Of a stretch of DNA of 64,000 bases, positions 1-64,000 are shown piece after piece. How positions within the stretch are numbered: the stretch's first letter is position 1; each line of letters begins with the position of its first letter. The stretch spans positions 992,099 through 1,056,098 of the forward strand of contig CAWIXE010000002.1 in assembly GCA_963840035.1 (NCBI GenBank). The letters are read 5' to 3'. The translations under genes were made by a program, and so were the position numbers. The notes beneath the pieces were generated by a model. That model searched no databases. It saw nothing but the letters and a program-made list of their open reading frames with translations, and was not told the origin of the DNA. This stretch comes from a candidate division FCPU426 bacterium (lineage in GTDB: Bacteria > Oederibacteriota > PGYV01 > Palsa-1178).

Positions 1-808
1 CCTTATCAATGATTACATTGAAATCCGCAAGCAGCGTCTTTGGCTTTCCCACCGGCAGGTTAAGTTTGTCTTTTTCCTCGTTCTTTTTTGCAAGATATAT
101 GGCTTTTTTATCAGGATTCATCTCGAGGAGTTTTTCAGCCTCTATCTCTTCAGCGGTCATTTTAACAACAACCGTGTTTGACTCGTCATCCTCTTCTATC
201 TCAGGTTTCTTTTCCTTCTTTTCATCCCTGCTTAAGAGGGATATCTGCAGCGACACGCCCCATATGGACCTGGGCCCGTTTTCTTCTTCGCCCGCCGTAA
301 ATACAAGGAAGTTACCTTTTTTATTCCAGACCGGCGGGTCTATGTATTGCGGAAGTTTAAGTTCAGCCGTTGCGGAATTACCTTCAGGGTCGGTAAGCGT
401 CCTGAGTTTTTCTCCAAGATTATATTCTATTTTTTCCTGCTGGCTTTTTGACACAGGCAGGTTCAGATTATACGACTGCCCTGTTATTTCCGCGTTCTCA
501 TCCGGCGGCAATGTTGTCATTCCGATGGAAAGAGCGTTCATTATATTGACTGAGCCTGATTTTTTCTTTTTATCGAACATGTCAAAGGCAAATGACCATG
601 AATCCCCTGACCAGCTTAAGTTGGCGGGCTTGTACTTGTACGAAGGCGTAATCTTGCCGAAGGTCATGACATCAAGCGGTTTCTCGTAAAAAATAGTGGC
701 CGCGTACGCGAAGATGGCCAGAAAAAGAAGCACTATAGTTGAAATGGCTGTTATCCTGGTAGGATACCTGTCATCGTCTTTAAGCGGGTCCTTGGTAACA
801 GACATCAT
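1..808 (-). CDS. hypothetical membrane-anchored Lys/Glu-rich protein, 3' portion (runs off window start)
   Basis: Minus-strand frame is stop-free from ATG ATG at 808-803 to position 1 (hand translation ...MMSVTKDPLKDDDRYPTRITAISTIVLLFLAIFAYAATIFYEKPLD...DFNVIIDK); plus ORF 9..689 is its S/F-rich antisense shadow. May be continuous with 780..1469 through a frameshift. Confidence 0.4.
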   Translation of the reverse strand, partial: MMSVTKDPLKDDDRYPTRITAISTIVLLFLAIFAYAATIFYEKPLDVMTFGKITPSYKYKPANLSWSGDSWSFAFDMFDKKKKSGSVNIMNALSIGMTTLPPDENAEITGQSYNLNLPVSKSQQEKIEYNLGEKLRTLTDPEGNSATAELKLPQYIDPPVWNKKGNFLVFTAGEEENGPRSIWGVSLQISLLSRDEKKEKKPEIEEDDESNTVVVKMTAEEIEAEKLLEMNPDKKAIYLAKKNEEKDKLNLPVGKPKTLLADFNVIIDK

Positions 809-1469
809 CACAAGTATGATGGCCGCCAATGCAAGAACAAAACTTGGGATAACAAAGTAGAAAATGAAACGCAGCTGCTGCCAGGAATATGAGCACCGCG
901 CCGATGAACATATAAATGTCGGCAAGTATCTTTTCCTTGTTTTTCCTGACGTAAATCACAAAATCAATGGTAAAGAGCACAACAAAAACGCCCAAAGCGC
1001 CCAACAAAATGTACTTGTTTATGGTCATAGAGAACCTGTTAAAGAACTCCACGCCAAACACGCCTGCCAGCACCAGAAATACCGATGCCATGATGAATTT
1101 GGAAAGGAGTGATATGTTTTGCGGGTCTTTGCTGAATTTTTTCGCTATGCTTATATCGATGAAAACCGAGATTGCCAGCGCGAGCGCGCCCAATACCGCG
1201 GGAAGCGGTATGAATTCCTGGCCTTTGACGCCGAATACTATGCCGGCGAGTCCCGCTATCATAAGGATGAATTTAAAGACCGTAAAGAATATCCTGGTAT
1301 CGAGGACCGACTGCTTTAACGCCTCATCCAGGTTCTTCGGCTCAGGCTCCGCGGCCTCGGGCGCTGTTGCCTCGCCTTCCGCGGGCGCCGCCTTTTGCTC
1401 GGCCGCGTCAAGCGGGTTCGGGGTTATATCTTTTGGTCCTTTTTCATTCTCAGCCATGATTGCCTCCAA
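780..1469 (-). CDS. polytopic membrane protein with Ala/Pro/Glu-rich N-terminus
   Basis: 229-aa ORF with about 5 hydrophobic helices after a low-complexity N-terminus; the C-terminal 20 aa (CYPKFCSCIGGHHTCDDVCYQGPA) look out of frame. Confidence 0.45.
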   Translation of the reverse strand: MEAIMAENEKGPKDITPNPLDAAEQKAAPAEGEATAPEAAEPEPKNLDEALKQSVLDTRIFFTVFKFILMIAGLAGIVFGVKGQEFIPLPAVLGALALAISVFIDISIAKKFSKDPQNISLLSKFIMASVFLVLAGVFGVEFFNRFSMTINKYILLGALGVFVVLFTIDFVIYVRKNKEKILADIYMFIGAVLIFLAAAAFHFLLCYPKFCSCIGGHHTCDDVCYQGPA

Positions 1470-1553
1470 GTGTTGTTATATTAAATTAAGTGCTATGTGC
1501 CGTGTGGCGCGTGCTAAGTGGTACGTGGTACGCGGCTTGCGCCGGATACCATC

Positions 1554-2474
1554 TTAGTTCATTAAAAACTTCAGCGAATAACTGCCTGCGCTGCCTTTAA
1601 AATTAAATGAGGGGATTTTCGAATCAAGCCAGGCTTCAACACCTGTCTTTTTCCTCTCGGCGATAACAAAAGGCCTGCCTTTTATCCCGGCCATTTCAGC
1701 CGCGCCTTCTATGGCGTCGTCTATGGAACCTATCTCGTCTACAAGGCCGAGTTCTTTGGCTTCCCTGCCCGTAAAGACCCTGCCGTCAGCAATGTTCTTA
1801 AGCATATATTCTTTTATTAATGCCCTTCTTTTTTTCTCATTTTTCTCTTTTATTTTGAAAGCGGCCGCGAGTTTCTCGTCCCTGCCGATTATGACGTCAT
1901 CCACAAACTGGTTTAAAACATCCGTAATAAGCCTCTGCATTATGGCCCTGTCTTCCTCAGTCACAGGCCGTGAAAAAGAACCGGTATCCTTGTATTTTCC
2001 GCTCTTTATAGTGGTGAAATTAACGCCTACTTTTCCCATGAGTTTTTCAGCGTTCATGAAACTCATTATGACGCCGATTGAGCCGGTCAGCGTGCCCGGG
2101 TTTGCGTATATCTTATCAGCGGCTGAAGCCAGGTAATAAGCGCCTGAAGCGCCAAGCTCGCCCATGGATACTATTATTTTTTTGCCTGAAGCTTTCACCT
2201 TATTAATCTGCCTGTAAACTTCCTGAGAAGCCGCAACACCGCCGCCAGGGCTGTCCACGCGAAGGACAATGGCCTTTACAGAGGCGTTATCCTCATATGT
2301 TTTAAGGAGTTCAAGGATGTGGGTAGTGTCGATTATTTCACCGTAAATATTGATAAGAGCCACCTTTTTAACAAGAACCGGCGCGGAAGAAGCGCCCGCG
2401 TAATCAACAGCCTTGCCAATAACCAAAAGAACAAGAATAACCGCGCATATTATTAAAATAACACGTTTTTGCAC
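1554..2474 (-). CDS. sppA: signal peptide peptidase SppA (36K type)
   Basis: N-terminal membrane anchor, 'VLRVDSPGGGVAASQEVYRQI' and 'GELGASGAYYLASAADKIYANPGTLTGSIGV' SppA/ClpP-fold motifs. Confidence 0.9.
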   Translation of the reverse strand: MQKRVILIICAVILVLLVIGKAVDYAGASSAPVLVKKVALINIYGEIIDTTHILELLKTYEDNASVKAIVLRVDSPGGGVAASQEVYRQINKVKASGKKIIVSMGELGASGAYYLASAADKIYANPGTLTGSIGVIMSFMNAEKLMGKVGVNFTTIKSGKYKDTGSFSRPVTEEDRAIMQRLITDVLNQFVDDVIIGRDEKLAAAFKIKEKNEKKRRALIKEYMLKNIADGRVFTGREAKELGLVDEIGSIDDAIEGAAEMAGIKGRPFVIAERKKTGVEAWLDSKIPSFNFKGSAGSYSLKFLMN

Positions 2475-2622
2475 TATAAAACTCCTTATATTAAATGATA
2501 AATATAAAAATATGCTATATTTTAATAGTTTTTTGGGTTTAAGTCAAGAATAATAAAGAAAAAGCAATGGGCTATGAACTAAAGCTATGTGTACTGTTAA
2601 CATGTTCTATTTAAAGTCTATG

Positions 2623-2780
2623 TTTGTCATTGCGAGGAGGCGTTTTTGTAATTTGCCGACGAAGTCCTTCGACTTCGCTCAGGACCATGAGCCTGTCGAA
2701 TGGCAATCCCGCTGTTCCAGAAGGAGAAAACGCGATTGCTTCGTCGCCATAAGTCAACTACGGTTCCTCGCAATGACAAA
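2623..2780. repeat. ~158-bp palindromic MITE/REP-like intergenic element, copy 1
   Basis: Terminal inverted repeats 'tttgtcattgcgagga' / 'tcctcgcaatgacaaa'; internal core 'aagtccttcgacttcgctcaggaccatgagcctgtcgaatggcaatc' identical to copy at 18519..18668. Confidence 0.75.
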
Positions 2781-2869
2781 CTGTAAACATATTTTTTTAA
2801 TATTATAAGTATACGCCATGAATAAAAAATCATTGTATTAACTAATTGCTCATAGCTTATCGCTTAATA

Positions 2870-4726
2870 CTAAAAAGGAATTACCCCGCCCACCAGCAAC
2901 TGTATATTCCCCGCCGACATTGAATCCACTCCGTCAGGAAGCGGGCTGCTCATTATGGATGTGTAGCCAATGAGCCCGTCCAGCTGGATTTTTCCCATGG
3001 CATATCCCGCGCCAAGCGTTATTGTAAGGTCGTTTTGGTTGGGATTATCAGCGGTGCCCGGCGCCGGGCCGCTTACTCCTCCGGCTTTGGTTTTTTCAGA
3101 GGTTGTTGAAAAAGATAAACCGGCCCTTAACGCAAGCTCCCTGGAGAGCTTGTATTCACAACCGGCAGACGCTTTAATTGTGGATTTATCGTCAGTTGAC
3201 TCGCCTCCGGTGTACTTCGCCCCCTGTCCGTTATTTTCAAATTTAAATTCAACGGGTATGAGCAGTGATTCTGAAAGGTTCATCGTCGTGCCGGCTGCTA
3301 TGCCGAGATAGCCAAGCGATATTGTTGTGGGATCCGTATCGGTTGAACTGCTGAAATATTTATACCCCGCGCCTCCTAACTGCACGCCGAGGCCCAGCGT
3401 AAATATTCCGAACCTGTAACGTCCCTTAACTCCGAAGTTCATAAGGGATCCGTCCTTTGCCGGGCTGTATGCAGGCAAATCAGTCGTTGTTGACGCTCCG
3501 GTGCTTATTGTCGTTACAGTCCGTTTGGATGTTGACTTTCCGCCAATCCCGGCTGTCATGCCGAACCCCGCGAGCAATTCAAGATTATCCTTTTCATAAG
3601 CGCCGGCAAGCGATACATTAACTCCTGATGCGGCAATATCCGTGACTGTCGCCACATGAAATCCCATCATCTCATATGTGTCTGTAACTTTAATATTCCG
3701 CAGGTCTATATATGTCTGCGCGCTGTTTACCGAAGGCGCGCTGTATAATGTCATGGAAGCTCCCGGCCATGGCGCGAGCGAGCTTTTATCCGAAACCATC
3801 AATCCTGCCGTAACTTTTCCTGCCGACGCGGCTAATTCAGGGACATATGAGGCTGAAAGCCCCCACTCAATCTGGCTTGTCTCTGTTTTTGTGAGCGCGC
3901 CAAAAGCCAGGTCGCCAATTTCGTCAAACCATCCTCCGTTATAGCCGGCATATACGCCGGCTGAAAATCCGCGGAAGATCAGTCTTGAGTACTCAACCTG
4001 AGTCATAAGCACATTCGCAGGCGCCTTGACTTCCGTTGAGAATCCGCCGCCGGACATTTTTGTGGCAAGCCCTACGTTCATATAGAATAATTTCAGGTTA
4101 AGGACATCACTGTTTGTCAGCCAGTACGTGACAGCGCTATAATTCCTTACCGGATCGGCCGACAGCGGGAATCCGCCGCCGCCCAATTCAAATGTGGAGT
4201 CAATAGGGGGTGATGACACGGACTTTGACCAGGCGCTGAAATAACCTGTTATTGCAGAGGCCAGGTTCTTTCTCGGCCTTAAAACAAGGCCCGAAGCGAA
4301 TCCGGTACCGCCGTACATGTCAAAAGCCGACGACGCGTCGCGCAGTGTAAGCTCAGGGGCGCCCAGCGCAGCCATCCTGCTGTAACTGCCGTTGTAATAA
4401 TAAGCGCCGCCGCCTGCCGCGCCGCGGGGTTTTAAGGAATCAATGTATTTCTTAAGAGCCGGTGATTTTTTTATTTCATATGATTTTTCCAGGTATTGCG
4501 CCGCGCCTGCCCTGTCCTTCATGGCCAGCCTGCAGTACCCCATATACATAAAAGCCGCAGCGTTTTTGGGGTTTAAAGACGCAGCGCCTTCAAAAGCCGT
4601 AAAAGCGGCTGAATACTTCTTTTGGGCATATAGCTTCGAGCCATTTTCCATATAGGTTTTTTCAGAAATACCGAACAACGAAATCGAAAACATGAACAGA
4701 ATGATTATAATTGCGTTTTTTTTCAT
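2870..4726 (-). CDS. secreted TPR-containing protein with C-terminal beta-rich (outer-membrane-like) region
   Basis: Signal peptide (MKKNAIIIILFMFSISLFG), TPR-like N-terminal segment, Gly/Ser/Thr-rich alternating C-terminal region ending in aromatic residue. Confidence 0.5.
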   Translation of the reverse strand: MKKNAIIIILFMFSISLFGISEKTYMENGSKLYAQKKYSAAFTAFEGAASLNPKNAAAFMYMGYCRLAMKDRAGAAQYLEKSYEIKKSPALKKYIDSLKPRGAAGGGAYYYNGSYSRMAALGAPELTLRDASSAFDMYGGTGFASGLVLRPRKNLASAITGYFSAWSKSVSSPPIDSTFELGGGGFPLSADPVRNYSAVTYWLTNSDVLNLKLFYMNVGLATKMSGGGFSTEVKAPANVLMTQVEYSRLIFRGFSAGVYAGYNGGWFDEIGDLAFGALTKTETSQIEWGLSASYVPELAASAGKVTAGLMVSDKSSLAPWPGASMTLYSAPSVNSAQTYIDLRNIKVTDTYEMMGFHVATVTDIAASGVNVSLAGAYEKDNLELLAGFGMTAGIGGKSTSKRTVTTISTGASTTTDLPAYSPAKDGSLMNFGVKGRYRFGIFTLGLGVQLGGAGYKYFSSSTDTDPTTISLGYLGIAAGTTMNLSESLLIPVEFKFENNGQGAKYTGGESTDDKSTIKASAGCEYKLSRELALRAGLSFSTTSEKTKAGGVSGPAPGTADNPNQNDLTITLGAGYAMGKIQLDGLIGYTSIMSSPLPDGVDSMSAGNIQLLVGGVIPF

Positions 4727-4782
4727 ATAAACACCTCTCCCTTTTTTTATATATTAACATGAAAAACGGGGGGTGTAAAGAC

Positions 4783-4856
4783 CATTGACAATTGTTGATT
4801 GACGATTGACAATTAATTACTACAACAATCAAAAAAGCAATTGTCAATTGTCAATT
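4783..4856. promoter_or_regulatory. cluster of ATTGACAATT direct and inverted repeats (candidate operator/hairpin) between PilZ gene stop and TPR-protein gene start
   Basis: 'cattgacaattg', 'gattgacgattgacaatt' and inverted 'caattgtcaattgtcaatt' within 75 bp. Confidence 0.35.
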
Positions 4857-5264
4857 ACTTTCTGGATTTAACAAATAATTCCACACCGACTCAAACTGGT
4901 TCTTGAAATATGCCTCCATGTAACGCCTTTCTTCTTCAGTCATTGCCGCGAATTCGAGGCCTATGCTGTACTGCATGCTTTCTTCGCCAAGGAATATGTG
5001 CCCGTTCCACACTACCTCGCAAACCGCGTGTATTTCCTTTCCGTCAAGGATAAAATCCACCCTTAATATGTCGCCGGGCTGGAACTTGTCATAGGTAAGG
5101 ATGCCTATGCCGCCTTCCGAGATATCATGGCCTTTGGCTTTTACAAACTGTTCATGTTCGACCGCTTCAGCGCCCATCCTTAAGATTTTGTATTTAACAT
5201 CCCTGTTCATCGGAAGCCTTTGCGCCTTTCTTCTCTCTTTTAACATAAGGTCCATAGAATCCAC
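4851..5264 (-). CDS. PilZ domain protein (c-di-GMP receptor-like)
   Basis: 'RRKAQR' (RxxxR) and 'DISEGGIGI' (DxSxxG) PilZ signature motifs. Confidence 0.7.
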   Translation of the reverse strand: MDSMDLMLKERRKAQRLPMNRDVKYKILRMGAEAVEHEQFVKAKGHDISEGGIGILTYDKFQPGDILRVDFILDGKEIHAVCEVVWNGHIFLGEESMQYSIGLEFAAMTEEERRYMEAYFKNQFESVWNYLLNPESN

Positions 5265-5271
5265 CTCCCTG

Positions 5272-7197
5272 CTATTTTAGGATTACCATCTTTTTTGTTA
5301 TCGTTTTACCCTGCGCCGATACCTTTATCAGGTACACGCCGCTTGCGGCTTTCATTCCGCGCTCATTGTCAAGGTTCCATACAACTTCGTTAATCCCCGG
5401 CCGGGTGGCCGCGGCTGTAAGGGTTTTAGCCCAGACCGGCTTATTATTGATATCGGTAATCAACATACCCGCCTCACAGCTTTCCTTTAGGGGGAACCTT
5501 ATCGTTGTAAAATCCCGGCACGGGTTTGGATAGTTATAAGTCTCTGCCGGGTCAAGGGTCTCATAACGAGATTCAACAACTATTGGCGCCGGATTTTTAT
5601 CCGCAAGGACAAAAACCCTAGCGCATTTCTTGCGGGTGTCAATGGCATACTCAACGCCGCATTTCCCGCAGTAAATAATGACACCTTCCGGGAAACCCCT
5701 GGTTAAGAACAACCTGAATAAATTGTCGGCAATTACGCCAAAGTTGGACTTATTGCATCCTTTTTCAGCCATATTGAATTCGCATGATTTTATGGCATGG
5801 CCCTTTGACGGCAGTTCTATATAAATCTTTTCAAGCTTTGTAAAATGGTCATGGGACATCCTGAACCTGAAAACATGCATGCATTTAACTGCTGTCGTTG
5901 CCGGAGTTATTTCGGTTGTGGGCACTTGTGTAGGCATCACGGTTGCCGTCTCTTTAATTATTACAACCACTGTCGCTGTTTCAGTTGGTGTTTGTGTAAA
6001 TGTTTCTGTATCAACAGGCGTTTCAGTAAACGTTTCAGTATTGGTTGGCGTTTCAGTAAACGTTTCAGTATTGGTTGGCGTTTCAGTAAACGTTTCAGTA
6101 TTGGTTGGCGTTTCAGTGAAGATTTCAGTATTGGTTTGTGTTTCAGTGAAAGTCTCAGTATCAGCAGGAGTCTCCGTGAACGTCTCCGTGGCTGTAAATG
6201 TTTCCACAGGCAGCTGCGTCGGTTCTTCAATACGCAGTTCAAAAACAGCTACGCCTTCAGGATAGTTAAACTGCCCCGGCAACGGGCCCTTTACAGCCCC
6301 GAAACTCTTTTCAAACAGTCCATCGGAATTAAATTTCTGTACCCTGTTATTGCCGGCGTCAGCCACATATACATAACCCTCTGAATCCACTGATATGCCG
6401 TATATGTCGCCAAACTGCCCCGCAGCCGCGCCTTTGCTTCCCCATTTTAATTCAAACGCGCCCTCGCGCGAGAACCTCTGCACCCTGTAATTATTCGCGT
6501 CAGCCACATATACCCTGCCGCTGCTGTCGATTGCGGCGGCGCGCGGGTAATTGAACTTGCCTTCCGCCGACCCTATTCCGCCGATTATCTGAAGCGCGTT
6601 GCCGAACGCGTCAAGTTTTTTAACCCTGTTATTTAAAGTATCACATACATATATCAGTCCTGTAACGGTGTCAACTGCCACACCCTGGGGGTTATTGTAG
6701 TCCATGATACCGCTGCCGGCCTTTGTTGAGCCAAAAGTCATAGCCCATGTACCGTCAGCGTTTAAGACCTGTATTCTGTTGTTTCCGGTGTCAGCCACTA
6801 CCACGCGTTCAAGCCCGTCAGTGACTATAACTGCAATGCTGTTCGGGCTGGAAAAACCGCCATTAAGCTTGCTGCTTGCCGGCCCGCCCCAGGTCCCGCG
6901 CCAGTTTCCTGAAGTGTCAAATACCTGCAGCCTGTTATTACCCGTATCAGCTACATATATAAGGCCGCTTGCCATTCCTGCCGCAATGGAACCCGGATAA
7001 CTAAACTGGCTTACCCCGCTGCCTTTTGAGCCCCATGACATAATAACATTGCCGTCAAAATCCATTGATTGGATCCTGTAATTTGAGGTATCAGAGATGA
7101 ATATCGAGCGGATTGTCTGGGCTTGTGTATTATTTGCCAGGAGTAAAAGTACTGTAAGGCTGGTCAGCGTTTGTAGGAGTGATTTTTCTGTTTTCAT
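5272..7197 (-). CDS. secreted NHL-repeat protein with Thr-rich tandem-repeat linker and T9SS-type (Por/FlgD-Ig-like) C-terminal domain
   Basis: Start set at MKTEKS (RBS AAGGAGGTG upstream); repeated 'YVADTGNNRLQVF'-type NHL blades; 'TNTETFTETP' repeats; C-terminus 'NYPNPCRDFTTIRF...GVYLIKV...KKMVILK'. Confidence 0.7.
   Translation of the reverse strand: MKTEKSLLQTLTSLTVLLLLANNTQAQTIRSIFISDTSNYRIQSMDFDGNVIMSWGSKGSGVSQFSYPGSIAAGMASGLIYVADTGNNRLQVFDTSGNWRGTWGGPASSKLNGGFSSPNSIAVIVTDGLERVVVADTGNNRIQVLNADGTWAMTFGSTKAGSGIMDYNNPQGVAVDTVTGLIYVCDTLNNRVKKLDAFGNALQIIGGIGSAEGKFNYPRAAAIDSSGRVYVADANNYRVQRFSREGAFELKWGSKGAAAGQFGDIYGISVDSEGYVYVADAGNNRVQKFNSDGLFEKSFGAVKGPLPGQFNYPEGVAVFELRIEEPTQLPVETFTATETFTETPADTETFTETQTNTEIFTETPTNTETFTETPTNTETFTETPTNTETFTETPVDTETFTQTPTETATVVVIIKETATVMPTQVPTTEITPATTAVKCMHVFRFRMSHDHFTKLEKIYIELPSKGHAIKSCEFNMAEKGCNKSNFGVIADNLFRLFLTRGFPEGVIIYCGKCGVEYAIDTRKKCARVFVLADKNPAPIVVESRYETLDPAETYNYPNPCRDFTTIRFPLKESCEAGMLITDINNKPVWAKTLTAAATRPGINEVVWNLDNERGMKAASGVYLIKVSAQGKTITKKMVILK
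6021..6140. repeat. 30-bp in-frame tandem repeat, 3 perfect + 1 degenerate copies, inside NHL-protein gene
   Basis: Unit 'tttcagtaaacgtttcagtattggttggcg' at 6021, 6051, 6081; degenerate copies flank. Confidence 0.85.
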
Positions 7198-7373
7198 GTC
7201 GCTCACCTCCTTCGCAGTTCCCCTCTCATTTGTAATATAGCTCACAAATGATTTTTTGTCAAGTATTATGTTAAGTATATTGTTAGTATTTAACTAAAGT
7301 GCACGAAAACGCCACTAAAATATGGTGAATTTTTGAAATATCGAATATTGTGTTTTTTGATTTTTTGCGTTTT

Positions 7374-9512
7374 TTAAAAATTATAGGTTAATGATATTCC
7401 CACATTTTCCATATCCAGCATGGGCGCAAACCCTATCTTATTTTCCTTTGCTATTCTTTCGCTTCTGTTGGTATAAACCGCGTTGTAAACCGCGGTATAG
7501 CCGGGCGCGGAAGCCACATCAGCAAGATATGAAATTCCAAATAAAGCAATACCCGCATAGCGCATAAAATCCTGCGTCGTATTCCCTGTTTTTGTCCCCG
7601 GGTTGGCGAGGTATAACACCGCGCCAAGCGCTTCAACGCCTGCCAGAGTAAACGCCGTTGAATAATTTTCCGCGTAAAAATTACCCGCGCCATGCGCGAG
7701 CAGTCCGGGGCCGGCCGCTATTAAAAACGCGATGCCCGGTTCCTTTTCATCTTTCTTTTCCGTTACCTTATACGGGCTGTTCGGGCAAAGAAGCTGTTTG
7801 TAATATTCCGAATTGACATTATCGGTATGCAGCAGCGAGCCATAAAGGTCTATGCACCTCATGACGGTGTAAACGCCGATTGCGGAATACATAAAACCCT
7901 GCGCGATCTTTTTATTATCATCGCCGGCTTTTCCGTTATAAATCATTCCCACCCCGTATGTAATGCCCGTTAAAATCGGCGTGGCAATAAGCAGCTTAAG
8001 CGCTGTCTCGTTATCGCCCGCCCACCAGTGCCCTGCTCCGGGAATAATTCCGGCGGTAAGCGAGAATACGGAAGTAAGGGCCGGGTCTTTGTATTCCACC
8101 CTTTCCTTTTCAACTTTAAGCTCCATCGTTTTTATCTTATTAAGGTACAGCTCCGCGTTCTCGGTTGCCACAAAAGGAGCCGTGACATAATCAGTCAAAA
8201 GCCCCGCCGCCATCATGCCGGCTCCTGCTGACATAAGCGCGTAATCGGATTTTTCCGTATTTTCAAATTTACCGTTGATTATGGCGCCGGCCGTGATAAG
8301 CATGCCGCCCACTATGGTAAGCGACGAAGACGCGGGCGTCCATGTCTGCAGCCTGCTCCGCGAATAGAAATTACCGAACCCGGCGTAAAGCAGGTTTATG
8401 GGAAAAAGGTCTATGTACGAAAACATATGGGCCGAGAAAGGCGATTTAAACTCCTCATCAACATTCCTCCCCGCGTAAATCTTGTCCATACCCGCCGCGT
8501 GCGACGCCTCAAGTTTTGTGAGGTATGACGCGGTGGAAACATCGCCCGGATTATAAGACAGGTATTTTTTATAGAAAACTATTGCCTGCTCTTTATTGCC
8601 GAAAGAAACATAACAGTTGCCGAGGCGCTGATACGCCTGGTATATGCCCGCGTTGAGTTTTACAACCTCGGAATAGGCGTAGAATGCCTGCTTGTAGTTG
8701 CGCTGAGATTCCAGGGCCAGCCCTTTTTTATAATACTCCTGCGCCTTTGCCTTATTATCGTCAACCGGCGCTATTTTACCCGCTTCTTCAGCCAGTTTTT
8801 TATTTTGTTCTTCAAGTTTTTTCGCGTTTTCCTGCTGTTTTTTCTCGCTCTCGCGCTGCTGCTCTTCAAGCTGTTTCTGAGCGTCCTTCTGCTGCTGTTC
8901 ATACTGGCGCTGCTGTTCCTCGGTGCGTTTCTTCGCGTCCTGCTGCTGTTGTTCATACTGACGCTTCTGTTCCTCAGTACGGTTTTTGGCGTCCTGTTGC
9001 TGCTGTTCGTACTGGCGTTTCTGTTCTTCAGTACGGTTCTTCGCGTCTTTCTGCTGCTGTTCATACTGCCGTTGCTGCTCTTCAGTTCGTTTTTTTGCGT
9101 CCTGTACCTGCTGTTCATTCTTTCGTTTCTGTTCTTCAGCCTGTTTCTTAGCTTCATTTAAGCGCTCTTCATAGCGTTTCTGGCTGTCATCAGCCGCCAT
9201 TTTTGAGTCTTTATTCTTCTGTTCGACAGCCTTTAACTGTTCTTCCTTTTTTGCCTTCAGCGCTTCCTGATTCTTTTTATAGGCTTCCTGCCTTGCTTTA
9301 TAATCAGCAAGCTTCTTATTATAAGCCTGCTGTGTAGCCTGCGCCACTGCCGCCTTTATCTTAGAAACTACAGGCTTTACAGTTTTGACTGGAACCGCTT
9401 TAACCGCAGGTTTAACCGTAGGTATTGCCGTAGGCTTAACCGTAGAAGCAGCCGCTCCAAAGAGCATATTTGCCGAAGCCAAAAGCACAATTAGCAGTAT
9501 ATATTTTCTCAT
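7374..9512 (-). CDS. secreted coiled-coil repeat / TPR protein with C-terminal putative beta-barrel-like domain
   Basis: Signal peptide; 18-aa Q/E/K-rich repeats (DAKNRTEEQKRQYEQQQQ); TPR-like segment; C-terminus ends '...ISLTYNF'. Confidence 0.5.
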   Translation of the reverse strand: MRKYILLIVLLASANMLFGAAASTVKPTAIPTVKPAVKAVPVKTVKPVVSKIKAAVAQATQQAYNKKLADYKARQEAYKKNQEALKAKKEEQLKAVEQKNKDSKMAADDSQKRYEERLNEAKKQAEEQKRKNEQQVQDAKKRTEEQQRQYEQQQKDAKNRTEEQKRQYEQQQQDAKNRTEEQKRQYEQQQQDAKKRTEEQQRQYEQQQKDAQKQLEEQQRESEKKQQENAKKLEEQNKKLAEEAGKIAPVDDNKAKAQEYYKKGLALESQRNYKQAFYAYSEVVKLNAGIYQAYQRLGNCYVSFGNKEQAIVFYKKYLSYNPGDVSTASYLTKLEASHAAGMDKIYAGRNVDEEFKSPFSAHMFSYIDLFPINLLYAGFGNFYSRSRLQTWTPASSSLTIVGGMLITAGAIINGKFENTEKSDYALMSAGAGMMAAGLLTDYVTAPFVATENAELYLNKIKTMELKVEKERVEYKDPALTSVFSLTAGIIPGAGHWWAGDNETALKLLIATPILTGITYGVGMIYNGKAGDDNKKIAQGFMYSAIGVYTVMRCIDLYGSLLHTDNVNSEYYKQLLCPNSPYKVTEKKDEKEPGIAFLIAAGPGLLAHGAGNFYAENYSTAFTLAGVEALGAVLYLANPGTKTGNTTQDFMRYAGIALFGISYLADVASAPGYTAVYNAVYTNRSERIAKENKIGFAPMLDMENVGISLTYNF
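8881..9100. repeat. 54-bp in-frame tandem repeats (about 4 copies) encoding 18-aa coiled-coil units
   Basis: Units beginning 'gcgtcct(t/g)ctgctg...ttcatactg...' recur every 54 bp. Confidence 0.75.
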
Positions 9513-9513
9513 A

Positions 9514-10152
9514 TCAGAACCTCCACGAAAGGCGTGCGGGTATGTAATTAAGCGCCCACGCCGAAGGCCCTAAAGGGATGTACCACAACTTAACCACCTG
9601 TCTAAGGTCTGTGGCTTCAGTAAACATCACCGAGAAAGCGGTTGATAAAACCAGGTTGTCGGTAAGGTTAGCTGAAACTCCTACTTCCACAGAGGGAGAA
9701 AAGAAAGATGAAGAGGTGGTTTCAAGCACCGAGTGTATCTCCCCTGTCTCATTCCTCATAGGATAGGAGGCATTGCCGGAATTAAGTTTTTGTCTTGAGA
9801 CAAAGGAAAAAGAAGGCAGCAGGTTGATAAAGAGGCTGTATCTTTCATCAATTGCGGAAGTCCTGGCCCCGAGGATTACGGCTATATTGGTTATCGCGTC
9901 ATTATATACCGTGTCAGAAAGCGTTGCGGAATCATTATAAAGCATGGGTATGTAAGTAAGCCTGCCGCCGATATAGAAGTTATTAGTGGCGTTGTAAACG
10001 CACTGCCCTTCATATACGGGAAGGTTAATAGCCGCCGAAATAGCGTACCCAATCCCGGCCTCAACGCCGTTATCAAAACTCTTCATTTTAAAAGCCGATA
10101 TAACCGGCACAAACAGCGCCACCAAAACAATCGCTCCAATAAGTCTCTTCAT
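9514..10152 (-). CDS. outer-membrane beta-barrel-type protein
   Basis: Start set at MMKRLIGAIVLVALF signal peptide; alternating hydrophobic pattern, C-terminal '...ARLSWRF'. Confidence 0.5.
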   Translation of the reverse strand: MKRLIGAIVLVALFVPVISAFKMKSFDNGVEAGIGYAISAAINLPVYEGQCVYNATNNFYIGGRLTYIPMLYNDSATLSDTVYNDAITNIAVILGARTSAIDERYSLFINLLPSFSFVSRQKLNSGNASYPMRNETGEIHSVLETTSSSFFSPSVEVGVSANLTDNLVLSTAFSVMFTEATDLRQVVKLWYIPLGPSAWALNYIPARLSWRF

Positions 10153-10331
10153 CATTTCTCCTTTTTCCCCAATAAAACAATTATATTTTATCACGTCTTA
10201 CATATATTAGTCAATTTTTAACCAAATTAGTTCCGTTTAAAAGCCCAATCGTAAATCAACAACAAACAACTTCGCAGCACTTATGCTTTTCCATTATATG
10301 CCCGCACAAGCAACAAAATAGTCAGGTTTTC

Positions 10332-10395
10332 GTAGAGACACAGCTTGCTGTGTCTCGCCTTTCAACGTCTGAGACGCAGCAAGCTGCGTCTCTAC
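10332..10395. repeat. 64-bp GTAGAGA...TCTCTAC double-hairpin repeat, copy A
   Basis: 'gtagagacacagcttgctgtgtctcgcctttcaacgtctgagacgcagcaagctgcgtctctac'; two adjacent perfect hairpins; ~97% identical to copy B. Confidence 0.8.
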
Positions 10396-10450
10396 AAAAA
10401 TCCGACTCATCAAGTAGTTCTTAGAATTGCCGTATTACATTTAAAAGCAA

Positions 10451-11104
10451 TTAAAAACTTGTTATGCAACGGGCTGTTTTCATAGGCGTTTTCTTTAACA
10501 TCGTTTTATATTTACCATATGTCCGCCATGTTAAAAAACCCATAAAACGCAAATAATAGATTTCGCATGCCTTCAAAAACGAAAATTTTTGCACCTTATT
10601 CTTATCTGAAACCGTCATTAGCCCGACCATATTCTTTCCTATGCTTGGTTTACCCTGATATAAAAACAGCGCAAAGTATGCGATAAACATTATGAACGCT
10701 ATTATCAGATTTACAGCCATTACGAGGTCGCTTATCACAACATAGCCCCGGATAAAGCCCCACTTAAATTCGCCCGTTCTTAAGTATTCCACACTCAGCG
10801 TAACACAGCTTGTTATCGCGCCGATTGGAATCATCAAAAAAAATGCGTCTATAATAAATGCTGCAGACTTACGTATCCATGACGGCTTTGCGTTAATTAT
10901 CTTAACTTTAAAATCAATGCGCTGAAAAAAATATATGAATACAAGATAAAAAACTGCCACCAGCACGCTTTTCAGTGATGAAACGGCATATACTTTTGTA
11001 GCGCCATTGCTTGATTGTATGGATGTGGCTGAACCAGGATTTAAGAAAATAAGAGCCAAAAATATAACAGTAATTATTTTATCCCAGTTTTTAATTTTAA
11101 CCAC
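10451..11104 (-). CDS. RDD family membrane protein
   Basis: Polytopic membrane protein with 'QGKPSIGKNMVGLMTV' resembling the RDD-domain G-x-[ST]-x-GK...G motif. Confidence 0.5.
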   Translation of the reverse strand: MVKIKNWDKIITVIFLALIFLNPGSATSIQSSNGATKVYAVSSLKSVLVAVFYLVFIYFFQRIDFKVKIINAKPSWIRKSAAFIIDAFFLMIPIGAITSCVTLSVEYLRTGEFKWGFIRGYVVISDLVMAVNLIIAFIMFIAYFALFLYQGKPSIGKNMVGLMTVSDKNKVQKFSFLKACEIYYLRFMGFLTWRTYGKYKTMLKKTPMKTARCITSF

Positions 11105-11147
11105 ATCGCCTTCCTATTCATCTTTGTATTATAAGAATCACAAACCT

Positions 11148-11211
11148 GTAGAGACACAGCTTGCTGTGTCTCGCCCTTCAACGTCTGAGACGCAGCAAGC
11201 CGCGTCTCTAC
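11148..11211. repeat. 64-bp GTAGAGA...TCTCTAC double-hairpin repeat, copy B
   Basis: Same sequence as 10332..10395 with 2 substitutions; lies between uvrA stop and RDD gene start. Confidence 0.8.
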
Positions 11212-11226
11212 AAAAAACAGAACAGG

Positions 11227-14049
11227 TCAGCACTTCGTCCTGCCCATGTGCTTGCACAGGTACTGCCCTGTATAGGAATTCTTCACCTTCATTATTTCTT
11301 CCGGCGAACCTACAGCTACCACATTTCCGCCTTTATCCCCGCCTTCAGGGCCTATGTCTATGATATAGTCGGAGTTTTTAACAACATCAAGGTTGTGTTC
11401 TATTACCACAACCGTATTTCCCAGCTCAACCAGCCTGTTTAATACCGTCAGCAGTTTTTCAATATCCGCGAAATGCAGCCCTGTTGTGGGCTCGTCAAGT
11501 ATGTAAAAGGTGGAGCCTGTGGAGCGCTTGCAGAGCTCTTCGGCGAGCTTTACCCTCTGCGCTTCGCCGCCGGAGAGGGTTGTCGCCTGCTGTCCCATTG
11601 TTATATAGCCAAGCCCCACTTCATCAAGCGTTTCAAGGACAGTTTTTATCTTGGGTACGTTGGCGAAGAACTTTAACGCGTCCTCCACCCTCATATTCAG
11701 GACATCTGATATTGATTTATCCTTATAAAGTATCTCCAGGGTCTCCCTGTTATATCTCTTACCACCGCACTCCTCGCACGGCACATATACATCCGGCAAA
11801 AAGTGCATTTCTATCTTGATAATGCCGTCTCCGCCGCATACTTCGCACCTGCCGCCCTTGACATTAAAACTGAAACGCCCCGGTTCGTATCCGCGCAGTT
11901 TTGCTTCCTTGGTATTCGCGAAGATGTCCCTTATCTCGGTAAAAACACCCGTATATGTGGCCGGGTTTGAGCGCGGCGTCCTTCCTATGGGAGACTGGTC
12001 TATCTCTATGACTTTGTCCACCTGCTGCCAGCCAATCATTTCCTTATAACCCGAGGGCCTTAAACCGCCCCTGTAAACCTCATACATGAGAGCCGGGAAA
12101 AGAGTCTCCGCAATCAGCGATGATTTGCCCGAGCCTGATACGCCCGTGATGCATATGAAATTACCCAGCGGGAACCTGACATTTATGTCCTTTAAGTTAT
12201 TCGTTGTGGCGCCGCGGAGCTCTATGTACTTTTCCGCGCTTCTTTTTGATGTCTTTGGTATGGTTATCTTTGTCTTGTTATTTAAATATTTCGCCGTAAG
12301 TGATGTCTTGTGTTTTAAAATATCCTCCAGCGTCCCTGCCACAACAATTTCGCCGCCATGAACGCCCGGCCCGGGGCCCATGTCTATAACAAAATCGGCC
12401 TTGACTATTGTTTCCTCGTCATGTTCGACGACTATGACTGTATTCCCGAGGTCCCTCAGCTTTTTCAGGGTGCCAAGGAGTTTTTCGTTGTCGCGCTGGT
12501 GAAGCCCTATGGAGGGTTCGTCAAGGATATAAAGCACGCCCATTAACCCCACGCCTATCTGGGTGGCAAGGTGTATCCTCTGGAATTCGCCGCCGGAGAG
12601 CGTGCCTGATTTGCGGTCCAGGGTCAGGTACGCAAGGCCGACGTTTAAGAGGAACTGCAGCCTTCCTTTTATCTCCTTGAGGATCTGCTTTGATATAAGC
12701 TCGTCCTTTTTTGAAAGTTCAATCGAATTAAAATAAGCGTAGGCCTTTTCAATGGACATGGAAGATGCTTCAACAATGGTCTTCCCGCCCACGCGCACAT
12801 TCGCGGCCTCGGGCTTTAGCCTTTTGCCGCCGCATGTCCGGCATTCCTTTTCCATCATGTATTTCTGAAATATGTCGTCGCGTATCCTCTCGGTATCAGT
12901 ATCCTTATAGCGCCTTTCCAGGAACGGTATGAGCCCTTCAAACCCGCCTGTGTGCTTCCAGTCGGACGTATAACTTTTGTATTTATATTTGATGTTCTCG
13001 TCGGAACCGTATAAAATTATCTTCCTTATCTTATCCGGTAGTTTTTTAAATGGTATGCTAAGGCTGAATTTAAAATGCTCGGCTATGCCTGAAACCAGGT
13101 GCCAGTAATACCCGTCCCTGTTGCCCCACGGTTTTAAAGCCCCGTCCTGTATGGACAGTTCCTCGTTTACCACAAGCTTTTCATCCACTTCCACCCTGCT
13201 GCCTATTCCCATGCATTCCGGGCACGCGCCAAACGGGCTGTTAAACGAGAACAGCCTGGGCTCAAGCTTCTGCATTGAGAAGCCGCACTTCGAGCATGAG
13301 AGCTTTTCGGAGAAAAGCGTGTCTGTGTTTTTTTCCGAATCATTTATGATGGCAATACCCTCGCCTATTTTTACGGCGAGCTCCACAGACTGGGTTATCC
13401 TTTTCTTTTCCGCCGCGGACACGGCTATCCTGTCGACCACTATTTCCACGCTGTGTTTTTTGTTCTTTTCAATGGTTATCTTGTCTTCCACGGATTTCAC
13501 AACGCCGTCCACACGGACCCTTAAAAAGCCTTCTTTCTTAATATTCTCAAACATTTTGGAGTACTCGCCTTTTCTTCCCGAGATTACCGGGGCGAGTATG
13601 AGTATCTTCGTGCCTTCCTTCATTTCCAGCACCCGGTCAGTTATCTGCTGGACGCTTACCGACTTTATCTGGGTTCCGTCATTGGGGCAGTATGGCACGC
13701 CGATCCTGGCCCAGAGCAGCCTGAAGTAATCGTAAATCTCGGTAATGGTCCCTACTGTGGACCTCGGGTTTGACCCGGCGCTTTTCTGCTCTATGGCGAT
13801 TGCCGGCGATAGACCTTCTATGGTATCAACATCAGGCTTCTGCATCTGCCCGAGGAACTGCCTGGCGTACGCTGAAAGCGATTCCACGTAGCGCCTCTGG
13901 CCTTCCGCGTATATGGTGTCAAACGCCAGCGAAGACTTGCCGGAGCCCGATACCCCCGTTATGACAACGAGCTTGTCGCGGGGTATGCTGATATCTATAT
14001 TCTTGAGATTGTGTTCCCTTGCGCCTTTGATTGTTATGAATGATGCCAC
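11227..14049 (-). CDS. uvrA: excinuclease ABC subunit A
   Basis: 940 aa; '[57 protein letters not shown]'; duplicated ABC ATPase modules and zinc-finger cysteines. Confidence 0.95.
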
Positions 14050-14059
14050 TTTACACCTG

Positions 14060-14764
14060 TTATTGTAGCAGCCCTTGCGGATTGCTTATTTTCTTCTCAC
14101 TTAACATGAAAAGAATTCTGTCGTACGCGTACTTTTTTGTTTCCTTATCCTTTGTGTTCTTATAGACCCAGGCCCAGTACTTTGCCGCCTCATCAGGGGT
14201 TTTGGAGACTTCATATATGTTTCCCAGCAGCCTTTCAATTATTGCGGGATGGTCGTTAAACTTCAGCGCGTCCTCCAGCAGGCTTATGTATTTAAGGGTA
14301 TCCCCCTGCTTGCTGTACATGATGGCCGCCATGTAATACCTGAGTTTCCAGAACTGCGGGTTATAACGCAGCCCCTTTTGTATCACGGCAATTGCCTCGT
14401 CATATTTTTTAAGGTTAAACGCGAGTATGGCTCCGCCGTAAGTGTAAGCGAAGGTAAAGTGCGGGTCAGCGTCAGTCATGTTGTCAATATACGTGTAGAG
14501 TTTGGTCCACCTGCCGGTCATATTGGACCTGTCGCCGTAATACTGCAGGAAGGATATGTATTCAAAATCCGCCAGCAGCGCCCTGTATCCGAAGGAAACG
14601 CCCATGATATGGTCAAACTTCTTATACGAATGCGGTGTCAGAAAATACCAGTCAGGCTGTGTGGCGAAAAGCATTTTTGCGGCGCCGGAGCTGAAAAAAC
14701 ACATTCCAGCCGCCATGATAACAGCCGATACGGCAAGCACGGACTTCCTGGCAAAAGATCCCAT
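14060..14764 (-). CDS. hypothetical protein with N-terminal signal/anchor and TPR-like helical repeats, co-operonic with ABC transporter
   Basis: Start set at [20 protein letters not shown] (the ORF-track N-terminus overlaps the permease gene). Confidence 0.45.
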
Positions 14765-14765
14765 T

Positions 14766-15539
14766 TTAGAATTCCTTTTTTTCAAATATAAACGAAGCAG
14801 CCATGAGCGTGATGGCCGCATACAGCACAGCGTAACCCAGCACAAACCCCAGATAATTGATGTTAAAGATCCCTTCGGGCGAGGATATTTTATCCTTAAG
14901 GTTAAAAAGCTCCATGTTTGGCACTATGTAATAAACCGCGTCAACCGCTGTTTTTACGACCATATCCGAACCCGCCTTTACAAGGTTCTTTAAATGTATG
15001 GTCAGGTGGCCCAGCGCGTAGAGGAACACGAGGTAAATAACGCATGTCGGGACAGACGTCGTAATCACGGAAAGAAGCAGCGCGGTCGAGGCGATAGTGG
15101 CCACGCCCATGAAGGAATAAAACGCCGACACAATTAACCGCAGGTCCCACGGGTCCCCGCCTTTAATCGAAATGATCACCATAAGCACGATGAGCATCAT
15201 CAGCACATTAATAAAAAGGGTCGCGGCGATGCCTAGATATTTGCCCACTATGTATTCATGGCGCCTGATCGGCTTGACCATAATCATGGATATGGTCTTT
15301 AACTCTGTCTCCTCGAACATCTGGATGGTGATGGAAAGCGCCAATGTGAGGAACGCGAATATCGATATGGCAAAAAGTCCGAAATCCAGCACCATCTTCA
15401 TCTCAGATTCCTGGGCAAGCGCCGATATGGCAAGAGAAAAGCCTATGGCAAAGACCGCGAATATGACAAGAATATTCAGCATCTTGTTCCTGAAGCTCTG
15501 CTTGAAGATGTATTCCGCCACAGCGAGAATCCGCCTCAT
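14766..15539 (-). CDS. ABC-2 family transporter permease
   Basis: 257 aa, 6 predicted TM helices, typical ABC-2 permease size and topology; 4-nt overlap with upstream ATPase gene. Confidence 0.7.
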   Translation of the reverse strand: MRRILAVAEYIFKQSFRNKMLNILVIFAVFAIGFSLAISALAQESEMKMVLDFGLFAISIFAFLTLALSITIQMFEETELKTISMIMVKPIRRHEYIVGKYLGIAATLFINVLMMLIVLMVIISIKGGDPWDLRLIVSAFYSFMGVATIASTALLLSVITTSVPTCVIYLVFLYALGHLTIHLKNLVKAGSDMVVKTAVDAVYYIVPNMELFNLKDKISSPEGIFNINYLGFVLGYAVLYAAITLMAASFIFEKKEF

Positions 15540-16285
15540 TTTTCCACCCCCGCGGTCACTTTTTTAACGAAGTAATTTTCCATGGATTTATATTTCTTCA
15601 TTATGGGTTTCAACGGGCTGACGTCCACAAGCACGCCCTTATTAAGCACCGCCACCCTGTTGCATATCTTTTCCACTTCGCTTAATATGTGCGTGTTAAA
15701 GAATATGGTCTTTCCCCTTGCGTGCAGGGCGAGTATTATGTCCCTGGTCTCCTTGTATCCGAGCGGGTCCAGCCCTGACATGGGCTCGTCCAAAAATAAA
15801 AGGTCCGGGTCGTTTATAATAGCCTGCGCCAGGCCGAGCCTTCCCTGCATGCCCTTGGAAAGCCCCTTAACCATGGTATTCGCCTTATCTTTTAACCTCA
15901 CGGTATCAAGGACATCATCTATTTTCTTATTCACAGTATCAGCGGGTATGCCAAGTACCGCGGCAAAATATTCAAGGACTTCCCTGACTTTTAAATATTT
16001 AGGAAAATAAGGCAGTTCAGAGAGATACCCTATGCGCGCACGCACGCTTATATCGTCTACGGATTTGCCGAATATTTTTATGCTGCCCGAAGTCGGTTTC
16101 AAAAGCCCTAAAAGGACTTTCATAAGCGTTGTCTTACCCGCGCCATTTAACCCAAGAAGCCCGAATATCTCGCCTTTGTATACGGTAAGATTAACATCTG
16201 AGATGGCTGTAGTCCTGTCCTTCTTCCAGAAATCAAGCGCTTTGTAAATCTTTGTCGCGTTTTTTATCTCTACAACAGGTTCCAT
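15536..16285 (-). CDS. ABC transporter ATP-binding protein
   Basis: Walker A 'GLNGAGKTT', signature 'LSKGMQGRLGLAQA', Walker B 'LLFLDEP'. Confidence 0.9.
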   Translation of the reverse strand: MEPVVEIKNATKIYKALDFWKKDRTTAISDVNLTVYKGEIFGLLGLNGAGKTTLMKVLLGLLKPTSGSIKIFGKSVDDISVRARIGYLSELPYFPKYLKVREVLEYFAAVLGIPADTVNKKIDDVLDTVRLKDKANTMVKGLSKGMQGRLGLAQAIINDPDLLFLDEPMSGLDPLGYKETRDIILALHARGKTIFFNTHILSEVEKICNRVAVLNKGVLVDVSPLKPIMKKYKSMENYFVKKVTAGVEK

Positions 16286-16301
16286 AATACCTCCATGAAT
16301 C

Positions 16302-16392
16302 AGCTTAAAACTGAAAGCTTAAAACTGAAAATTGAGTCAAAACCGGACTTGAAATATTATTTCATTTTCAGTTTTCAGCTTTAAACTTTAAA
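16302..16392. repeat. simple-sequence imperfect inverted repeat at operon junction
   Basis: 'agcttaaaactgaaagcttaaaactgaaaattga' vs downstream 'ttcattttcagttttcagctttaaactttaaa'. Confidence 0.6.
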
Positions 16393-16398
16393 TTTGTC

Positions 16399-17211
16399 TT
16401 ACGACCCTATATGTATCGGGTCGACTATCTTCTTAATCAGCACTATGACCGACAGCGCCGTTATATAACTGGTTTTAGGGTTGCGCGGCGACGGAAGATT
16501 CTCCGATATGACCCTGAAACGGCCGAACTCGCCTTCGACTATTATTTCGTGCATATTTGAATTAATGAAAGGGTCTATGACTATCTTTACTTTTGTCCTA
16601 TCCGGCCCAATTCCTGCGATGCTTAACGTGGCTGCCACGTTCACGTTTGCCGGGAAATGCACCACTGCTTCCCTTGCTGACCCGTCGAACACGACAGTTT
16701 CCGTGGTAATAGCATCAAGGTTAATCTTCATCTTTTCAAGGTATTCGTTTCCCTTAAACGCCTGCGGCGGTTTGCGGGTAATAAGCGTGACTGAAGTCAG
16801 TCCGCTGAGTTTGGCCGCGTCAAGTCCGTCAATCCCCACCACGGCGCCGGACGGGACATAAATATTTATCTTCTGTTTCCTTGCCTCCTCCACGAGGTCC
16901 ATGCAGTCGAGCACTCCTCCGGCAGAGAGGAACATGATGTCCCTTTTATGCTTTATCGCCAGCTCAAAAAAGCCCCTTACGGCGGATTTAACCGCGCATT
17001 CCACAACCAGGTCGCAGGACTTTATGAGGTCTTCGACATCCATGAATATCGGTTTTACGCTTTTATACTTTGCGGAAAGCGCGTCAAACTTTGACTTGTC
17101 CTTGTCATAGCAGGCGTGCAAAGTAACATTTATGTCCCCTTTGTCAATGGCCATGGCTATTTCGCTTCCGATGTTACCGCACCCAATTACCCCGAGTTTT
17201 TTCGTGTCCAT
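16399..17211 (-). CDS. nadX: L-aspartate dehydrogenase
   Basis: 'GVIGCGNIGSEIA' Rossmann motif and C-terminal '...ENLPSPRNPKTSYITALSVI...' resembling Thermotoga NadX. Confidence 0.75.
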   Translation of the reverse strand: MDTKKLGVIGCGNIGSEIAMAIDKGDINVTLHACYDKDKSKFDALSAKYKSVKPIFMDVEDLIKSCDLVVECAVKSAVRGFFELAIKHKRDIMFLSAGGVLDCMDLVEEARKQKINIYVPSGAVVGIDGLDAAKLSGLTSVTLITRKPPQAFKGNEYLEKMKINLDAITTETVVFDGSAREAVVHFPANVNVAATLSIAGIGPDRTKVKIVIDPFINSNMHEIIVEGEFGRFRVISENLPSPRNPKTSYITALSVIVLIKKIVDPIHIGS

Positions 17212-17220
17212 TTTTTCCCT

Positions 17221-17580
17221 CTACTTTATCCTGTTATTTTTATCCACTTTCACGATGCGCGGTTTAAAGGCCGACCTTTGCCCCGCCTCGACCAATCCGT
17301 ATGACACAATGATAATGACGTCATTTTTTTCGGCGAGCCTGGCGGCCGCGCCGTTTATGCATATCTGCCCCGAACCTTTTTTTCCTTTTATGACATATGT
17401 CTCAAACCGGTTCCCGTTATTGATATTAAGGACATGCACTTTCTCATTTTCAAAAATATCCGCCGCTTCCATGAGCTTCTCGTCTATGGTAATGGACCCC
17501 TCGTATTCAAGGTGTTTATCCGTCACACTCGCGCGGTGAATTTTTGATTTCAGCATTTCTACAAGCATTGGAACCTCCAT
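17221..17580 (-). CDS. panD: aspartate 1-decarboxylase
   Basis: '[25 protein letters not shown]' with Gly-Ser self-processing site. Confidence 0.9.
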
Positions 17581-17629
17581 AAGGGCGAATTTTCAATTTT
17601 AAATTTTATATTTTCAATTAACACCGGAA

Positions 17630-18481
17630 CTACCCAGCTTGAATTATCGTATTGTCAATCAACCTGGTTTTGCCCACATATATCGCTGCCGCGATTAAAG
17701 CGCTGCCGGTTATCTTTTCGAGCGGCTTTAATGTCTTAGCGTCGACTATCTCCACGTAATCTATCTCTATGTTTGATTCCTTTAGTTTCCTTCTTATTTC
17801 CTTCTTCAGCGTATCGCAGGACTTTTCCCCGAGTTCTATCATGCTTTCCGCCATCTGCAGCGACTTATAAAGCGCCGGCGCGGTATTGCGCTCCTCAGGC
17901 GTTAAGTACATGTTCCTGGAGCTCAGCGCGAGGCCGTCCTTTTCCCTGAAAATCGGGCACACCACAACCTCGGTCTGATAGTTCAGGTCGGCGGCCATCT
18001 TTGTCAGCACTACGGACTGCTGCGCGTCTTTCTGGCCCAGGTAAAGCCTGTCGGGTTTTACTATATTAAGGAGCTTAGTCACTATGGTAGTAACGCCCTT
18101 AAAATGTTCGGGCCTTGTAATGCCGCAAAGGCATTTTGTCATTTCATTTTCGAGCGCCACGTACGTGGCGTACCCTTCCGGGTACATCATGGCGTTGTCC
18201 GGCGTAAACACGCAGTCAACTTTTTTCGACGCCTTTAGCATTTTCAGGTCCTTCTTAATGGGCCTGGGATACTTTTCAAAATCCTCGCCGGCCCCGAACT
18301 GTGAGGGATTCACATAAATGCTTACTATGACCTTTTCATTTTGCTTATCAGCTGCCTCAACAAGCGACATGTGCCCTTCATGAAGCGCGCCCATAGTCGG
18401 GACGAACCCGATGGTATGGCTGCGTTTCTTCAGCTTTGCCGTGTATTCATGCATTTCACTTAAAGTACCGATAATTTTCAT
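17630..18481 (-). CDS. panC: pantoate--beta-alanine ligase
   Basis: 'GFVPTMGALHEGHMSLV' HIGH-type motif, 283 aa. Confidence 0.9.
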   Translation of the reverse strand: MKIIGTLSEMHEYTAKLKKRSHTIGFVPTMGALHEGHMSLVEAADKQNEKVIVSIYVNPSQFGAGEDFEKYPRPIKKDLKMLKASKKVDCVFTPDNAMMYPEGYATYVALENEMTKCLCGITRPEHFKGVTTIVTKLLNIVKPDRLYLGQKDAQQSVVLTKMAADLNYQTEVVVCPIFREKDGLALSSRNMYLTPEERNTAPALYKSLQMAESMIELGEKSCDTLKKEIRRKLKESNIEIDYVEIVDAKTLKPLEKITGSALIAAAIYVGKTRLIDNTIIQAG

Positions 18482-18518
18482 TTCGCTCCTTATAAAATTA
18501 CACTCATTTTCTCAGCCA

Positions 18519-18668
18519 GTCATTGCGATGAGGCGCCTATTACTTCGCCGACAAAGTCCTTCGACTTCGCTCAGGGCCATGAGCCTGTCGAATGGCAATC
18601 TGGCTGTTTTAGAACTTAAACCAGATTGCTTCGTCGCCATAAATCAAATACGGCTCCTCGCAATGACA
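18519..18668. repeat. ~150-bp palindromic MITE/REP-like intergenic element, copy 2
   Basis: TIRs 'gtcattgcgatgagg' / 'cctcgcaatgac'; shares identical 48-nt core with 2623..2780; sits between panC and panB. Confidence 0.75.
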
Positions 18669-18690
18669 GTCCTTAACATTCACGCCATGC

Positions 18691-19479
18691 TTAATAATAA
18701 TTCTTTTTACCCGGGAACTTCCTGCCTCTGACGTCAGCCGAGAATTTTTTTACGGCTGTCACGGTGCGCGCCGCTATCTTTTCATATTGTTTTACAAACG
18801 ACGGCTTGAAATCCTCAAACGCTCCGAGCATGTCGTGCGTGACAAGCACCTGTCCGTCGCACCATGGCCCCGCGCCTATGCCGATGACCGGCACTTTTAC
18901 AGCTTTTGTTATCTCAGCGGCTGTTTTTGCCTCTGTTTTTTCCAGGACAATCGAGAAAACGCCGGCTTTTTCCAGCTGCATGGCTTCCTGTATAAGGCGC
19001 TGCTTGTCTTCCTCTGTCCTTCCCTGCACCGGATACCCGCCGTATTTATTCACTGACTGGGGCTGAAGCCCTATGTGGCCCATGACAGGCACGCCTATGG
19101 CTACCAGCGCCTTAACCTGCGGGATTATCTCTGCCCCGCCTTCTATTTTTACGGCGGACGCGCCTGATTCTTTCATTAACTTTCCGCAGTTCTTCAGCGC
19201 GTCTTTTACGGAAGCCTGATACGTCATGAACGGCATATCAGCCACAACCATGGTTTTTAACGCGCCGCGCTTTACCGATTTCACGTGGTAAATAACCTCT
19301 TCAAGCGTAACCGGAAGAGTGTCTTTTATCCCCTGAAAAACCATTCCAAGGGAATCGCCCACCAGTATTATATCGACGCCTGATTTTTCGAGGTATGACG
19401 CCATCAGGTAATCATACGCGGTAAGCATAACTATCTTCTGTTTTGACTTAAGTGATTTGACGAACGGGGCGGTAAGCAT
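18691..19479 (-). CDS. panB: 3-methyl-2-oxobutanoate hydroxymethyltransferase
   Basis: 'KIVMLTAYDYLMASYLEKSGVDIILVGDSLGMVFQG' PanB signature. Confidence 0.9.
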   Translation of the reverse strand: MLTAPFVKSLKSKQKIVMLTAYDYLMASYLEKSGVDIILVGDSLGMVFQGIKDTLPVTLEEVIYHVKSVKRGALKTMVVADMPFMTYQASVKDALKNCGKLMKESGASAVKIEGGAEIIPQVKALVAIGVPVMGHIGLQPQSVNKYGGYPVQGRTEEDKQRLIQEAMQLEKAGVFSIVLEKTEAKTAAEITKAVKVPVIGIGAGPWCDGQVLVTHDMLGAFEDFKPSFVKQYEKIAARTVTAVKKFSADVRGRKFPGKKNYY

Positions 19480-20127
19480 TTATTTCTCCTGCCTCGGGGT
19501 GTAATAGTTTATGCCGCCTTTAATATTCAGCACATAATTTTTTATCATCTGGTAGGCCTTTTTGTCAGAGGCAAAATCCACCTCGTCAGTATTTACAATG
19601 GCAAGCGGCGCCGATGTAAACGTGGAGAAAAAGTGGTTATAGGCCTGCGTGAGGTTGTATAAGTATTCCTTGGAAACTGATTTTTCAAAACTGCGTCCGC
19701 GCTTTTTTATCCTTTCCATAAGCGTTTCAATGGAAGCCTGCAGATAAATCACCAGATCCGGCTTTGCCAGGTTGCCTTCGTTGACAACGCTGGAGTATAT
19801 CTTTTCATACAGGTTAAGTTCGTTTTCATTTAGGGTGATATACGCGAATATGCGGTCCTTTTCTATAAGGTAATCCGCCACTATCTTTTTTGAAAAGAGG
19901 TCCATCTGCTTTAAGGGTTCCTGCTGCATGGCGCGGTTGACCAGGAATGTAAGCTGGGTCTGAAGGGCAAACGTGTCCATATCCTTATAAAATTTCTCAA
20001 GGAAAGGGTTATTGTCAACCTGCTCTAATACGATCTTTGCCTCAAGGTCGTCCGCAAGCATCTTGGCAAAAGTGGTCTTGCCGACACCGAGGACCCCCTC
20101 AACCGCTATATAGTGAAAATCCTTCAT
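19480..20127 (-). CDS. deoxynucleoside kinase family protein
   Basis: P-loop 'IAVEGVLGVGKTTFAKML' and dNK-like layout, 215 aa. Confidence 0.75.
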   Translation of the reverse strand: MKDFHYIAVEGVLGVGKTTFAKMLADDLEAKIVLEQVDNNPFLEKFYKDMDTFALQTQLTFLVNRAMQQEPLKQMDLFSKKIVADYLIEKDRIFAYITLNENELNLYEKIYSSVVNEGNLAKPDLVIYLQASIETLMERIKKRGRSFEKSVSKEYLYNLTQAYNHFFSTFTSAPLAIVNTDEVDFASDKKAYQMIKNYVLNIKGGINYYTPRQEK

Positions 20128-20610
20128 TTACAGCTCTCCAATCTTTTTTACGGATTCGCTGAAATTGCCATTTTTTAAGAGTTCTTTTATTGTTAATTTA
20201 AGGGCCGGATGAACGAAATCCGCCGCTATTTCCGATAAAGGCTCAAGCACAAACCTTCTTGCCGCTATTTCAGGATGCGGAATTTTAAGTTTTTCGCTGT
20301 CTATAATTATATTCTTATAAAACAATATGTCAATATCTATAATACGCTGGCCCCACCTGTCCGACCTGACCCTTCCCATGTCTTTTTCAATCTTTTTGGC
20401 GGTTTCCAGCAGTTTTTCAGGGTCAAGCTGGGTTTCCACCTGCAGGCAGATATTGTTGTAATCAGGCTGGCTTTTGACGCCTACCGGCTCAGATTCATAT
20501 AAACCTGTCTTTTTTATTATGGTAACGCCATTCTTTTCAAGAAGATGAATAGCGGTACGCAGGTTGTCCGCCCTGCTGCCAATGTTGGTCCCGAGACAAA
20601 GGTATATCAT
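20128..20610 (-). CDS. folK: 2-amino-4-hydroxy-6-hydroxymethyldihydropteridine pyrophosphokinase (HPPK)
   Basis: 'IYLCLGTNIG...RIIDIDILFY' HPPK motifs, 160 aa. Confidence 0.85.
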   Translation of the reverse strand: MIYLCLGTNIGSRADNLRTAIHLLEKNGVTIIKKTGLYESEPVGVKSQPDYNNICLQVETQLDPEKLLETAKKIEKDMGRVRSDRWGQRIIDIDILFYKNIIIDSEKLKIPHPEIAARRFVLEPLSEIAADFVHPALKLTIKELLKNGNFSESVKKIGEL

Positions 20611-21770
20611 TACTTCTTCAGACCCACCTTTTTAAGCCTGTCTATGGCTTTCTGTATCTTATCCTCTTCCACTGTCAGCGCGATACGGAAATACCTGTCG
20701 CCCGAGAGGCCGAATCCGATGCCGGGCGTGATTACCATATCAGCTTCCTCAAGCACCTTTGTGCAGAATTCCATGGATGTGAAGCCTTCCGGCACTTTTA
20801 CCCAAAGATATAGCGTGCCTTTTGATTCAAGGACATCATAACCGAGCGTCTTTAAACCGGCTGTAAAAGCGGCTGCCCTGTTGCGGTAAAGCCCGCGTAT
20901 CTTAGCCGCTTCATCATCACAGTTTGCAAGCGTCCACGCGGCTGTTTCCTGTATGGCCGTAAATGTCCCCGAGTCCATGTTTTCCTTTACCTTGCCAAGC
21001 CCGTCTATGATCTTTTCCGCGCCCACGGCAAAGCCTATCCTCCATCCCGTCATGTTGTATGTTTTTGACATGGAGTAAAACTCGATTACGTGGTCCTTTG
21101 CCCCCTGTATCTGCAGCATGGAAATGGGCGGCGCCCCGAAATAAATTTCCGAATAGGGCGCGTCCTGGGCGATTATGAAATCGTACTTTTCCGCGTAAGA
21201 GAGCGCTTCCTCATAAAACTGATAATCAGCCATGGCTGATGTCGGGTTATTCGGATAGTTTAACCACATTATTTTTGTCTTTTTAAAGACATCTTCCGGT
21301 ATCAGGCTGAAATCAGGGAGAAAATTATTTTCCGCGATGAGCGGCATGACATGCGTCTTTCCTCCGGATAAAAGCGTGCCGGAAGTATAACCGGGATATC
21401 CGGGATCGGGCACAAGCACTATGTCGCCCGGATTAATGAACGCAAGCGGCAGGTGCGTGATACCGTCCTTTGCCCCTATCAGGCAGGCAACTTCCTTATC
21501 AGTGATGGCGACATCAAACCGCTTGTCCATCCAGTCAACAACAGCCTGCTTAAACTGCTTGCTTCCGCGGCCGATAGGATACTGGTGGTTCGACGCCTTT
21601 TGCACAGACTCTTTGAAGTTGTCAATGATGGCCTGCGGAGTCGGCCTGTCCGGGTCGCCTATGCCAAGGTCCAATATGTCCCTGCCCGCCTCTCGCGCGG
21701 CTTTTTTCTTCTTATCCAGTTCAACAAAGACATAGGGCGGTAAAGACTTTAGATTGTTTGAAAATTCCAT
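20610..21770 (-). CDS. dapL: class I PLP aminotransferase, LL-diaminopimelate aminotransferase-like
   Basis: N-terminus 'LPPYVFVELDKKK...GRDILDLGIGDPDRPTP' typical of DapL-type enzymes; located in a dapB-dapA-dapF-lysA cluster lacking dapD/dapC/dapE. Confidence 0.6.
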   Translation of the reverse strand: MEFSNNLKSLPPYVFVELDKKKKAAREAGRDILDLGIGDPDRPTPQAIIDNFKESVQKASNHQYPIGRGSKQFKQAVVDWMDKRFDVAITDKEVACLIGAKDGITHLPLAFINPGDIVLVPDPGYPGYTSGTLLSGGKTHVMPLIAENNFLPDFSLIPEDVFKKTKIMWLNYPNNPTSAMADYQFYEEALSYAEKYDFIIAQDAPYSEIYFGAPPISMLQIQGAKDHVIEFYSMSKTYNMTGWRIGFAVGAEKIIDGLGKVKENMDSGTFTAIQETAAWTLANCDDEAAKIRGLYRNRAAAFTAGLKTLGYDVLESKGTLYLWVKVPEGFTSMEFCTKVLEEADMVITPGIGFGLSGDRYFRIALTVEEDKIQKAIDRLKKVGLKK

Positions 21771-21868
21771 AACGTTCTCCTTCTTGGTAACCGCAACCTT
21801 TAGGCCGCGATACCGGGTATATTTTGTCCGCAGGCTGAAGCCTGCGACTACCGGAATTTAATGTATAA

Positions 21869-22630
21869 CTAGCGTACGTAGTTAATAAGTCGTCCTATTT
21901 CGCCTATTTCAACTTCCACTTTATCCCCGCGTTTCATGGGGCCAATCCCCGCTGGGGTTCCGGTGCTTATCACGTCTCCCCTGTTTAAGGTCATAACTTG
22001 CGATACAAAGCTCACTATTTTTCTCATTTTAAATATAAATTTCGACGTGTTCGAATCCTGCTTCAATTCTCCGTTTAAGTAAAGTTTTATATCCTGTTTG
22101 TCAGGATTTATATCTTTAACTATGTAAGGCCCGATCGGGGCGAATGTGTCGAACGACTTTGCCCTTGTCCACTGTCCGTCCACGCTCTGAAGGTCACGCG
22201 CGGTAATGTCGTTAAAGCACGTATACCCCAGGACGTTCATGTCCACCATGTCCTCGGAGATGTTTTTGCATGTGTTCTTGATTATTACCGCAAGCTCCGC
22301 CTCAAAATCCACGCGCGACGACATTTCCGGGTATATTATCTCGTCCATGTGGCCTATTAATGACGACGGCGGTTTCAAAAATATTACCGGTTCCTTTGGC
22401 TTGTCAGCTTTCATTTCCTTCGCGTGGTCGGAATAATTAAGCCCCACGCAAATAATCTTTGAAGGTTCGCATGGCGGCAGTATGCGCACCCTGCCGAACT
22501 CAATGACATTGGGCATGACCTTATACTGCGTATATATGTCGCCTTCTATATCGGTAATGTTCTTGTTATTATTAACTATACCCCACTGCGCCGGACTGCC
22601 TTCTATCGAATAACGCACGAACTTAAGCAT
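21869..22630 (-). CDS. fumarylacetoacetate hydrolase (FAH) family protein
   Basis: 'KIICVGLNYSDHAKEM...PVIFLKPPSSLIGH...FEAELAVIIK' FAH-fold motifs. Confidence 0.75.
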   Translation of the reverse strand: MLKFVRYSIEGSPAQWGIVNNNKNITDIEGDIYTQYKVMPNVIEFGRVRILPPCEPSKIICVGLNYSDHAKEMKADKPKEPVIFLKPPSSLIGHMDEIIYPEMSSRVDFEAELAVIIKNTCKNISEDMVDMNVLGYTCFNDITARDLQSVDGQWTRAKSFDTFAPIGPYIVKDINPDKQDIKLYLNGELKQDSNTSKFIFKMRKIVSFVSQVMTLNRGDVISTGTPAGIGPMKRGDKVEVEIGEIGRLINYVR

Positions 22631-22647
22631 GAAGACTCCTCAATGAT

Positions 22648-22764
22648 CGGGAATGGGGAATTGGGAATGGGGAATGGCAGACATAACATCCAGCCACAAA
22701 CCCAAAAACCAAATCCTTACGCCCTTTATTATTGCCATTCCCTATTGCCCATTCCCTATTCCCC
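22648..22764. repeat. simple-sequence imperfect inverted repeat filling the FAH-dapB intergenic region
   Basis: 'cgggaatggggaattgggaatggggaatggcag' vs 'ttgccattccctattgcccattccctattcccc'. Confidence 0.65.
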
Positions 22765-22766
22765 AC

Positions 22767-23546
22767 TTACAGCCCCAACACATCCGCCATCGTATACATG
22801 CCCGGCTGTTTGCCGGCTACAAACTTCGCCGCCTTTAAAGCGCCCATTGCCAGTGTTTCCCTGGAAAAAGCCGTATGTGATATTTCAAGCTTATCGCCCA
22901 TGGAACCGAATATGACTGTGTGCTCGCCGACTATGCCTCCGGCGCGTACCGCGAAGACTCCGATTTGATCCCTGTTTCTTTCATTATTCCTGCCGTCCCT
23001 GCCAAAGACCATGTTGGCTTTCGGGTCAAGCCCTTTTTCCCTGAGGATTACTTCCGCCGTTGTTAAAGCCGTGCCTGACGGCGCGTCTTTTTTCATCCTG
23101 TGATGGGATTCCACTATGTCAATATCATAATCTTCTTTTAATGCCTTTGTAGCCTCTTTGAGCAGCTTCCACATGACATTAATGCCGACGGAATAGTTTG
23201 AGGACAGGACTATGGGTATTTTCTTGGACGCGGTCTCAATCTCAAATAATTCATTCGCGTCAAATCCCGTAGTGCCGATCACCATGGGTTTCTTCGCCTC
23301 TACAAGCGCTTTTATGTGGTTAAGCGTGGCAACAGGCGTGGTAAAGTCTATAAAAACATCCGTGCCCGCTACGCCGGACTTCAGGTCATCGCTGATGGTA
23401 AACCCGTTTATGTTTCCGCCGACAGCTTTGTTTCCTTTCGCCTCAAGCAGCATGGAAATACGGAAATCATCCGGCTGCTGCGCGGCTGAAGATATAAGAG
23501 CCTGCCCCATACGGCCGGCCGCCCCGGAAATGCCTACTTTTAACAT
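22767..23546 (-). CDS. dapB: 4-hydroxy-tetrahydrodipicolinate reductase
   Basis: 'MLKVGISGAAGRMGQ' NAD(P) motif and 'ESHHRMKKDAPSGTA' catalytic motif. Confidence 0.9.
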   Translation of the reverse strand: MLKVGISGAAGRMGQALISSAAQQPDDFRISMLLEAKGNKAVGGNINGFTISDDLKSGVAGTDVFIDFTTPVATLNHIKALVEAKKPMVIGTTGFDANELFEIETASKKIPIVLSSNYSVGINVMWKLLKEATKALKEDYDIDIVESHHRMKKDAPSGTALTTAEVILREKGLDPKANMVFGRDGRNNERNRDQIGVFAVRAGGIVGEHTVIFGSMGDKLEISHTAFSRETLAMGALKAAKFVAGKQPGMYTMADVLGL

Positions 23547-23634
23547 AAAATCCTCCTTGTTAGTTCAAAGCCCAGAGACCAAAGCTCAAGTAAAACCTGA
23601 CTTGGGCTTTTTAACCTTGAGCTATGGGCTTGAT

Positions 23635-24513
23635 TTATATCTTTATCCCGTAATCCTTCATAGCTTTCTTAATCTTCTCGAGGTTTTCTCCGTCCGGAAC
23701 AGTCATCGGAAGCCTGATCTCGGTCTCTACTAATCCCATTAAGGCGGCGGCTGCTTTCACCGGGATCGGGTTTGTCTCTATGAACATCGCTTTTATCAGC
23801 GGGAACATTCTGTGGTGCATGGCCTGCGCTTTCTTAATGTCGCCTTTTTCAAAAGCCGTCACCATTTCTTTTACATCCTTCGGGATAATATTCGCGACAA
23901 CCGATATAATACCCTTTCCGCCTATGGCCAGCAGCGGGAGCGTGAGCGCGTCATCGCCCGAGAGCACGTCAAAATCAGGGCCGCACTGTTCTATGACTTC
24001 GCTCATCTGAGCGAGGTCTCCGCTTGCTTCCTTGACGCCTTTTATATTCGGGCATTCCTTGGCAAGCCTGGCAAGCGTTGAAGTGGCGACATTAACCCCT
24101 GTCCTGCCCAGTATGTTATAAACTATGACAGGTATCTTTACGGACTGCGAAATAGCTTTAAAGTGTTCATATAAACCCTTTTGCGTGGGCTTGTTGTAGT
24201 AAGGGTTTACCACGAGGGCCGCGTCAGCGCCCGCCTTTTCCGCCGCCTGCGTGTATTCGATGGCTTCAGCCGTGGAATTCGACCCTGTTCCGGCCATGAC
24301 CTTCATGCGCTTGTTCACAAGTTTTACTGTAAGCGCGATTAAGTGTTCATGTTCTTCAGGCGTTAAAGTCGGCGACTCGCCCGTTGTTCCCGCGGGCACA
24401 ATCCCGTCAGTGCCGGCGGCAGCGTGCATTTCAATGAGCCTCTTATAAGCTTCCTCGTCGAGCTTCCCGTTCTTAAACGGGGTTACGATTGCTACGTAGG
24501 ATCCGCTAAACAT
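23635..24513 (-). CDS. dapA: 4-hydroxy-tetrahydrodipicolinate synthase
   Basis: 'AIVTPFKNGKLDEEAYKRLIE...GTTGESPTL' DapA signature. Confidence 0.9.
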   Translation of the reverse strand: MFSGSYVAIVTPFKNGKLDEEAYKRLIEMHAAAGTDGIVPAGTTGESPTLTPEEHEHLIALTVKLVNKRMKVMAGTGSNSTAEAIEYTQAAEKAGADAALVVNPYYNKPTQKGLYEHFKAISQSVKIPVIVYNILGRTGVNVATSTLARLAKECPNIKGVKEASGDLAQMSEVIEQCGPDFDVLSGDDALTLPLLAIGGKGIISVVANIIPKDVKEMVTAFEKGDIKKAQAMHHRMFPLIKAMFIETNPIPVKAAAALMGLVETEIRLPMTVPDGENLEKIKKAMKDYGIKI

Positions 24514-24557
24514 GATAGACCTCCAGAAATTTTCAATTTTATATTTTCAATTTTCTA

Positions 24558-25370
24558 TTACCATTTTAATGCTTCAGGACCCGCCATGCCTTCGGCTACA
24601 ACCCTTGCGTTACCTTCAAGAAAAACATCATTAATTATGCCGCCGTTATCCTTGAAATATATCGTCAGTTTTCCGCCTTTGGCAAAGAGCGTTACCGGCG
24701 ATTTTGCCACGCCGTTTAAATACAGCGCGATGCCCGCGGCTGTCGCGCCTGTGCCGCACGCGTAAGTTTCAGCTTCCACTCCGCGCTCATACGTCCTTAT
24801 GGCGAATGAATTCTTGCCTGTTTTCTGGACAAAATTTACGTTTGTGCCCTTAGGGCCGAACACCCTGTGAAACCTGAGCATCCTTCCCGTCTTTGCCACA
24901 TCAACTTTTTTTATATCCTTAACCGGCACCACAAAATGCGGCACTCCGGTATTCATGAAAGCGCCTTCCACTCCGCCCGCTGTAACCGCTTTTTTTATGT
25001 CAAAAGGGTCTGTCATGCCAAGTTTCACTTCTCCGTTGGGCTTTACCTGGGCCGTATGCGGCCCGTCATTGGCCATGAACTTAACCGTCGTTCCGGAGTA
25101 TCCCTTCAGGTAAGAGAACCTGGAAATGCACCTCGCGCCGTTTCCGCACATGTCAGCTTCTTTGCCGTTGTTGTTATAAAACTTCATGGTAAAATCAAAT
25201 CCCTTTGAAGGCTTATTCAAAAGTATAAGCCCGTCAGCGCCTATGGAAAACCTGTTAGCGCAGAGCGCGGCTATTTCCTTAGCGGAAAGTTTTATCTTCC
25301 CCTTGTAATTGTCTATCACTATAAAATCATTCCCGTTGCCGGACATCTTGGTGAAGCGCAGTTCTTTCAT
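24558..25370 (-). CDS. dapF: diaminopimelate epimerase
   Basis: 'FTKMSGNGNDFIVIDN' and second-half Cys motif 'YERGVEAETYACGTGATAAG'. Confidence 0.9.
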   Translation of the reverse strand: MKELRFTKMSGNGNDFIVIDNYKGKIKLSAKEIAALCANRFSIGADGLILLNKPSKGFDFTMKFYNNNGKEADMCGNGARCISRFSYLKGYSGTTVKFMANDGPHTAQVKPNGEVKLGMTDPFDIKKAVTAGGVEGAFMNTGVPHFVVPVKDIKKVDVAKTGRMLRFHRVFGPKGTNVNFVQKTGKNSFAIRTYERGVEAETYACGTGATAAGIALYLNGVAKSPVTLFAKGGKLTIYFKDNGGIINDVFLEGNARVVAEGMAGPEALKW

Positions 25371-25382
25371 GAATTACTCCTT

Positions 25383-25466
25383 TGATATTTGATATGCGAT
25401 ATCGGATATTAGATATATATCCTTCTGCCTTCAACGTTTATATCTAATATCAAATATCCAATATCA
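25383..25466. repeat. simple-sequence imperfect inverted repeat between lysA and dapF
   Basis: 'gatatttgatatgcgatatcggatattagatata' vs 'tatatctaatatcaaatatccaatatc'. Confidence 0.65.
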
Positions 25467-25475
25467 CACATGCCC

Positions 25476-26717
25476 TTAAATCTCGTTTTCAACCAGCGTA
25501 TCGTAAGTCTCGCGTTTCCTTATGAGTTTGTGCTCGCTTCCGTCCACCATCACCTCAGCCGCGCGCGGCCTTGAGTTGTAATTGGACGCCATTACCATGC
25601 CGTACGCGCCTGTGGAGCGCACGCACAGGAGCTCCCCGTTTTCTATCTCAGGCATGTGCCTGTCTTTGGCGAGGAAATCCCCGCTCTCGCATATCGGGCC
25701 CACTATGTCGCATACCTGAAGCTTCGAGCCCTTCTTTACATTTACAGGCAGTATCTTGTGGTAAGAACCGTATAATGACGGCCTTATCAAGTCGTTCATG
25801 CCGGTATCGGTTATGATGAAGTTCTTCACGCGCCCTTTTTTATTGTAAGTCACCCTGGAAACAAGCACACCAGCGTTGCCGATGATGAATCTACCCGGCT
25901 CAAGAATCAGCTTTATATCCAGCCCTTCAAGGTACGGCTTTACAGCCTTGGCAAAGACATCGGCTGTCGCCGGTTTTTCCTCGTTGTAAATTATGCCGAG
26001 CCCGCCGCCGATATTAAGGTACTGTATCCGCACGCCTTCCTTACGCAGCTGCTTTACAAACTCGACTATCTTCGTCACCGCGCTTATGTACGGTATGGGC
26101 GTTGTTATCTGCGAGCCTATATGCATATCAACGCCGATCAGATTTATGTGCTTTAACTTCTTAGCGCTCTTATAAAGCCCCAGCGCCAGGTTTATGTCTA
26201 TGCCGAACTTTGATTCCTTCTTGCCTGTATTCACGTAAGCGTGCGTTAAAGCGTCGACGTCAGGATTAATACGCACCGCGATATCAGCCTTCCTTTTCAT
26301 GGACTTGGCTATATCATTTATGGCCTTTAACTCCTCCTGCGACTCCACGTTAAACATAAGTATGCCTGACTTTAAGGCGTACTTTATCTCTTCCTCGGTC
26401 TTGCCGACACCCGCGTATACTATCTTCTTGGGGTCCACACCGGTCCTTAAAGCCCTGAAAAGCTCGCCGCCCGAGACTATATCAAACCCCGCGCCTTCCT
26501 TTTTCATTTCCTTAAGTATGGCGCCGTTTGAATTGGCCTTAACCGAGTAGCATATAAGGGTATCCATACCCGCAAAAGCGTCCTTAACCTTCCTGAAATG
26601 CTCTAAAAAGGTCCTCTTGCTGTAGACATAAAGCGGCGTGCCGTACTTCTCAGCCAGCACGTTAATATCCACATTTTCCGCGTATAAAGTGTTCTTTTTG
26701 TAGTTAAAATAGTCCAT
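25476..26717 (-). CDS. lysA: diaminopimelate decarboxylase
   Basis: Start set at MDYFNYKK (RBS GGAGG upstream); 'YSVKANSNGAIL' PLP-lysine region; C-terminal 'CESGD' motif. Confidence 0.9.
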   Translation of the reverse strand: MDYFNYKKNTLYAENVDINVLAEKYGTPLYVYSKRTFLEHFRKVKDAFAGMDTLICYSVKANSNGAILKEMKKEGAGFDIVSGGELFRALRTGVDPKKIVYAGVGKTEEEIKYALKSGILMFNVESQEELKAINDIAKSMKRKADIAVRINPDVDALTHAYVNTGKKESKFGIDINLALGLYKSAKKLKHINLIGVDMHIGSQITTPIPYISAVTKIVEFVKQLRKEGVRIQYLNIGGGLGIIYNEEKPATADVFAKAVKPYLEGLDIKLILEPGRFIIGNAGVLVSRVTYNKKGRVKNFIITDTGMNDLIRPSLYGSYHKILPVNVKKGSKLQVCDIVGPICESGDFLAKDRHMPEIENGELLCVRSTGAYGMVMASNYNSRPRAAEVMVDGSEHKLIRKRETYDTLVENEI

Positions 26718-27097
26718 TTTAAGCCTCCGTAAATGCGTAAGTGTATAGTTTAAGAAATATAACATAATTGCGTTTTTTAGTCAATTTATAGATATAATGG
26801 CTGATTCGGGATTCTGGATTCTAAATTCTGGATTAAAACATCCCAAAACAATTTTACGCTTTATTTTAAAGCAATTTCCGGAAAACGGCAGACGGGAAGC
26901 TGATTTTTGAATAAGCTAAACGGGCACATAGTCATGCTTCACCTCCTGGTATATCCCAATCAAGCCGGCCCGCCAGACCAAAAACCAACCGTCAATTATA
27001 TCGCCTCAGCATCTCACATTATCACTGCAGCCTCCAGCACACCCCGTCAGCTAATTCAAAAATCAGCTTCCCGCCTGCCGCTTCTACGTGGTCTGTC

Positions 27098-27130
27098 TTA
27101 AAAAAAAAAAGCCCGGCTTTCGCCGGGCTT
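27098..27130 (-). terminator. Rho-independent terminator downstream of SPFH gene (bidirectional form)
   Basis: Hairpin 'gcccggctttcgccgggc' flanked by A11 on one side and T4 on the other; on minus strand GC stem followed by 11 U. Confidence 0.7.
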
Positions 27131-27149
27131 TTAAATTTCAGGATTTGTT

Positions 27150-28025
27150 TTACTGCTGACCCGCCTCGACTTCGTTTATCTGCTTGAGGTCAATTATCAT
27201 CCCGCTTCCATTGCCCGACATGATTTTCGGAAGTTTCCCGTCCCATTTGTCTATCCACATTTTTTTAAGCATTATCCCTGAAAGGGTTGTTTTCTGCATT
27301 CTCTGCGCTTCAGCATCGCCGCGCGCCTGGTTGATTTTCGCCTGAGCTTCAGCCTCAGCCTGCTTTGCCACATAAATGGCTTTCTTTGCGTTTTGCTCAG
27401 CCACCTGTTTTTCCTCGATAGCCCTGTTAAATTCGTCGCCGAAAGTGAAATTCACAAGGCTCACATCAATTACAATTATCCCGTACTTTTCCATCCTGAG
27501 CTTAAAATTATTGTCTATTTCCAGTTTTAAGGATTCCCTTTCGGTTAATATGGACTCCGCGTTCTTTTTAGCCGTTGCCGCCTTTACCACTTCATTGACA
27601 GCCGGGTTCATGATATCGCCGAGCACGTCATTCTCGTCGCCGATGGTCTGGTAAATTTTGTTAACCTGCGCCGGGTCCAGCTTCCAGTTGATCGCAACCC
27701 TTGTATGGACGTTCTGCATGTCCTTTGTCGCCGCCTGAGCGTCAACTTCGGACTTTTGTATCTGTACCGTCATTTTCTTTACAGCCGTAAATATGGGGAC
27801 CCTCCAGTGAAAGCCTTCATCATAAACCTTACTCATATCCACCTTACCGAGGTTAACTATAACACCCCTCTCGCCCGGCCCGATAATGACAAACGGGACA
27901 AGCAGGAAAAACACTACTACAACTACAACTCCAGCAATAAGAAACTTTACAACATTGTTTGTTTCCGGCATGTTAAACACCCCTTCTTTATTTTTGGTTA
28001 ATGGAATTTCGACTTTCCGCGCCAT
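27150..28025 (-). CDS. SPFH/band 7 (prohibitin-like) membrane protein
   Basis: N-terminal TM anchor, SPFH core, Ala/Glu/Gln-rich coiled-coil tail 'AEQNAKKAIYVAKQAEAEAQAKINQARGDAEAQR'. Confidence 0.8.
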   Translation of the reverse strand: MARKVEIPLTKNKEGVFNMPETNNVVKFLIAGVVVVVVFFLLVPFVIIGPGERGVIVNLGKVDMSKVYDEGFHWRVPIFTAVKKMTVQIQKSEVDAQAATKDMQNVHTRVAINWKLDPAQVNKIYQTIGDENDVLGDIMNPAVNEVVKAATAKKNAESILTERESLKLEIDNNFKLRMEKYGIIVIDVSLVNFTFGDEFNRAIEEKQVAEQNAKKAIYVAKQAEAEAQAKINQARGDAEAQRMQKTTLSGIMLKKMWIDKWDGKLPKIMSGNGSGMIIDLKQINEVEAGQQ

Positions 28026-28096
28026 TACATTCCCTCCGTCTGAATAAAATCATATTTAAATCTTATCATGTACCGGCCAATAATCAATAATAAACA

Positions 28097-28867
28097 TTAT
28101 TTTTTCACCGCCGTTATCATCCAATCCCAAGGAAAAGGCTCTTTCATCCATTTCGGCGGGGATTCAAACTCCGTATCCCAGCCATATTCCACCTTTTCAA
28201 ATTCAAGGCCGGTAAATCCGTATTTCGGGAGCATCACTTCAAGCTCCTCCTTCAGATAATGTTTTGTTGTGACGTTATCAATGTTTATCAGGCCATGGCA
28301 GACAGAACCTTTTCTTTTATGCGTCGATCTTAATCCGTCTTCTATGGCTTGTTTACGGCTCACGCCGGTGTTTAAGTTCCATTCAAAGAGCCTGCAATTG
28401 ACATAAAGCGACGACTCATGCGAAGGCACAACAAAAACCATACATCCGCCTTTTGCCACGCAGGCGCTGATGTTTTTTAGTATTTTATCCCGTATAACCT
28501 GCGATTCCGCAATAAGCACATTTGTACATATCCCGAACTTTACAGGCCTATTTAACGGCTTCTTTTTAGCCAGGTCTGCCTGTGAAAAATCCACATTTTT
28601 ATATTTAGCGTACTTCTTTATCGCCTTGTCCACCAGCTGTCGCGAAAGGTCCATGGCGTATACATGTTTAAAAGAGGCAGCCAGCAGCGGAATATAAAGC
28701 CCGATACCGCAGCCAAAATCAGCGGCAGCGACACTCTTTGACGCAAATTTGTTTATGCGTTTCCTTATAACCCCGCGCATGTCGCTGTCGAGTGAGCTGA
28801 ATATTTCTTCCTCATAGCTCTTGGCAAGCTTATCCCAGTATTTTTTATCCACTTCCGCCCCTTTCAT
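28097..28867 (-). CDS. class I SAM-dependent methyltransferase
   Basis: Motif I 'AADFGCGIGLY'. Confidence 0.7.
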   Translation of the reverse strand: MKGAEVDKKYWDKLAKSYEEEIFSSLDSDMRGVIRKRINKFASKSVAAADFGCGIGLYIPLLAASFKHVYAMDLSRQLVDKAIKKYAKYKNVDFSQADLAKKKPLNRPVKFGICTNVLIAESQVIRDKILKNISACVAKGGCMVFVVPSHESSLYVNCRLFEWNLNTGVSRKQAIEDGLRSTHKRKGSVCHGLINIDNVTTKHYLKEELEVMLPKYGFTGLEFEKVEYGWDTEFESPPKWMKEPFPWDWMITAVKK

Positions 28868-28948
28868 ATTTATTTTATGGTTTTATTATACCATTGTCAA
28901 ATATACTTGTCTAAAACATTAATGTATAGCCGGGGTTTTATTTTCATG

Positions 28949-28976
28949 TTGAAAAACCGGGCAGATACTATATAAT
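28949..28976 (+). promoter_or_regulatory. sigma70-like promoter TTGAAA-N16-TATAAT
   Basis: -35 at 28949..28954, -10 at 28971..28976, about 40 nt upstream of the ATG at 29017. Confidence 0.4.
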
Positions 28977-29016
28977 TAGAGTATATTATAAACGCTGTCA
29001 AACATACTACCCCGAG

Positions 29017-29412
29017 GTGCTTATGCCGGCAATTGACGACCCTGTTTCAAAGGTTAAGCTGGGATTCACCAGCGTCAATGGCAAAAGACTTTTCCGCGCC
29101 GAACTTAACGATTACAAGGGAGAGAATTTTGACGAGCTGCTAGTTAGGGGCGGCAAATTCATAAGGAATGAACCTCCCGGTTCAGTGCTTTGTCTTTGTG
29201 TCTTTAACGACCATACGCCAATGGTCACCAATAAAAACGACATTTCCGAATATTTGAAGGCCAATAAACCCTACATAAAAGCCTCCGCAGCCTGCGGCTT
29301 TAACAAATTCTTCACACCTATTTACAACGCTATCTTTTCCATATCCGGCAGGCAGGATATCAGGGTTTTCAGCAGTGAAAAAGAAGCCACCGACTGGCTC
29401 TTATCACGGTAA
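29017..29412 (+). CDS. small hypothetical protein, possibly STAS/SpoIIAA-like fold
   Basis: 131 aa; C-terminal '...DIRVFSSEKEATDWL' resembles anti-sigma-antagonist-like endings; own promoter and terminator. Confidence 0.4.
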   Translation: MLMPAIDDPVSKVKLGFTSVNGKRLFRAELNDYKGENFDELLVRGGKFIRNEPPGSVLCLCVFNDHTPMVTNKNDISEYLKANKPYIKASAACGFNKFFTPIYNAIFSISGRQDIRVFSSEKEATDWLLSR

Positions 29413-29420
29413 AATAAAAA

Positions 29421-29447
29421 GGGCGCGGTTTTACCCGCGCCCTTTTT
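29421..29447. terminator. bidirectional Rho-independent terminator
   Basis: 'aaaaagggcgcggttttacccgcgccctttttc': GC stem with A-run upstream and T-run downstream; between convergent genes. Confidence 0.7.
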
Positions 29448-29457
29448 CATTTATACC

Positions 29458-31860
29458 TTAGATCATTTCGAACTTCAAAACAATCTCACCGGATACCGTG
29501 CCAAACCCTGCCTTTTCAAAGATCTTCCTGAGCGTCTCATTATCAGCGCCTTTTCCTTTATAACTTTTTACCGTTACAGACTTAACTTTGCCGTTCTCAA
29601 CCCTGAGCTGTACTTCCAAACCTGTCAGCCCGTTATCCGCAAAGTACTTGTTCAGTTCATTCTTTATCTTCCCAAATACTTCAGTCTCAGCTTCATCCAG
29701 GGTATATCCGGCAGGCACACTGCCGTCGGAAATTGCGAGTGATGAGCCCGCATTTGCTGTTGCCGCATCGTCGGTAGAACTCTTATCCTTCTTCCCCCAC
29801 GAACCAAACCCCAGCTGAAGCTTTGATGACTCTTCTTTTTCTTCAGCCAAATCATACAGCGGTTCAGATGCCGGCGCGTTTGACATCATCTTCATGGCGC
29901 GCGTAGAACTTCCGCCGGAGTATCCTGAGTAATTGGCCGGAGCAGCCGCGGCCTGCAGCTGCGTCCCTACCGCATTATCGCTTACGCCTTCAGGCAGCGG
30001 GAGCGGCTGTTTTACAGTAACCACTTCGCCTGTTTCCCTGACCACTTTATCTACCGCTACAAAAGATGTGTAGGCTGTCATCAGATGGTACTTTAAGCCA
30101 AGCTCTGTCACTTCATCCTTAACATTCGCGCCCACTTTGGAGTAATCATCAAGCCTGGCCACTTTTTCGCGGGCCCAGAGGTACTTAATCGCTTCATTTC
30201 TCGGGTCCTGCTCATATCCGCCCATATTTATTACCTTTTCAAATTTTCCGTTTGCCGACATGCCGGTTACTATTATCCTGCCTGACGCGTGTTTATATTT
30301 GCCCGATATAACCAGAGGCCTCTGCGCGAAAAGGTCCGGGACTGATTCAGGTTCAACGTCATACGCGTCAAAGCCTTCATACTTTACCTTTATGTCCGTC
30401 AATACAGGCGACTTTATGTAACTTATGAACTTATCAGCTGCTGCCTGCGCCTCGTCCTGCCCCGTTACAACGAACGGCTCGCCTTTTCCCATCCTTGCCA
30501 TGCCTTCAATTAAAAACCTGTTCACGGATGTGCCGATGCCGAAAGAGAAAAAGTTTGCGCTGCCCATCTTTTTGGCCATCAGGTCAAAAACTTCCTTTTC
30601 AACCGAGATGTAACCGTCCGTCATCGTAACAATAATGCGCGACATGCCTTCTTTTTTCGCCAGGCCTGAAGCCTTTGTAAAAGCCTCGAGTATTTCAGTG
30701 CCGCCCGAGCCTTCCTGTTTGGTTATCATCTCTATGGCTTTGTTCCTGTTATTGGATGTGGCAGGCATGGGTTTCTCAAAAAGCGTGTTTGACCCGCCGG
30801 CAAAGAACATGATATTGAAGTAGTCCTGTCCGCGCAGGTTTGAAAGTATTTCTTTAATGACTTTCTTGGATATTTCCAGCGGGAACCCGCTCATGGAGCC
30901 TGATACGTCCATAATGAAGAGGTATTCCCTCGGAGGTATCATTGACGCTTCAACCTTTGCCGGAGGCTCTATCATGGTCAGGAAGAAGTTCTCATCCTGC
31001 CCCGGATAAAGAAGCACGCCGGTATTTATGGCATTGCCCCTGAGCGAATACTTAAGGATGAAATCCCTGTTGCCGCCGTTCTCTTCCTTGGGTGATAACG
31101 CGACCTTCACGTTATTGCCGTCTGTAAAGTCGGTAATAATCTTGTGCGACGGCGACCATGCTTTCGCGACCATGATACCCGACTTGATATTCACGTTCAT
31201 GCCGAATGTATACGGCGCAAGCTTGCCTTCGTGCTGATACGGATTAACCGTCCAGTTGTCCTTGCCTTTTAAGTCCTCAGTTGAAGACTCTCCGGTAAAC
31301 CTGGGCCCCACAACCGTCGGAAAAATAAAGCCGTATTCGCCTGCGTCAGGTATGAGCGCTTCGGAATAGTAAACAGTCACTTCTACCTTATCACCGGGCA
31401 TGATGTTCGCCACGTTCATCTGGAAAACATTCGGCCTTTTCTGTTCCAGCAGCGATGCTGTCTTGCCCTGATTCTTTGCCGCTTCGTAAATCTGCCTTGC
31501 CTCTTCAGTTTTGTGGATGTCAGCTTCGATTATTCTGGTCCCTATCTGCATCCTCATGGCGTTAATCGCCGACTTGGTACCCAGAGGAAATACGTAAATC
31601 GCCTCTATGGTTTTCTTCCCGTCATTCTTATAAACCTGTTTGAGTTCGGTCTGAGCCACCATTCCCGCGATGCTCACATTAGCCGTAGTAGAAAGCAAAG
31701 GAAACCCCTCAACATCCCCCGCGCCCTGCACCAGGAAGTAAGGTGAAAGTGACTCCTTATCCTCCTTGGCAAAAAGACTAATCATGCTTAAAGCTAAAAA
31801 CACAACAACAAACAACAACACCTTAACCCTCATCCTTCCCCTTATCCTTAGCTGTTCCAT
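29458..31860 (-). CDS. secreted VIT domain + von Willebrand factor type A domain protein with C-terminal TonB-C-like module
   Basis: Start set at MEQLRIRGRMRVKVLLF (RBS AAGGAGG); vWA MIDAS motif 'FIMDVSGSMSG'; VIT-like N-terminal region. Confidence 0.7.
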   Translation of the reverse strand: MEQLRIRGRMRVKVLLFVVVFLALSMISLFAKEDKESLSPYFLVQGAGDVEGFPLLSTTANVSIAGMVAQTELKQVYKNDGKKTIEAIYVFPLGTKSAINAMRMQIGTRIIEADIHKTEEARQIYEAAKNQGKTASLLEQKRPNVFQMNVANIMPGDKVEVTVYYSEALIPDAGEYGFIFPTVVGPRFTGESSTEDLKGKDNWTVNPYQHEGKLAPYTFGMNVNIKSGIMVAKAWSPSHKIITDFTDGNNVKVALSPKEENGGNRDFILKYSLRGNAINTGVLLYPGQDENFFLTMIEPPAKVEASMIPPREYLFIMDVSGSMSGFPLEISKKVIKEILSNLRGQDYFNIMFFAGGSNTLFEKPMPATSNNRNKAIEMITKQEGSGGTEILEAFTKASGLAKKEGMSRIIVTMTDGYISVEKEVFDLMAKKMGSANFFSFGIGTSVNRFLIEGMARMGKGEPFVVTGQDEAQAAADKFISYIKSPVLTDIKVKYEGFDAYDVEPESVPDLFAQRPLVISGKYKHASGRIIVTGMSANGKFEKVINMGGYEQDPRNEAIKYLWAREKVARLDDYSKVGANVKDEVTELGLKYHLMTAYTSFVAVDKVVRETGEVVTVKQPLPLPEGVSDNAVGTQLQAAAAPANYSGYSGGSSTRAMKMMSNAPASEPLYDLAEEKEESSKLQLGFGSWGKKDKSSTDDAATANAGSSLAISDGSVPAGYTLDEAETEVFGKIKNELNKYFADNGLTGLEVQLRVENGKVKSVTVKSYKGKGADNETLRKIFEKAGFGTVSGEIVLKFEMI

Positions 31861-31972
31861 ATATTTCCTCCTTTTTCCGGGCGTTCGCCCTGTGTTTTGT
31901 GCCTTCACTGAGGAAGACACCAACCCGGGAAAAAGGTTCCATAATAAAACGCATTATTTATAAGGCCATTTG

Positions 31973-31997
31973 TAGGGACAGCGCTCCCGCGCTGTCC
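31973..31997. repeat. GC-rich hairpin, inverted duplicate of hairpin at 32062..32083
   Basis: 'tagggacagcgctcccgcgctgtcc', palindromic stem 'ggacagcgc'/'gcgctgtcc'. Confidence 0.7.
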
Positions 31998-32045
31998 GCG
32001 CGGGGATTATGTTATGATTTTTAAACGTGGCTATAAATTCAGGTG

Positions 32046-32083
32046 AAAAAAAAACGCCGGCGGACAGCGCGGGAGCGCTGTCC
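32046..32083 (-). terminator. Rho-independent terminator immediately after 32084..32602 gene
   Basis: Minus strand reads 'ggacagcgctcccgcgctgtcc' followed by 'gccggcg' and U9. Confidence 0.65.
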
Positions 32084-32602
32084 CTACTCTGCGTACACCC
32101 ATTCAAAATCTCTTATTTTACTATTCCAATAAGCAATCGCGCTGTCAGCGTGAAACCGTTTAAACATGATTACCGGCGTTTTAAAAGTCCGGCCCTGCCA
32201 TGTCCCGGTGAAACTTTCCAGGCTGAGGTTATCCGGTAAGGATTTATACTTTCCCAGGAAATATTTCCTGTAATTGGAGCCTTCGCTGATCAAAGCGATA
32301 GCCTGAGCGGAAAAATTCACAACAACCCCGTTTTCCACCACATCCGACCTGACAATAAAGGCATAATCCTTTATGCCGTCAGAGTTAAAATCCGTGTTTA
32401 CATATCCCGGGCTTTTTAGTGTTATCTTGTGTTTCTTTAAAAAGGTTAAAAAATCATCGCTTAAATCCTTTACAGTCATTGTCCTTGCGTCAGGGCCGAA
32501 TGACATGAGCACGCTTTCAAAATTAAGGCCTTCAATTGGCCAGATCTGTGAAAAACAGAAAACAGGAAGTAATATTAAAACAAGTACAAAGATTTTTTTC
32601 AT
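32084..32602 (-). CDS. secreted hypothetical protein
   Basis: 172 aa, signal peptide MKKIFVLVLILLPVFCFSQ; no recognised motif. Confidence 0.5.
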   Translation of the reverse strand: MKKIFVLVLILLPVFCFSQIWPIEGLNFESVLMSFGPDARTMTVKDLSDDFLTFLKKHKITLKSPGYVNTDFNSDGIKDYAFIVRSDVVENGVVVNFSAQAIALISEGSNYRKYFLGKYKSLPDNLSLESFTGTWQGRTFKTPVIMFKRFHADSAIAYWNSKIRDFEWVYAE

Positions 32603-32624
32603 ACCCGCCCCTTTTAAGTCCCAC

Positions 32625-32652
32625 GTAGAGATGGGGTTAACCTCATCTCTAC
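32625..32652. repeat. GTAGAGA...TCTCTAC hairpin (12-bp stem, 'ttaa' loop)
   Basis: 'gtagagatggggttaacctcatctctac'; same terminal heptamers as the 64-bp repeat family. Confidence 0.6.
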
Positions 32653-32658
32653 GAAGGC

Positions 32659-33705
32659 TTATTTTCCCTGCGACATTTTCAACACCGCGCCTGTTGCCGC
32701 GTCTATTTCAATTCCCGGAACACTGCCGGCCCATCCTTCGACAGGCTTGCCGTCTATTTTCCACACATTATCTTTGAGCAATACCGCATATGGTTTAAAT
32801 GAATCTAATGTTGCTTTATCAAATCCGGCTTTTATCCAGGCCTTTTCCGCGATCTCAACAGCCTGCACTTTTGTAATTGCAGCTTTTATACTTACCCCTG
32901 CTGTTTTTGTAGCGCCCCACGAATCAAAAGCCGCTTGTGACTCAAAACCGGGAGCCGCCTGTTCAGTTGAAACCCCTTTATAAAAATTCAAAGCTGAATC
33001 CTCAGTTTTGTCATATTCATAATTAGCCTTTAATTCGACACTTTCCGCTTGCGGTTCCATTAACCCTAGCGATTTTTTTGCCTTATATTCAATATTGACG
33101 CCTGCCGGTTCCGCGGGTGCCGCGGGCTGCGCCTGTGCTTTTGGCGCTGACGCCGGCATAGCCCTTTTAGCGCCGCTGACCGCCGCGCCTGTATCCTTTT
33201 TTGCCTTCGCAATATCAAATACCGCTTCTGCCTTGCCTGACCCTTTTGAAAGGCCTATTTCTTCATTTAATTCAGCCAGCTTATTATCCATTGCTTTTTC
33301 CTTCACCTGCGTCTCAGCCTCAAATTTTGCCGCGTCTTTTACGCCTGCCGCTGATTTATACTCGGGGGTATTTGTAATCTGCCTTATGAAAAAAGCTATC
33401 AGTATTACCCCAAACCCGGTTGCAAAGGCCCTGAAATACGGGTTAAAGACAAAACTTGCCTTCTTTTTGTCCGCCGCATTGAGCTTTTGGTCAAGCTTCG
33501 CGTAAAAGTTTTGCGGCAGTTCCAGCTCTTTTGCCTTTGTATTTTTAAGCTCATTGACGGCCTTTCGCGTAAGTTCAAGTTCCAACGGGCAGTCTTTGCA
33601 TGTTTTTAAATGCGCTTCGAAATCAGACAACGCTTTGCCCGTCAGTTTCTTATCTATATACTCTGATATGCTGTTGTGGAATTCTTTATGATTCATCTTC
33701 ATCAC
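32659..33705 (-). CDS. anti-sigma factor, zf-HC2 zinc finger, single TM, periplasmic C-terminal domain
   Basis: 'HLKTCKDCPLELELTRKA' zinc-finger; TM 'FATGFGVILIAFFIRQI'; overlaps sigma gene stop. Confidence 0.7.
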   Translation of the reverse strand: MMKMNHKEFHNSISEYIDKKLTGKALSDFEAHLKTCKDCPLELELTRKAVNELKNTKAKELELPQNFYAKLDQKLNAADKKKASFVFNPYFRAFATGFGVILIAFFIRQITNTPEYKSAAGVKDAAKFEAETQVKEKAMDNKLAELNEEIGLSKGSGKAEAVFDIAKAKKDTGAAVSGAKRAMPASAPKAQAQPAAPAEPAGVNIEYKAKKSLGLMEPQAESVELKANYEYDKTEDSALNFYKGVSTEQAAPGFESQAAFDSWGATKTAGVSIKAAITKVQAVEIAEKAWIKAGFDKATLDSFKPYAVLLKDNVWKIDGKPVEGWAGSVPGIEIDAATGAVLKMSQGK

Positions 33706-34291
33706 CTATTATCGGCGTCAGCTTGATTTTAAGCGCTTCCCTTGCCCTTGCTATCCTTGACTTCACAGTTCCGAGCGCCACTTTTGTTATTTCCGATATT
33801 TCCTCGTAACTTAACTCCTCTATCTCCCGCAGCACAAGCATTTCCCTTGCCTGCTCCGGGAGTTCGTCCACGGCCTTTCGTACTATCTCTTTTCTGTGGA
33901 ATTTCTCAAACTCCTCGTCTGCGCCCGGCTTTTTATCCGGCAGTTCAAGCTTTATCGAGCCTTCTTCGCCTTCTATGACCTCATCGAGCGAATCATGCTT
34001 AAAAAAGAACCTGCGGCTTTCATATCTCACCCTGTTCTTCCAGGCGTTTATGGCTATCCTGTATACCCAGTTCCCGAACGGACAGTCATGCCCGAACCTG
34101 TTTATGGAGTTATAAGCGTTCACAAAAGCGTCCTGGGCAATATCCTCAGCCGCCTCTTTTGAATTAGAGAGCCGGTAACAAAGATTATATACCTTAGCAG
34201 CGCATGACCTAACCAGCGCGTCAAAAGCATTCCTGTCGCCCTTTTTAGCTTTTAAAACAAGCTCTTTTTCTTCTTTAGTTATCTCAGCCAC
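33686..34291 (-). CDS. ECF-type RNA polymerase sigma factor
   Basis: sigma-70 region 2 and region 4 ('LSYEEISEITKVALGTVKSRIARAR'). Confidence 0.85.
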   Translation of the reverse strand: MAEITKEEKELVLKAKKGDRNAFDALVRSCAAKVYNLCYRLSNSKEAAEDIAQDAFVNAYNSINRFGHDCPFGNWVYRIAINAWKNRVRYESRRFFFKHDSLDEVIEGEEGSIKLELPDKKPGADEEFEKFHRKEIVRKAVDELPEQAREMLVLREIEELSYEEISEITKVALGTVKSRIARAREALKIKLTPIIGDEDES

Positions 34292-34363
34292 TTAAACAGA
34301 CACCATTCCTTTATTTTTGTTCCAGGTGTTTAAAAACGCCAATCGACAATAGTCAATCATCAA

Positions 34364-35269
34364 TTATTTGACAACATCGGTCTTACCTATGAGCATATTA
34401 CCCAGAATCCTCAGATAGTCTTTTATCGTTATATAAACCGCGTTATCAGGCATAGGAACCTTGTGCGGAAACGGCCTTGAATATACGTTAACCAGCGTAT
34501 GGTGAAGCACGTGTTCCCTTGTGTCACCATGGGTAAAGAACAGGAATATTTTTTCCATAAACCCCTTGTCGCTTAAATTCCTGGTTTTAATGTTCCTGTT
34601 GTTATAATCCCCCTCAACTATCAGGTTGCCGTGCTCTATCATCTGCGAATGGTGCAGGAAGAAAGAATTGATCCAGATGGAAACCAGGTATGAAACAGCC
34701 ACAGCCCCGGCGCTGACGCCGAATACGAAATGCGCGGCTGTGCCAAGCCCTCCCAAAAACAGGGCTATCATCAGCAGTGTCAGCAGCGATGATGATCTCC
34801 TGTATTTAGCTTTATACTTAGGATGAGCGGGCAGAACAGCCGTTCCCATAAGCGAAATAAACGCTATGCCCAGGAAAATTTCGGCAATGTTATAAATGAT
34901 CTTAACTGCCCTGCTCTTTATCTCGCCGAGCGGGTGGAACTCAGTGTCATCCCATGTATTTACTTGGGAGTGATGAAATCCGTGAAGGATCTTATATATC
35001 TGGGGGTCTGTCAGAAGCATCCAGGAAAGGACATAATACAATTTTTCATTGTCAATATTTGTCACATATTTATGCCAGGTCTCATGCATAAGGTATCCAA
35101 GCCAGGTAAAAAGATATAGCCCGGGGAATATCATATAAGCAACAGACCACCATCCCGCTGCGGCAAAAACATAAGGAAGCGTAAAAAGATAAGCCGGCCA
35201 CGCAAACATGATGAAATAGAACTTCCAGGCCTGAGATTTAATTTCCTGTTCAGATATGTATTCAGCCAT
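34364..35269 (-). CDS. membrane fatty-acid desaturase family protein
   Basis: Histidine boxes 'HETWH', 'HGFHH', 'HHSQMIEH', 'HVLHH'. Confidence 0.75.
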   Translation of the reverse strand: MAEYISEQEIKSQAWKFYFIMFAWPAYLFTLPYVFAAAGWWSVAYMIFPGLYLFTWLGYLMHETWHKYVTNIDNEKLYYVLSWMLLTDPQIYKILHGFHHSQVNTWDDTEFHPLGEIKSRAVKIIYNIAEIFLGIAFISLMGTAVLPAHPKYKAKYRRSSSLLTLLMIALFLGGLGTAAHFVFGVSAGAVAVSYLVSIWINSFFLHHSQMIEHGNLIVEGDYNNRNIKTRNLSDKGFMEKIFLFFTHGDTREHVLHHTLVNVYSRPFPHKVPMPDNAVYITIKDYLRILGNMLIGKTDVVK

Positions 35270-35395
35270 ATAACCCTCCTATATGAGTAGATAACGACAT
35301 AATTATATATAGTAAAAGGTTTTTTTGCAATGTTTTTGAAGCAGGTTATTGACATCAGGACATGGCTTGCCACCCACTACTCACCACCCACTACC

Positions 35396-37470
35396 CTACC
35401 TCACACACACCAGCTTCTCAAACCCCTGCGCCTTTTCCCCTGTCTCTATCTGCGCTGTGACCGAGTATATAAAAGTCCCTGAAGCTATGTGTCTTTTTGC
35501 CCTGTTTTTTCCGTCCCAGTGGAAGTTATTATGGCCGGCTTTCGCGTTTATGCCGCATTCTTCTATGACTATCTCGCCTGATACGGTAAACACCCTCACG
35601 CACACCTCAGCGTCCCTTGAAAGCCAGTAAACTATGTTTGTGTCCTCGGCAAAAGGGTCGTTATAATTGCCTTTTAGTATAAGCTGTAACCGCGGAGTTA
35701 CCGGGGTAACAGTTGCAGACGCCTGCGGTGTCGAAGTTACTGTGCGGGTCGGTGTTGCAGTAATTGTCTTTGTAAATGTCAATGTTGGTGTAATTGTCCT
35801 TGTTATTGTTTTTGTCGGGGTAAATGTCATGGTCTGAGTTTTTGTAATCGTATCTGAAACAGTCATTGTCGGCGTTATGCTGAAAGTTGTTGTCATGGTC
35901 TGCGACGGTGTCAGTGTTTGCGTGACAGAATTAGTCAGGGTGACTGTCCGGGTCGGCAGAAGCGTTTCTGTGTGTGTTACGGTATAACTCGGGGTCTCAG
36001 TCAAGGTATCCCCGGGCGTCTGCGTCTGTGTATAAGTCGGGGTCCTGGTAAAAGTCGGCGAATTCGGACTTGTTGCGGTCCTTGTCGCTGTTCTTGTTCC
36101 GGTCGGAGTGCGCGTTGGCGTTACTGTAGCGGTAGAAGTGGATACGAAATCCGTCATCCCTGACCCGCCCGGATAGCCATATCCATCCTGGTCGTCAAAA
36201 CCGTACACGTTGACGCCTATTGGAAGCGGTGAAATAATGTTGTGGCTCCCGACCCCGACGCTTACGCGCGTGGCCGAAAAACCGCTGGATGCAATAGAAA
36301 TAAAACTACCCGCAGGTATAACCGAACCGTCAACTGATAATAGCCCGGCTGCGGCGTCAGGGGCAGTGATATTTAAATAATTCGCAGAGAAACCGGATTG
36401 TGGCGTCCCAACAGTGTAATTATCCAGATACTGCTCGACAGGTTCTATAATCATCATGAACGGGTCGCCGGTTGTGGAATCAAACATGGTGCTGTTTGAA
36501 TACTGCATAACAAGCACCCGGTTGTTCGAAGTTATCATTCCCGCCCCGCTGATTAACGCCTCAAAAAACGCGCCTTTGACCATAGGCGACGGGTTTAAAA
36601 GAGCCCCGTCAAGGTACAGGTATGTGCCGTTTTGTGACGCCATAATTCTGTAGGTATCGGTCCCTGACCTTCCCGCAAGCGGAACGATAATAAATTGTTT
36701 CCCCCAGCTCGATGTCGGGGCAGCTGTTCCACAAGGTAATTGCAGTAGTTGGATGACACCGGGATATCCGCGCAGATATGGCCCCCGAAAACAGCAATAC
36801 GCCTGTCAGAATCCACGGTTGTTCCGGTTAAATCCTCACTGCCGGGATTGTCATCTCGCAGTAAATAGACCTGCCCTTTATTCAGAATTACGTCATACGG
36901 GACATTCTGGATCCTGCCGCCTATCGTGCAGTTAAGCCTGATTGTCACCGTGGTGTTATCTTCGACAGCCACTACGGCAAATTCACTTCCTACCGGGTTA
37001 TTTACGCCGCCGTTATTGAATGAAAGAATTATATGGTTGGTGCCAAGCGCTTCCACAGGAAGGCCCAAAAACGCGTCTGTAATGACAGGGCTGTGCGAAT
37101 AACCGTATACGGTTACCGGATCAGCCGAGGTTACATGTATACCCCTCACCGAAACAACGTCGCTGTCAAAAACGTCGCTGTTCCATGGCAGGTCCACATA
37201 GGTTATAGCGCCGGCAGTCACATTTACATTTTTGTTAAACGTCAGGACCGGCGATAAGGATATGGTCATGTTCACGGTTGCTGTCGTATTGGTCTGTGAA
37301 GTGATGAGTATTTGCTTTGCAGGCGATATTCCCGAACTGTAAGGCGAATAATATGACCCCGGGATGCAAATCCAGAAATCAGTCCCTTCGCTGGTGGGTG
37401 AAGAAAATGCATAAAACGGCATTATGAAAAGATATGCCATTACTGTCAAAACCTTAATTTTTAATTTCAT
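35396..37470 (-). pseudogene. frameshifted gene for secreted IgGFc-binding-like domain protein with Thr-rich linker and T9SS-type C-terminal domain
   Basis: ORFs 36595..37470 and 35396..36643 are one gene: the '...NYCNYLVEQLP' frame continues as 'PTSSWGKQFIIVPLAGRSGTDTYRIMASQNG...' in the next frame; shift at G4 run 36717..36720. Confidence 0.6.
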
Positions 37471-37558
37471 TCCCGCTCCAGTAAGGATGGACTTATTTCT
37501 CTATAAATATATCGGAAATATGGGAGAAACCTTGAATTGAATTAATGTTTTAAACACC

Positions 37559-37725
37559 GGTAGCCCGCAACCTTCGAGATGCTATTGCTAGCCTTGGCGG
37601 GCAAACATTAAATCAGCGCAATTCATCTAATCTTGCCGTGTTAATCACGGCTGGTTGCGAAAGGCAGGTTCTCGCCCGCCTGACACCGGCAGCCAGCCTT
37701 GCGCAACCTGAAGGTTGCGGCTACC
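37559..37725. other. GC-rich ~170-bp intergenic element with nested inverted repeats (candidate structured RNA or MITE)
   Basis: Closing stem 'ggtagcccgcaaccttc'/'gaaggttgcggctacc'; internal 'ggcgggc'/'gcccgcc' and three 'gcaacc'/'ggttgc' pairs. Confidence 0.3.
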
Positions 37726-37729
37726 AGAA

Positions 37730-38800
37730 CTATAAAATACCTTTCTTTAATTCTTCCATATAAACTTTCTTAGCCGTTTTTCCCGACTTATATATGGCCT
37801 CGACCATCCACTGCGTCTCAAGCCCGGCATCCTCGTCAACGTCCACAGGCGTGTTATTTATAATCGCTTCGTAAAAACGCCTTATCTCCACCGAATGGCA
37901 ATAGCCCCAGTATTCTTTCCATCCGCTTCCATAATCAATGAACTCGCTCTTTTTAGGTTTGGCTGAAAGATGGCTTCCAAAAAGTTTCTTCTCATTAAAA
38001 TAAACGTCTGCCTGGTCCTTCACTATTTTTACTTTGCCTTTTTCGCAGTGTATTTCCATGACCACGTCATCGTCGTATGAATAATGGCATATGGTATAGA
38101 AGTTGATGTACGAACCGTTCTTAAACATCACAACGCCGGCCGCGTCGTCTTCTACCTGTACTTTTACATGCATCCTGTTGGCGATGGACGCGTCTACCCA
38201 GTCTATTTCAGAGTTAAATACGTAACGTAGAATGTCCAATGAATGGATTGCCTGATCTATAATAACCCCGCCGCCCTCTTTATCCCATGTCCCCTTCCAG
38301 TCGCTTTTAAGATAATACTCGTCAGGCTTGCACCATGAAAGTATCAGCTTTGCCGAGAGTATCTTTCCCAGTTTTCCTGACTCAATTGTCTTTTTAGCCA
38401 GCTGCGTGGAGGGGTTATACCTGTTCTGGAACGAAATGGCAAACTTTACCTTCTTTTCTTTTATCTTTTTATAAAGCGCCACAGCGTCAGCTGCGCTTGT
38501 GGTCATGGGTTTTTCCTGGTAAATGTGGACGCCGCGTTCAGCGGCGTATTCAGTCATTTCTTTGTGCAGGTAGTGCGGGGTACACACATGTACCACGTCT
38601 GGTTTTACCTGGTCAATCATGCTTTTATAATTGGCGAATGTTTCACAGCCGTATTTATTCCCCGCGGCCAGAAGCCTGTCCTGTTTTATGTCACAAACAG
38701 CCTTTAATTCGGCAATATCCTTACATGCCTGACGCACAGATTCCGCGTGCATCGGAAAAATAGTTCCGCATCCTATGATCGCAACCTTTAACTTAGCCAT
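37730..38800 (-). CDS. Gfo/Idh/MocA family oxidoreductase
   Basis: Start set at MAKLKVAIIGCG (RBS GGAGGG); Rossmann motif and Gfo/Idh/MocA C-terminal domain. Confidence 0.8.
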   Translation of the reverse strand: MAKLKVAIIGCGTIFPMHAESVRQACKDIAELKAVCDIKQDRLLAAGNKYGCETFANYKSMIDQVKPDVVHVCTPHYLHKEMTEYAAERGVHIYQEKPMTTSAADAVALYKKIKEKKVKFAISFQNRYNPSTQLAKKTIESGKLGKILSAKLILSWCKPDEYYLKSDWKGTWDKEGGGVIIDQAIHSLDILRYVFNSEIDWVDASIANRMHVKVQVEDDAAGVVMFKNGSYINFYTICHYSYDDDVVMEIHCEKGKVKIVKDQADVYFNEKKLFGSHLSAKPKKSEFIDYGSGWKEYWGYCHSVEIRRFYEAIINNTPVDVDEDAGLETQWMVEAIYKSGKTAKKVYMEELKKGIL

Positions 38801-38812
38801 ACCTAACCCTCC

Positions 38813-38857
38813 ATTTGTCTTATTTGTCTTATTTGTCTTATTTGTCCTATTTGTCCT
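38813..38857. repeat. 9-bp tandem repeat x5 immediately upstream of oxidoreductase RBS
   Basis: 'atttgtctt' x3 then 'atttgtcct' x2. Confidence 0.85.
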
Positions 38858-38865
38858 ATTAGCCA

Positions 38866-39432
38866 TTACTCAAAAACGTGCGTCAGCTGCACTCCGGCAA
38901 AAATACCGCTCAAATCAATATACCCCGGATCAAAAGGCGCGTAGTTAAAGCCGGCTTTGTAATACCTGTATCCGACTTCCAACCCGGCATAAAACTGCCC
39001 CTTTACCTGATAAAGAAACGCTTCTTTAACCGCAAATTCAAAACCTCCGCCTTTTTCATCATTTACATCTATTCTATACCTTGCAATTCCATATCCGGCC
39101 GACACTGTTGACCAGAGCATATATTTTTTTTCATCAAATAACACCATATAGCCAAGGTCCACCGAAGGTATCGGCGAGATGATTCTCATGTTATGGCCTG
39201 ACAAATCCAAATCCTCAATGCCCAAATGATTATAAGCAAACCCCGCGCTGAAACCATTTTCCCAAACCCAGCCCAACCCTCCGTTTGGCACGGCAACCCT
39301 TCCGGATTTTATCCCGAAATCTTTATTTTCCCCGTACATCTCCTGATCATATCCGAGAGTAAGGTATAATCCGGCATTTATAATCGCCGACATAGCAGCA
39401 ACAAAAAAAAGTATCAGCACTGTTCTTTTCAT
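38866..39432 (-). CDS. small outer-membrane beta-barrel-type protein
   Basis: Signal peptide MKRTVLILFFVAAMSAIINA; Gly/Tyr-rich alternating strands; C-terminal 'LTHVFE'. Confidence 0.5.
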   Translation of the reverse strand: MKRTVLILFFVAAMSAIINAGLYLTLGYDQEMYGENKDFGIKSGRVAVPNGGLGWVWENGFSAGFAYNHLGIEDLDLSGHNMRIISPIPSVDLGYMVLFDEKKYMLWSTVSAGYGIARYRIDVNDEKGGGFEFAVKEAFLYQVKGQFYAGLEVGYRYYKAGFNYAPFDPGYIDLSGIFAGVQLTHVFE

Positions 39433-39440
39433 GTTCCCTC

Positions 39441-40196
39441 CTAAATTTGTATGCTTAAATATTCATTCCCGCCTTTTACAAACTCAAAATCAACCCTCTT
39501 TATCTCAAACTTTACCTTTGTAAATTTCATATCATTCATTATCCTGTCCACAAATTCGCACCTTTTCCACCTTAAGTTCACTATCGGGAATATCCTTATT
39601 TCCTCCCTCGTGACCCTGATGAGTTCCGATATGGCGTCGCAGTGGAAGTTATAGTCCAGGTGCTCATCATACAGGAAGAGAAAATGCGAAACAAGCGTCA
39701 GGTCAAACTCCTTATCAGTCAGAACCGTGTCAGGCAAAGACGTGTTTATGTACCTGTAATTGCCCTTTGCCTTATAATCAACAATGAACCTTTTATAAGC
39801 CTCTTCGCGGTATTTTTTAAGGGTTTCAATATCCTTATAAAAGCCCCAGTTATAGTTATCCTTTACAGCCGGCAGTTTCGATATCATCTCAGCCAGGTCT
39901 TGCCTGCATTTTGGCTCAAGTTCTTCAGGCGAATACTTATAGAGCCTGTCCGCTGATTTTGCGTCAAACCCCAGCTCATTTGCCTCCGCGGTAAAAGAAG
40001 AAACCCCTCCGCCCGCATCCAGTATCTGGGTATTCTTAAGCTCAGTAAACCGCAGGTCAAACATCCGGGAATACTCATCAAGCGTCCTGCCGATTGCGAT
40101 AATATCATTCAGTTCAAACTTTTCGATACTCAATTTGATACACCCCGTAAGTGTTTGCGGGTAGAGGGTTGAGTCCGAAGTAACTCCGAACCCCAC
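39441..40196 (-). CDS. SAM-dependent methyltransferase-like protein
   Basis: 'ILDAGGGVSSF' motif-I-like; true start may be internal because the annotated 5' end overlaps an intergenic hairpin. Confidence 0.45.
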   Translation of the reverse strand: MGFGVTSDSTLYPQTLTGCIKLSIEKFELNDIIAIGRTLDEYSRMFDLRFTELKNTQILDAGGGVSSFTAEANELGFDAKSADRLYKYSPEELEPKCRQDLAEMISKLPAVKDNYNWGFYKDIETLKKYREEAYKRFIVDYKAKGNYRYINTSLPDTVLTDKEFDLTLVSHFLFLYDEHLDYNFHCDAISELIRVTREEIRIFPIVNLRWKRCEFVDRIMNDMKFTKVKFEIKRVDFEFVKGGNEYLSIQI

Positions 40197-40212
40197 CCTC
40201 CACCCTCAAAAC

Positions 40213-40896
40213 CTAATTCAATCCTTCTTTATACCTGTCCTCAACTTTAACATTCATTATATCCGTGACTTTTGTCAATACCGCGTCAAATTCCGCCTCT
40301 TTTCCCTCTTCGCAGATAAGGTAAGCCCTGAGCGCCACAGAATCGCTTACCATGGCGTTTTTTACAGGCAGGTAATAGCCCGCCTCTACAGGCCCGGGAT
40401 TATAACCGGTGGTAAAAAACTCCACTACCAGGTTTGTTTCAAGTCCGCCTTCGAGCCTTAACCCAACTGTAAGGGCCAGGTTCATGGTTGTATAGTCCAT
40501 GTAATACTTATACACTTTATCTATGTTATAAACAATTTTTTCAAAGATATACTTGATCTCAGCCGGGGTATATTTGTGGAAAAACTCGTCATCTACCTCG
40601 ATAATCTCCTCATCAACTTCATCCATGGCCTGCGATACCGGGTCCGCAGGCGCGTGTTCGTGCTCAGGACCGTGCTCATGGCCGCATTCCTCGCATTCAT
40701 GAGTATCATTTTCCATGGATAAAAACTTCTTGATATCTGCCATCTCCGGGTCATTTACAGATTTTAAAGCGTCCCTTAAGTCCTCAAGCTCCAGGCATGT
40801 TATGCTGCCCTGCTCCACATGGCCGTTTAAGGTAAACTGATACAGAAAATCAGGTATCATTGAGGCAAGATCCAGGTTAAAATTAATTTTTTGCAT
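40213..40896 (-). CDS. hypothetical acidic protein with His/Cys/Glu-rich motif
   Basis: Start set at MQKINFNLD; 'HECEECGHEHGPEHEHAP' metal-binding-like stretch. Confidence 0.5.
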   Translation of the reverse strand: MQKINFNLDLASMIPDFLYQFTLNGHVEQGSITCLELEDLRDALKSVNDPEMADIKKFLSMENDTHECEECGHEHGPEHEHAPADPVSQAMDEVDEEIIEVDDEFFHKYTPAEIKYIFEKIVYNIDKVYKYYMDYTTMNLALTVGLRLEGGLETNLVVEFFTTGYNPGPVEAGYYLPVKNAMVSDSVALRAYLICEEGKEAEFDAVLTKVTDIMNVKVEDRYKEGLN

Positions 40897-42011
40897 TATG
40901 CTTATTCTCCGCTTCCATTTTGAGGTAGGCCTCGACATATACATCCAGGTCGCCGTCTAAAACTTTATCCACATCGCTGCGCTCCAAGTCGGTGCGCAGG
41001 TCTTTTATCATTTTATAAGGGTGCAAAACATAAGAGCGTATCTGGCTGCCCCACGCAATCTCGCGCTTATCACCGGCTATCGACGCAATGTTCTCCTTAT
41101 GCTGTTCTTCTTTTATGGCTACCAGTTTGGATTTTAGGACTTTCATGGCTATTGCCCTGTTTTTCATCTGGGAACGGTCTACCTGACAGGCTACAATCAC
41201 TCCGGTGGGTATATGGGTTATCCTGATGGCTGATTCGGTCTTGTTCACGTGCTGTCCGCCTGCGCCTGATGACCTGTATGTATCGACTTTCAGGTCTTCC
41301 GGCCTGATATCCACTTCCACGTCTTCTTCTATCTCGGGAATGACCTCCAGCGAGGCAAATGAGGTATGCCTGCGCTTGTTGGAATCAAATGGCGATATCC
41401 TGACAAGCCTGTGAACGCCCTTTTCCGGCCGGAAACAACCATAGGCGTAGTCGCCTATGACTTCAAAGGTCACATTTTTAATGCCAGCCTCGTCGCCGGG
41501 CATGGAATCAGTGACATTTACCTCAAAACCTTTCTTTTCACACCACATTACATACATCCGCAGCAGCATCTGCGCCCAGTCACAGGACTCTGTCCCGCCC
41601 GCGCCGGCATGCAGGGTTACTATGGCGTTGCTTCTGTCATATTTTCCGGAAAACATCTGGTTGAATTCTTCGTTATCCACAGCCTTCTTTAATTCCGCAA
41701 ATTTCTTCTGAAGTTCAGCCTCAAGCGACGCGTCTTTCTCGCTTTCAAGGAGTTCAAGCGTCACTTCAACCTCTTCAATTAAAGTGTTTATTTTATTTGT
41801 TTTTGTTATATCGTTATTGATGGCTTTTAACTTTAACTGTACTTCAGCCGCAGCCTTATTGTTGCTCCAGAAATCAGGCTCGGCAGTCATTGTCTCCAGC
41901 TTTATTTTTTCAACTTTCTTGTCTTTAACGTCAAAGATACACCTCTATCTTCGATGCTCTCTGCTTAATATCAGACAATGCTGACCTTATTTCCTTTATT
42001 TCCAGCGCCAT
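40883..42011 (-). CDS. prfB: peptide chain release factor 2, with programmed +1 ribosomal frameshift
   Basis: Frame 0 'MALEIKEIRSALSDIKQRASKIEVYL' ends at CTT TGA C (41936..41930) preceded by SD-like GAGGTG; +1 frame continues DVKDKK...; 'SPF' and 'GGQ' motifs present. Confidence 0.9.
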
Positions 42012-42070
42012 CACTACCTCCGGGTTAAATAGTTCATTTTGTTCAAGACAAATGATAATATAGCACAGCC

Positions 42071-42099
42071 ATTTTTGCAAGAAAAATCTGTAAAAAGGC
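42071..42099 (-). promoter_or_regulatory. candidate sigma70-like promoter for prfB (TTGCAA-N17-TATCAT)
   Basis: Read on minus strand in the divergent prfB/pheT intergenic region. Confidence 0.3.
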
Positions 42100-42277
42100 C
42101 TATTTTCACCTTTTTACCATATCCTTTATATAGATATCTATTATGTTTATTCTTTATTTTAAATCTTTATAAACCGCTTTTGCTCCTTATTTATATGGCA
42201 TTTTATTCATTTTAGGCCATTTTCAGTCATAACGTTTCTAAGGTATTCCTCGTTTTATTATACCATTACATTTAAAA

Positions 42278-42306
42278 TTGACATTTATTCTCTATTATGT
42301 AATAAT
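42278..42306 (+). promoter_or_regulatory. candidate sigma70-like promoter for pheT (TTGACA-N17-AATAAT)
   Basis: -35 TTGACA at 42278..42283; RBS AGGAG just before ATG at 42334. Confidence 0.4.
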
Positions 42307-42333
42307 CAGAAAAACCTTAATTTACAGGAGAAT

Positions 42334-44745
42334 ATGATGCTTGTCAGTTACAATTGGCTCAAAAATTACATTAATTTAACCATCTCCCCTGCGGAACTGG
42401 CTGATAAACTTAATATAGCCGGGCTTCCTGTAGAAGAGATCACAGAGAAGAAGGCACCCTTTACCAATGTAGTCATAGGTAAAGTACTTGCGGTTGAAAA
42501 ACACCCTCAGGCAGACAATCTTAACCTCTGTGACGTATCAGACGGTACAGAAACCTTAAAGATAGTATGCGGCGCGGCAAATGTCGCCGCCGGACAAACC
42601 ATAGCCCTTGCCAGGATTGGGGCTGTCCTTCCCGGAGATTTCAAGATTAAGAAAGCAAAGATCAGGGGCGTGGAATCCAACGGCATGATTTGTTCCGAGT
42701 CTGAGCTTGGCCTAGCAAAAGAATCATCAGGCATCATGGTCCTGGATGAGAAAAAGTATACTCCCGGACAGCCCTTTGAGCCGGTAAAACCCGACACAAT
42801 TTTCAGCCTTGAGATAACCCCGAACAGGCCTGACCTGCTGTGCGTAACCGGCGTCGCCCGTTTTATTTCGTCGCGCCTTGGCATTGATTTTAAGTACCCG
42901 TCATGCGAAGTATCCCCCGGCAACATTGACCAGTCACTCGACGCCGGCGCTGTGGTTAAAATCGAGAACCTTGACGCGGTACGCTGCCCGAGGTACGCGG
43001 CAAGGGTCATAAAGGGCGTTAAGATATCCGATTCACCTGAGTGGCTAAAGGAAGCCTTAACCGCCGTGGGTGTGCGGCCTATTAATAACGTAGTCGACAT
43101 CACGAATTATATACTCATGGAGATAAACCATCCCCTTCACGCTTTTGACTTGAGCAAGCTCAAGGGAAAAACCATAAAGATAAGGACCGCTGTACACGGC
43201 GAAAAAATTCTCGCCCTTGACACTAAGGAATACCATCCTCACGCTGAGGACCTTGTTATAGCCGATGACAAAGACCCTGTGGCCTTAGCAGGTATCATGG
43301 GCGGCGAACATTACTCCGTAGATTCTTCCACTTCCACGGTCGTCCTCGAGTCAGCCTGTTTCCAGCCTAAGACAGTAAGGAAGACATCACGCCGCCTGGG
43401 GGTATCTTCTGATTCCTCCTACAGGTTTGAGCGCGGTATTAACATAGACAACGTCACGAATGCCTTAAACAGGGCCGTGGAGCTCATCATACAGGTCGCA
43501 GGCGGAAAAGCCTCAAAGAACATCACGGACATTTACCCCTCGCCTGCCGTGCCGAAAGTCATTTCCCTGCGCTTTGCAAGGGTCAATCAAATACTCGACA
43601 TGGCGCTTTCAGCGCAGGAAATTAAGGCCCTCATAGAAATGCTTTACTTCCCCATAAACAACGTGTCCGCGGATTCAATGGAAGTAACAATCCCGGGTTA
43701 CAGGGTCGATATTTCCGAGGAGATAGACCTTATCGAGGACATCGCCCAGATAATGGGTTATGACAAAATACCGGTAAACCTGCCCGCTTCCCTGATGGGC
43801 GTCAGCCGCGAGTCAGGCATCGCGCTGTTCAAAAAATCGCTATCCAACTCAATGATGTCATGCGGTTTTTCCGAAGTAATAAACTACAGTTTCGTCAACA
43901 ACAAGCTCTTAAAGCAGCTTAAAGCGGAAACCCCTCTTCCCGAAGGAGCGATAGCCCTTAAGAACCCTTTTAATGACGAAGAAACGCATATGAAAACCAC
44001 GCTTCTGCCGGACCTTATTAAAAACCTAATCACCAATTACAATAACGAAAATGAGAACATACACATATTTGAGGTCTCTAACTCATTTTTAAAGCACGGC
44101 AGCAGCTACCTCCAGCTGCCGAAGATCGGCGCTGTAACCTATGGCAGCGTCATTAACCAGGCTTTTAACCGCAAGGAATTTACGACTGATTTTTATTACC
44201 TGAAATCGGTCATCGGCTCCCTGTGTCATACTGCGTCGCCCGAAATAGAACCTGTTTATAAAACGGCCCCAGCCGGCAATGATTTTTATGAATATTTCGC
44301 GGAGATATCAATAAACGGCAGGATAATCGGCACGGCCGGCCAGATAAAACAGGACATACTTTATGACAACAAATTCAAATCAAAGGCATTTGCCTTTGAG
44401 ATAGATATTGAAGCCCTTTATTCTTTCATTTCAAAGAACACGTCTTACAGCCATATCGCGCGCTTCCCTTCGGTTAAAAGGGATATTTCAGTGGTTGTAA
44501 AAGACTCGGTGGCCCAGGCCAGCGTTGAGTCGCTTATTACGGCGGATTATAAGGCGCTCATAAAGTCGCTCACCCTTTTTGACTTGTATAAAGGAAGCCA
44601 GGTGCCGGAAGGCTCAAAATCTTTAAGCTACAACATTATCTTCCAGTCTGAAAAAAAGACTCTCTCTGAACAGGATATAAATAAAGCCATGGAACGCATT
44701 ATTGGAAGGTTAAAATCCGAACTTCAGGCTGAATTGAGGTCATAA
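42334..44745 (+). CDS. pheT: phenylalanine--tRNA ligase beta subunit
   Basis: 803 aa; N-terminal tRNA-binding domain 'GKVLAVEKHPQADNLNLCDVSDGTETLKIVCGAANV', B3/4 and B5 regions. Confidence 0.95.
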   Translation: MMLVSYNWLKNYINLTISPAELADKLNIAGLPVEEITEKKAPFTNVVIGKVLAVEKHPQADNLNLCDVSDGTETLKIVCGAANVAAGQTIALARIGAVLPGDFKIKKAKIRGVESNGMICSESELGLAKESSGIMVLDEKKYTPGQPFEPVKPDTIFSLEITPNRPDLLCVTGVARFISSRLGIDFKYPSCEVSPGNIDQSLDAGAVVKIENLDAVRCPRYAARVIKGVKISDSPEWLKEALTAVGVRPINNVVDITNYILMEINHPLHAFDLSKLKGKTIKIRTAVHGEKILALDTKEYHPHAEDLVIADDKDPVALAGIMGGEHYSVDSSTSTVVLESACFQPKTVRKTSRRLGVSSDSSYRFERGINIDNVTNALNRAVELIIQVAGGKASKNITDIYPSPAVPKVISLRFARVNQILDMALSAQEIKALIEMLYFPINNVSADSMEVTIPGYRVDISEEIDLIEDIAQIMGYDKIPVNLPASLMGVSRESGIALFKKSLSNSMMSCGFSEVINYSFVNNKLLKQLKAETPLPEGAIALKNPFNDEETHMKTTLLPDLIKNLITNYNNENENIHIFEVSNSFLKHGSSYLQLPKIGAVTYGSVINQAFNRKEFTTDFYYLKSVIGSLCHTASPEIEPVYKTAPAGNDFYEYFAEISINGRIIGTAGQIKQDILYDNKFKSKAFAFEIDIEALYSFISKNTSYSHIARFPSVKRDISVVVKDSVAQASVESLITADYKALIKSLTLFDLYKGSQVPEGSKSLSYNIIFQSEKKTLSEQDINKAMERIIGRLKSELQAELRS

Positions 44746-45018
44746 ATGCCGCTTATCGCCCTTGACATACTCGACAACAAGATAAAAGAGCTGCTTATCA
44801 TCATCAGCCACCTTAAGGATGAGAACACCGCCTTAAAGGCCAAAATAAACGAAAACAGGCCTGCATCCTCCTCTTCTGTCAATGTATCTCCGGAGCTTAT
44901 GTATGAACTTGAGAACATGAAAAAGACGGTCATAAAATATAAAAATGACAGGAACCAGCTTTATTCAAAACTTGCCGGCATCTTAAGGCAGGTTGATGAA
45001 ATAATAAACAGGGAGTAA
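44746..45018 (+). CDS. small coiled-coil protein (ZapB-like)
   Basis: 90 aa, heptad-rich; immediately upstream of zapA. Confidence 0.45.
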   Translation: MPLIALDILDNKIKELLIIISHLKDENTALKAKINENRPASSSSVNVSPELMYELENMKKTVIKYKNDRNQLYSKLAGILRQVDEIINRE

Positions 45019-45019
45019 C

Positions 45020-45457
45020 ATGGAAAAATCAGTCATAACAGTAAACATATTCGGGAATGAATACACGATCAAAGGCGTGGCGCGTCCCGACTATATTATC
45101 TCCCTTGCCAACTACCTCAATAATAAAATGACCGAAGTACAGGAAGCAACGGGCCTAAAGGACGCGAAGAAAATAGCTATTTTAGCAGCCATTAACATAT
45201 CAGACGAGTTGTTCGAAGCTAAACGCGCAATGAAAGAAGGGTTTGTCCCTAATGACCAGCTTGCGGCCATAAGGAATAAGGTAGAGGGATTAATCGCCAC
45301 CATAGACCGTGAACTTCCATCGGGAATTGATATATCATCTGAAGTTCCGGCTCAGGGCGCGGGAAATACAGCTTCCCAGGCGCCTGCCGCTGACGAAGCC
45401 ATTAAAGAAGACATCACACCCCCGGATAATCCGTCCCTACCGCCAAAAACCGAATAA
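45020..45457 (+). CDS. zapA: cell division protein ZapA
   Basis: 'ITVNIFGNEYTIKG...AKKIAILAAINISDELFEAK' ZapA signature. Confidence 0.8.
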   Translation: MEKSVITVNIFGNEYTIKGVARPDYIISLANYLNNKMTEVQEATGLKDAKKIAILAAINISDELFEAKRAMKEGFVPNDQLAAIRNKVEGLIATIDRELPSGIDISSEVPAQGAGNTASQAPAADEAIKEDITPPDNPSLPPKTE

Positions 45458-45468
45458 GCTCCCGGATT

Positions 45469-46659
45469 CTAATAAGTTCCGTTGCTGTCCGTTTTAACAA
45501 AATATATGTTATATGAATTTTCGCCTGAAGGATTCTTTACCCATCCTGTTACCGCAATTCCGAAGTCCTTAGAGAGCGCGATACCTCCGAGATAATCGTC
45601 CATTTTGGTCCCGAAATTCCGGCTCCACAAAGGCGTGCCTGAACTGTCAGTCTTTATAATATACAGGTCGCTGCTGCCCTGGGTAAAGGATTCGCTAGTG
45701 GAACCTATTACATAGCCGCCTTTACCGTCGCTAATCACAGACTCACCGAATTCATTCAGCATGTCGCCGTACGTCCTGGCCCATACACAATCCCCTTCGG
45801 CGTCGGTTTTAACCAAGTATATGTCATTATTTTCAGCGGTTGAAACATATGTAGTGCCGCATATCAAATAACCGCGGTCGTCAGTTTGTATTATCTTGGC
45901 AGCGCTGTCATCTAAATTTCCGCCATACGCTCTCGTCCACACCGTATTTCCGCTTAAATCAAATTTTACGATTGCGGCATCAGTTTTTTCTTTTACATTT
46001 TTTACGGCTTCGCCTGAGACAACATATCCCCCGTCAATGCCCGCAATTATGCATTTTGCCTTGAATGAATGAAAACCAGCATCCGTCACTTTCGTCCACA
46101 CGCTGTTTCCGTCCTGATCTATCTTTATCAGCATGCATGAATACCGATTTGATTTAAGGGGGTCATGCGCTGAACCCGCAATTATAAAACCTCCGTCAGA
46201 AGTTTCCATGATGGCAGACGCCTCTTCATTCTCCGCGGTACCGTATGTCCTCAGGAACTTTATATTCCCTTTTTTGTCCGTTCTGACAGCTAAAAAATCA
46301 GCAAGGCCGGCGCCGTATGATGTAGTTGCCCCGGCCATGACAAAATCACCGTTTGAAGCGATTACTACAGAATAGAACCGATCATCCCCAGCTCCGCCAA
46401 AATAATTGTCCCATTGCTTTTTTCCATGACTGTCAAGTTTAAGCAAGTATGCGTCCACATAACCGGCGCCAGCGGCAGTGGACATGCCGGCAATGACATA
46501 ACCGTTATCATCAGTTGCTTTTATATCCCGCGCGCTGTTATATTTTACGCCGGTAATAACAGCGGGTTTTATACGCGAAGGCGGCAATACTGACAGCACG
46601 GCGGCAAATATTCCGGATAAAATAATTACAATAAATATTATAACTGCCATTTTTTTCAT
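45469..46659 (-). CDS. membrane-anchored beta-propeller repeat protein (SBBP-like repeats)
   Basis: N-terminal anchor; six to seven repeats of the pattern 'YGG..D...S...T.DGGY...G.T.S.G.G..D..L.K.D..GN..W'. Confidence 0.5.
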   Translation of the reverse strand: MKKMAVIIFIVIILSGIFAAVLSVLPPSRIKPAVITGVKYNSARDIKATDDNGYVIAGMSTAAGAGYVDAYLLKLDSHGKKQWDNYFGGAGDDRFYSVVIASNGDFVMAGATTSYGAGLADFLAVRTDKKGNIKFLRTYGTAENEEASAIMETSDGGFIIAGSAHDPLKSNRYSCMLIKIDQDGNSVWTKVTDAGFHSFKAKCIIAGIDGGYVVSGEAVKNVKEKTDAAIVKFDLSGNTVWTRAYGGNLDDSAAKIIQTDDRGYLICGTTYVSTAENNDIYLVKTDAEGDCVWARTYGDMLNEFGESVISDGKGGYVIGSTSESFTQGSSDLYIIKTDSSGTPLWSRNFGTKMDDYLGGIALSKDFGIAVTGWVKNPSGENSYNIYFVKTDSNGTY

Positions 46660-46674
46660 ATTATTCTCCGATTG

Positions 46675-46974
46675 TTAAAGGATTTTACTGGCTTTATTAT
46701 TGGATTTATAGACAAACACGAGCACTTCCGCTATGAGTTTGTATAGTTCGGGCGGTATTTCCTGGCCTAAATCAAGCTTCGAAAGCACTTCAATAAGGTC
46801 CGGGTCTTCGTGCATCGGTATGTTATGTTTCCTGGCGAGCTCGATTATCTTATCCGCCATTACCCCTTTACCTTTGGCTACTATTTTAGGGGCCGAATCC
46901 GTATTTTTATCATAATGTATGGCAAGCGCCTGTTTCTTTTTCTGTGGAAGGTTTGGGCTCAGCTTTTCATCCAT
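46675..46974 (-). CDS. FlhB C-terminal-domain paralog (YlqH/FhlB family)
   Basis: 'ALAIHYDKNTDSAPKIVAKGKG...IPPELYKLIAEVLVFVYK' aligns with the FlhB C-terminal domain in this window ('IAVALRYKEGVDGAPTVVAKG...IPNELFQAVAEILAFVYQ') but lacks NPTH. Confidence 0.75.
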   Translation of the reverse strand: MDEKLSPNLPQKKKQALAIHYDKNTDSAPKIVAKGKGVMADKIIELARKHNIPMHEDPDLIEVLSKLDLGQEIPPELYKLIAEVLVFVYKSNNKASKIL

Positions 46975-46976
46975 TA

Positions 46977-49616
46977 TTATGCCTGAAGGTTGATCCTGCC
47001 GACATTTACATAACCTTCACCCGAGGAAGGCGAAGAACCGGCTTTTTCGCTGTCTATTAGTATCTGAAATGCCTTCATATTAAAATTAACAGTATTTAAG
47101 CCTTCCATGAAGTCGTTTTTGCCCCTCATAAGCGCCTGCTTTGCCTTTTCGCTTGCTATGTTTACCGTGCATTCGACGTCGTTCTTATGGATCGTCATGC
47201 TTATCTTCACGCTGCCCAGGTTGGATGTATTTAGCATGAAGACAATATTTACAGGCATTGATTTTTCAAAACTGTCTTTTACTCCGCCTTTCCTGAACCA
47301 CACCTGGACTTCACCGTTAAAGAGTTTGTTGCTTAAGAATACGGGAAGCTGCGCGTATATCATCTCAAATGCAGCGGGTTTCTGGTTTATAAACTGCAGC
47401 GCGTTCATGTTTGTGAGTATGTCCGTTGCAGCGTCCTTTATCTGGCGTATTGATTCCTTGTGGGCGGGGCTTAGCTTGTATGAATCCATATTTTCGGTGA
47501 CCGAGCCCAGCTTAATCAGCGCCGACTTAAGGTTGTCTTTCATGCCCGCAATGTCCGTTGCGAGCCTTGCGGCCGCCTGATTGTTATCCTTTACTATTGA
47601 CTCATTTTTCAGGACAGCGTCCTTTAGTTTGTTCTCAATATTTAGCCCGCTTGATTCCATAAAACTCTTCAACTGCTGTTCTATAACCTGCTGTTTTAAG
47701 TTAGTATCCTCCGGGTTTATGACTACCTGGCGGATGGCGGTTTTTACGGCTTCAGCAGCGTTATACAATGCCGCGATATAAGGGGCATCCTCTTTTGGCA
47801 GGGCGTTTGACTGTTTAAGGCCGTCAAAACGGTTGATGGCATTGGATAGTTTCTCCAGTCCCTGGTTTAATTTCATGTCATCCTTAAAATATTTTCCCAT
47901 GGTATCTATGAATTTGTCATTGCCTGTCGATATATCCCTGGATTTAAGAAACGTCAGCGACTCCACCGTCGATTCGACATCAAATTCCGCGTTGGCAGCC
48001 GTGATCTTTAAAGCCTGGCTTTCCGCAACCCGGGGTTTAATTACGCTGAGCAGCTCGCTTTTCGCCATAAAATCTTTCATAACTGACTGAAATTTTAAAT
48101 AATCTTTGGGCGCTATCATTGTTTCTTCAGGATTATTCGTTATGCCTGTTTTTTGGATCAACTGGGTTATGTTGTCCGCCGCCTTATTTATCTCAGACCT
48201 GAAATTGTTTATCTGGCCCTGGGTTATAACCGATTTATCAACTGATTTATCAAGCCCTTCGCTTAACATCGTTATCCCGACATTTAACTTTGTTATGGCG
48301 GCGGCTATATCCTTAACGTTCTGGGGGAGGTTTGTTTCTCCGGGAGTTAACACATTCCTTTTTAATTCGGCGAATGAATCCCTGATTCCGGTTATTATCT
48401 GTTTCGCCTGCTGGTTTACCGCGTCAAAAATATCCGCTTTCTGATTTATGCCGTCAGGAGCCTTAAGGGCCAAAGCCTGGCTCCCAAGAAGTTTATTTAC
48501 AAAAACGTCCCTTAAGGCATTCGCGGCAGTATTTTCAGAAGCCTGCCCCGTTGACGGGGATGTTATAAACGCCTCCATGTCCGCCTTTAAGCTGCCAAAG
48601 GTTATTTCCAGGTCATTGTTAGGAGACATTGTCATCCTGATGTTTGCTGAATTTATAACGGCAGGCTGCCCGGTGGATACGGCCGCGATCATAACTTTAG
48701 CGTCAGCTGACGATATAAGCCCGTTCTTGACGGAATCATAAACAGCGTTTTCCATAATCTGCTTTGACGCGTTTTTAATTGTTACTGTTACACCGCCCTG
48801 ATTTGCCGCCACATTTATATCCCTGACCTGGCTGGAAACGCCGGCCAGCGTATTTATGATGTTTGTAAATTTTATCGCGGTGCCGGTCTTATCTCCGGAT
48901 GGCTGCGCAAGTGAGACGGCCTGCGCGGGCTGTTTTAGAGATTCCGGCGTATTTGCCGCAGCGGTTTCAAGCGCCTGAAAAGGCTGCGATATCTGAGCGG
49001 CTTCAATGGCGCTTTTGGCTGCATTTGCGGCTTCGGCGCTGAGTTTTATCATCCCTGAAACAAATACTTCTTTGGCCACGGGAAGGGTCTCAATATTCAA
49101 CGCCCTGATATCTATACCTTTTGCGTCCATGTAGCGTATCAGGCTCTGGTTAATATCCGCCATGTTCTGGGCTGTCACAGGCAGGTGATAGTCCATAAGT
49201 TTCTGGGCGATAAAAATATTTTGTTCATTGACAGGCACTTTGATATTTGTCAGCGTCTGCATAATCTGGCTTAATGAAACCTGCTGTCCCTGGAGTTGCG
49301 GGATATCCGCGCCTTTTCCTATATCAGCGGCAGGATTGGGTATTAGTTTCATCATGATCTGATTATTTATCTGCGATACTTCCACATTAATTATGTCGCC
49401 CTTCTGGACGCCCATACCCTGCGGAAGCTGAGATATTATGTTATACCCTTTAAAGTTTATAATGGCTTTATTTTCTCCGGGAATAATGTCAACCACCCTG
49501 CCTTTTAGGGTATCTCCGGGGTTTAATGTGGCGATAAAATCCCTTATGTCCTTATCAGCCGCGTTCAAAAGCTGGAATAAATTTTGATTTACGCTTTGTA
49601 CCGACATTTTTTCCAC
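46977..49616 (-). CDS. large FliK-like (hook-length control domain) protein
   Basis: 879 aa, Gln/Asn/Ala-rich; C-terminal region resembling the FliK Flg_hook domain; flagellar-locus context. Confidence 0.4.
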   Translation of the reverse strand: MEKMSVQSVNQNLFQLLNAADKDIRDFIATLNPGDTLKGRVVDIIPGENKAIINFKGYNIISQLPQGMGVQKGDIINVEVSQINNQIMMKLIPNPAADIGKGADIPQLQGQQVSLSQIMQTLTNIKVPVNEQNIFIAQKLMDYHLPVTAQNMADINQSLIRYMDAKGIDIRALNIETLPVAKEVFVSGMIKLSAEAANAAKSAIEAAQISQPFQALETAAANTPESLKQPAQAVSLAQPSGDKTGTAIKFTNIINTLAGVSSQVRDINVAANQGGVTVTIKNASKQIMENAVYDSVKNGLISSADAKVMIAAVSTGQPAVINSANIRMTMSPNNDLEITFGSLKADMEAFITSPSTGQASENTAANALRDVFVNKLLGSQALALKAPDGINQKADIFDAVNQQAKQIITGIRDSFAELKRNVLTPGETNLPQNVKDIAAAITKLNVGITMLSEGLDKSVDKSVITQGQINNFRSEINKAADNITQLIQKTGITNNPEETMIAPKDYLKFQSVMKDFMAKSELLSVIKPRVAESQALKITAANAEFDVESTVESLTFLKSRDISTGNDKFIDTMGKYFKDDMKLNQGLEKLSNAINRFDGLKQSNALPKEDAPYIAALYNAAEAVKTAIRQVVINPEDTNLKQQVIEQQLKSFMESSGLNIENKLKDAVLKNESIVKDNNQAAARLATDIAGMKDNLKSALIKLGSVTENMDSYKLSPAHKESIRQIKDAATDILTNMNALQFINQKPAAFEMIYAQLPVFLSNKLFNGEVQVWFRKGGVKDSFEKSMPVNIVFMLNTSNLGSVKISMTIHKNDVECTVNIASEKAKQALMRGKNDFMEGLNTVNFNMKAFQILIDSEKAGSSPSSGEGYVNVGRINLQA

Positions 49617-49638
49617 CTTTGTTCTTTATTTATATAAT

Positions 49639-49665
49639 ATATCGGAAATCCGCTGAAAATCTTTA
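49639..49665 (-). promoter_or_regulatory. sigma-28 (FliA)-type promoter TAAA-N15-TCCGATAT
   Basis: On minus strand: TAAA (49665..49662), 15-nt spacer, TCCGATAT (49646..49639); about 25 nt upstream of the FliK-like gene start. Confidence 0.45.
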
Positions 49666-49672
49666 GCGCAAA

Positions 49673-50278
49673 TTAACGCTTAATATTGCGTATTAACTGT
49701 ATTTCGCCCCTTGTAAGGCCGGTTACTTTGGCAATTTCATCCACGGATAGGCCGTTATTTAAAAGGGTATTTATATGCTGGTATTTATCCCTTCCTGCAG
49801 CCTTAAAATCCTTATCCATTACAGGCGCTTCAGCGTTATCTTCCAGGCCGTTAACAACAAGCCTGGACACGGCCGGCGTGTCCTTAACATCCTGTGTGTT
49901 ATCGCCTTCCAGGCTGTCTGATTTTTCGGCAGCGGGTATCTCGGATGGTGTATCATGTATGGCCTCTTTATATTCAGCCTGCCTTCTCAGCTGGTTTCTT
50001 TCCATGAGGTACTTCATCTCATTTATGCGCTCGGTAGCCGCTTTCATGGTCTGCTCAACAGATTTTTTCACTTCCTCCATCGCTATAATCCTTGTATTCG
50101 CGATCACGCTAAGCTCATCAATAAGCGATTTGAGATTTTGCTGGAATTCTATGAGGTCAATGCCTTCAAGTTCGGACATGGGGCCTGATTCGCGGGGTTT
50201 ATTAAGTTTGATAAGAAGAAAAACAACAACAGCTATGAGAATTAAATTTAGGACAACCAGTGTTATGAACATATCCAT
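49673..50278 (-). CDS. hypothetical membrane-anchored protein with C-terminal helix-turn-helix
   Basis: N-terminal TM 'FITLVVLNLILIAVVVFLLI'; C-terminal 'LSVDEIAKVTGLTRGEIQLI'. Confidence 0.45.
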   Translation of the reverse strand: MDMFITLVVLNLILIAVVVFLLIKLNKPRESGPMSELEGIDLIEFQQNLKSLIDELSVIANTRIIAMEEVKKSVEQTMKAATERINEMKYLMERNQLRRQAEYKEAIHDTPSEIPAAEKSDSLEGDNTQDVKDTPAVSRLVVNGLEDNAEAPVMDKDFKAAGRDKYQHINTLLNNGLSVDEIAKVTGLTRGEIQLIRNIKR

Positions 50279-50281
50279 CCT

Positions 50282-50602
50282 TTACGCTTTAATGTCGATT
50301 ATGTAGCCTTCGCCGGGGGATTTAACATCAGTTTCCGGTTTCCGGGAAACGTCAGCCTGCGCCTTTTTTAGGGGCTGTTTTTCTTTCTTAAGCTGTTTTC
50401 CGCGCCGGCCTTCTTCGCTTAAGGCTTTTGACGCGTGTTCTTCCTCGGCTTTCTGGGCCTGGGTAAGTTTAATATTCGCCTGCTCATTTATCTGCATGGC
50501 ATTTTGAGATTGGGCCAGTTGGCCCTGGTTTTGGTTTAAATTATGGAACTTATCCGCGGTGTTTAATGCGCTTATAGCCACCTGTACGTCATGCAGTCTC
50601 AT
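50282..50602 (-). CDS. hypothetical small Gln/Lys-rich protein in flagellar locus
   Basis: 106 aa, no recognised motif; operonic spacing with flanking genes. Confidence 0.35.
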   Translation of the reverse strand: MRLHDVQVAISALNTADKFHNLNQNQGQLAQSQNAMQINEQANIKLTQAQKAEEEHASKALSEEGRRGKQLKKEKQPLKKAQADVSRKPETDVKSPGEGYIIDIKA

Positions 50603-50634
50603 GGGCGCATCATCTCCTTCAGATATATTACGGG

Positions 50635-52293
50635 TTATCCCGAGTAAGGCAGGATCTGGATTTCGCCGTTTTTCTCGACAAAGGTAGCGTACTTTAACTC
50701 ATCCGATATGGTTCGCTGGACTTTGTTTATCACTATTTTTACGCCGGTGTAAATTATGCCCAGGCAGCTTACTTTGCCTCTTTTGGTTGTCGACATTTCC
50801 TTTGCTTTCGCGTCAAGCTTGGACTTTGTTTCTTCCCATTTTTTCTGGTCGGTCATGAGCTTAAACTGCGTCCTGGTAAGTTTCGCGAGCATATCGCGTT
50901 TGTCGGGAGGCAATGCCCCGCCGGCTTTCGCGCTTAAGTCTTTAAGGAATATTATCCCTTTTTTTGTCTTATCAAGCTGTTCCTCGATATTTTTCAGTTC
51001 AGTGACCGCTTTATTCATCTCTTCCCTCATCTTGGGGGTTTCGCCGATGGATATTTCAGTCGGGGTCGCCATTTTCGCGCCCATTTCCTTCGCTGATACT
51101 TCGTGAGCGGCAGCGATCGTCCCGCCTACAAGCAGGCCTTTGGCACCCTGGACAAGTATTTTCTCGCCGGATATAAGCGTGGAATGCATGGCCGCTTCGT
51201 TGACAATGATTGATTTTTCAGTTTCAACATTGGAGTTCCTGATGTATTTCGCGGTTACTTCCCCGCCGGCAGTCACTTTTGCCTTAACTATGCCGCCCTT
51301 AACAGAAACCTTTCCTCCGCATATAAGCGTCGAGGAATCGGCTACATCGTCAATGATAATATCCTCGCCTGCTTTTATCGTGAATTCGCCGACACTTCCG
51401 TGGACTATTACGGTCCCCACGAAGTCAATATTGCCGATGGATAAATTAACATCGCCCTGTATTTCATATACTTCAAGAACTTCAAGTTTGTTGTTTTTAT
51501 AAACTACCTGTCCGTCATTTGCCGCTACAAAGAGTTCCGGGTTTCCTACGGCAGGTTCAACGCCTTTTCCAAATACAAACTTAACATCAGCGCCGGATGA
51601 AGCGGGTATTTCCTCGCCGGTAACGGTCATTCCGTTAATACCGTTCGTCGGGGATACTTTTCTCGCGAGAGCCTCGCCTTTTTTAACATTCTGAATCGAT
51701 TTCACATTTTTATAATCAACTTTATCCTGATCCGCGCCTTCGGCGGCGGCGGCTTCGTTCATGGAAGTGTCTGACTGGAAAAGAAGCTCAAGTTTTGCGT
51801 CCTCGCCGTTAACCATGGAGGTGCCTTCGGCAACAATGTCCTCAATTGATTCCAGCAATATGGTGGGATCCATCCTGGCTTCAAGTCCTCTTTTTACAAG
51901 CGCCTGAATAATATTTTCTTTGAGGCCGAAAACCACTCCATTTTCAGTAAGCGCGGCTTTGGCTGTCTCGAGTGTTATATCCTTGCCGTTACCCTGCGGG
52001 GGAACGATGGTTAACATAGCCGACATTTTTTCGCTGTCAACTTTTACAAAAATCTGCCCGTCCTTTACGCTTACCTGTTCATGCACTATCAGGATCTGCT
52101 GACCGGTTGACTCGCGTACCGCCCTTTCAACCATGGTCCAGTCAACATCCTTGCCTTTATAGGCGTCCTTTTCAAGCTCGGATTTAACAACTGAAAGGTC
52201 GACTTTTTTCCCTTTGCCTTTTGGCGGGAAAACCGTCAGATAAAGCCCGTCTTCTTCCGTACTAATTGTAGGATAACCGTCCATGTCGACCAT
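50635..52293 (-). CDS. flagellar assembly protein FapA (DUF342 family)
   Basis: 552 aa; beta-helix-like Gly/Val/Ile repeat region; C-terminal coiled coil; adjacent to fliA. Confidence 0.65.
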   Translation of the reverse strand: MVDMDGYPTISTEEDGLYLTVFPPKGKGKKVDLSVVKSELEKDAYKGKDVDWTMVERAVRESTGQQILIVHEQVSVKDGQIFVKVDSEKMSAMLTIVPPQGNGKDITLETAKAALTENGVVFGLKENIIQALVKRGLEARMDPTILLESIEDIVAEGTSMVNGEDAKLELLFQSDTSMNEAAAAEGADQDKVDYKNVKSIQNVKKGEALARKVSPTNGINGMTVTGEEIPASSGADVKFVFGKGVEPAVGNPELFVAANDGQVVYKNNKLEVLEVYEIQGDVNLSIGNIDFVGTVIVHGSVGEFTIKAGEDIIIDDVADSSTLICGGKVSVKGGIVKAKVTAGGEVTAKYIRNSNVETEKSIIVNEAAMHSTLISGEKILVQGAKGLLVGGTIAAAHEVSAKEMGAKMATPTEISIGETPKMREEMNKAVTELKNIEEQLDKTKKGIIFLKDLSAKAGGALPPDKRDMLAKLTRTQFKLMTDQKKWEETKSKLDAKAKEMSTTKRGKVSCLGIIYTGVKIVINKVQRTISDELKYATFVEKNGEIQILPYSG

Positions 52294-52297
52294 TATG

Positions 52298-53068
52298 TCA
52301 CCTCTCCCGTTCCAGTTTCCTGAAACCGCTCCTCAGTTTTATAATCAGTTTTGTATGTATCTGACACACCCTAGATTCAGACACATTCATCGCCATCCCT
52401 ATTTCCTTAAGCGTCAAACCATCCCAGTAATACATCTCAAGCATGGCTCTTTCTTCGTTATCAAACTTTTCTATGATTTCAGCGAGGTGGCTGACAGCTT
52501 CTTTTTTCTCAAATTTCTCGAGTGTGCTGTCACTTTCGCCCATTATGTCTTCAAAATAGAAAGAATCCCCATCGCTGCTAAGGATTTCACTGTCCATAGA
52601 TATAAGAGAAATCCCTTTCATTTTATCGAGTATAACATAAAACTCTTCCTTTGTCATCCTCATTTCTTTCATAATTTCCTCATCATTTGCGGGCCTTCCA
52701 TACTCCGATTCAAAGCGTATATAGGCCTGTTCCAGCTTTTTTATCTGTTCCCTGACGTTCTTTGGAAGCAGATCCTCCTTGCGCAGCGCGTCAATTATGG
52801 CGCCCCTAACCCTTTTTGACGCGAATGTCTCGAATTTGACGTTTTTTTCAAGGTCAAATTTGTCAATGGATTCCATGAGGCCTATTATGCCTTCAATATA
52901 AAGGTCTTCCTTGTCGTTTGAGCGTACTTCCTGCGGAAGGTGTGAGGCTATCCTGTCAGTCATGTATTTAACAAGGGGCATGTAGTTTTTTACAAGCAAT
53001 TCCCTGTCTTTATCATTTTTATTCCTGACGTACCTTTTCCACAACTCGTCCGCATTGATATTGTCCAT
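52298..53068 (-). CDS. fliA: RNA polymerase sigma factor for flagellar operon (sigma-28)
   Basis: sigma-70 regions 2, 3, 4; 'LTLKEIGMAMNVSESRVCQIHTKLIIKLR' region-4 HTH. Confidence 0.9.
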   Translation of the reverse strand: MDNINADELWKRYVRNKNDKDRELLVKNYMPLVKYMTDRIASHLPQEVRSNDKEDLYIEGIIGLMESIDKFDLEKNVKFETFASKRVRGAIIDALRKEDLLPKNVREQIKKLEQAYIRFESEYGRPANDEEIMKEMRMTKEEFYVILDKMKGISLISMDSEILSSDGDSFYFEDIMGESDSTLEKFEKKEAVSHLAEIIEKFDNEERAMLEMYYWDGLTLKEIGMAMNVSESRVCQIHTKLIIKLRSGFRKLERER

Positions 53069-53073
53069 AGCCC

Positions 53074-53427
53074 CTATTTTCCGTAAATATCATCAAATAA
53101 ATCGTCATCCACTTTGGTAACAATGTCTAATTTCTTTCCTTTTATCGGATCGCTTTTCTTTAAACCCGCCGGTTTTTCCGCCGGCATGTTTTTTTTATCA
53201 GCTGTAAATTCTTTAACGGCAGTTTCCGGGCCGTTTTTACCGGCGAAAACCAGCTTTAAGGAATAGAAAACAGCGATAAAAACAATTACTCCTGTTATTA
53301 CCGCGGATAAGACTATTTTAATGATATCCGCGTCATTTACATTTATAAGCCCGCCGATAAAAAAGCCCAATACCCCGGCTAAGATAGCGGCTTCAGCGTA
53401 TGTTTTATTATCAGTTTGTCCGCTCAT
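53074..53427 (-). CDS. hypothetical small membrane protein
   Basis: 117 aa, two hydrophobic helices; overlaps PilZ gene by 4 nt. Confidence 0.4.
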   Translation of the reverse strand: MSGQTDNKTYAEAAILAGVLGFFIGGLINVNDADIIKIVLSAVITGVIVFIAVFYSLKLVFAGKNGPETAVKEFTADKKNMPAEKPAGLKKSDPIKGKKLDIVTKVDDDLFDDIYGK

Positions 53428-53792
53428 TTTTTCTTGTTGGGTTTGGCTTTTACGCCTTCCCTGAGTATGTATTTGATCAGCCTGTCCTGGTCCGGGCCTT
53501 CCAGGTCCTTGAATTTGATAACAGCCTCAAACTGGCCGCCCGATATTTCCTTCATGCCGATTATGGTTCCTGCTGTATCTATCGGCTTTTCCCCGGGAAG
53601 CTTTACCGCTATTTCAAGCAGCGTCCCTTTTTCTATCTTCTTAGGGACAAACATGGTCATGCCGTTCCCGCTTATAGTGTCGGTAAACGATGTATTCGGG
53701 GCTATAGCGGTGCTTGCGAACCTTTCTATTATTACCTTATACTCGATCTCAACCCTTTTCTGAAGCCTTACGTGATCCCTTCTTTCAGCCAT
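53424..53792 (-). CDS. PilZ domain protein in flagellar operon (YcgR/MotI-like c-di-GMP receptor)
   Basis: 'RRDHVR' (RxxxR) and 'DTISGNG' (DxSxxG). Confidence 0.7.
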   Translation of the reverse strand: MAERRDHVRLQKRVEIEYKVIIERFASTAIAPNTSFTDTISGNGMTMFVPKKIEKGTLLEIAVKLPGEKPIDTAGTIIGMKEISGGQFEAVIKFKDLEGPDQDRLIKYILREGVKAKPNKKK

Positions 53793-53809
53793 ATTGCACC
53801 CCCTTTATT

Positions 53810-54766
53810 TCATTTGAATAATTCAAATATTCTTTTAAAGACATTTCCCGCAGCCGCGTTCTTTAAGGCGCCCGCGCTGCCGGCTTCCCTTGTCATGCGC
53901 TGTGATATTTTCGCTGCTATTTCCTTTATGCATTCAGACGCCCTGGAATTCGGATGGAGCACCGTGTAGGGACGCTGGGCCATTACGCTTGAAAGCACAT
54001 TTTTATCCCTGTAAATAAAGCCATATGATTCCACAAAGGTATTTAGAAAGCGGCGGGCTAAAAGCACCACCCTTGACGCGATTTCCTTTGCCTCTTCCTT
54101 TGAATTAACCATGTTTACTATGAGCTTAAGGGGCACTGTTGATTTATTCATGGATGATACTTTTATAAGACCATAAGCATCCATTAACGCCGTAGGTTCC
54201 GGAGTGGTGACTACGATGGAATAATCAGAGGCGTATATGAAGCTCATTGTGTTTCTGCTTATGCCGGCTCCCGTGTCTATGAGCAGTACATCCACCATAT
54301 CCTCAAGCTCAGATATCTTTTCAATAAATTCAGAACGCTGCTGATTGCTTAAGTTGACAAGCTCCTTAACACCCGATCCGCTGGCAATTACCTTAATGCC
54401 GTACTCTGTCTCAGTTATTATATCCTTAATGTCCTTTTCCCCGCGCAGGACATGCACCAGGTTATATTTGGGGTTAATACCGAGCAATATGTCAATATTC
54501 GCAAGGCCTAAATCCGCGTCCAGTATCATTACGCGGTTTCCCATCTTGGATAGTTCAAGCGCCACGTTAACCGTAAAATTAGACTTGCCAACCCCGCCTT
54601 TTCCGCTGGCAACGGCTATGACCTTGGTTGTGGGCCTTGCTTCATGCGAATCAACTATCTCCTCGCCTGTCTCGGGGTCAATTTCTCCGCCGCCTTCAGG
54701 GGATGCGTTCATTGATTCCTGTTTTCTGGATTTTACGAGTTCCCTTAGCCTCTCTGCCTGATCCAT
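53810..54766 (-). CDS. flhG: flagellar number regulator FlhG (MinD-like ATPase)
   Basis: Deviant Walker A 'VIAVASGKGGVGKSNFTVNVA'; follows flhF. Confidence 0.85.
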   Translation of the reverse strand: MDQAERLRELVKSRKQESMNASPEGGGEIDPETGEEIVDSHEARPTTKVIAVASGKGGVGKSNFTVNVALELSKMGNRVMILDADLGLANIDILLGINPKYNLVHVLRGEKDIKDIITETEYGIKVIASGSGVKELVNLSNQQRSEFIEKISELEDMVDVLLIDTGAGISRNTMSFIYASDYSIVVTTPEPTALMDAYGLIKVSSMNKSTVPLKLIVNMVNSKEEAKEIASRVVLLARRFLNTFVESYGFIYRDKNVLSSVMAQRPYTVLHPNSRASECIKEIAAKISQRMTREAGSAGALKNAAAGNVFKRIFELFK

Positions 54767-55989
54767 GTTTCAAAATCTCCTTTGATGACAAGTCTGGATA
54801 TTACTTTTGGGTCCGCGATTTCAAGGTCATCCGGCACTGTCTGCCCGACCGTTAAAAATGATACCGGGATACCGCCTGAACCAACTGAAAGGTTAAGGAG
54901 CATTCCGTAGTTTTTGGTCTCGTCAAGTTTGGTAAAAAGCATCCTGTGTATGGGGACCATACCAAAATTATTAATAACGCTTAAAGCGTCATAATACTTT
55001 GTCATGGCGCTGATGACTATATGTGTTTCAATAGGGGAATGCACTTCAAGGAATTCCTTGAGTTCCGCCAGATGCTGCCTGTTCCTGGGGCTCCTGCCTG
55101 CCGTGTCAAAAAATATGAGATCCTTATCCATGTGCTTGTTAATTACCTTTTTAAAATCAGAAGGCGTCAGTACAATTTCCACCGGAATCCCCATTATCTC
55201 GCCGTATTTCTTAAGCTGCAGGTCCGCCGCTATCCTGTAAGTATCCGCCGTAACCATCACGACGCTTTTGCCTTCTATGAGCGCGTACTTCGCTGCCAGT
55301 TTGGCTATGGTGGTTGTTTTTCCTACGCCCGTGGGGCCTATGAATGCCACTACTTTAGAGCTTCCCGGCGTTGTTTTAATCGGCCCGGATACCTGCACCA
55401 TGTTCGCTATATAATCAAGAAGGTATTGCTCCATGAAGACTTTATTATTTATCTGAGTATCATTTAACTGCGCGTTTATATTCTGAAGCGTGCGGTATAC
55501 AAGGCTTTCCTCAACTCCGTTCTCAATTAACATTTTCTGTATGCGTCCTATACCCTGTTTTAAACTCACGGCAGGCTGCATGGAAGACATTGTCTCGCGC
55601 TGAGGACGCATGGCTGAATTTAAAGCCACTTTGCCTTCACTTAATTCCCTGGCAAGGGCTTCATTTTTCATGGAAATATCTTCAACCCGGTTATATACGG
55701 GCTGCATGGGTTCAAGACGCGGCTGGATATGATGCTGCTGGGATGATTTTTGTTGCTGATTATTTTGCTGCGGTGAATACCGCTGGGGTTCATTCATTGA
55801 CTGGCGGGGTTTCTCGACATTGATGTCTATTCCAGCGGTTACTTCAGTCATTTCCCTTCCAAAAAGCCCGAACACCCCGCCTTTTTTATACTTTTTCGTA
55901 TGAAGTATGACAGCTTCCGGGCCGAAATCCCTCTTAACTTTGGCGAGCGCTTCCTGGAGTGTGTCTGCCTCGTATTTTTTGATCCTCAT
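54745..55989 (-). CDS. flhF: flagellar biosynthesis GTPase FlhF
   Basis: SRP-type GTPase 'VVAFIGPTGVGKTTTIAKLAA', 'DTAGR'; follows flhA. Confidence 0.85.
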   Translation of the reverse strand: MRIKKYEADTLQEALAKVKRDFGPEAVILHTKKYKKGGVFGLFGREMTEVTAGIDINVEKPRQSMNEPQRYSPQQNNQQQKSSQQHHIQPRLEPMQPVYNRVEDISMKNEALARELSEGKVALNSAMRPQRETMSSMQPAVSLKQGIGRIQKMLIENGVEESLVYRTLQNINAQLNDTQINNKVFMEQYLLDYIANMVQVSGPIKTTPGSSKVVAFIGPTGVGKTTTIAKLAAKYALIEGKSVVMVTADTYRIAADLQLKKYGEIMGIPVEIVLTPSDFKKVINKHMDKDLIFFDTAGRSPRNRQHLAELKEFLEVHSPIETHIVISAMTKYYDALSVINNFGMVPIHRMLFTKLDETKNYGMLLNLSVGSGGIPVSFLTVGQTVPDDLEIADPKVISRLVIKGDFETWIRQRG

Positions 55990-58085
55990 ATATCAACTTT
56001 CACCGTCCCTACAGCGCGGACCTCAACTTTAGGAAGGATCTCGTTGTATGAAAGAACGGCAAGATTTGGCAGTATCTTCTCCGCGATTTTCCTGAAATAA
56101 CTTCTGATAATAGGCGAGCAGAGTATGACCGGGTCATATTCAGTGCTGGCGCTTTTTCTGTATTCCTGGATTAAGCTGTTATATATCATCTGGATAACCC
56201 TTGGTTCAAGTCCGATAATACCCGGCCTGTCGGATGCCCTGACAGAATCAACTATCTTCTGCTCAAGCCCCGAATCAAGTGTTATGGCGTACATAATGCC
56301 GTTCTTGGTATGCTTGCTTGTGAACTGCCGCGCCATACCCTGCCTTACAAACTCCGTTAACAGGTCTGTTTCTTTTGTGGTTTTCGCGTAGTCAGCAAGT
56401 ATTTCAAATATGGAAACAAGGTCCCTGATGGAAACTTTTTCCCTTAATAAATTCTGCAGTACTTTCTGGACATCGCCCAGCGAAAGCGCGCCCGGGACAA
56501 GCTCGTCTACAACAGCCGGATTGTTCTTTCTGACTACTTCCACGAGTTTCTGGACATCCTGCCTTGTTAAAAGCTCGTCAGAATGTGTCTTAATGATCTC
56601 TGATAAGTGCGTGGACATAACCGAAGGCACATCCACGACAGTATAGCCTTTCATTTCAGCTTTTTTCTTTTCATCCTCTTTAATCCACTTTGCCGGCAGG
56701 TTAAATGCCGGGTCTTTGCCGGCCACGCCGTCTAAATCAGAACCGTCAGATCCTGGCTTCATGGCAAGGTAATAACCTATCTCAACCTTGCCTGAGGATA
56801 CTTCAACACCCTTAATTTTAATTGAATATGAGTTCGACGGCAGCTGCATGTTGTCCCTGATCCTGATGGGCGGCACCACAAGCCCCAGGTCAATGGCTAT
56901 CTGTTTGCGGAGCATTGTCACCCTGTCCAGAAGATCCCCGCCCTGTGATGGGTCTACAAGCGGTATGAGGGCAAAACCTATCTCAAGCTCCATGGTATCA
57001 ACCTGTATAAGCGGCATGACATTCTCAGGCTCGCGCTTGACTTCTTCCTTGTCTTTTTTAACGGCTTCTTCTTCCTCTGTTTTCTTGACAGCCAGGTTCA
57101 GCGTATACGCCAGTATCCAGGCAGCGATGGCGATTATGAAGAATAATACTTTAACCAGCGGCGACGGAAATACAACGCCCAGAAGGAAGAGCACAATTCC
57201 CACAATGCTGATGGCCCTTGGTTGCCCGAGCATTTCTTCCGCAAAATCCTGCCCGAGATTGGCTTCAGAGGCAGCCCTGGTTACTATAATACCTGTTCCG
57301 ACCGATAATAAAAGCGCGGGTATCTGTGTAACAAGGCCTTCGCCGATGGTCAGTATGGTGTATGTTATGGCTGCTTTTGAAAGTGAGAAGCCGTGGAACA
57401 TTATTCCTATGAAGAATCCCGCTACGATGTTAATGATAACAATAACTATGGCGGCTATCGCGTCTCCGCGCACAAATTTTGAGGCACCGTCCATGGCGCC
57501 GTAGAAGTCAGCTTCCTTTTCTATAGACCTGCGCCTTGCCCTTGCCTGTTCATCTGTTATAAGGCCTGCGTTTAAGTCAGCGTCTATGGACATCTGTTTG
57601 CCCGGCATGGCGTCCAAAGTAAAACGCGCCGCCACTTCGGCGACTCGCTGCGCGCCGGAAGTGATTACGACAAACTGGACAAGAATTATAATGGCGAAAA
57701 TAACGAGACCTACCACCAGGCCGCTGAAATCCGCGGACCCTACGACAAAGTTCCCGAACGTTTCTATGACCTTACCCGCCTCAGCTTTGCTTAAAATTAA
57801 CCGGGTAGCGGATATGTTAAGGGCAAGCCTGAATACGGTTGTTATAAGAAGAAGCGTCGGGAAAGTGGAAAAGTGCAGAGGTTCCTGGGTATATACGGTA
57901 ACCAGAAGTATCAATAAAGCAAGGGCAATATTCAATGTAAGCAGTACATCAAGCAGCCATGTGGGCATGGGTACAACTATCATGAGTACTACAGCTATAA
58001 TAGCCATAACTATGACAAGGTCTACCGACCTTCTCATAGCAAATGCAAGGCCGGCTTTGTTATTGTCCGCGGCTCCGTTTGCCAT
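55986..58085 (-). CDS. flhA: flagellar export apparatus protein FlhA
   Basis: 699 aa; conserved N-terminal TM region 'FRLALNISATRLIL...' and cytoplasmic domain. Confidence 0.95.
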   Translation of the reverse strand: MANGAADNNKAGLAFAMRRSVDLVIVMAIIAVVLMIVVPMPTWLLDVLLTLNIALALLILLVTVYTQEPLHFSTFPTLLLITTVFRLALNISATRLILSKAEAGKVIETFGNFVVGSADFSGLVVGLVIFAIIILVQFVVITSGAQRVAEVAARFTLDAMPGKQMSIDADLNAGLITDEQARARRRSIEKEADFYGAMDGASKFVRGDAIAAIVIVIINIVAGFFIGIMFHGFSLSKAAITYTILTIGEGLVTQIPALLLSVGTGIIVTRAASEANLGQDFAEEMLGQPRAISIVGIVLFLLGVVFPSPLVKVLFFIIAIAAWILAYTLNLAVKKTEEEEAVKKDKEEVKREPENVMPLIQVDTMELEIGFALIPLVDPSQGGDLLDRVTMLRKQIAIDLGLVVPPIRIRDNMQLPSNSYSIKIKGVEVSSGKVEIGYYLAMKPGSDGSDLDGVAGKDPAFNLPAKWIKEDEKKKAEMKGYTVVDVPSVMSTHLSEIIKTHSDELLTRQDVQKLVEVVRKNNPAVVDELVPGALSLGDVQKVLQNLLREKVSIRDLVSIFEILADYAKTTKETDLLTEFVRQGMARQFTSKHTKNGIMYAITLDSGLEQKIVDSVRASDRPGIIGLEPRVIQMIYNSLIQEYRKSASTEYDPVILCSPIIRSYFRKIAEKILPNLAVLSYNEILPKVEVRAVGTVKVDI

Positions 58086-58087
58086 AA

Positions 58088-59224
58088 CTAACTACCTCCG
58101 ATCTCCGGATTGGGTATATATTTATCAGCTAAAATACTATTATCCACTTTTTTCGTATTTTCTTCAAGTCTTATTTTTCCCTTTGCCTGATAGACAAAAG
58201 CCAGGATTTCAGCCACAGCCTGGAATAATTCGTTGGGTATTTCCCACCCTACTTCAAGCTTAACAAGCGCCCTTGCAAGCGGCGGATTAGGTACTATAAT
58301 AACCTGGTTTGCCCTGGCTATTTCCTTAACTTTTTCAGCCATCAGGTTTATGCCCTTTGCCACTACAGTCGGCGCGCCATCCACACCCTCTTTGTAGCGC
58401 AGGGCGACGGCAATGTGGGTCGGATTCGTTATTACCACGTCAGCCTGTGGGATTTCCGATATCATCCTCTTGCGGGCCAGCTCGCGCTGCACCTGCCTTA
58501 TCCTGGCTTTTATGATGGGGTCGCCCTCCATCTGCTTCATCTCGTCTTTTACTTCCTGCTTGGACATCTTAAGGTTGTCTTCAAACTCGTACTTCTGGAA
58601 AAGGTAATCCAGTATTGAAAATATGACAAAAGCCACAATAAGTTTCATCCCGAGCTTGTATACCGCCGCCGCGGAAAAAAGAAAGTATGTATTTACATCC
58701 ATGAGCGGCGTTAAAAATATGTCATCCAGGATCTTTTTAACCGCCGAATAAAATATGTATACTATAACCACAATCTTAACGACAGCTTTCACTATTTCAA
58801 AGATAATCCTCTTTGAAAGAAAGAGCCGCTGAAAACCCTTTGCCGGGTTTATTCTGTCGATACTCGGCTTCAAAGGCTCAAAAGAAACCATGAATCCTAC
58901 CTGCGCGACATTTGATATGACGCCCATTAAGAAAACCGCGGCAAGCAGGGGCAGGAGTATCATTATTAATTTGAGTATTATTTCCGTCGTAAACGGCATG
59001 ATCATATTCATGTCTATGGGGGTGCTAAGCACGCTGCTCCATATTTTTGCGGATACTTCCTTCATCTGATGAAAGATGTATTCTCCGGTTATCTTCAGTA
59101 TCAAAAAAGATACAAGCACGTTTAATACCGCGTTGATCTCCATAGATCTGGCAACCTGCCCCTTTTTTCTGGCTTCATCCTTGCGCTTTGGGGTGGCGTT
59201 CTCTGTTTTTCCGGGATCTGCCAT
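58088..59224 (-). CDS. flhB: flagellar export apparatus protein FlhB
   Basis: 'NPTH' autocleavage motif ('VVITNPTHIAVALRY'). Confidence 0.95.
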   Translation of the reverse strand: MADPGKTENATPKRKDEARKKGQVARSMEINAVLNVLVSFLILKITGEYIFHQMKEVSAKIWSSVLSTPIDMNMIMPFTTEIILKLIMILLPLLAAVFLMGVISNVAQVGFMVSFEPLKPSIDRINPAKGFQRLFLSKRIIFEIVKAVVKIVVIVYIFYSAVKKILDDIFLTPLMDVNTYFLFSAAAVYKLGMKLIVAFVIFSILDYLFQKYEFEDNLKMSKQEVKDEMKQMEGDPIIKARIRQVQRELARKRMISEIPQADVVITNPTHIAVALRYKEGVDGAPTVVAKGINLMAEKVKEIARANQVIIVPNPPLARALVKLEVGWEIPNELFQAVAEILAFVYQAKGKIRLEENTKKVDNSILADKYIPNPEIGGS

Positions 59225-59225
59225 G

Positions 59226-60014
59226 TTAAACCCTCATGCTCTGTATAAGATAGTAAATATCATTCCACATGTCCGTCATAAGCGCGCTGAAGAGGTTTAC
59301 GATAATGGGCATTGATATCATGACAGCCACAAGGCCTACAAGTATGTTCAGCGGAAGGCCTACCATAAAAACATTCATCTGGGGTATGGTCCTGGCAATG
59401 AATCCCAGTGTTACGTTTGTCAAAAGCAGCGCCAGAGTGGCAGGTCCGGCAATCTTGAAGGCTATTATGAACATGTTATAAAACAGGTCAGCCAGTTTCG
59501 TTGTGGTTTCTTCCGATACGCCTACTTTTAAAAGCGGCACAATCCTAAAACTGTCAACCATAGCCTGAAAAAGGACGTGGTGGCCGTTTATTGTCAGGAA
59601 AATAAGCACCCCGAGAATAAACTGGAACTGGCCGATGATTGATACCTGCGTATTTGACATCGGATCAATAACATTTACGATGCCAAACCCCATCTGAAGG
59701 TCAATGATCTGCCCTGAAAGCTGTATGGCTATGAAGACCATATAGGTTGAAAACCCGAGTATGACCCCAAGTATTATTTGGTTAAGCACAAGCAGTCCGT
59801 ATGACATCGTATTTGTAGGCAGAACCAAGTTATGGTCAAGAACCGGATACAGTATGAAAGCGACTAAAAAAGCGAACCCTATTTTGACTATCACGGGTAT
59901 GTTTCTGCTTCCGATTATAGGCGCTGTCATGAAGATCGAAGTAACCCTGACAAATACGAGCAGAAAAATCTGAAGCTGGTTTAATGCCATATTGAGAAGG
60001 TCTGTATACTGCAT
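59226..60014 (-). CDS. fliR: flagellar export apparatus protein FliR
   Basis: 262 aa polytopic membrane protein, position after fliQ. Confidence 0.85.
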   Translation of the reverse strand: MQYTDLLNMALNQLQIFLLVFVRVTSIFMTAPIIGSRNIPVIVKIGFAFLVAFILYPVLDHNLVLPTNTMSYGLLVLNQIILGVILGFSTYMVFIAIQLSGQIIDLQMGFGIVNVIDPMSNTQVSIIGQFQFILGVLIFLTINGHHVLFQAMVDSFRIVPLLKVGVSEETTTKLADLFYNMFIIAFKIAGPATLALLLTNVTLGFIARTIPQMNVFMVGLPLNILVGLVAVMISMPIIVNLFSALMTDMWNDIYYLIQSMRV

Positions 60015-60018
60015 GGCC

Positions 60019-60291
60019 TTACATTTTCATGTATTCGGGCAGGTTTAAGAAAAGCGTGGTGGTGAAGTTAATGAGTATCCTTAAAATCCAGGGCCCGAAA
60101 ACGATGACTGTCAGCATCACAACTATTATTTTTGGCACAAAAGTAAGTGTCATTTCCTGTATCTGAGTCACAGCCTGGAAAATGCTTATGATAACACCGA
60201 TTAAAAGGGCAAACCCTAAAAGCGGGGCGGATACTATAAGGGTAACAAGGAGCGCTTCCCTTCCTAAGTTAGTTACAAATTCAATGCTCAT
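60019..60291 (-). CDS. fliQ: flagellar export apparatus protein FliQ
   Basis: 90 aa, two TM helices, 'QAVTQIQEMTLTFVPKI'. Confidence 0.9.
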   Translation of the reverse strand: MSIEFVTNLGREALLVTLIVSAPLLGFALLIGVIISIFQAVTQIQEMTLTFVPKIIVVMLTVIVFGPWILRILINFTTTLFLNLPEYMKM

Positions 60292-60362
60292 TCTGCACCT
60301 TTTGTTTCTATGATTTATGACACAATTTGTAATTTGTCATTGGTAATTAGTAATTAAGCCCT

Positions 60363-61124
60363 CTAAAAGCTTACTATTAAAGCCCTCGCGATAAGATGCC
60401 AGCCGTCTACAAGTATGAAAAGCAGTATTTTAAACGGCAATGAAATCATTACGGGCGGCAACATCATCATACCCATGGACATTAAGACGCTTGCCACCAC
60501 CATGTCTATAATCAGGAATGGTATGTATATCATGAAACCAACTGTAAACGCGGTCTTTAATTCGCTTATGATAAATGCCGGTATGAGTACGGTAGTCGGG
60601 ACTCCGTCCTGATTTTTCGGACGGGCTGTTTTTGACAGGAATATAAAAAGCGCAAGGTCCTTTTCCCTTGTCTGTTTGAACATAAAAAGCCTTAAAGGCT
60701 TTACAGCCGCTTTCATGGAATCATCTATGGTTATTTTATTGTCAACATACGGTTTCCAGGCCTTGTCATATATTTCCTGCCCCGTAGGCATCATAATAAA
60801 AAATGTCATAAAAAGCGCGAGCCCTATAAGAATCTGGTTCGGCGGTATCTGCTGGCTTCCAAGCGCCTGCCTTAGGAATGATAGCACAATGACGATCCTT
60901 GTAAAAGAAGTCATGAGCATCAGTATGGCCGGGGCCATGGTTAAAATGGTCAAAAGAAGTATTATCTGTATGGAAGCCGCCACGTCTTTCGGGGTATTCG
61001 CGTTGGTAACGCTTATCCCTATCTTCGGTATGGTTATCTCGGCAAAAACGCTGCTGAAGGCAAACACGCACATCATCAGCACCGAAACAGCTATGATACT
61101 TTTTTTGATCCACTTGGATTTCAT
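60363..61124 (-). CDS. fliP: flagellar export apparatus protein FliP
   Basis: 'MTSFTRIVIVLSFLRQALG...IPPNQILIGLALFMTFFIMMP' FliP signature. Confidence 0.9.
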   Translation of the reverse strand: MKSKWIKKSIIAVSVLMMCVFAFSSVFAEITIPKIGISVTNANTPKDVAASIQIILLLTILTMAPAILMLMTSFTRIVIVLSFLRQALGSQQIPPNQILIGLALFMTFFIMMPTGQEIYDKAWKPYVDNKITIDDSMKAAVKPLRLFMFKQTREKDLALFIFLSKTARPKNQDGVPTTVLIPAFIISELKTAFTVGFMIYIPFLIIDMVVASVLMSMGMMMLPPVMISLPFKILLFILVDGWHLIARALIVSF

Positions 61125-61749
61125 TTGGGCCCGTCCTTTTTCCTGAATTTATCCACTATATTTTTAATGACCACGTTGCCGCCGTCCACAAGTTTCTTCC
61201 CCTGTTTAAGATAGGTGGCTTTTAACTCTTCGTCAAACTTGCTTTCAGCCTTAAGCCTGTATTTGGATATGTACTCATTTGCCTGCTCTTTAATTTTAAT
61301 GATTGTTTCAGGGTCAGTAACTTCGGTGATGGTATTTAATCCGCTGGATGACGAACCCACGAGCATTATCTTGCCGGCAAACTCCACGACATAGAGCAGG
61401 TTCTTGCTGTCGAGGTATTCTTTTGCCAGGACCGTGACGACATTCTCGCTGCGCATCGGTATGGATGCCTTGACATAAAAGTATTTAATGGCTGCCATAA
61501 TTATATATATCAGGATAATTATGATTATTAACGAACCAATGAGGCTTATTACCGTGGATAAAACGCTGTTGGAAGGGATAGCCCTCGGGTATTCTATGTC
61601 CTTATAGGCATTTGACAGATATCCGGAATCCTTCTGCGCCGTATTTACAGCAGTATTGCTTACGGACGCAGTGGATTTATCTGCCGCGGCGCATAATAGT
61701 AGCGGTGCTAAAAAAAAAGAAACGCTGCGGTTATAATATTCTTTTTCAT
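61121..61749 (-). CDS. fliO: flagellar protein FliO/FliZ, interrupted by a frameshift in a 9-nt homopolymer
   Basis: ATG at 61749 sits 3 nt after the fliY stop; reads MKKNIITAAFLFF then TAG, while the +1 frame runs stop-free into the 61121..61498 ORF through a TM helix (VISLIGSLIIIIILIYII); A9/T9 tract at 61710..61718. Confidence 0.55.
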
Positions 61750-61752
61750 TAT

Positions 61753-62706
61753 TTATATCTTCGGTATTCTGTCCGCCGGCCTGACGATATCAGTGATCCT
61801 GATACCAAAGTTTTCGTCTATGACTACGACTTCGCCTTTGGCTATGTACTTCTGGTTGACAAGGATGTCAACCGGTTCGCCAGCGAGCTTATCGAGTTCG
61901 ATAACCGATCCCGGGGAGAGTTCAAGCACGTCACGGACAAGTTTTTCTGTCCTTCCGAGCTCTACTGTTACCTGCAGCGGAACGTCCATGACGATGTCAA
62001 GGCTGCGGTCATAAACTGAACCTACCGCGCGTTCCGGCTGTAATTCAGATGTTGATATATTCTGTGCTGTTGCGGCTTTCTGCATTTTTTTCCCTCCGCC
62101 TCCCGTGATATCTCCTACAAAGCCTTCTGTCGAGGCTTCTGCTTTTTTACCTGACTTTATAGCCGATGCTACTTCGCCCGAAAATATAAGGGCAAGCTTG
62201 CCCGGATTAAATTCGCCGATGTTAAGGTCCGCGTCAACAACAAGCACTTCCCCGTCTATGCCGGGTATCGAACCTGAACCAAGGTCAATAACACTGACTT
62301 CTGAAGGATTAGACATCAATCCCTGGCCTATCTGCGACGCTACTGAACTGATAATCGCGTCATTTACCTGGTTTGCAAGCTCTGTTACCGCGCTCAAATG
62401 AAGGTCTTCGAGGGCAGCGGGAGGATTTGATCCGTCCTGGCCTATCATGAGGTCTGCCATTATAGCGGCCTGCTCCTCTGATACTATCAACGCGACATTT
62501 CCCATGCCGTCGCCAAGTTCTATGGGAACAACAAGGTTCCTGCCCGGCATCATTGAAGCGACTGATCCCGAGTCTGTTTCCTCAACCGAACTCATGGAAA
62601 CAGAAGTAGCTTTCCCGAGCAGTTCGGATAACATCTTTTCCCCGTTTGGTATGGCATTACCTAATATCTCTGCTGCGTTATTTTTTTCTTTGTCATTTAA
62701 GGCCAA
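61753..62706 (-). CDS. fliY: flagellar motor switch protein FliY (CheC-like domain + FliN domain)
   Basis: C-terminal FliN region 'DVPLQVTVELGRTEKLVRDVLELSPGSVIELDK'; N-terminal CheC-like region. Confidence 0.85.
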   Translation of the reverse strand: MALNDKEKNNAAEILGNAIPNGEKMLSELLGKATSVSMSSVEETDSGSVASMMPGRNLVVPIELGDGMGNVALIVSEEQAAIMADLMIGQDGSNPPAALEDLHLSAVTELANQVNDAIISSVASQIGQGLMSNPSEVSVIDLGSGSIPGIDGEVLVVDADLNIGEFNPGKLALIFSGEVASAIKSGKKAEASTEGFVGDITGGGGKKMQKAATAQNISTSELQPERAVGSVYDRSLDIVMDVPLQVTVELGRTEKLVRDVLELSPGSVIELDKLAGEPVDILVNQKYIAKGEVVVIDENFGIRITDIVRPADRIPKI

Positions 62707-62763
62707 TTTCGCACCTCCGAAAGTTATTTTGACTTAACCGAGAATTTCTTCTCGTAAGATGTA

Positions 62764-63786
62764 TCATGTTTTCTTTATGATAGCGGTAATCTTGACCGCC
62801 TTCTTTTTGCCTTTTGTGCCGACCTTACCGTAGAACATCGGCTTATTCTCAACAGTTACTAAAAGGTCGTCCTTAGCGCCGGTTTCAAGCTTGATGATAT
62901 CGCCGAGCTTTAAATTCACGACATCCTTCATCTTAAGCGTGGCTGAACCGAGATTAACGTACATCGGAACCCATGTATGCTTGACTTTATCGTCTAGAAT
63001 CTGCTGGGTTTCCTGGTTCATCTCTTCTTTTGAAAGCGTGAACCACTGCTTCGCGCTTAACTTATAAAGAACTGACTCAATGACCATGTACGGTATGCAC
63101 ATGGACATGGAACCTACGTGTTCCTTTATTTTAATTTCAAAGTTAAGGTTTAAGCACATTTCATTCGGGGCCACAATCTGCACAAACTGCGGATTTGTTT
63201 CCCTTGCTTTAATCTCCGGGTCAAAATCCACGATCCTGTGCCATGAATCCTTAAGGTTAAGGAACCCTTTTTCTATAATTTTGCCTACGATGGCTTGCTC
63301 TAAGTCAGTAAGTTCCCTGGGTTTCGCGATAGCTTCACCCTGGCCGCCGAGCACCCTGTCAATAATCGGAAAAATAATCGAAGGATTAATTTCAAATATC
63401 GCGAGGCCTTTTAAAGGCTCAACGCTGAATACCGCGATTGATGTAGGGTTTGGTATCTTTTCAACGTATTCCATGTATGTCAGCTGTTTTACAGATGTGA
63501 CTGTGACTTCAGCTATGGTCCTGATATACCCTGAAAGGTCCGCGCCAAAATGCCTGGCGAAACTTTCATGCATCATCTCTATGGTCCTGATCTGGTCTTT
63601 GGAGAATTTATCCGGCCTGCGGAAATCATACATCTTCATTTTGCCTTTTTTCCGCGTTACTGCTGCCGGCCCGGCAGAAACAGTTTCCTGCTCGTCATCT
63701 CCGCTTTCGGCTTGCTGTTTTGGCCCGTCTTTCATACCTGCTAAGAGGGCGTCAAGTTCACCGTCAGACAGAATATCGTCAGCCAT
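62764..63786 (-). CDS. fliM: flagellar motor switch protein FliM
   Basis: N-terminal CheY-P binding motif 'ILSDGELDALLAG'; 340 aa. Confidence 0.9.
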   Translation of the reverse strand: MADDILSDGELDALLAGMKDGPKQQAESGDDEQETVSAGPAAVTRKKGKMKMYDFRRPDKFSKDQIRTIEMMHESFARHFGADLSGYIRTIAEVTVTSVKQLTYMEYVEKIPNPTSIAVFSVEPLKGLAIFEINPSIIFPIIDRVLGGQGEAIAKPRELTDLEQAIVGKIIEKGFLNLKDSWHRIVDFDPEIKARETNPQFVQIVAPNEMCLNLNFEIKIKEHVGSMSMCIPYMVIESVLYKLSAKQWFTLSKEEMNQETQQILDDKVKHTWVPMYVNLGSATLKMKDVVNLKLGDIIKLETGAKDDLLVTVENKPMFYGKVGTKGKKKAVKITAIIKKT

Positions 63787-63815
63787 TAATCACACCCCGT
63801 AATTTATTATTTTGT

Positions 63816-64000
63816 TTACTGTATCGCGAACGATGTAAAATAAACCTTGGCCAGCTGGCCCCTGTTTAATATCGCGTTTATTTTGTCCTTTAATTCCTGC
63901 TTTAAGGCTTCCCTGTTTTCCGGGTCCTGAAGCTGTATGGATGTCTTTGACCCGAGGGTTGATATTACTATGTCCTTTATCTGCGGCATCCTCTTATCAA
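63816..64000 (-). CDS. fliL: flagellar basal body protein FliL, C-terminal part (gene runs off window end)
   Basis: Hand translation of minus strand: '...IQLQDPENREALKQELKDKINAILNRGQLAKVYFTSFAIQ*', typical FliL C-terminus; stop at 63816..63818, 27 nt upstream of fliM. Confidence 0.6.
   Translation of the reverse strand, partial: DKRMPQIKDIVISTLGSKTSIQLQDPENREALKQELKDKINAILNRGQLAKVYFTSFAIQ

Follow-up and report, generated by a model that had tools for sequence, protein, structure and literature searches.

Two palindromic intergenic elements of a candidate division FCPU426 bacterium are probably nested, REP-like repeats of the Ssn/SRM kind

The stretch of DNA analysed here (the window; 64,000 nt, GC content 46%) carries two copies of a non-coding, palindromic composite element, both in + orientation and both intergenic, with all neighbouring genes on the - strand (Table 1). 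Copy 2 lies 23 nt past the panB stop codon and 37 nt ahead of the panC start. The copies, 152 and 149 nt long, occupy the two sites proposed in the first-pass annotation, which had been made from the letters alone, and align with 129 matches, 20 mismatches and 3 gap columns (85% identity), while the DNA flanking one is unrelated to that flanking the other. The core pattern of the element matched the window twice, against 0.00 matches expected from 100 shuffles, and no further copy or half-copy was found in the 64 kb. An independent assembly of the same organism (Logan ERR11594406; L001 1-135) contains a contig that terminates inside copy 2, as is expected of a dispersed repeat, and suggests that the repeat breaks short-read assemblies. 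It should be added that an NHL-repeat protein of 657 aa is encoded in the window at 5272-7245 on the - strand; it has a T9SS C-terminal sorting domain and, internally, about six tandem copies of TETFTETP(T/V)(N/D). The host probably belongs to the FCB group or to a related candidate phylum.

Table 1. Coordinates of the two composite elements and of their constituent units within the window
Feature	Position	Strand	Remarks
Composite element, copy 1	2626..2777	.	Intergenic: OMP beta-barrel/TPR gene (2870-4726, -) / S49 peptidase gene (1554-2474, -)
NTS/SRM-like unit L, copy 1	2626..2708	+	GTC|ATTGC...GCAAT|C; 39-mer inside expanded loop; frame compared with NTS CGTCATTCCCGC..GCGGGAATCYRG (PMC11893778)
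Nested 39-nt doublet (the 'core' of the first-pass annotation), copy 1	2665..2703	+	TCC TTCGAC TTC GCTCA GGA / CCA TGAGC CT GTCGAA TGG
Half-unit P, copy 1	2665..2684	+	Clamp TCC/GGA round TTCGAC-TTC-GCTCA; holds A2684, the sole core difference between copies
Half-unit Q, copy 1	2685..2703	-	P-type unit on - strand; clamp CCA/TGG
NTS/SRM-like unit R, copy 1	2734..2777	-	GTC|ATTGC GAGGAACCGTAGTTGACTTATGGCGACGAA GCAAT|C
Composite element, copy 2	18519..18667	.	Intergenic: panB (18691-19479, -) / panC (17630-18481, -)
NTS/SRM-like unit L, copy 2	18519..18600	+	GTCATTGCGATGAG...GCAATCTGG; 3' flank AATCTGG fits NTS AATCYRG
Nested 39-nt doublet, copy 2	18557..18595	+	P 18557-18576, clamp TCC/GGG with T.G pair; Q 18577-18595, clamp CCA/TGG
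NTS/SRM-like unit R, copy 2	18624..18667	-	..GACGAAGCAATCTGG

Two inverted outer units, one per strand, make up the terminal inverted repeats and the GCAATC/GATTGC stem of each copy. Terminal repeats of about 18 bp, as first described, are real and measure 17 nt in copy 1 (GTTTGTCATTGCGAGGA / TCCTCGCAATGACAAAC), but in copy 2 only GTCATTGCGA(T/G)GAG is left, 14 nt with one mismatch. The 47-nt core had been taken to be identical between the copies and to be the one conserved part. It differs at a single base (A2684 in copy 1, G18576 in copy 2), and the paired modules have all been kept (left repeat 16/17, right repeat 13/14, GATTGCTTCGTCGCC 16/17), differences being concentrated in the unpaired linkers and the apex (5 mismatches and 1 gap in 12 columns; 6 mismatches and 2 gaps in 20 columns).

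The core is a separate 39-nt module nested in an older repeat, and not part of one MITE. Its boundaries were set by comparison of the window, CGACGAAG-[39 nt]-CAATC, with the host consensus CGACGAAGCAATC, according to which the left unit was interrupted within its loop, at CGACGAAG^CAATC. The doublet of copy 1 scores 62 bits with model R1. Two collections, of genomes and of viral contigs, were scanned with the pattern CCTTCGAC-N(2-6)-GCTCA-N6-TGAGC-N(1-5)-GTCGAA, slightly narrower for the viral contigs. Exact arms were recovered from at least 120 genome stretches and 7 viral contigs, the genomes belonging to NC10, Nitrospirota, Desulfobacterota, Planctomycetota, Verrucomicrobiota, Acidobacteriota, Omnitrophota, Ignavibacteria and CPR, and the loci being mostly intergenic and otherwise unrelated in sequence. 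The insert was 39 nt long in 118 of 127 instances, with G at position -1 in 85 and C or T at +1 in 115 of the same 127. A second type of host, of different sequence, is another core split at TGAG^C, whose insert again starts with TCC and ends with YGG, giving identical 39-nt boundaries.

Across phyla the arms of the 39-mer are palindromic and conserved (14 + 6 + 13 bp, the six being a spacer), and covariation ties the six bases of the loop to the tails. The first half of the loop (positions 1-3) pairs with the opening triplet of the insert, the second half (positions 4-6) with its closing triplet. Among 92 distinct sequences the 4 variable pairs gave 133 double-change cells, a value exceeded in 0 of 500 shuffles, and clamp pairing of 99% fell to 26-41% once the partner was slid, every slid control collapsing. 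Since no linker separates the 11-bp stem from the tails, this pairing is incompatible with the stem. The 39-mer is a head-to-head pair of ~20-nt units of the form NNN-TTCGAC-x-GCTCA-N'N'N', each with its own 3-bp clamp; such a P-type unit thus consists of a conserved sequence of 13-14 nt (TTCGAC-x-GCTCA) and a variable clamp. The base by which the cores of the two window copies differ is a clamp base: the third pair of unit P is T:A in the first copy and T.G in the second. Outside canonical doublets, perfectly complementary triplets flank 38 of 60 units, as against 8.1 +/- 2.2 after shuffling (maximum 16), and the single units with perfect clamps use 12 different triplet pairs. A diverged copy, L040, has kept the clamp rule with its first pair changed.

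The half-unit organisation was revealed by a tandem array met in the search for permuted (B-outer) forms. One array lies in the structural region of a Mu-like prophage (L173 5440-5680; IMGVR_UViG_3300045918_000844) and has a period of 70 nt, its repeat (TGG-TTCGAC-AA-GCTCA-CCA, a CGAACGG...CCGTTCG hairpin and CCC-TGAGC-TA-GTCGAA-GGG) occurring at least three times ahead of a terminator-like hairpin. More single units are found between the head and tail genes of the same contig. Units nested in each other or arrayed occur at L007, L069, L089 and L121 as well, and in L073 (1773-1824, - strand) the GTCGAA arm of one copy is interrupted by a unit pair whose 10-nt loop reads GGG-TCGA-TGC; 4 bp of the target, TCGA, are duplicated, and the middle of the loop repeats them. 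Nesting is reportedly also seen among the small dispersed repeats (SDRs) of cyanobacteria (an observation attributed to Elhai and colleagues, 2008). Core-type hairpins were also noted at or beside GAAGCAATC in three more independent contexts (L168 185-326; L169 8361-8492, with duplicated GCAATC on the flanks; L170 ~1660-1760), which hints at GAAGCAATC being preferred as a target.

Several other accounts of the pairing between loop and tails were considered and rejected. A pseudoknot or small ribozyme disagrees with the lack of a linker between the 11-bp stem and the tails, with the unbiased orientation of the loci and with half-units having clamps of their own. A tiny circle integrating by attP x attB with a 2-nt overlap was dropped as the -1/+1 positions pair with the loop in only 81%/74%, against ~98% for the 3+3 clamp pairs. 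Guide pairing of IS200/IS605 type and group-II-like EBS/IBS pairing both predict an insert of 36 or 33 nt, the triplets belonging to the empty site, whereas the host consensus gives 39 nt, and insertion into 6-bp palindromic targets disagrees with the window, where the clamps arrived with the insert.

The outer repeat has a distribution of its own. Pairs of GTCATTGCGA...TCGCAATGAC are present in 33 viral contigs, and the 49 elements extracted follow the common plan GTCATTGCGAG(G/C)...CGAAGCAATC-[variable apex]-GATTGCTTCG...CTCGCAATGAC. The core is absent from 47 of these 49 and is found only in the two window copies. Outer repeats sit between structural genes of genuine phages, and their half-sites also occur single, paired or stacked with a period of 23-41 nt. 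Stacks of GTCATTGCGAGG half-sites with this period were observed at the edges of palindromic elements in phage contigs (L137 3026-3160; L150 691-900, 3349-3580 and 5502-5672; L129, L134, L156, L160), with up to ~30 half-sites per 13 kb. Junction-specific patterns for the composite gave random matches in viral contigs and 3 matches only in metagenomes. Much of the first-pass description, that of a MITE-like palindromic element, holds good in that the element is non-coding, palindromic, multi-copy and probably mobile. The idea of selection on a core within one element finds no support in the form given: the core is an independent module that recurs in unrelated contexts and is missing from the 47 other scaffolds bearing outer repeats.

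Among cultured plasmids and phages, BLAST searches returned no match for the element and only noise for the 39-mer consensus, save one lead: a Sphingomonas plasmid with a GIY-YIG gene (106 aa) weakly matched at its 3' end, the gene terminating in CCC-TTCGAC-TTC-GCTCA-GGG-CGAACG. From this entry point, ~95-aa GIY-YIG genes with P-type units on their flanks were found at 7 of 7 fetched loci (L174-L179, L182). The genes of L175 (Altererythrobacter sp. Root672, LMHH01000001.1 1610691-1613378), L176 and L177, of 94-95 aa, are framed on either side by a hairpin of the form unit-CGAACGG...CCGTTCG-unit. The one upstream stops 19-24 nt short of the start codon (46 nt in L174), and the downstream one starts 13-20 nt past the stop codon. 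In a second subfamily, of 101 aa and Syntrophobacter-like (L178, L179), the related loop CCTTCGATACCTCAGG is held in 7-8-bp clamps on the flanks, and a 99-aa relative from Thiocystis (L182) has the loops TGAGT-TT-GTCGAA and TTCGAG-TG-CCTCA, the first in a clamp of ~10 bp. Clamps of 7-10 bp round a conserved loop in these subfamilies indicate that the clamped hairpin with a conserved loop is the real unit.

Among the 120 best homologues of the Sphingomonas protein, 79 are at least 100 aa long, and 65 of these read through into units, the unit translations forming tails PSTSSGRTE, LRLRSGRT, SFDRLRTNG, LRQAQGER, VRPEPVEG and FALSLSK. The family profile recovered 22,106 representatives (E<=0.001; 50% identity); the best 149 were inspected, of which 108 were extended and at least 53 carried unit translations. 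Gene callers run on into the flanking repeats, and many database GIY-YIG proteins (P0003-P0389) have in consequence acquired spurious N- or C-terminal extensions, some exceeding 300 aa or fused to the gene that follows. As regards units of exactly the GTCATTGCGAG type, the link to a GIY-YIG gene consists of one read-through tail, that of P0262, which also contains HCERSEAI...LLRYARND, an outer-repeat-type translation, and of related, non-identical repeats in two viral contigs (L184, L185), whose GIY-YIG genes have GTCATGGTGAGGAGCGG-type repeats on their flanks, close to the window's GTCATTGCGAGGAGCG. The terminal repeat GTCATTGCGAGGAG of the window (2626-2639; V I A R S) was also seen to resemble the last codons of the GIY-YIG gene in L175 (1444-1488; GTA TTG GCG AGG AAT, V L A R N), which may be due to chance or may mean that the repeat is derived from, or overlaps, a gene end in some lineages.

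Pfam PF01541 is the sole family match of the associated GIY-YIG clade, NCBIfam models gave no match to its proteins, and in the PDB two UPF0213 proteins, 1zg2 and 1ywl, come nearest. Profile searches found no Ssn-like ORF in the 64-kb window (E<=10), and in loci L001-L174 only that of L174 itself, so that a cognate enzyme of the host is assumed here, not seen. In agreement with the first-pass annotation, which saw no transposase in the window, no transposase-like partner lies near the element.

The closest characterised counterpart is the Ssn system. Ssn proteins (cd10448) are ~94-aa, single-domain GIY-YIG, site-specific ssDNA endonucleases (Chenal et al. 2025, Nat Commun 16:2388, PMC11893778). 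They bind hairpin repeats, namely the NTS CGTCATTCCCGCGMAVGCGGGAATCYRG, which contains dRS3, and more generally SRMs, and cut just upstream of the repeat while ignoring dsDNA and RNA, neither of which is bound by SsnA (PMC11893778). Cutting of the NTS depends chiefly on the three bases 5' of the palindrome and binding on the C 3' of it; replacement or extension of the loop is tolerated, and the typical gene order is NTS-ssnA-NTS (PMC11893778). Its role in Neisseria is to limit the recombination of incoming DNA, and an IS-like origin has been proposed (PMC11893778).

The outer units of the window have the NTS frame, GTC and ATT... ahead of the palindrome and ...AAT and C behind it. In all four, GTC stands directly 5' of the palindrome (GTC|ATTGC) and C directly 3' of it (GCAAT|C); YRG after this C is found in both units of copy 2 (TGG, so that AATCTGG equals AATCYRG) and not in those of copy 1 (CCG, GCG). 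The features critical for the NTS are therefore present. Further likenesses are the multi-copy short hairpins, the loop that tolerates insertions and, for P-type units at loci outside the window, the ~94-101-aa single-domain GIY-YIG gene in repeat-gene-repeat order. There are also differences. The stem of the outer unit has 5 bp, as compared with 8 bp in the NTS, and the P-type unit is reversed in plan, its loop being conserved and its clamp variable; such units are joined in 39-nt inverted doublets, are nested and are spread over many uncultured phyla and phages. The associated clade, with its PF01541 match and UPF0213 structures nearest, may belong either to cd10448, the class of Ssn, or to the UPF0213/YhbQ group. 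Finally, the published SRM pattern, HGTCWYN(0-2)YYVSBRHN(0-5)WNVSBRGN(0-2)RNCYNB, had 0 matches in the window and in L174-L179 and L182, while the NTS, as positive control, was matched. A match of the core to a known element, which the first-pass annotation had said would speak against its reading, was found in part.

The CGTC-tagged REPs, of which dRS3 is one, are mostly head-to-head dimers and have been reported without a dedicated Y1 transposase (Di Nocera et al. 2013, PMC3733652). Like those of Neisseria (dRS3), Rickettsia (RPE-4/-6) and Wolbachia, the element described here is intergenic, has a (C/T)GTC tag ahead of a small palindrome, forms head-to-head dimers and lacks a Y1 transposase (PMC3733652). 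Theirs, however, have an 8-9-bp stem, a 4-5-nt loop and a CCA tail (PMC3733652), as against a 5-bp stem and a purine-rich loop of 10-70 nt that carries further modules. The SDRs of cyanobacteria (Elhai et al. 2008, Genome Res 18:1484, cited in PMC3116915 and PMC4390886) are likewise mobile-looking ~20-nt modules at precise insertion positions, SDR5 inserting between nucleotides 3 and 4 of HIP1 (PMC4390886); their sequences are unrelated to those described here, and they are restricted to cyanobacteria and not known to have an associated gene. Literature searches with the DNA strings and the repeat-derived peptides returned nothing relevant, and none of the papers searched contains these sequences.

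Taken together with the anatomy set out above, these comparisons make it probable, at roughly 0.6, that the whole composite arose by nesting and belongs, as a non-autonomous, REP-like DNA repeat, to the Ssn/SRM kind. Readings as RNA, as classical MITE, as RAYT substrate or as duplex operator fit the data less well.

A structured RNA, either a small RNA or a cis-acting intercistronic element (a stabiliser, processing site or attenuator, as E. coli REPs can be), would be the selected function under the alternative that survives best, one we regard as unlikely. The genes on the two sides of each copy run in one direction, and the element would be transcribed along with them. Each strand folds into a long, two-branched stem (z -4.3 to -8.5), at -72.1 kcal/mol on the + and -74.2 kcal/mol on the - strand of copy 1 (z -7.9 and -8.5) and at -54.2 and -65.3 kcal/mol, respectively, in copy 2. 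The somewhat greater stability on the - strand, which is the gene strand, leaves room for an RNA role, and the clamp covariation, together with one compensatory change in the GCAATC/GATTGC stem, points the same way. The long hairpin, however, has its conserved bases in the stems and its covarying ones in loop and tails, the reverse of a typical RNA motif, and across loci the 39-mer is unbiased in orientation relative to its neighbouring genes (25 opposite/opposite, 19 same/same, 12 and 11 mixed). The units are moreover nested and arrayed and bracket nuclease genes, and the characterised enzyme acts on ssDNA only, binding neither RNA nor dsDNA (PMC11893778). Rfam searches gave nothing at gathering threshold over the 64 kb and nothing at E<=10 over 2626-2777; at E<=10 over 2500-2900 there were four weak matches (12-16 bits, against gathering thresholds of 44-315), all in or across the flanks. 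From the Rfam searches, the unbiased orientation and the ssDNA-only enzyme, the small RNA entertained in the first-pass annotation receives no support.

Even less can be said for a classical MITE, that is, a deletion derivative of an IS moved by a DDE transposase that recognises the 14-17-bp terminal repeats, which we consider very improbable. Such repeats, a length of ~150 bp, the intergenic and non-coding nature and the presence of two copies are all what a MITE would show. Nevertheless, the 152-nt element is bounded by no direct target-site duplication (TTT/AAA in copy 1, CA/AG in copy 2), and its supposed terminal repeats are free-standing. No gene lies between paired outer repeats in any fetched locus, nor was a parent IS with the same ends and a transposase present in these loci. 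A transposase near the hairpins was also sought by clustering the ORFs of the core loci (L002-L128, 127 loci), with no common family of transposases; only sigma-54 activators were common, to 17 loci, which probably reflects their abundance in Desulfobacterota and related genomes. The raw count is of sigma-54-dependent response regulators in 17 of ~120 39-mer loci (L009-L128).

Mobilisation as REP or REPIN by a RAYT, a Y1 HUH transposase of IS200/IS605 type, follows the same logic as the system proposed here, with short hairpins, inverted doublets, nesting and recognition of hairpins in ssDNA (PMC3116915, PMC3733652, PMC6006769). REPINs, too, replicate as inverted doublets of a short hairpin repeat, with a single-copy gene bracketed by repeats (Bertels & Rainey 2011, PMC3116915). 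We nonetheless give this reading very little credence: the unit ends have no GTAG tag, the units are much smaller (~20 nt and 39 nt), the bracketed genes encode GIY-YIG and not Y1 enzymes, and CGTC-type REPs, as mentioned, have been reported without a dedicated Y1 transposase. A protein-binding site in double-stranded DNA, such as an operator or the core site of a recombinase, would suit the palindromic arms, their conservation across phyla and the 6-bp spacer, but is scarcely tenable given that it predicts neither covariation of spacer and flanks nor single half-units with their own clamps nor clamps of 7-10 bp.

For a composite repeat of the Ssn/SRM kind, the following course of events may be envisaged. 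The units would be the cognate sites of small single-domain GIY-YIG nucleases, which would bind the hairpin when DNA is single-stranded (in replication, transformation, conjugation or phage DNA) and nick nearby. Genes of such nucleases, bracketed by units, would resemble insertion sequences, and orphan units and doublets would spread in trans, landing at purine^pyrimidine steps and often within other palindromes. In the lineage studied, an inverted pair of NTS-like units would have gained the 39-nt P-type doublet in the loop of one unit, and the composite would then have been duplicated whole, giving the two copies of the window. The host may possess a cognate nuclease that cuts these sites and drives their spread; mobility as such is suggested by the nesting and by the diversity of contexts. 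When co-transcribed with panB-panC or with the OMP and S49 peptidase genes, the element would form a very stable intercistronic stem-loop as a by-product, and this may affect transcripts running through it, including those of the panB-panC operon.

A bolder interpretation is that the ~20-nt clamped units and 39-nt doublets are the ends and the non-autonomous derivatives of an unrecognised class of nano-transposons, whose sole protein would be the ~95-aa GIY-YIG ssDNA nuclease. This enzyme would read the conserved loop on any short stem and cut and rejoin at purine^pyrimidine steps, and would so have seeded many phyla and their phages. We put this forward tentatively, as possible and on balance doubtful; if true, it would mean a second, differently organised recognition code for programmable ssDNA nucleases.

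The kind of system described here is already known, from the REP literature since 2013 and, as to the enzyme, since 2025. What appears to lie outside the published motif is the unit with a conserved loop and a free clamp, the 39-nt doublet with its nesting, and the dominance of such units round a very large GIY-YIG clade. For annotation, it matters that many public GIY-YIG entries bear false extensions translated from the repeats, which also break assemblies. For the diversity of Ssn systems, the SRMs were defined from cultured genomes with one degenerate pattern, which the repeats of the window escape, and a second repeat architecture, with conserved loop and free stem, brackets a GIY-YIG clade of 22,106 representatives. 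Furthermore, that the repeats are spread by these enzymes is a hypothesis of the Ssn paper, and exact 39-nt insertions, nesting and arrays are the type of evidence required to address it.

Follow-up and report, generated by a model that had tools for sequence, protein, structure and literature searches.

Analysis of the window, which is the whole stretch of 64,000 nucleotides studied here, revealed two genes whose products, proteins A and B, somewhat probably represent modular Sec-exported proteins with a Thr-rich spacer and an Ig-like tail of about 95 aa, the latter belonging to the T9SS type A family and serving a T9SS-related route in the Goldbacteria. The strongest part of this reading is the tail of protein A, which by the curated threshold is a clear member of the family TIGR04183 (T9SS type A sorting domain). 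Protein A scored 39.1 bits as a whole protein and 36.3 bits for the tail alone, at a curated cutoff of 23 bits, which bears out the original prediction that it ends in a T9SS-type sorting domain. The gene, its parts and its neighbor are arranged as follows.

5272..7197, minus strand: protein A gene (641 aa), with signal peptide, NHL propeller, Thr-rich linker, Cys-containing domain and 95-aa tail
7262-7234, minus strand: promoter-like site, TTGACA-17-TATATT, sigma-70-like (11/12), a consensus match only
7117..7197, minus strand: predicted Sec signal peptide of protein A, MKTEKSLLQTLTSLTVLLLLANNTQAQ, read off the translation
6232..7116, minus strand: NHL-repeat beta-propeller, the passenger of protein A, matched by Pfam NHL (five stretches), DUF5128 (6-bladed propeller) and SGL
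5902..6231, minus strand: Thr/Glu/Pro-rich linker of protein A, with TETFTETPTNTE repeats in the translation
5560..5901, minus strand: Cys-containing middle domain of protein A, kept in orthologues and alignable across the seven-sequence alignment
5275..5559, minus strand: sorting-type domain at the C-terminus of protein A, 95 aa, YPNPC ... SGVYLIKV ... KKMVILK-end
4851..5264, minus strand: PilZ-domain gene (Pfam PilZ, 3.4e-11), the conserved partner of protein A, beginning 8 bases past the protein A stop

The open reading frame that includes protein A (5272..7245, minus strand) encodes 657 aa, and the ATG at 7197 is the most likely start, giving the protein of 641 aa; the promoter-like site lies inside the longer frame and 5' of this ATG. 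By eye, the N-termini of both protein A and protein B show a basic start, a hydrophobic core and a junction of the form AQA/Q or AFS/S, and were taken as putative Sec signal peptides. The NHL propeller was matched by Pfam with an E-value of 1.8e-39, and within the linker Tandem Repeats Finder detected a tandem DNA repeat with a 30-bp unit at 6017-6161 (4.8 copies, 93% identity). The Cys-containing middle domain had no match in Pfam or NCBIfam. The domain order of protein A is common to six relatives, and an identical copy of the protein (P0001) sits on a contig of 1,707,679 bp.

The structural evidence for the tail of protein A points in the same direction as the family score. Its AF2 model (pLDDT 93.6) forms a seven-stranded Ig-like sandwich, and PMC11285876 describes solved T9SS C-terminal domains as a 3+4 beta-sandwich of strands beta1-beta7. 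The best Foldseek matches in the PDB were the C-terminal domain of PorU (6za2, TMq 0.70) and PorZ (5m11, TMq 0.68), with the C-terminal domains of mirolase and RgpB ranked next. In the Pfam comparison the tail matches reach residue 655 of the 657 of the protein A reading frame, with scores slightly below the cutoffs (26.0 against 27 for PF18962, and 25.7 against 27 for FlgD_ig), and the match to a custom tail HMM runs to the last residue in both protein A and protein B. The T9SS type A domain, as in RgpB, PorU and PorZ of P. gingivalis and in the cargo of F. johnsoniae, is alike in size (about 80-95 aa), in its position at the extreme C-terminus, in its seven-strand Ig-like sandwich and in its motifs, namely a start resembling PNPF, G-x-Y within a late strand and a basic last strand rich in K/R; its cargo proteins are likewise modular, with varied passenger domains, and Sec-exported, as is predicted here. 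The differences are that the host belongs to the Goldbacteria, outside the group of Bacteroidota, Chlorobiota, Fibrobacterota and allies (FCB) in which the system has been characterized, that genes for the translocon, motor and sortase were found neither among the scanned reading frames of the window nor in the related loci inspected, and that the family threshold is not reached by protein B or by some of its subfamily.

In a six-frame scan of the window over 465 segments of 50 aa or longer, the tail profile was matched by the reading frames of proteins A and B alone (the next best had an E-value of 0.032), and chance is excluded as the source of these two matches. Beyond the window, about 347,000 cluster representatives match the profile. 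The database family of the tail, which has already been annotated, is of very large size, and protein A is an ordinary member of it. The same tail is borne by unrelated passengers, including NHL and IgGFc_binding domains in the window and CBM_3 plus PQQ propellers in a related locus (L096). A search of 1.84 billion proteins found that, among the matches listed, those that include the last strand lie at the protein C-terminus in about 19 of 22 cases; the same search also recovered the domain core inside giant proteins, where it is repeated up to 19 times, and an Ig-like fold by itself is therefore no secretion signal.

This last observation favors a second reading, according to which the tail is merely a structural FlgD-like Ig domain (a stalk, adhesion module or envelope anchor), the Goldbacteria have no T9SS, the proteins take another route across or at the outer membrane, and the match to TIGR04183 reflects shared ancestry of the fold and not function. 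We hold this to be possible rather than probable. In its favor, the tail profile matches FlgD (7eh9) at an E-value of 1.5e-7, as strongly as it matches the C-terminal domain of P. gingivalis PorU (4.4e-7), and JGI labels such tails "flagellar hook assembly protein FlgD". In addition, reviews confine T9SS to FCB or Bacteroidota (PMC11205867, PMC10202324, PMC11611037). In sequence, the FlgD and T9SS-tail families overlap, and because the profile meets both at similar E-values, plain FlgD or Ig folds do not make a clean alternative. The Ig-like domain of FlgD, the flagellar hook cap (PF13860, FlgD_ig), is alike in the sequence and fold of the central strands (Foldseek TMq 0.6-0.7), but its match covers profile positions 23-84 only, whereas that of PorU extends end to end over positions 6-94. 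The FlgD match thereby lacks the first and last strands, which bear PNPF and KK-x-V-x-K, and it is these ends that the Goldbacteria-type tails keep, as an N-terminal PNP[FC] and a terminal KK-x-[VI]-x-[KR]. Together with the position of the full-length form, which nearly always occupies the very last residues of the protein, this conservation argues for a sorting role over a purely structural one.

The second tail protein requires a more qualified description, and its locus comprises the following features.

35396..37470, minus strand: protein B locus, frameshifted, with predicted signal peptide, IgGFc_binding, Thr-rich linker and divergent C-terminal domain (691 aa once repaired)
36717..36720, minus strand: frameshift site of gene B, a C4 homopolymer apparently one base short
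35399..35683, minus strand: C-terminal domain of protein B, NYNDPF ... SGTFIYSV ... EKLVCVR-end

The original prediction treated 35396..37470 as one gene product, but the locus consists of two overlapping reading frames, 36595-37470 and 35396-36643, between which the Pfam IgGFc_binding match is split (profile positions 1-127 in the former and 147-297 in the latter). Addition of one C to the C4 run restores a single frame, ...EQLPPTSSWGKQFIIVPLAGRSGTDTYRIMASQNG..., and a protein of 691 aa, and intact relatives of 679 aa and 706 aa are both present in the related contig L083. Protein B represents a divergent subfamily in a copy that carries a frameshift, which marks either a pseudogene or an error of the assembly. 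Its tail falls below every curated cutoff, with 14.1 bits (E-value 0.035) against 23 for TIGR04183, 25.1 against 27 for FlgD_ig, and 15.4 for CHU_C. Accordingly, when the two C-termini were searched against TIGR04183 and the FlgD-Ig family, as the original prediction had proposed, protein A passed the former and protein B failed it, while both remained under the FlgD_ig cutoff. The proposed sorting tail of protein B nevertheless retains part of its support, in that it matches the C-terminal domain of the PorU model at an E-value of 1.8e-9 and scores 45 bits on an HMM of protein A-type tails that was built without protein A or protein B. Its AF2 model (pLDDT 84.1) has six clear strands, and Foldseek returned both FlgD (3osv, E-value 4.5e-5) and PorU (6za2, TMq 0.76), of which FlgD had the better E-value, a result that favors the structural Ig domain. 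One of the two intact relatives passes TIGR04183 with 24.9 bits and the other is absent at an E-value of 0.01 or below. In view of the 14.1 bits and of these mixed relatives, we file protein B as a divergent relative and not as a member under the curated rule; its tail belongs to a "...KL[IV]CVR" subfamily with intact relatives elsewhere.

The housekeeping protein PheT places the organism of the window, which is flagellated, within Candidatus Goldbacteria (Goldiibacteriota). In a protein search, named Goldbacteria are among the PheT relatives at 48-72% identity, after which identity falls to about 40%; the closest named relatives, at 52-58%, are Candidatus Goldbacteria/Goldiibacteriota, and all others are at or below about 41%. 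PheT does not group with Bacteroidota, Chlorobiota, Fibrobacterota and allies, and NCBI lists the Goldbacteria under "Bacteria candidate phyla", not under FCB. The best matches of FlhA, about 53% identical among the matches listed, are spread over many phyla, and FlhA is for that reason uninformative for taxonomy. Doud et al. placed the Goldbacteria beside Firestonebacteria and Elusimicrobia (PMC7031533), and our literature search found no paper treating Goldbacteria and T9SS together.

Since FCB genomes typically carry T9SS-type tails (PMC11205867), one might suppose that the tail genes are foreign, introduced by a chimeric assembly or inserted recently through horizontal transfer from a member of the FCB. 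No result of the present analysis points there, and we strongly disfavor this explanation as very improbable. The GC content is flat over the whole window (0.44-0.48), and gene A lies within a housekeeping block (aminotransferase, folK, panBC, ABC transporter, UvrA ... NHL-tail gene, PilZ) whose order is repeated in independent contigs from NCBI, ENA and Logan. The succession of the NHL-tail gene and PilZ is kept in 4 other distinct contigs, at 5 loci (L081, L082, L083/L084 and L085). Moreover, the entire multi-domain architecture of protein A is common to its orthologues, those of L083 and L085 scoring 45.5 and 36.8 bits on TIGR04183 (cutoff 23), and an orthologue in the metagenome-assembled genome GCA_026414685.1 is named by NCBI [quoted passage not shown].

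The window also contains a flagellar gene cluster, in which the expected export core (FliP, FliQ, FliR, FlhB and FlhA) was indeed present.

50635..63786, minus strand: flagellar cluster with FliM, FliN/Y, a 125-aa reading frame, FliP, FliQ, FliR, FlhB, FlhA, FlhF, FlhG, a FliA-like sigma factor and FapA

Its Pfam matches comprise FHIPEP (3.8e-261), Bac_export_2, Bac_export_1, FliP, FliM and FliMN_C; FliQ was confirmed by its match to FliQ in the PDB (E-value 5.8e-23), and a FliK-like protein was also found in the window. Flagellar type III substrates are not known to carry Sec signal peptides. The idea that proteins A and B are themselves flagellar components, either FlgD paralogues or hook- or rod-associated proteins, could draw on their sub-threshold FlgD_ig scores and on weak matches to FlgD equivalog models, but it is effectively refuted by the domain architecture. 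In Pfam and NCBIfam at E-values of 1 or below, the FlgD matches cover the Ig-like part only and are far below the equivalog cutoffs; both proteins carry predicted Sec-type signal peptides, in contrast to the flagellar type III export of FlgD, and their passengers are an NHL propeller and an IgGFc_binding domain. Gene A is about 43 kb and gene B about 13 kb from the flagellar cluster, outside the flagellar operon and among unrelated genes. The flagellar genes are therefore context, a genuine but mechanistically unrelated neighbor of the tail proteins, and the resemblance of the tail to FlgD reflects a shared Ig-like fold with no role in flagellar assembly. Some flagellated FCB lineages carry T9SS, and the best-studied members of FCB/Bacteroidota glide and are without flagella. 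What had been singled out as rare, the coexistence of flagella and T9SS signals, is less unusual than the Goldbacteria host identified through PheT, a phylum that is not placed under FCB. Separately, the reading frame 45469-46659 was considered as FlgD and rejected, as it encodes an SBBP/delta-60 repeat propeller-like protein.

The original prediction that the window holds no T9SS machinery genes was upheld: none of the families was found with Pfam among 52 plausible reading frames of at least 137 aa, or with NCBIfam among 13 of them. A TPR-plus-beta-barrel protein (2870-4726) was considered as PorV/PorP-type and rejected, its matches being generic OMP_b-brl and PopA-like, with none to the PorV family. 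In addition, inspection of related loci totaling about 230 kb, through the Pfam tables of eight loci and through selected reading frames, brought no T9SS core gene to notice; the sample is small and was not drawn at random. The lack of machinery in the window and in these sampled relatives is in line with the structural Ig domain, whereas the conservation of a PorV-family protein in the phylum counts against it. L081 and L082 encode proteins of 647-663 aa that score 132.5 and 142.9 bits on NF033709 (PorV/PorQ family, cutoff 90), a broad subfamily model; the same proteins are below the cutoffs of the specific PorQ and PorV2 models. The PorV-like gene is conserved in 12 loci, and the sole PDB match of the barrel-region profile is F. 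johnsoniae PorV (6h3i_F, E-value 1.4e-12), over nearly the whole chain. The gene was found in the more distant Goldbacteria-like contigs only, in which the orthologue of protein A is 35-38% identical to protein A, and neither in the window nor in the closer contigs L083 and L085. Compared with PorV (LptO), the outer-membrane shuttle of T9SS, the N-terminal 300 aa or so of the proteins from the related contigs pass the PorV/PorQ family model, but the Goldbacteria-type barrel occurs in fusion with two Ig-like domains plus a peptidoglycan-binding OmpA_C domain, and its gene neighbors encode SppA, a TM-plus-TolB-like propeller protein, IclR, a GH5 cellulase and tgt-yajC, not porU. The TolB-like protein of 789 aa beside the PorV-like gene was also assessed as a PorZ analogue and rejected, as it has no PorZ match and no C-terminal tail, and its N-terminus is multi-TM.

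In the favored reading of proteins A and B as Sec-exported cargo of a T9SS-related route, Sec would first export the protein to the periplasm, where a T9SS-related outer-membrane pathway would recognize the tail; a PorV-family barrel, as kept in related Goldbacteria, could serve as receptor or shuttle. The passenger would then be shown on, or freed from, the cell surface, and the stalk would be provided by the Thr-rich linker. We further propose, tentatively and as a rather unlikely extension, that the Goldbacteria are a flagellated non-FCB phylum with working T9SS-like sorting, in which the PorV-Ig-OmpA fusion reads type A-like tails together with either a diverged T9SS core or an undescribed outer-membrane translocon. 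If true, such a working pathway would widen the range of hosts known for type IX-style secretion, and its shuttle component would be available in a naturally variant form. The Goldbacteria tails and the conserved PorV-family barrel suggest either that T9SS or a relative of it reaches beyond its stated range, or that TIGR04183 over-predicts cargo outside FCB, and either outcome bears on automated annotation, given the number of cluster representatives that match the tail, as well as on the display of surface enzymes in cellulolytic candidate-phylum bacteria. For the window itself, the domain call is correct and mostly routine, and its modest interest is due to the lineage.

A metagenome scan with the SppA of the window gave no confirmed relative, and one with the PorV-like barrel gave 10 loci, whose selected neighbors included DnaK, a PilB/GspE-type ATPase, MetG, Rho, WaaA and a heptosyltransferase, and no T9SS core gene. 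At the locus L089, two tail-bearing proteins are encoded directly upstream of the PorV-like gene.

Two loci in the window carry a C-terminal sorting-type domain of about 95 residues (the tail), and a six-frame scan found tails only on these two, proteins A and B. The original prediction, which likened both tails to sorting domains of type IX secretion (T9SS), is a correct domain call on one intact and one broken gene, and is already mirrored in the public annotation of an orthologue.

5272..7245, minus strand, single ORF of protein A
4851-5264, PilZ (c-di-GMP receptor) gene, 8 bases past the protein A stop codon
35396-37470, minus strand, locus of protein B
36717-36720, C4 run, frameshift site of protein B

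Protein A likely starts at the ATG at 7197, giving 641 aa, in agreement with the coordinates originally proposed; a strong sigma-70-like match (TTGACA-17-TATATT, 7262-7234) lies within its longer, GTG-initiated ORF. The protein begins with a putative signal peptide of typical form, followed by an NHL beta-propeller (five repeats, Pfam NHL 1.8e-39), a Thr/Glu/Pro-rich linker, a Cys-containing segment without family match, and the 95-aa C-terminal domain. The linker derives partly from a 30-bp tandem repeat (6017-6161, 4.8 copies, 93% identity), which yields its TETFTETPTN units, and since its length varies among orthologues, it may change by repeat slippage. The model for the T9SS type A sorting domain, TIGR04183 (cutoff 23 bits), gave 39.1 bits for the whole protein and 36.3 bits for the tail alone, which upholds the proposed T9SS-type domain and shows the tail to be a bona fide member of this class; it falls slightly below two Pfam cutoffs (PF18962, 26.0 vs 27; FlgD_ig, 25.7 vs 27).

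An AlphaFold2 model of the protein A tail, based on a 13-sequence alignment, contains seven beta-strands (pLDDT 93.6). Its best PDB matches by Foldseek were the Porphyromonas gingivalis C-terminal domains of PorU (6za2, TMq 0.70) and PorZ (5m11, 0.68), with those of mirolase and RgpB as the next T9SS tails and FlgD structures lower in the list. For the protein B tail (pLDDT 84.1), FlgD gave the best E-value (3osv, 4.5e-5, 78 columns) and PorU the best coverage and TM-score (0.76, 101 columns). In sequence comparison the tail profile reached about equal strength against FlgD, with E 1.5e-7 over profile positions 23-84 only, and against the PorU C-terminal domain, with E 4.4e-7 over positions 6-94. 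Plain FlgD/Ig folds, proposed originally as the outcome to be set against a sorting domain, are thus no clean alternative, because the FlgD and T9SS tail families overlap. The first (PNPF) and last (KK-x-V-x-K) strands of the tails match T9SS tails, whereas in FlgD they have no counterpart match.

At E <= 1e-3, 347,038 of 1.84 billion cluster representatives matched the tail profile; at E <= 1e-10, 121,785 did. Many of the top matches are giant proteins in which the domain core recurs internally, up to 19 times. Where matches among those listed include the final strand, they end at the protein C-terminus in about 19 of 22, and the tail behaves as a modular C-terminal tag. For close tails in bins from Poribacteria and other non-Bacteroidota, NCBI uses the name "T9SS type A sorting domain-containing protein" and JGI the name "FlgD"; these counts and names show a domain that occurs very broadly, has already been annotated automatically and is clearly not confined to classical T9SS hosts. 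A further locus (L096, 3895-10444, on a 908-kb contig) groups several tail-bearing proteins whose passenger domains are CBM_3 and PQQ propellers; there, two ORFs of 147 aa that consist of the tail alone overlap the preceding genes at their 3' ends and look like more frameshifted or mis-called tail-bearing genes, like gene B.

The entire architecture of protein A is common to full-length relatives at 35-41% identity, including MCX8093047.1, which NCBI names [quoted passage not shown]. Its neighbourhood is kept in four other distinct contigs (five loci), in the order ABC transporter, TPR protein, UvrA and/or TPR membrane protein, NHL-tail gene and PilZ, which rules out contamination and shows the gene of protein A to be conserved in the lineage, with a c-di-GMP-binding PilZ protein as its partner. 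The PilZ gene directly follows the NHL-tail gene in the window and in 5/5 related loci (L081, L082, L083/L084, L085), suggesting a conserved operon that ties the surface protein to c-di-GMP signalling. The gene between PilZ and SppA in the window (2870-4726) encodes a protein of 618 aa, in which a TPR region at the N-terminus is combined with an outer-membrane beta-barrel at the C-terminus (OMP_b-brl match, weak PopA-like match); it is missing from the equivalent position in both L081 and L082.

The relatives of PheT form a close set at 48-72% identity, which includes "Candidatus Goldiibacteriota bacterium HGW-Goldbacteria-1" and other named Goldbacteria; beyond this set, identity falls to about 40%. 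The flagellar export core predicted for the window was identified (FliP, FliQ, FliR, FlhB and FlhA), together with FliM, FliN/Y, FlhF, FlhG, a FliA-like sigma factor, FapA and a FliK-like protein, all at 46977-63786; the organism is a flagellated member of Goldbacteria. Goldbacteria are placed next to Firestonebacteria and Elusimicrobia and, unlike these sisters, have flagellar genes (Doud et al., PMC7031533). In NCBI taxonomy the phylum stands under candidate phyla, outside FCB; no link between Goldbacteria and T9SS was found in the literature searched, and a host phylum beyond the documented T9SS range is of added interest. Several flagellated FCB lineages carry T9SS genes, and the joint presence of flagella and T9SS signals, originally stressed as a restricted co-occurrence, is real but is not what makes the case notable. 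Flagella are generally missing from Bacteroidetes proper (PMC6767994).

The protein B locus had been read as a single large gene; it consists instead of two overlapping ORFs, over which the IgGFc_binding profile is split (positions 1-127 and 147-297). Adding one C at the C4 run gives a continuous 691-aa protein that reads through the site as ...EQLPPTSSWGKQFIIVPLAGRSGTDTYRIMASQNG..., and the break may reflect either an error of sequencing or a true pseudogene; in the related contig L083, relatives are found intact, at 679 and 706 aa. The protein B tail is 24% identical to that of protein A, reached 45 bits with an HMM of protein A-type tails from which A and B had been left out, and is matched by the C-terminal region of the PorU model (E 1.8e-9), but it lies below TIGR04183 (14.1 bits), FlgD_ig (25.1 vs 27) and CHU_C. 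The L083 proteins, in which the canonical PNPF motif is retained, have the same ...KL[IV]CVR ending, and one of them passes TIGR04183 (24.9 bits). The predicted T9SS-type tail is therefore retained for protein B as a divergent, sub-threshold relative of the protein A tail, in a frameshifted gene.

As originally noted, no T9SS machinery was seen in the window: none of the scanned ORFs matched any such family. About 4 kb downstream of the protein A orthologue in the more distant Goldbacteria-like contigs L081 and L082 lies a gene for a 647-663-aa protein, and a metagenome scan added ten loci in which the surroundings of this PorV-like gene are conserved (SppA, TM-plus-TolB-like protein, PorV-like gene, IclR, GH5 cellulase, tgt, yajC).

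L081, 16104-18047, PorV-like fusion gene
L082, 9083-11074, PorV-like fusion gene
L086-L095, further loci with the PorV-like fusion gene

The L081 and L082 proteins pass the broad PorV/PorQ family model NF033709 (132.5 and 142.9 bits, cutoff 90), and the barrel does not pass the specific PorQ and PorV2 models. Flavobacterium johnsoniae PorV (6h3i_F) was the sole significant PDB match of the barrel-region profile (E 1.4e-12, across the chain). The barrel is followed by two Ig-like domains and a peptidoglycan-binding OmpA_C domain, an architecture that we do not know among described T9SS components; this unusual PorV-OmpA fusion in Goldbacteria-like contigs adds to the interest of the system. Two tail-bearing proteins lie directly upstream of the PorV-like gene in L089, as do LPS-core genes in L095. 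We lean slightly towards a role in which the tail would direct outer-membrane sorting or surface display by a T9SS-like route, possibly with the PorV-family fusion known from relatives as a participant. Homologues of SprA, PorK-N and PorU were found neither among the scanned neighbours of the PorV-like gene nor in the gene-call Pfam tables of related loci. The main rival reading, somewhat less likely, takes the tail as no more than a structural Ig module of a lineage that lacks T9SS; this negative result and the FlgD matches speak for it, the T9SS-type terminal strands and the PorV-like barrel against it.

The remaining scanned ORFs of the window are mostly housekeeping (lysine, pantothenate and folate synthesis; UvrA, PheT, RF2), along with an ABC transporter, an ECF sigma/anti-sigma pair and a VIT-VWA protein. 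The last (821 aa, 29458-31923) falls short of the "marine proteobacterial sortase target protein" model (423.9 bits, cutoff 551.65), and no sortase was seen among the window ORFs tested. Immediately downstream of the FliK-like gene, a 396-aa ORF (45469-46659) without Pfam match at E <= 0.001 was considered as FlgD and rejected; its resemblance is to propeller lipoproteins of the SBBP/delta-60 repeat type (Leptospira LipL53 family, E 3.1e-16, far under cutoff). FlhA (55986-58085) is at most about 53% identical to the matches listed in a scan of species-representative genomes, the best of which are spread across Bacillota, Thermodesulfobacteriota, KSB1 and Fibrobacterota; closer relatives may lie beyond those listed. 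The release factor 2 gene (40883-42010, minus strand) has a classic programmed +1 frameshift at 41936, where a short N-terminal ORF (MALEIKEIRSALSDIKQRASKIEVYL) stops at CTT TGA C and the +1 frame takes over for the PCRF/RF-1 body. Nearly all window genes lie on the minus strand, GC skew is negative in each 4-kb bin and cumulative skew falls monotonically, consistent with a window located on one replichore with strongly co-oriented genes.

Follow-up and report, generated by a model that had tools for sequence, protein, structure and literature searches.

Two 64-nt direct repeats bracket a small membrane-protein gene in the analyzed window, a 64-kb stretch of DNA from an uncultured bacterial lineage. 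These repeats are very probably REPINs of a known RAYT-associated class, and the arrangement as a whole is probably one of REPINs occupying the two spacers round a recently acquired gene that they did not themselves deliver. The eye-catching 'cassette' would then represent a standard REP/REPIN arrangement and would extend a RAYT-associated, GTAG-tagged REP family to an uncultured lineage. REPINs, paired repetitive extragenic palindromes (REPs), are non-autonomous elements; their presumed mobilizer is a RAYT (REP-associated tyrosine transposase), an HUH/Y1 enzyme encoded once elsewhere in the genome that would cut and rejoin them as hairpins of single-stranded DNA. It was reportedly Bertels and Rainey who, in 2011, gave this name to head-to-head dimers of REPs.

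Two REP dimers bracket a single gene

Copies A and B (Table 1) are direct repeats with a start-to-start spacing of 816 nt and agree at 62 of 64 positions (96.9%), as a sequence-only reading of this DNA had stated with its figure of about 97%. Both mismatches are T/C differences, one at spacer position 4 and one at 11201. The similarity reaches 74 nt (95%), about 10 nt beyond the 64-nt units, because an A-run common to both copies follows their terminal CTAC. Direct orientation and the 816-nt spacing would also be expected if the copies were remnants of a tandem segmental duplication with an interior that has since diverged or been replaced, but the similarity stops sharply at the REPIN and A-run and none is left in flanks or interior, which makes this origin hardly credible.

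Each unit is composed of two 25-nt, GTAG-tagged palindromes, inverted with GTAG outermost and separated by a 14-nt spacer, in the layout GTAGAGACACAGC-TT-GCTGTGTCTC, spacer, GAGACGCAGC-AA-GCTGCGTCTCTAC. The REP stems are 10 bp long, and the two halves of a unit differ at one stem position in a compensatory manner, A:T versus G:C. All four REP units in the window start with the GTAG tag. Copies A and B have 13 of their 14 spacer bases in common, and the exact 14-nt spacer junction gave no match in JGI metagenomes. The 25-nt REP pattern, at up to three mismatches, produced seven overlapping matches in the window, all of them within copies A and B, against 0.00 expected by chance (100 dinucleotide shuffles).

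Both copies are intergenic. Read along the minus strand, on which all neighboring genes lie, copy B lies 15 nt past the uvrA stop codon and ends 43 nt ahead of the 217-aa ORF, and copy A follows 55 nt past the stop of that ORF. Two short-read (Logan) contigs of this organism, which is also present in sample ERR11594406, break off right within the REPINs (L117 1–26 and L118 7442–7491), a weak indication of multi-copy status since copies A and B have no common 31-mer. Integron attC sites were considered as well, but the units are near-identical GTAG palindromes that on inspection show no RYYYAAC/GTTRRRY core.

Table 1 Features of the window and of the segment missing from its closest relative
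Feature	Positions	Strand	Description
REPIN copy A	10332..10395	.	Head-to-head REP heterodimer
Copy A left REP	10332-10356	+	GTAGAGACACAGCTTGCTGTGTCTC
Copy A spacer	10357-10370		14 nt; GCCTTTCAACGTCT
Copy A right REP	10371-10395	-	GTAGAGACGCAGCTTGCTGCGTCTC
REPIN copy B	11148..11211	.	Oriented as copy A; spacer GCCCTTCAACGTCT
Putative RDD-family gene	10451..11104	-	Divergent 217-aa membrane protein; GTG start
uvrA	11227..14049	-	Last gene of conserved ABC-ABC2-TPR-uvrA block
Segment missing from closest relative L119	7246..11226	-	3.98 kb, in hypervariable slot
Gene for 226-aa hypothetical protein	9514-10194		Within segment missing from L119
Gene for 712-aa TPR protein	7374-9512		Within segment missing from L119
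REPIN of second family	31972..32087	.	Inverted copies of GTAGGGACAGCGCTCCCGCGCTGTCC; perfect 28-nt arms, GTAG outermost, 60-nt spacer
Gene for 172-aa protein	32084-32602	-	Bracketed by the REPIN above and the palindrome below
'Double-foot' GTAG...CTAC palindrome	32625..32652	.	GTAGAGATGGGGTTAACCTCATCTCTAC

Predicted folding and RNA-level role

The 64-mer reaches its lowest predicted energy as a single long hairpin (−23.8 kcal/mol as DNA, −43.0 kcal/mol as RNA; z about −7), and the two-hairpin form is less stable (−18.6 kcal/mol as DNA, −30.3 kcal/mol as RNA). Of the two perfect hairpins per unit proposed previously, two 10-bp hairpins can form, but the second one in copy B contains an A.C mismatch, as the single T>C change at 11201 in the right REP breaks the stem. 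The loops at the hairpin centers read TT and AA, in place of the TTG proposed for the first hairpin.

By analogy with known REP behavior, the units may have an RNA-level role in 3′-end protection. Minus-strand transcription would give the uvrA or RDD-gene mRNA a highly stable 3′-end hairpin (predicted −57.8 and −47.5 kcal/mol), and such a hairpin could shield the mRNA 3′ end or serve as a leaky barrier. With both units located just 3′ of minus-strand genes and these RNA hairpins so stable, one might take them for locally evolved, non-mobile terminators or protein-binding operators of uvrA and the RDD gene. However, no hairpin followed by a T-run was found on either strand between 9400 and 11400 (zero versus 2.2 expected); the tails after the hairpins are TACGAAAACC and TACAGGTTTG. 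Since they have no U-tract, the units are not canonical terminators, and the terminator function suggested by the sequence-only reading was not borne out in that sense. Rfam searches returned only sub-threshold, miRNA-like hairpin matches for the region and no family at gathering score in the whole window. The GTAG-tagged 25-mer, moreover, recurs at hundreds of unrelated loci and adjoins RAYT genes, as described below. We therefore regard a locally evolved terminator or operator as very improbable.

A dispersed family replicated as doublets

In species-representative genomes, the 25-mer is present in at least 116 loci, assigned by record title to Acidobacteriota (~70), Chloroflexota (21), Bacteroidota (14), Spirochaetota (4) and others (7); the window's own species is absent among the loci listed. 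Many of these loci contain 'double-foot' GTAG...CTAC palindromes or inverted dimers, and 32 REP matches among them are exact copies of the window's right-hand 25-mer. One Acidobacteria MAG (QIBC01) carries the 25-mer on at least 14 separate contigs. An identical REP core of 25–28 nt (GTAGAGACGCAGC[AT]TGCTGCGTCTC) was seen in MAGs of at least eight labelled phyla (L001–L116), among them a Peribacteria (CPR) MAG and a Geobacter MAG. Such a multi-phylum core could reflect either sequence constraint or a RAYT system that spread horizontally.

The A:T variant was detected in 79 metagenome loci, which contain 37 further head-to-head heterodimers (39 including the two of the window). In nearly all of the 37, one partner is an A:T-type REP and the other is of G:C or AGAGC type, with a spacer of 5–35 nt between them. 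BIME-like arrays with alternating REPs were seen in L127, L136, L146, L149, L151 and L160, and metagenome Ga0224525 alone provided 21 contigs with about 88 REP units, although densities of this kind are biased upward because the metagenome loci were chosen for containing a REP. The 447 REP units represent 94 distinct sequences, in which compensatory substitutions keep the stem: at pair 9–20, 51 of the distinct REPs have G:C and 24 have A:T, and other pairs covary too. Spacer subfamilies are common to separate contigs, for example an AAGC...TTAAAGGC type in L127, L129 and L151. Together with the nearly identical spacers of copies A and B, these subfamilies indicate that the replicated unit is the REP doublet rather than the single REP. 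The earlier designation as 'REP-type' is thus confirmed by the GTAG tag, the palindrome, the inverted dimer, multi-copy dispersal in relatives and the cognate RAYT genes reported in the following section.

RAYT genes associated with the REP family

The 64-kb window, part of a 1.7-Mb contig, encodes no Y1 transposase. All-versus-all clustering of ORFs near REPs revealed no recurrent transposase, and a strict HUH regular expression had no match. An HMM built from RAYT homologues (Y1 proteins) revealed small, REP-flanked RAYTs in metagenome contigs. Those of L136, L187 and L197 measure 169–175 aa, and REPs of the copy A/B family immediately adjoin their genes on both sides. In L136, a locus from the same metagenome as L146, a single A:T/G:C dimer encloses the RAYT gene, and a portion of the spacer recurs on each side of it. 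The RAYT gene of L187 has REPs on either side, and that of L197 lies between two direct REPINs. The three proteins scored 34.9–45.2 bits against Pfam Y1_Tnp (cutoff 23) and contain the motifs [DE]H[LIM]H, WQ and YIKNNP; a fourth RAYT-like protein, from L189, scored 22.2 bits against the same cutoff. On the NCBIfam model REP_Tyr_transpos, the small RAYTs reached 59–74 bits, under the equivalog cutoff of 80. By motifs, not by tree, they resemble RAYT/TnpA-REP subclass 2.4, which corresponds to Bertels group 4 (Quentin et al. 2018, PMC6006769). The RAYT-like gene of L189 (1895–2476) has an in-frame insertion (…MHCASTNCVSTTNCVST…) that looks like a translated REP, as in subclass 2.4.

A looser regular expression retrieved a 330-aa protein combining Y1_Tnp with a DnaA_C-like HTH, encoded in L195 (2088–3080) 38 nt upstream of a REPIN. 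This protein, which scored 85.7 bits on the NCBIfam RAYT model, belongs to subclass 2.1, for which no REPs have been reported (PMC6006769). Its 87% orthologue (L204–L209) is present as two tandem paralogues in a REP-free polymorphic-toxin locus (YD-shell, Ntox24, Imm53), and no homologue was located on the window's contig among the best 120 matches. On these three grounds, we rejected it as the cognate RAYT and judged its position beside a REPIN coincidental.

A divergent gene in a variable slot after uvrA

The gene enclosed by the two REPINs ranks last among the window's 58 ORFs in GC content (36.1%; z about −3.5) and joint last in GC3 (38.1%; z about −2.7). Its 217-aa product scored 22.4 bits against RDD (PF06271), under the Pfam cutoff of 24.1, but all 31 aligned homologues match RDD at E ≤ 0.01 (best 7.9e-15). 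D86 is fully conserved in the RDD-like alignment, and R78 and R79 are almost so. The ORF thus appears to be a real but divergent RDD-family gene, and the family named in the sequence-only reading holds through the homologues, not through the score of the protein itself. A full HMMER search recovered 136 remote homologues at up to about 37% identity; the nearest homologue is 30% identical, and the closest RDD homologue resides in an unrelated gene context without REPs. Among 5.8 billion proteins, a word-indexed search found only the protein itself and no second copy, hence no sign of the gene moving.

According to UvrA, the organism belongs to an uncultured clade, with the nearest labelled matches in Spirochaetia and Goldbacteria MAGs (71–77%) and other relatives at 81–88% (L210, 82%). 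The ABC-ABC2-TPR-uvrA block is kept in five relatives, each with a different sequel to uvrA: a 678-aa protein and PilZ in L119, a type I restriction-modification system in L120, FtsH in L123, a YgjP/SprT-like gene in L210 and a 176-aa ORF in L211. The RDD gene is absent after uvrA in all five. The segment that L119 lacks comprises both REPINs, the RDD-like gene between them and the genes for the 226-aa and 712-aa proteins. Across L119–L123 and L210–L212, the slot between uvrA and the S49 peptidase/tricorn-like genes (window 2391–11226) varies from about 1.1 to about 9 kb. In L120–L122, a complete type I restriction-modification system follows uvrA, and the 8 kb examined contain no gene for an S49 peptidase.

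REP positions also vary within the clade. L146 (metagenome Ga0224525) is syntenic with window positions 13996–18325 at about 69% nucleotide identity. Both L146 and L210 contain the same A:T plus G:C REP dimers between a histidine-kinase gene and an ABC transporter, a spot at which the window has neither the histidine-kinase gene nor a REP. Conversely, neither of these two loci has a REP after uvrA. Other GTAG REP types were found near uvrA in L120 (GTAGGGGAGCCCCC...) and L211 (GTAGGGGCCGG...). From these comparisons, the REP family belongs to the window's clade and its positions are unconserved, which is the pattern expected of a mobile repeat. The histidine-kinase gene, of dCache-PAS type, is positioned between aspartate dehydrogenase and ABC-transporter genes in L119 (3460–5532), L210 (2267–4321) and L211 (2635–4641), and a BIME-like REP cluster accompanies it in L210 and L146. 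L120 and the window (16285–16400) are devoid of this gene; the window has an AAAACTGAAA inverted repeat there.

The sequence-only reading had held that a generic repeat, combined with conserved synteny of the RDD gene, would count against a cassette. The repeat proved to be a REP of generic, dispersed type, a point against any special cassette, but the synteny of the RDD gene is not conserved, as the five relatives show.

Origin of the bracket

Recently acquired DNA would offer free spacers to a dispersed repeat, and their occupation could create the bracket; short-range spread of a REPIN would be an alternative route to the same outcome. The repeats most likely did not deliver the RDD gene. 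Occupation of spacers is suggested by a second bracketed gene in the window, by the REPs that frequently occupy successive spacers in relatives and by homology that ends at the REPIN. In the second case, the 172-aa gene is flanked by a REPIN of another family on one side and a 'double-foot' palindrome on the other, so bracketing needs no identical repeats. The 172-aa protein has a signal-peptide-like N-terminus, and the GC content of its gene is rather low (40.5%). Further intergenic repeats of the window, at 22646–22763, 25381–25471 and 16305–16391, are long, imperfect inverted repeats that differ from each other in sequence. Their arms consist of 6–7-nt tandem-like words (GGGAATG..., GATATT..., AAAACTGAAA...), and similar low-complexity words adjoin REPs in the Bacteroidales loci L108 and L028.

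We infer mobilization in the window's genome and independent insertion of the two REPINs. As counterpoints to independence, insertion in adjacent spacers and the same orientation would have a probability of just a few percent, assuming that some 57 spacers had been open to it on equal terms, and the RDD gene, absent from all relatives, is the strongest compositional outlier of the 58 ORFs. Foreign composition and absence from relatives also fit a joint arrival of gene and repeat. An intermediate, circular or single-stranded, with the RDD-like gene and one REPIN could have recombined, through homologous or RAYT-mediated recombination, with a resident REPIN after uvrA, and the gene would have ended up between two direct REPIN copies. 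Such a delivery would account for the near-identity of the direct copies and their private 14-nt spacer found nowhere else, and the L197 RAYT gene, itself bracketed by two direct REPINs, offers a parallel; yet relatives often have REPs in one spacer after another, and RAYT mobilization of cargo is undocumented in PMC6006769 and PMC3733652. The enclosed gene likewise points both ways: its low GC and GC3, its distance from the nearest homologue and its absence after uvrA in L119, L120, L123, L210 and L211 would suit an imported cassette, but the indel relative to L119 extends beyond it to three genes, its closest RDD homologue has no REPs nearby and a second copy is missing from the proteins searched. 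We consider delivery by a REPIN-carrying intermediate unlikely. That the direct REPIN pair marks a gene cassette, with the RDD-like gene captured via REPIN-REPIN recombination or RAYT action, is in our view quite improbable. The 'cassette or recombination site' of the earlier reading is therefore retained as a minority interpretation, favored by a foreign gene that relatives lack and weakened by the generic, dispersed nature of the repeat.

We prefer spacer occupation by REPINs round a recently acquired gene. Were the cassette interpretation true, REP-bracketed small AT-rich genes, of which the window has two, would represent a general REP/RAYT route for importing or shuffling cargo. If REP pairs round small genes of foreign composition are general, the question arises whether REPs merely colonize new DNA or help to import it.

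Comparison with known REP systems

GTAG-tagged REP head-to-head (HH) heterodimers were described by Di Nocera et al. 2013 (PMC3733652). The units of the window resemble them in the 5′ GTAG, the 25-nt palindrome with GTAG outside, the short conserved spacer, the differing stems of the two partners, the capacity to form two hairpins or one long stem-loop and the extragenic location. They differ in their spacer of only 14 nt and in their host. The GTAG repeats of that study were placed in Proteobacteria, Cyanobacteria, Chloroflexi and the PVC superphylum, whereas the window's lineage is uncultured and its nearest UvrA labels, Spirochaetia/Goldbacteria, lie outside those groups.

Features in common with RAYT subclass 2.4 are the WQ and YI[KQ]NNP motifs and the 169–193-aa length of the L136, L187, L197 and L189 proteins, the occurrence of long canonical and 'double-foot' GTAG...CTAC REPs scattered across phyla, and the L189 gene with its REP inserted in frame. 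The identical 25-nt core in MAGs of Acidobacteriota, Chloroflexota, Bacteroidota and Spirochaetota fits the scattered, partly horizontal distribution of this subclass. Regarding the HUH motif, however, the consensus of subclass 2.4 is NH[IFV]H (PMC6006769), with which only L189 (NHFH) agrees, three of the four RAYTs having [DE]H[LIM]H instead; and no RAYT was seen in the window itself.

Compared to the E. coli REP/BIME elements and their TnpA-REP (PDB 4ER8 system, PMC3479197, PMC8266576), the window shows simple dimers only and no BIME arrays, and both the REP sequence and the RAYT subclass are different. The two systems nevertheless share a recognition unit of GTAG plus hairpin, alternating-orientation arrays, which in our dataset are found in the relatives L127, L136, L146 and L160, and a position 3′ of genes.

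Follow-up and report, generated by a model that had tools for sequence, protein, structure and literature searches.

On the minus strand of the 64,000-nt stretch of DNA analyzed here (the window), NCBIfam assigns seven genes, transcribed in the order dapL (20610-21770), folK (20128-20610), a deoxynucleoside-kinase-like gene (dNK, 19480-20127), panB (18691-19479), panC (17630-18481), panD (17221-17580), and nadX (16399-17211). The spacer upstream of dapL measures 98 nt and those inside the operon 0 to 49 nt, apart from the 209 nt that separate panB from panC, the largest gap of the operon. Both genes bordering this gap are intact, panB encoding 262 aa, a length shared with its relatives, and panC 283 aa. 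The gap holds an imperfect palindrome of about 150 nt (hereafter copy 2), in which GTCATTGCGA begins at 18519 and TCGCAATGAC runs to 18667, the plus strand reading GTCATTGCGATGAGGCG at 18519 and CGGCTCCTCGCAATGAC up to 18667; with the flanking tag bases included, the element spans 18518..18668. Viewed in the direction in which panB and panC are transcribed (minus strand), it is a head-to-head doublet of two tagged stem-loop units, separated by 22 nt from the panB stop codon and by 36 nt from the panC ATG. The panC ribosome-binding site, AAGGAG (18486-18491), lies outside both copy 2 and its fold. The original prediction had described a palindrome at 18519-18668, in the only sizeable gap of a tightly packed nadX-panDCB-folK-dap operon (209 nt vs 0 to 49 nt for the other internal gaps), as one of two copies in the window; the sequence bears out each of these points, the other copy (copy 1) being found at 2625-2778 with about 85% identity.

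Both copies adopt an identical Y-shaped fold, on either strand. The outer stem is formed by GTCATTGCGAGGAG with CTCCTCGCAATGAC and the second stem by GCCGACGAAG with CTTCGTCGCC, from which two arms branch, a central stem-loop (GCAATC-NNG...CNN-GATTGC) and a side hairpin (TTCGAC-TTC-GCTCA-loop-TGAGC-CT-GTCGAA). The outer arms pair at 13 of 14 positions in copy 2 and at 14 of 14 in copy 1. Predicted folding energies of the sense-strand RNA were -65.3 kcal/mol (z = -5.9) for copy 2 and -72.3 kcal/mol (z = -7.4) for copy 1; copy 2 folded as DNA gave z = -5.7, and none of 200 dinucleotide shuffles folded as well as the real copies. The sense strand contains slightly more G-U pairs than the plus strand, which, coming from two sequences, is weak evidence.

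The two units of copy 2 differ in build. The canonical unit, which lies 5' in the mRNA (18622..18668, minus strand; cmsearch 46.9 bits, E = 2e-8, a row in the training alignment), consists of a TGTC tag, an ATTGC/GCAAT foot, a GAGGA/GACGAA internal loop, a distal GCCGTA/TATGGC stem closed by a 7-nt AT-rich loop, and a C tail. The second unit is inverted and carries an AGTC tag (18518..18602, plus strand; cmsearch 17.1 bits, E = 0.15, outside the training set). Relative to the model it has a 65-nt insertion, with a hairpin nested between GACAAAG and the 3' foot GCAATC. This nested 38-nt hairpin (18557..18594), to which the element owes its Y shape, is built from the stems TTCGAC/GTCGAA (18560-18565 with 18587-18592) and GCTCA/TGAGC around a GGGCCA loop and is the same in both copies save for one loop base. 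The central stem-loop (18595..18629, GCAATCTGG ... CCAGATTGC) corresponds to the two facing unit feet. In the covariance-model alignment, the plus-strand units of both copies have the 38-nt hairpin nested between GAC(G/A)AAG and GCAATC. Since both copies thus share the same asymmetric composite, nested hairpin included, the 150-nt doublet was copied whole.

Copy 1 (2625..2778, minus strand) has the same composite and orientation as copy 2 and aligns with it over 153 nt (local blastn, E ~1e-43), the longest exact stretch common to the two being 24 nt. The roughly 24 differing columns fall mostly in loops, and the central stem shows one compensatory change, from C-G to G-C (CCGC/GCG in copy 1, CTGG/CCAG in copy 2). 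The neighbors of copy 1, both on the minus strand, are a gene for a TPR/outer-membrane beta-barrel protein (2870-4726) and an S49 peptidase gene (1554-2474), and the element is located 91 nt past the upstream stop codon. The region from uvrA to the S49 peptidase gene (window 2870-11104) is itself variable: ~8.7 kb long in the window, where it encodes large repeat-rich proteins, it shrinks to 205 nt (L082 14761-14965) and 1.1 kb (L069 19702-20791) in relatives. A GTAG-tagged doublet bounds this island toward uvrA, and copy 1 bounds it toward the peptidase gene. Several short ORFs of 42 to 106 aa cross the elements (18411-18731 and 2587-2808 on the plus strand, 18512-18640 and 2627-2833 on the minus strand), with translations such as ...SLSNGN..., ...DCFVAI..LLAMT, and ...PFDRLM.LSEVEGL.... 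These ORFs are artifacts of the repeat, likely to be miscalled as hypothetical proteins, and those over copy 2 (106, 42, and 24 aa) should not be annotated as genes.

As the panB-panC spacing in genomes lacking the element had been proposed as a check, loci from relatives were obtained via PanC homologs, among which seven have the gene order dapL-folK-dNK-panB-panC-panD-nadX. None of the seven carries the element, and their panB-panC spacers range from 7 to 86 nt: P0002 (PanC 77% identical to that of the window), 7 nt; P0003 (76%), 27 nt; P0008 (74%), 11 nt; P0004 (73%), 86 nt; P0014 (72%), 75 nt; P0018 (71%), 20 nt; and P0031 (65%), 10 nt. The nearest named PanC relatives belong to Candidatus Goldbacteria, also at 65%. 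With the element removed, the window spacer would be 58 nt long, inside the range of the relatives. The original prediction was to be refuted if relatives had this sequence at the orthologous site and nowhere else; the loci show the reverse. Given its absence from all seven syntenic loci, copy 2 is a lineage-specific insertion into the panB-panC spacer. Hence, the earlier suggestion of a recent insertion finds support with respect to insertion but not with respect to recency, the two window copies being ~15% apart and the nearest relative having a PanC just 77% identical.

To place the element in a broader context, we turned to phage and plasmid collections. With the full element as query, blastn returned no match in these collections; the canonical 37-nt unit alone did. 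The pattern GTCATTGCGA-N100-130-TCGCAATGAC matched in 39 IMG/VR phage contigs, within which a unit of the form (T/C)GTC-ATTGC-GAG(G)-[short variable hairpin]-CG(A/T)(A/G)-GCAAT-C recurs; the corresponding form in the window elements is (T/C)GTC-ATTGC-GAGG-[variable hairpin]-CGACGAA-GCAAT-C. The 235 occurrences in these contigs comprise singletons, tandem arrays (~21 to 41 nt spacing), and inverted pairs. A T precedes GTC in 142 of them, a C in 86, an A in 4, and a G in 3, and GCAAT is followed by C in nearly all, CTCA, CTCT, CTCG, and CCAG being the commonest tails. The four units of the window have the tags TGTC (three units) and AGTC (one), the tails CCCG, CTGG, CGCG, and CTGG, a 5-bp foot stem, and AT-rich loops of 7 to 12 nt. 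Outside phages, head-to-head doublets of canonical units with CGTC on both sides, 80 to 85 nt long and intergenic, were found on Methylosinus trichosporium pOB3b1 and Novosphingobium aromaticivorans pNL2, the latter doublet 14 nt past a stop codon. Further unit matches came from plasmids of Methylocystis, Calothrix, Trichormus, Legionella, and Halomonas, cyanobacteria thus being among the hosts; all of these plasmid doublets and unit matches are unannotated. The unit is therefore a widespread, cross-phylum hairpin repeat, the same tagged hairpin recurring in numerous uncultivated bacteria and, in phages, in operons of structural genes.

Other searches aimed at the composite or its parts returned little, and in none of the collections covered did the exact composite turn up outside the window. 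The 18-mer GCCTGTCGAATGGCAATC had 26 loci in species-representative genomes, a set in which the source genome is absent, all of them chance or partial matches, while GTCGAATGGCAATC-N25-55-GATTGCTTCG gave one match in metagenomes, by chance and inside a coding region. A viral scan for the nested hairpin yielded two chance coding matches, and a viral scan for the composite none. A six-frame concatenated 'protein' query, directed at spurious ORFs over other copies, returned nothing at E <= 1e-3.

In portal-, capsid-, and terminase-encoding phage contigs (IMG/VR L006 at 1861, 3718, 4296, and 5815; L039; L004; L036), single tagged units sit in almost every short gap between structural genes, in sense orientation and 4 to 20 nt past the stop codon, sometimes leaving ~6 nt before the next start codon. 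Tandem arrays of GTCATTGCGA are spaced at ~21 to 26 nt in L009 (3027-3140), L036 (6493-6647), and L039 (~30 motif matches) and at ~41 nt in other loci such as L029. Such arrays resemble BIME-like clusters more closely than single insertions.

An alignment of 37 IMG/VR units and the two canonical window units was used to examine how the hairpin is conserved. The foot helix is invariant in this alignment, in part by construction of the search. The distal helix, however variable in sequence, covaries: 31 double-change cells were counted vs 5.6 in shuffles, a value reached by none of 500 shuffles, with two-sided changes at all five pairs and with all slid registers collapsing. Likewise, the variable distal part exceeds shuffles in structure (p = 8e-9). 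Of the two strands, the tagged one has the more stable fold (-11.2 vs -9.3 kcal/mol, p = 6e-10) and more G-U pairs (51 vs 35). A covariance model of the unit retrieved exactly four units from the window, two per element and including two that lay outside the training set; it found none in the rest of the window and none in ~135 kb from relatives.

We compared these features with known bacterial repeats. Di Nocera, De Gregorio and Rocco (2013, BMC Genomics 14:522, PMC3733652) divide REPs into a GTAG-tagged and a CGTC-tagged superfamily. According to the text of that paper, CGTC repeats have an unpaired 5' CGTC tag, 'changed to TGTC' in many (TGTC or CCTC being tolerated), and a short C-rich 3' tail, mostly CCA; the four published families have an 8 to 9 bp stem that starts with A-T pairs in the first two positions and a 4 to 5 nt loop. 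Most form head-to-head dimers, tags on the outside, in gaps flanked by unidirectional or convergent ORFs and near the 3' end of the upstream ORF, and no transposase is associated with them (PMC3733652). CGTC-1 is equated with dRS3 of Neisseria, CGTC-1 and CGTC-4 with RPE-6 and RPE-4 of Rickettsia, and the enzyme that mobilizes CGTC REPs was left open by the authors (PMC3733652). Measured against this description, the unit shares the YGTC tag (T or C in 228 of the 235 related units; TGTC three times and AGTC once in the window), a stem that opens with A-T pairs (ATT...AAT in the window unit), and, in the ORFs examined, the lack of an associated transposase gene. Its short 3' tail, which begins with C in nearly all units but is most often CTCA, CTCT, CTCG, or CCAG, may correspond to the C-rich tail of the paper. 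Similarly, each of the two elements in the window is a head-to-head doublet flanked by genes that run in one direction, located 22 nt (copy 2) or 91 nt (copy 1) past the upstream stop, and there is overlap in hosts, N. aromaticivorans having canonical CGTC doublets of the window unit. Unlike the CGTC repeats as that text describes them, the window-type unit, 23 to 60 nt or more in length, has a 5-bp foot, a GA-rich internal loop, and a distal hairpin that varies, its loops in the window are 7 to 12 nt long, one unit holds the nested 38-nt hairpin, and one tag is AGTC. Hence, the architecture of the unit is that of the CGTC-tagged REP superfamily with stem and loop sizes other than those published, and the 5-bp foot, internal loop, and second stem put it outside the four CGTC families as the paper words them. 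A search with 10- to 12-mer sequence motifs, covering the literature and the supplements of PMC3733652 but with Figure 2 of that paper outside its scope, found no description of the unit. The element is a CGTC-like tagged doublet with a nested hairpin, made of a unit for which we found no sequence-level description in the literature.

The element also resembles REPINs, i.e., REP doublets that form hairpins and are mobilized by RAYT/TnpA-REP transposases (Bertels and Rainey 2011, PMC3116915, PMC3337134; Quentin et al. 2018, PMC6006769). Like these, it consists of two inverted stem-loop units and a spacer that together make one long hairpin of ~100 to 150 nt, it is intergenic and non-coding, and it has a tetranucleotide 5' of the hairpin foot. 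The doublet rather than the single unit gets copied, as seen in the asymmetric composite common to both window copies. In contrast to REPINs, the window tag is YGTC rather than GTAG or GTGG (GT[AG]G), and no RAYT gene was found adjoining any copy. Doublets of the GTAG-tagged, REPIN-like kind are present in the same window at 10332-10405, 11148-11221, and 31972-32087, unrelated in sequence to the element. The first two are 95% identical copies of a GTAGAGAC...GTCTCTAC doublet that bracket an ORF at 10451-11104, and the third, GTAGGGACAGCGC...GCGCTGTCCCTAC, has 28-nt perfect arms. The bracketed ORF was considered as a RAYT candidate and rejected, being RDD-like. Taken together, we estimate at about 70% the probability that the element is a non-coding, non-autonomous REP-type repeat, in the form of a head-to-head, REPIN-like doublet of tagged units, inserted in the panB-panC spacer in this lineage.

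How such a repeat would bear on expression of the operon depends on whether it is transcribed. On the coding (minus) strand, no promoter-like and no terminator-like site was predicted across 18482-18690, and the sequence downstream of copy 2 in the sense direction, GGCUGAGAAAAUG, lacks a U-tract. Given that the coding strand has neither promoter nor terminator, copy 2 is probably co-transcribed and panC, panD, and nadX would depend on read-through. As part of the dapL...nadX polycistronic mRNA, it would fold into the stable Y. It would sense nothing and at most modulate the transcript, whether as a barrier to 3'-to-5' decay for the panB-proximal part, as a processing site, or through mild polarity, effects of the kind that E. 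coli REP/BIME elements exert. An internal attenuator or processing site, as put forward in the original prediction, is conceivable on this evidence.

Alternatively, copy 2 could be an exapted element, a former selfish repeat that has since been kept because its hairpin makes the two halves of the operon mRNA differ in stability or processing. In E. coli, REP/BIME elements act as intercistronic stabilizers of upstream mRNA. In the malE-malF paradigm, a stable palindrome likewise lies between two cistrons, soon after the upstream stop and without a U-tract, although there is no sequence relation to the window element. Two further observations would agree with selection at the RNA level, namely the phage single units in sense orientation 4 to 20 nt past structural-gene stop codons and the better folding of the tagged strand noted above, and the position 22 nt past the panB stop fits the CGTC pattern in the published text. 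Relatives, however, manage without the element, and the sense bias of units between co-directional genes is modest (61 vs 41). The phage units after stop codons fit either RNA-level selection or tolerated insertion sites, and since the doublet holds one unit in each orientation, it carries no readable strand preference. We consider exaptation unlikely, if deserving of some weight.

The manner in which the repeat moves was approached through its flanks and through the neighboring genes. The flanks of the copies (ATGTTT/AAACTG and CAGCCA/AGTCCT) are without a direct repeat at either copy, and inspection revealed neither a target-site duplication nor a common target motif, the relatives' spacers being too diverged to give the exact insertion point. 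No RAYT, Y1, or transposase gene was found among the 59 larger ORFs of the window, 49 of which were judged by the best 25 of 69 Pfam families, no transposase adjoined the related units among 132 neighboring ORFs, and no parent IS with the same ends was seen in the window or the fetched loci. These results bear on whether the element is a classical MITE, i.e., a deletion derivative of a DDE-transposase IS moved by cut-and-paste via its 14-bp terminal inverted repeats and leaving target-site duplications. Its size of ~150 bp, its 13 to 14 bp terminal inverted repeats, its intergenic position, its at least two copies, and the empty orthologous site in relatives all agree with this, and elements such as Correia/NEMIS and Nezha are alike in size, in terminal inverted repeats, in being intergenic, and in being co-transcribed with their neighbors. 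Unlike those elements, it has no target-site duplication, and no parent IS was seen in the DNA examined. Moreover, what would be its terminal repeat is a free-standing, modular unit that also occurs singly or in arrays spaced ~21 to 41 nt apart, as DDE ends do not, and complementarity continues through the entire element, beyond the ends. We give a classical MITE only a slim chance and retain the REP-type doublet. For REPs, the TnpA-REP enzyme acts on single-stranded DNA hairpins and reads a tetranucleotide at their foot (PMC6006769). Purely by analogy with REPs, the units may spread as single-stranded DNA hairpins recognized in trans by an HUH/Y1-type enzyme that reads tag and foot.

A dedicated cis-regulatory RNA (riboswitch or attenuator) setting the level of panC-panD-nadX against that of panB would account for why the only large gap of the operon holds a highly stable three-way structure on its sense strand and for the small excess of G-U pairs on that strand. 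Two findings count against a conserved riboswitch or attenuator at this site: all seven syntenic relatives lack the element, and a near-identical copy lies between the TPR/outer-membrane and S49 peptidase genes. Rfam searches of the whole window (gathering threshold) and of the spacer (E <= 10) gave nothing relevant, with chance matches to snoR24 and RAGATH-8, and neither a U-tract, a terminator-like site, nor sequestration of the panC ribosome-binding site is present. Because a spacer between unrelated genes holds the same element, and because the unit it is built from recurs in several phyla, copy 2 is best described as an ordinary genomic repeat, and a role as dedicated pantothenate regulator is essentially excluded. 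For annotation, the gap in the pantothenate operon can be recorded as a genomic repeat, which removes the false lead of a pan-specific regulator. An independent small-RNA gene or antisense transcript, for which the stable structure and a promoter-like site on the plus strand adjoining copy 2 (18673-18701) might speak, has a negligible chance, as that site lies past the plus-strand 3' end of the element and points outward, neither strand has a terminator downstream of the element, Rfam has no match, and the element is a multi-copy repeat.

Beyond the REP-type doublet at this locus, we raise as an unlikely proposition that YGTC-ATTGC...GCAAT-C is a single, still-active mobile hairpin family common to Alpha- and Gammaproteobacteria, cyanobacteria, candidate phyla, and tailed phages. 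Tag, foot, and GA-rich loop would then be the site of a trans-acting enzyme, the missing mobilizer of CGTC REPs, and the doublet in the pan operon would have moved there recently and would influence how the operon mRNA decays. Owing to its distinctive composite and clear empty sites, this genome would be a convenient one in which to follow how such hairpins move and whether operon mRNA is affected.

Two copies were seen in 68 kb (the window and L078). Logan contigs of sample ERR11594406 match the window exactly, and all three of the contig ends examined at the elements fall inside them, at 18639, 18652, and 2681, as expected of a multi-copy repeat. Given that the two window copies share no more than 24 nt of exact sequence, these breaks indirectly suggest further, closer copies in the source genome, although strain polymorphism could also produce them. 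The repeat thus accounts for the breaking of short-read assemblies of this organism at panB-panC. Other Logan contig ends fall in a GTAG doublet (11148-11221) and in an AT-rich repeat.

This AT-rich heptad repeat, (AATTTTC/AATTTTA)n, with which a Logan contig end coincides, is found at 16305-16398, at 17588-17623 in the panC-panD spacer, at 24528-24563, and in the last 30 nt of L078. It lies in short spacers upstream of minus-strand genes, with five matches against a chance expectation of 0.17. A third kind of inverted repeat (26883-26924 with 27042-27083) occupies the spacer between the Orn/DAP decarboxylase and Band 7 genes, its 42-nt arms being 86% complementary and 117 nt apart. Finally, in-frame tandem repeats occur in two minus-strand ORFs, seven copies of a 30-nt repeat at 5954-6223 in the ORF at 5272-7245 and six copies of a 54-nt repeat at 8776-9207 in the ORF at 7374-9512.
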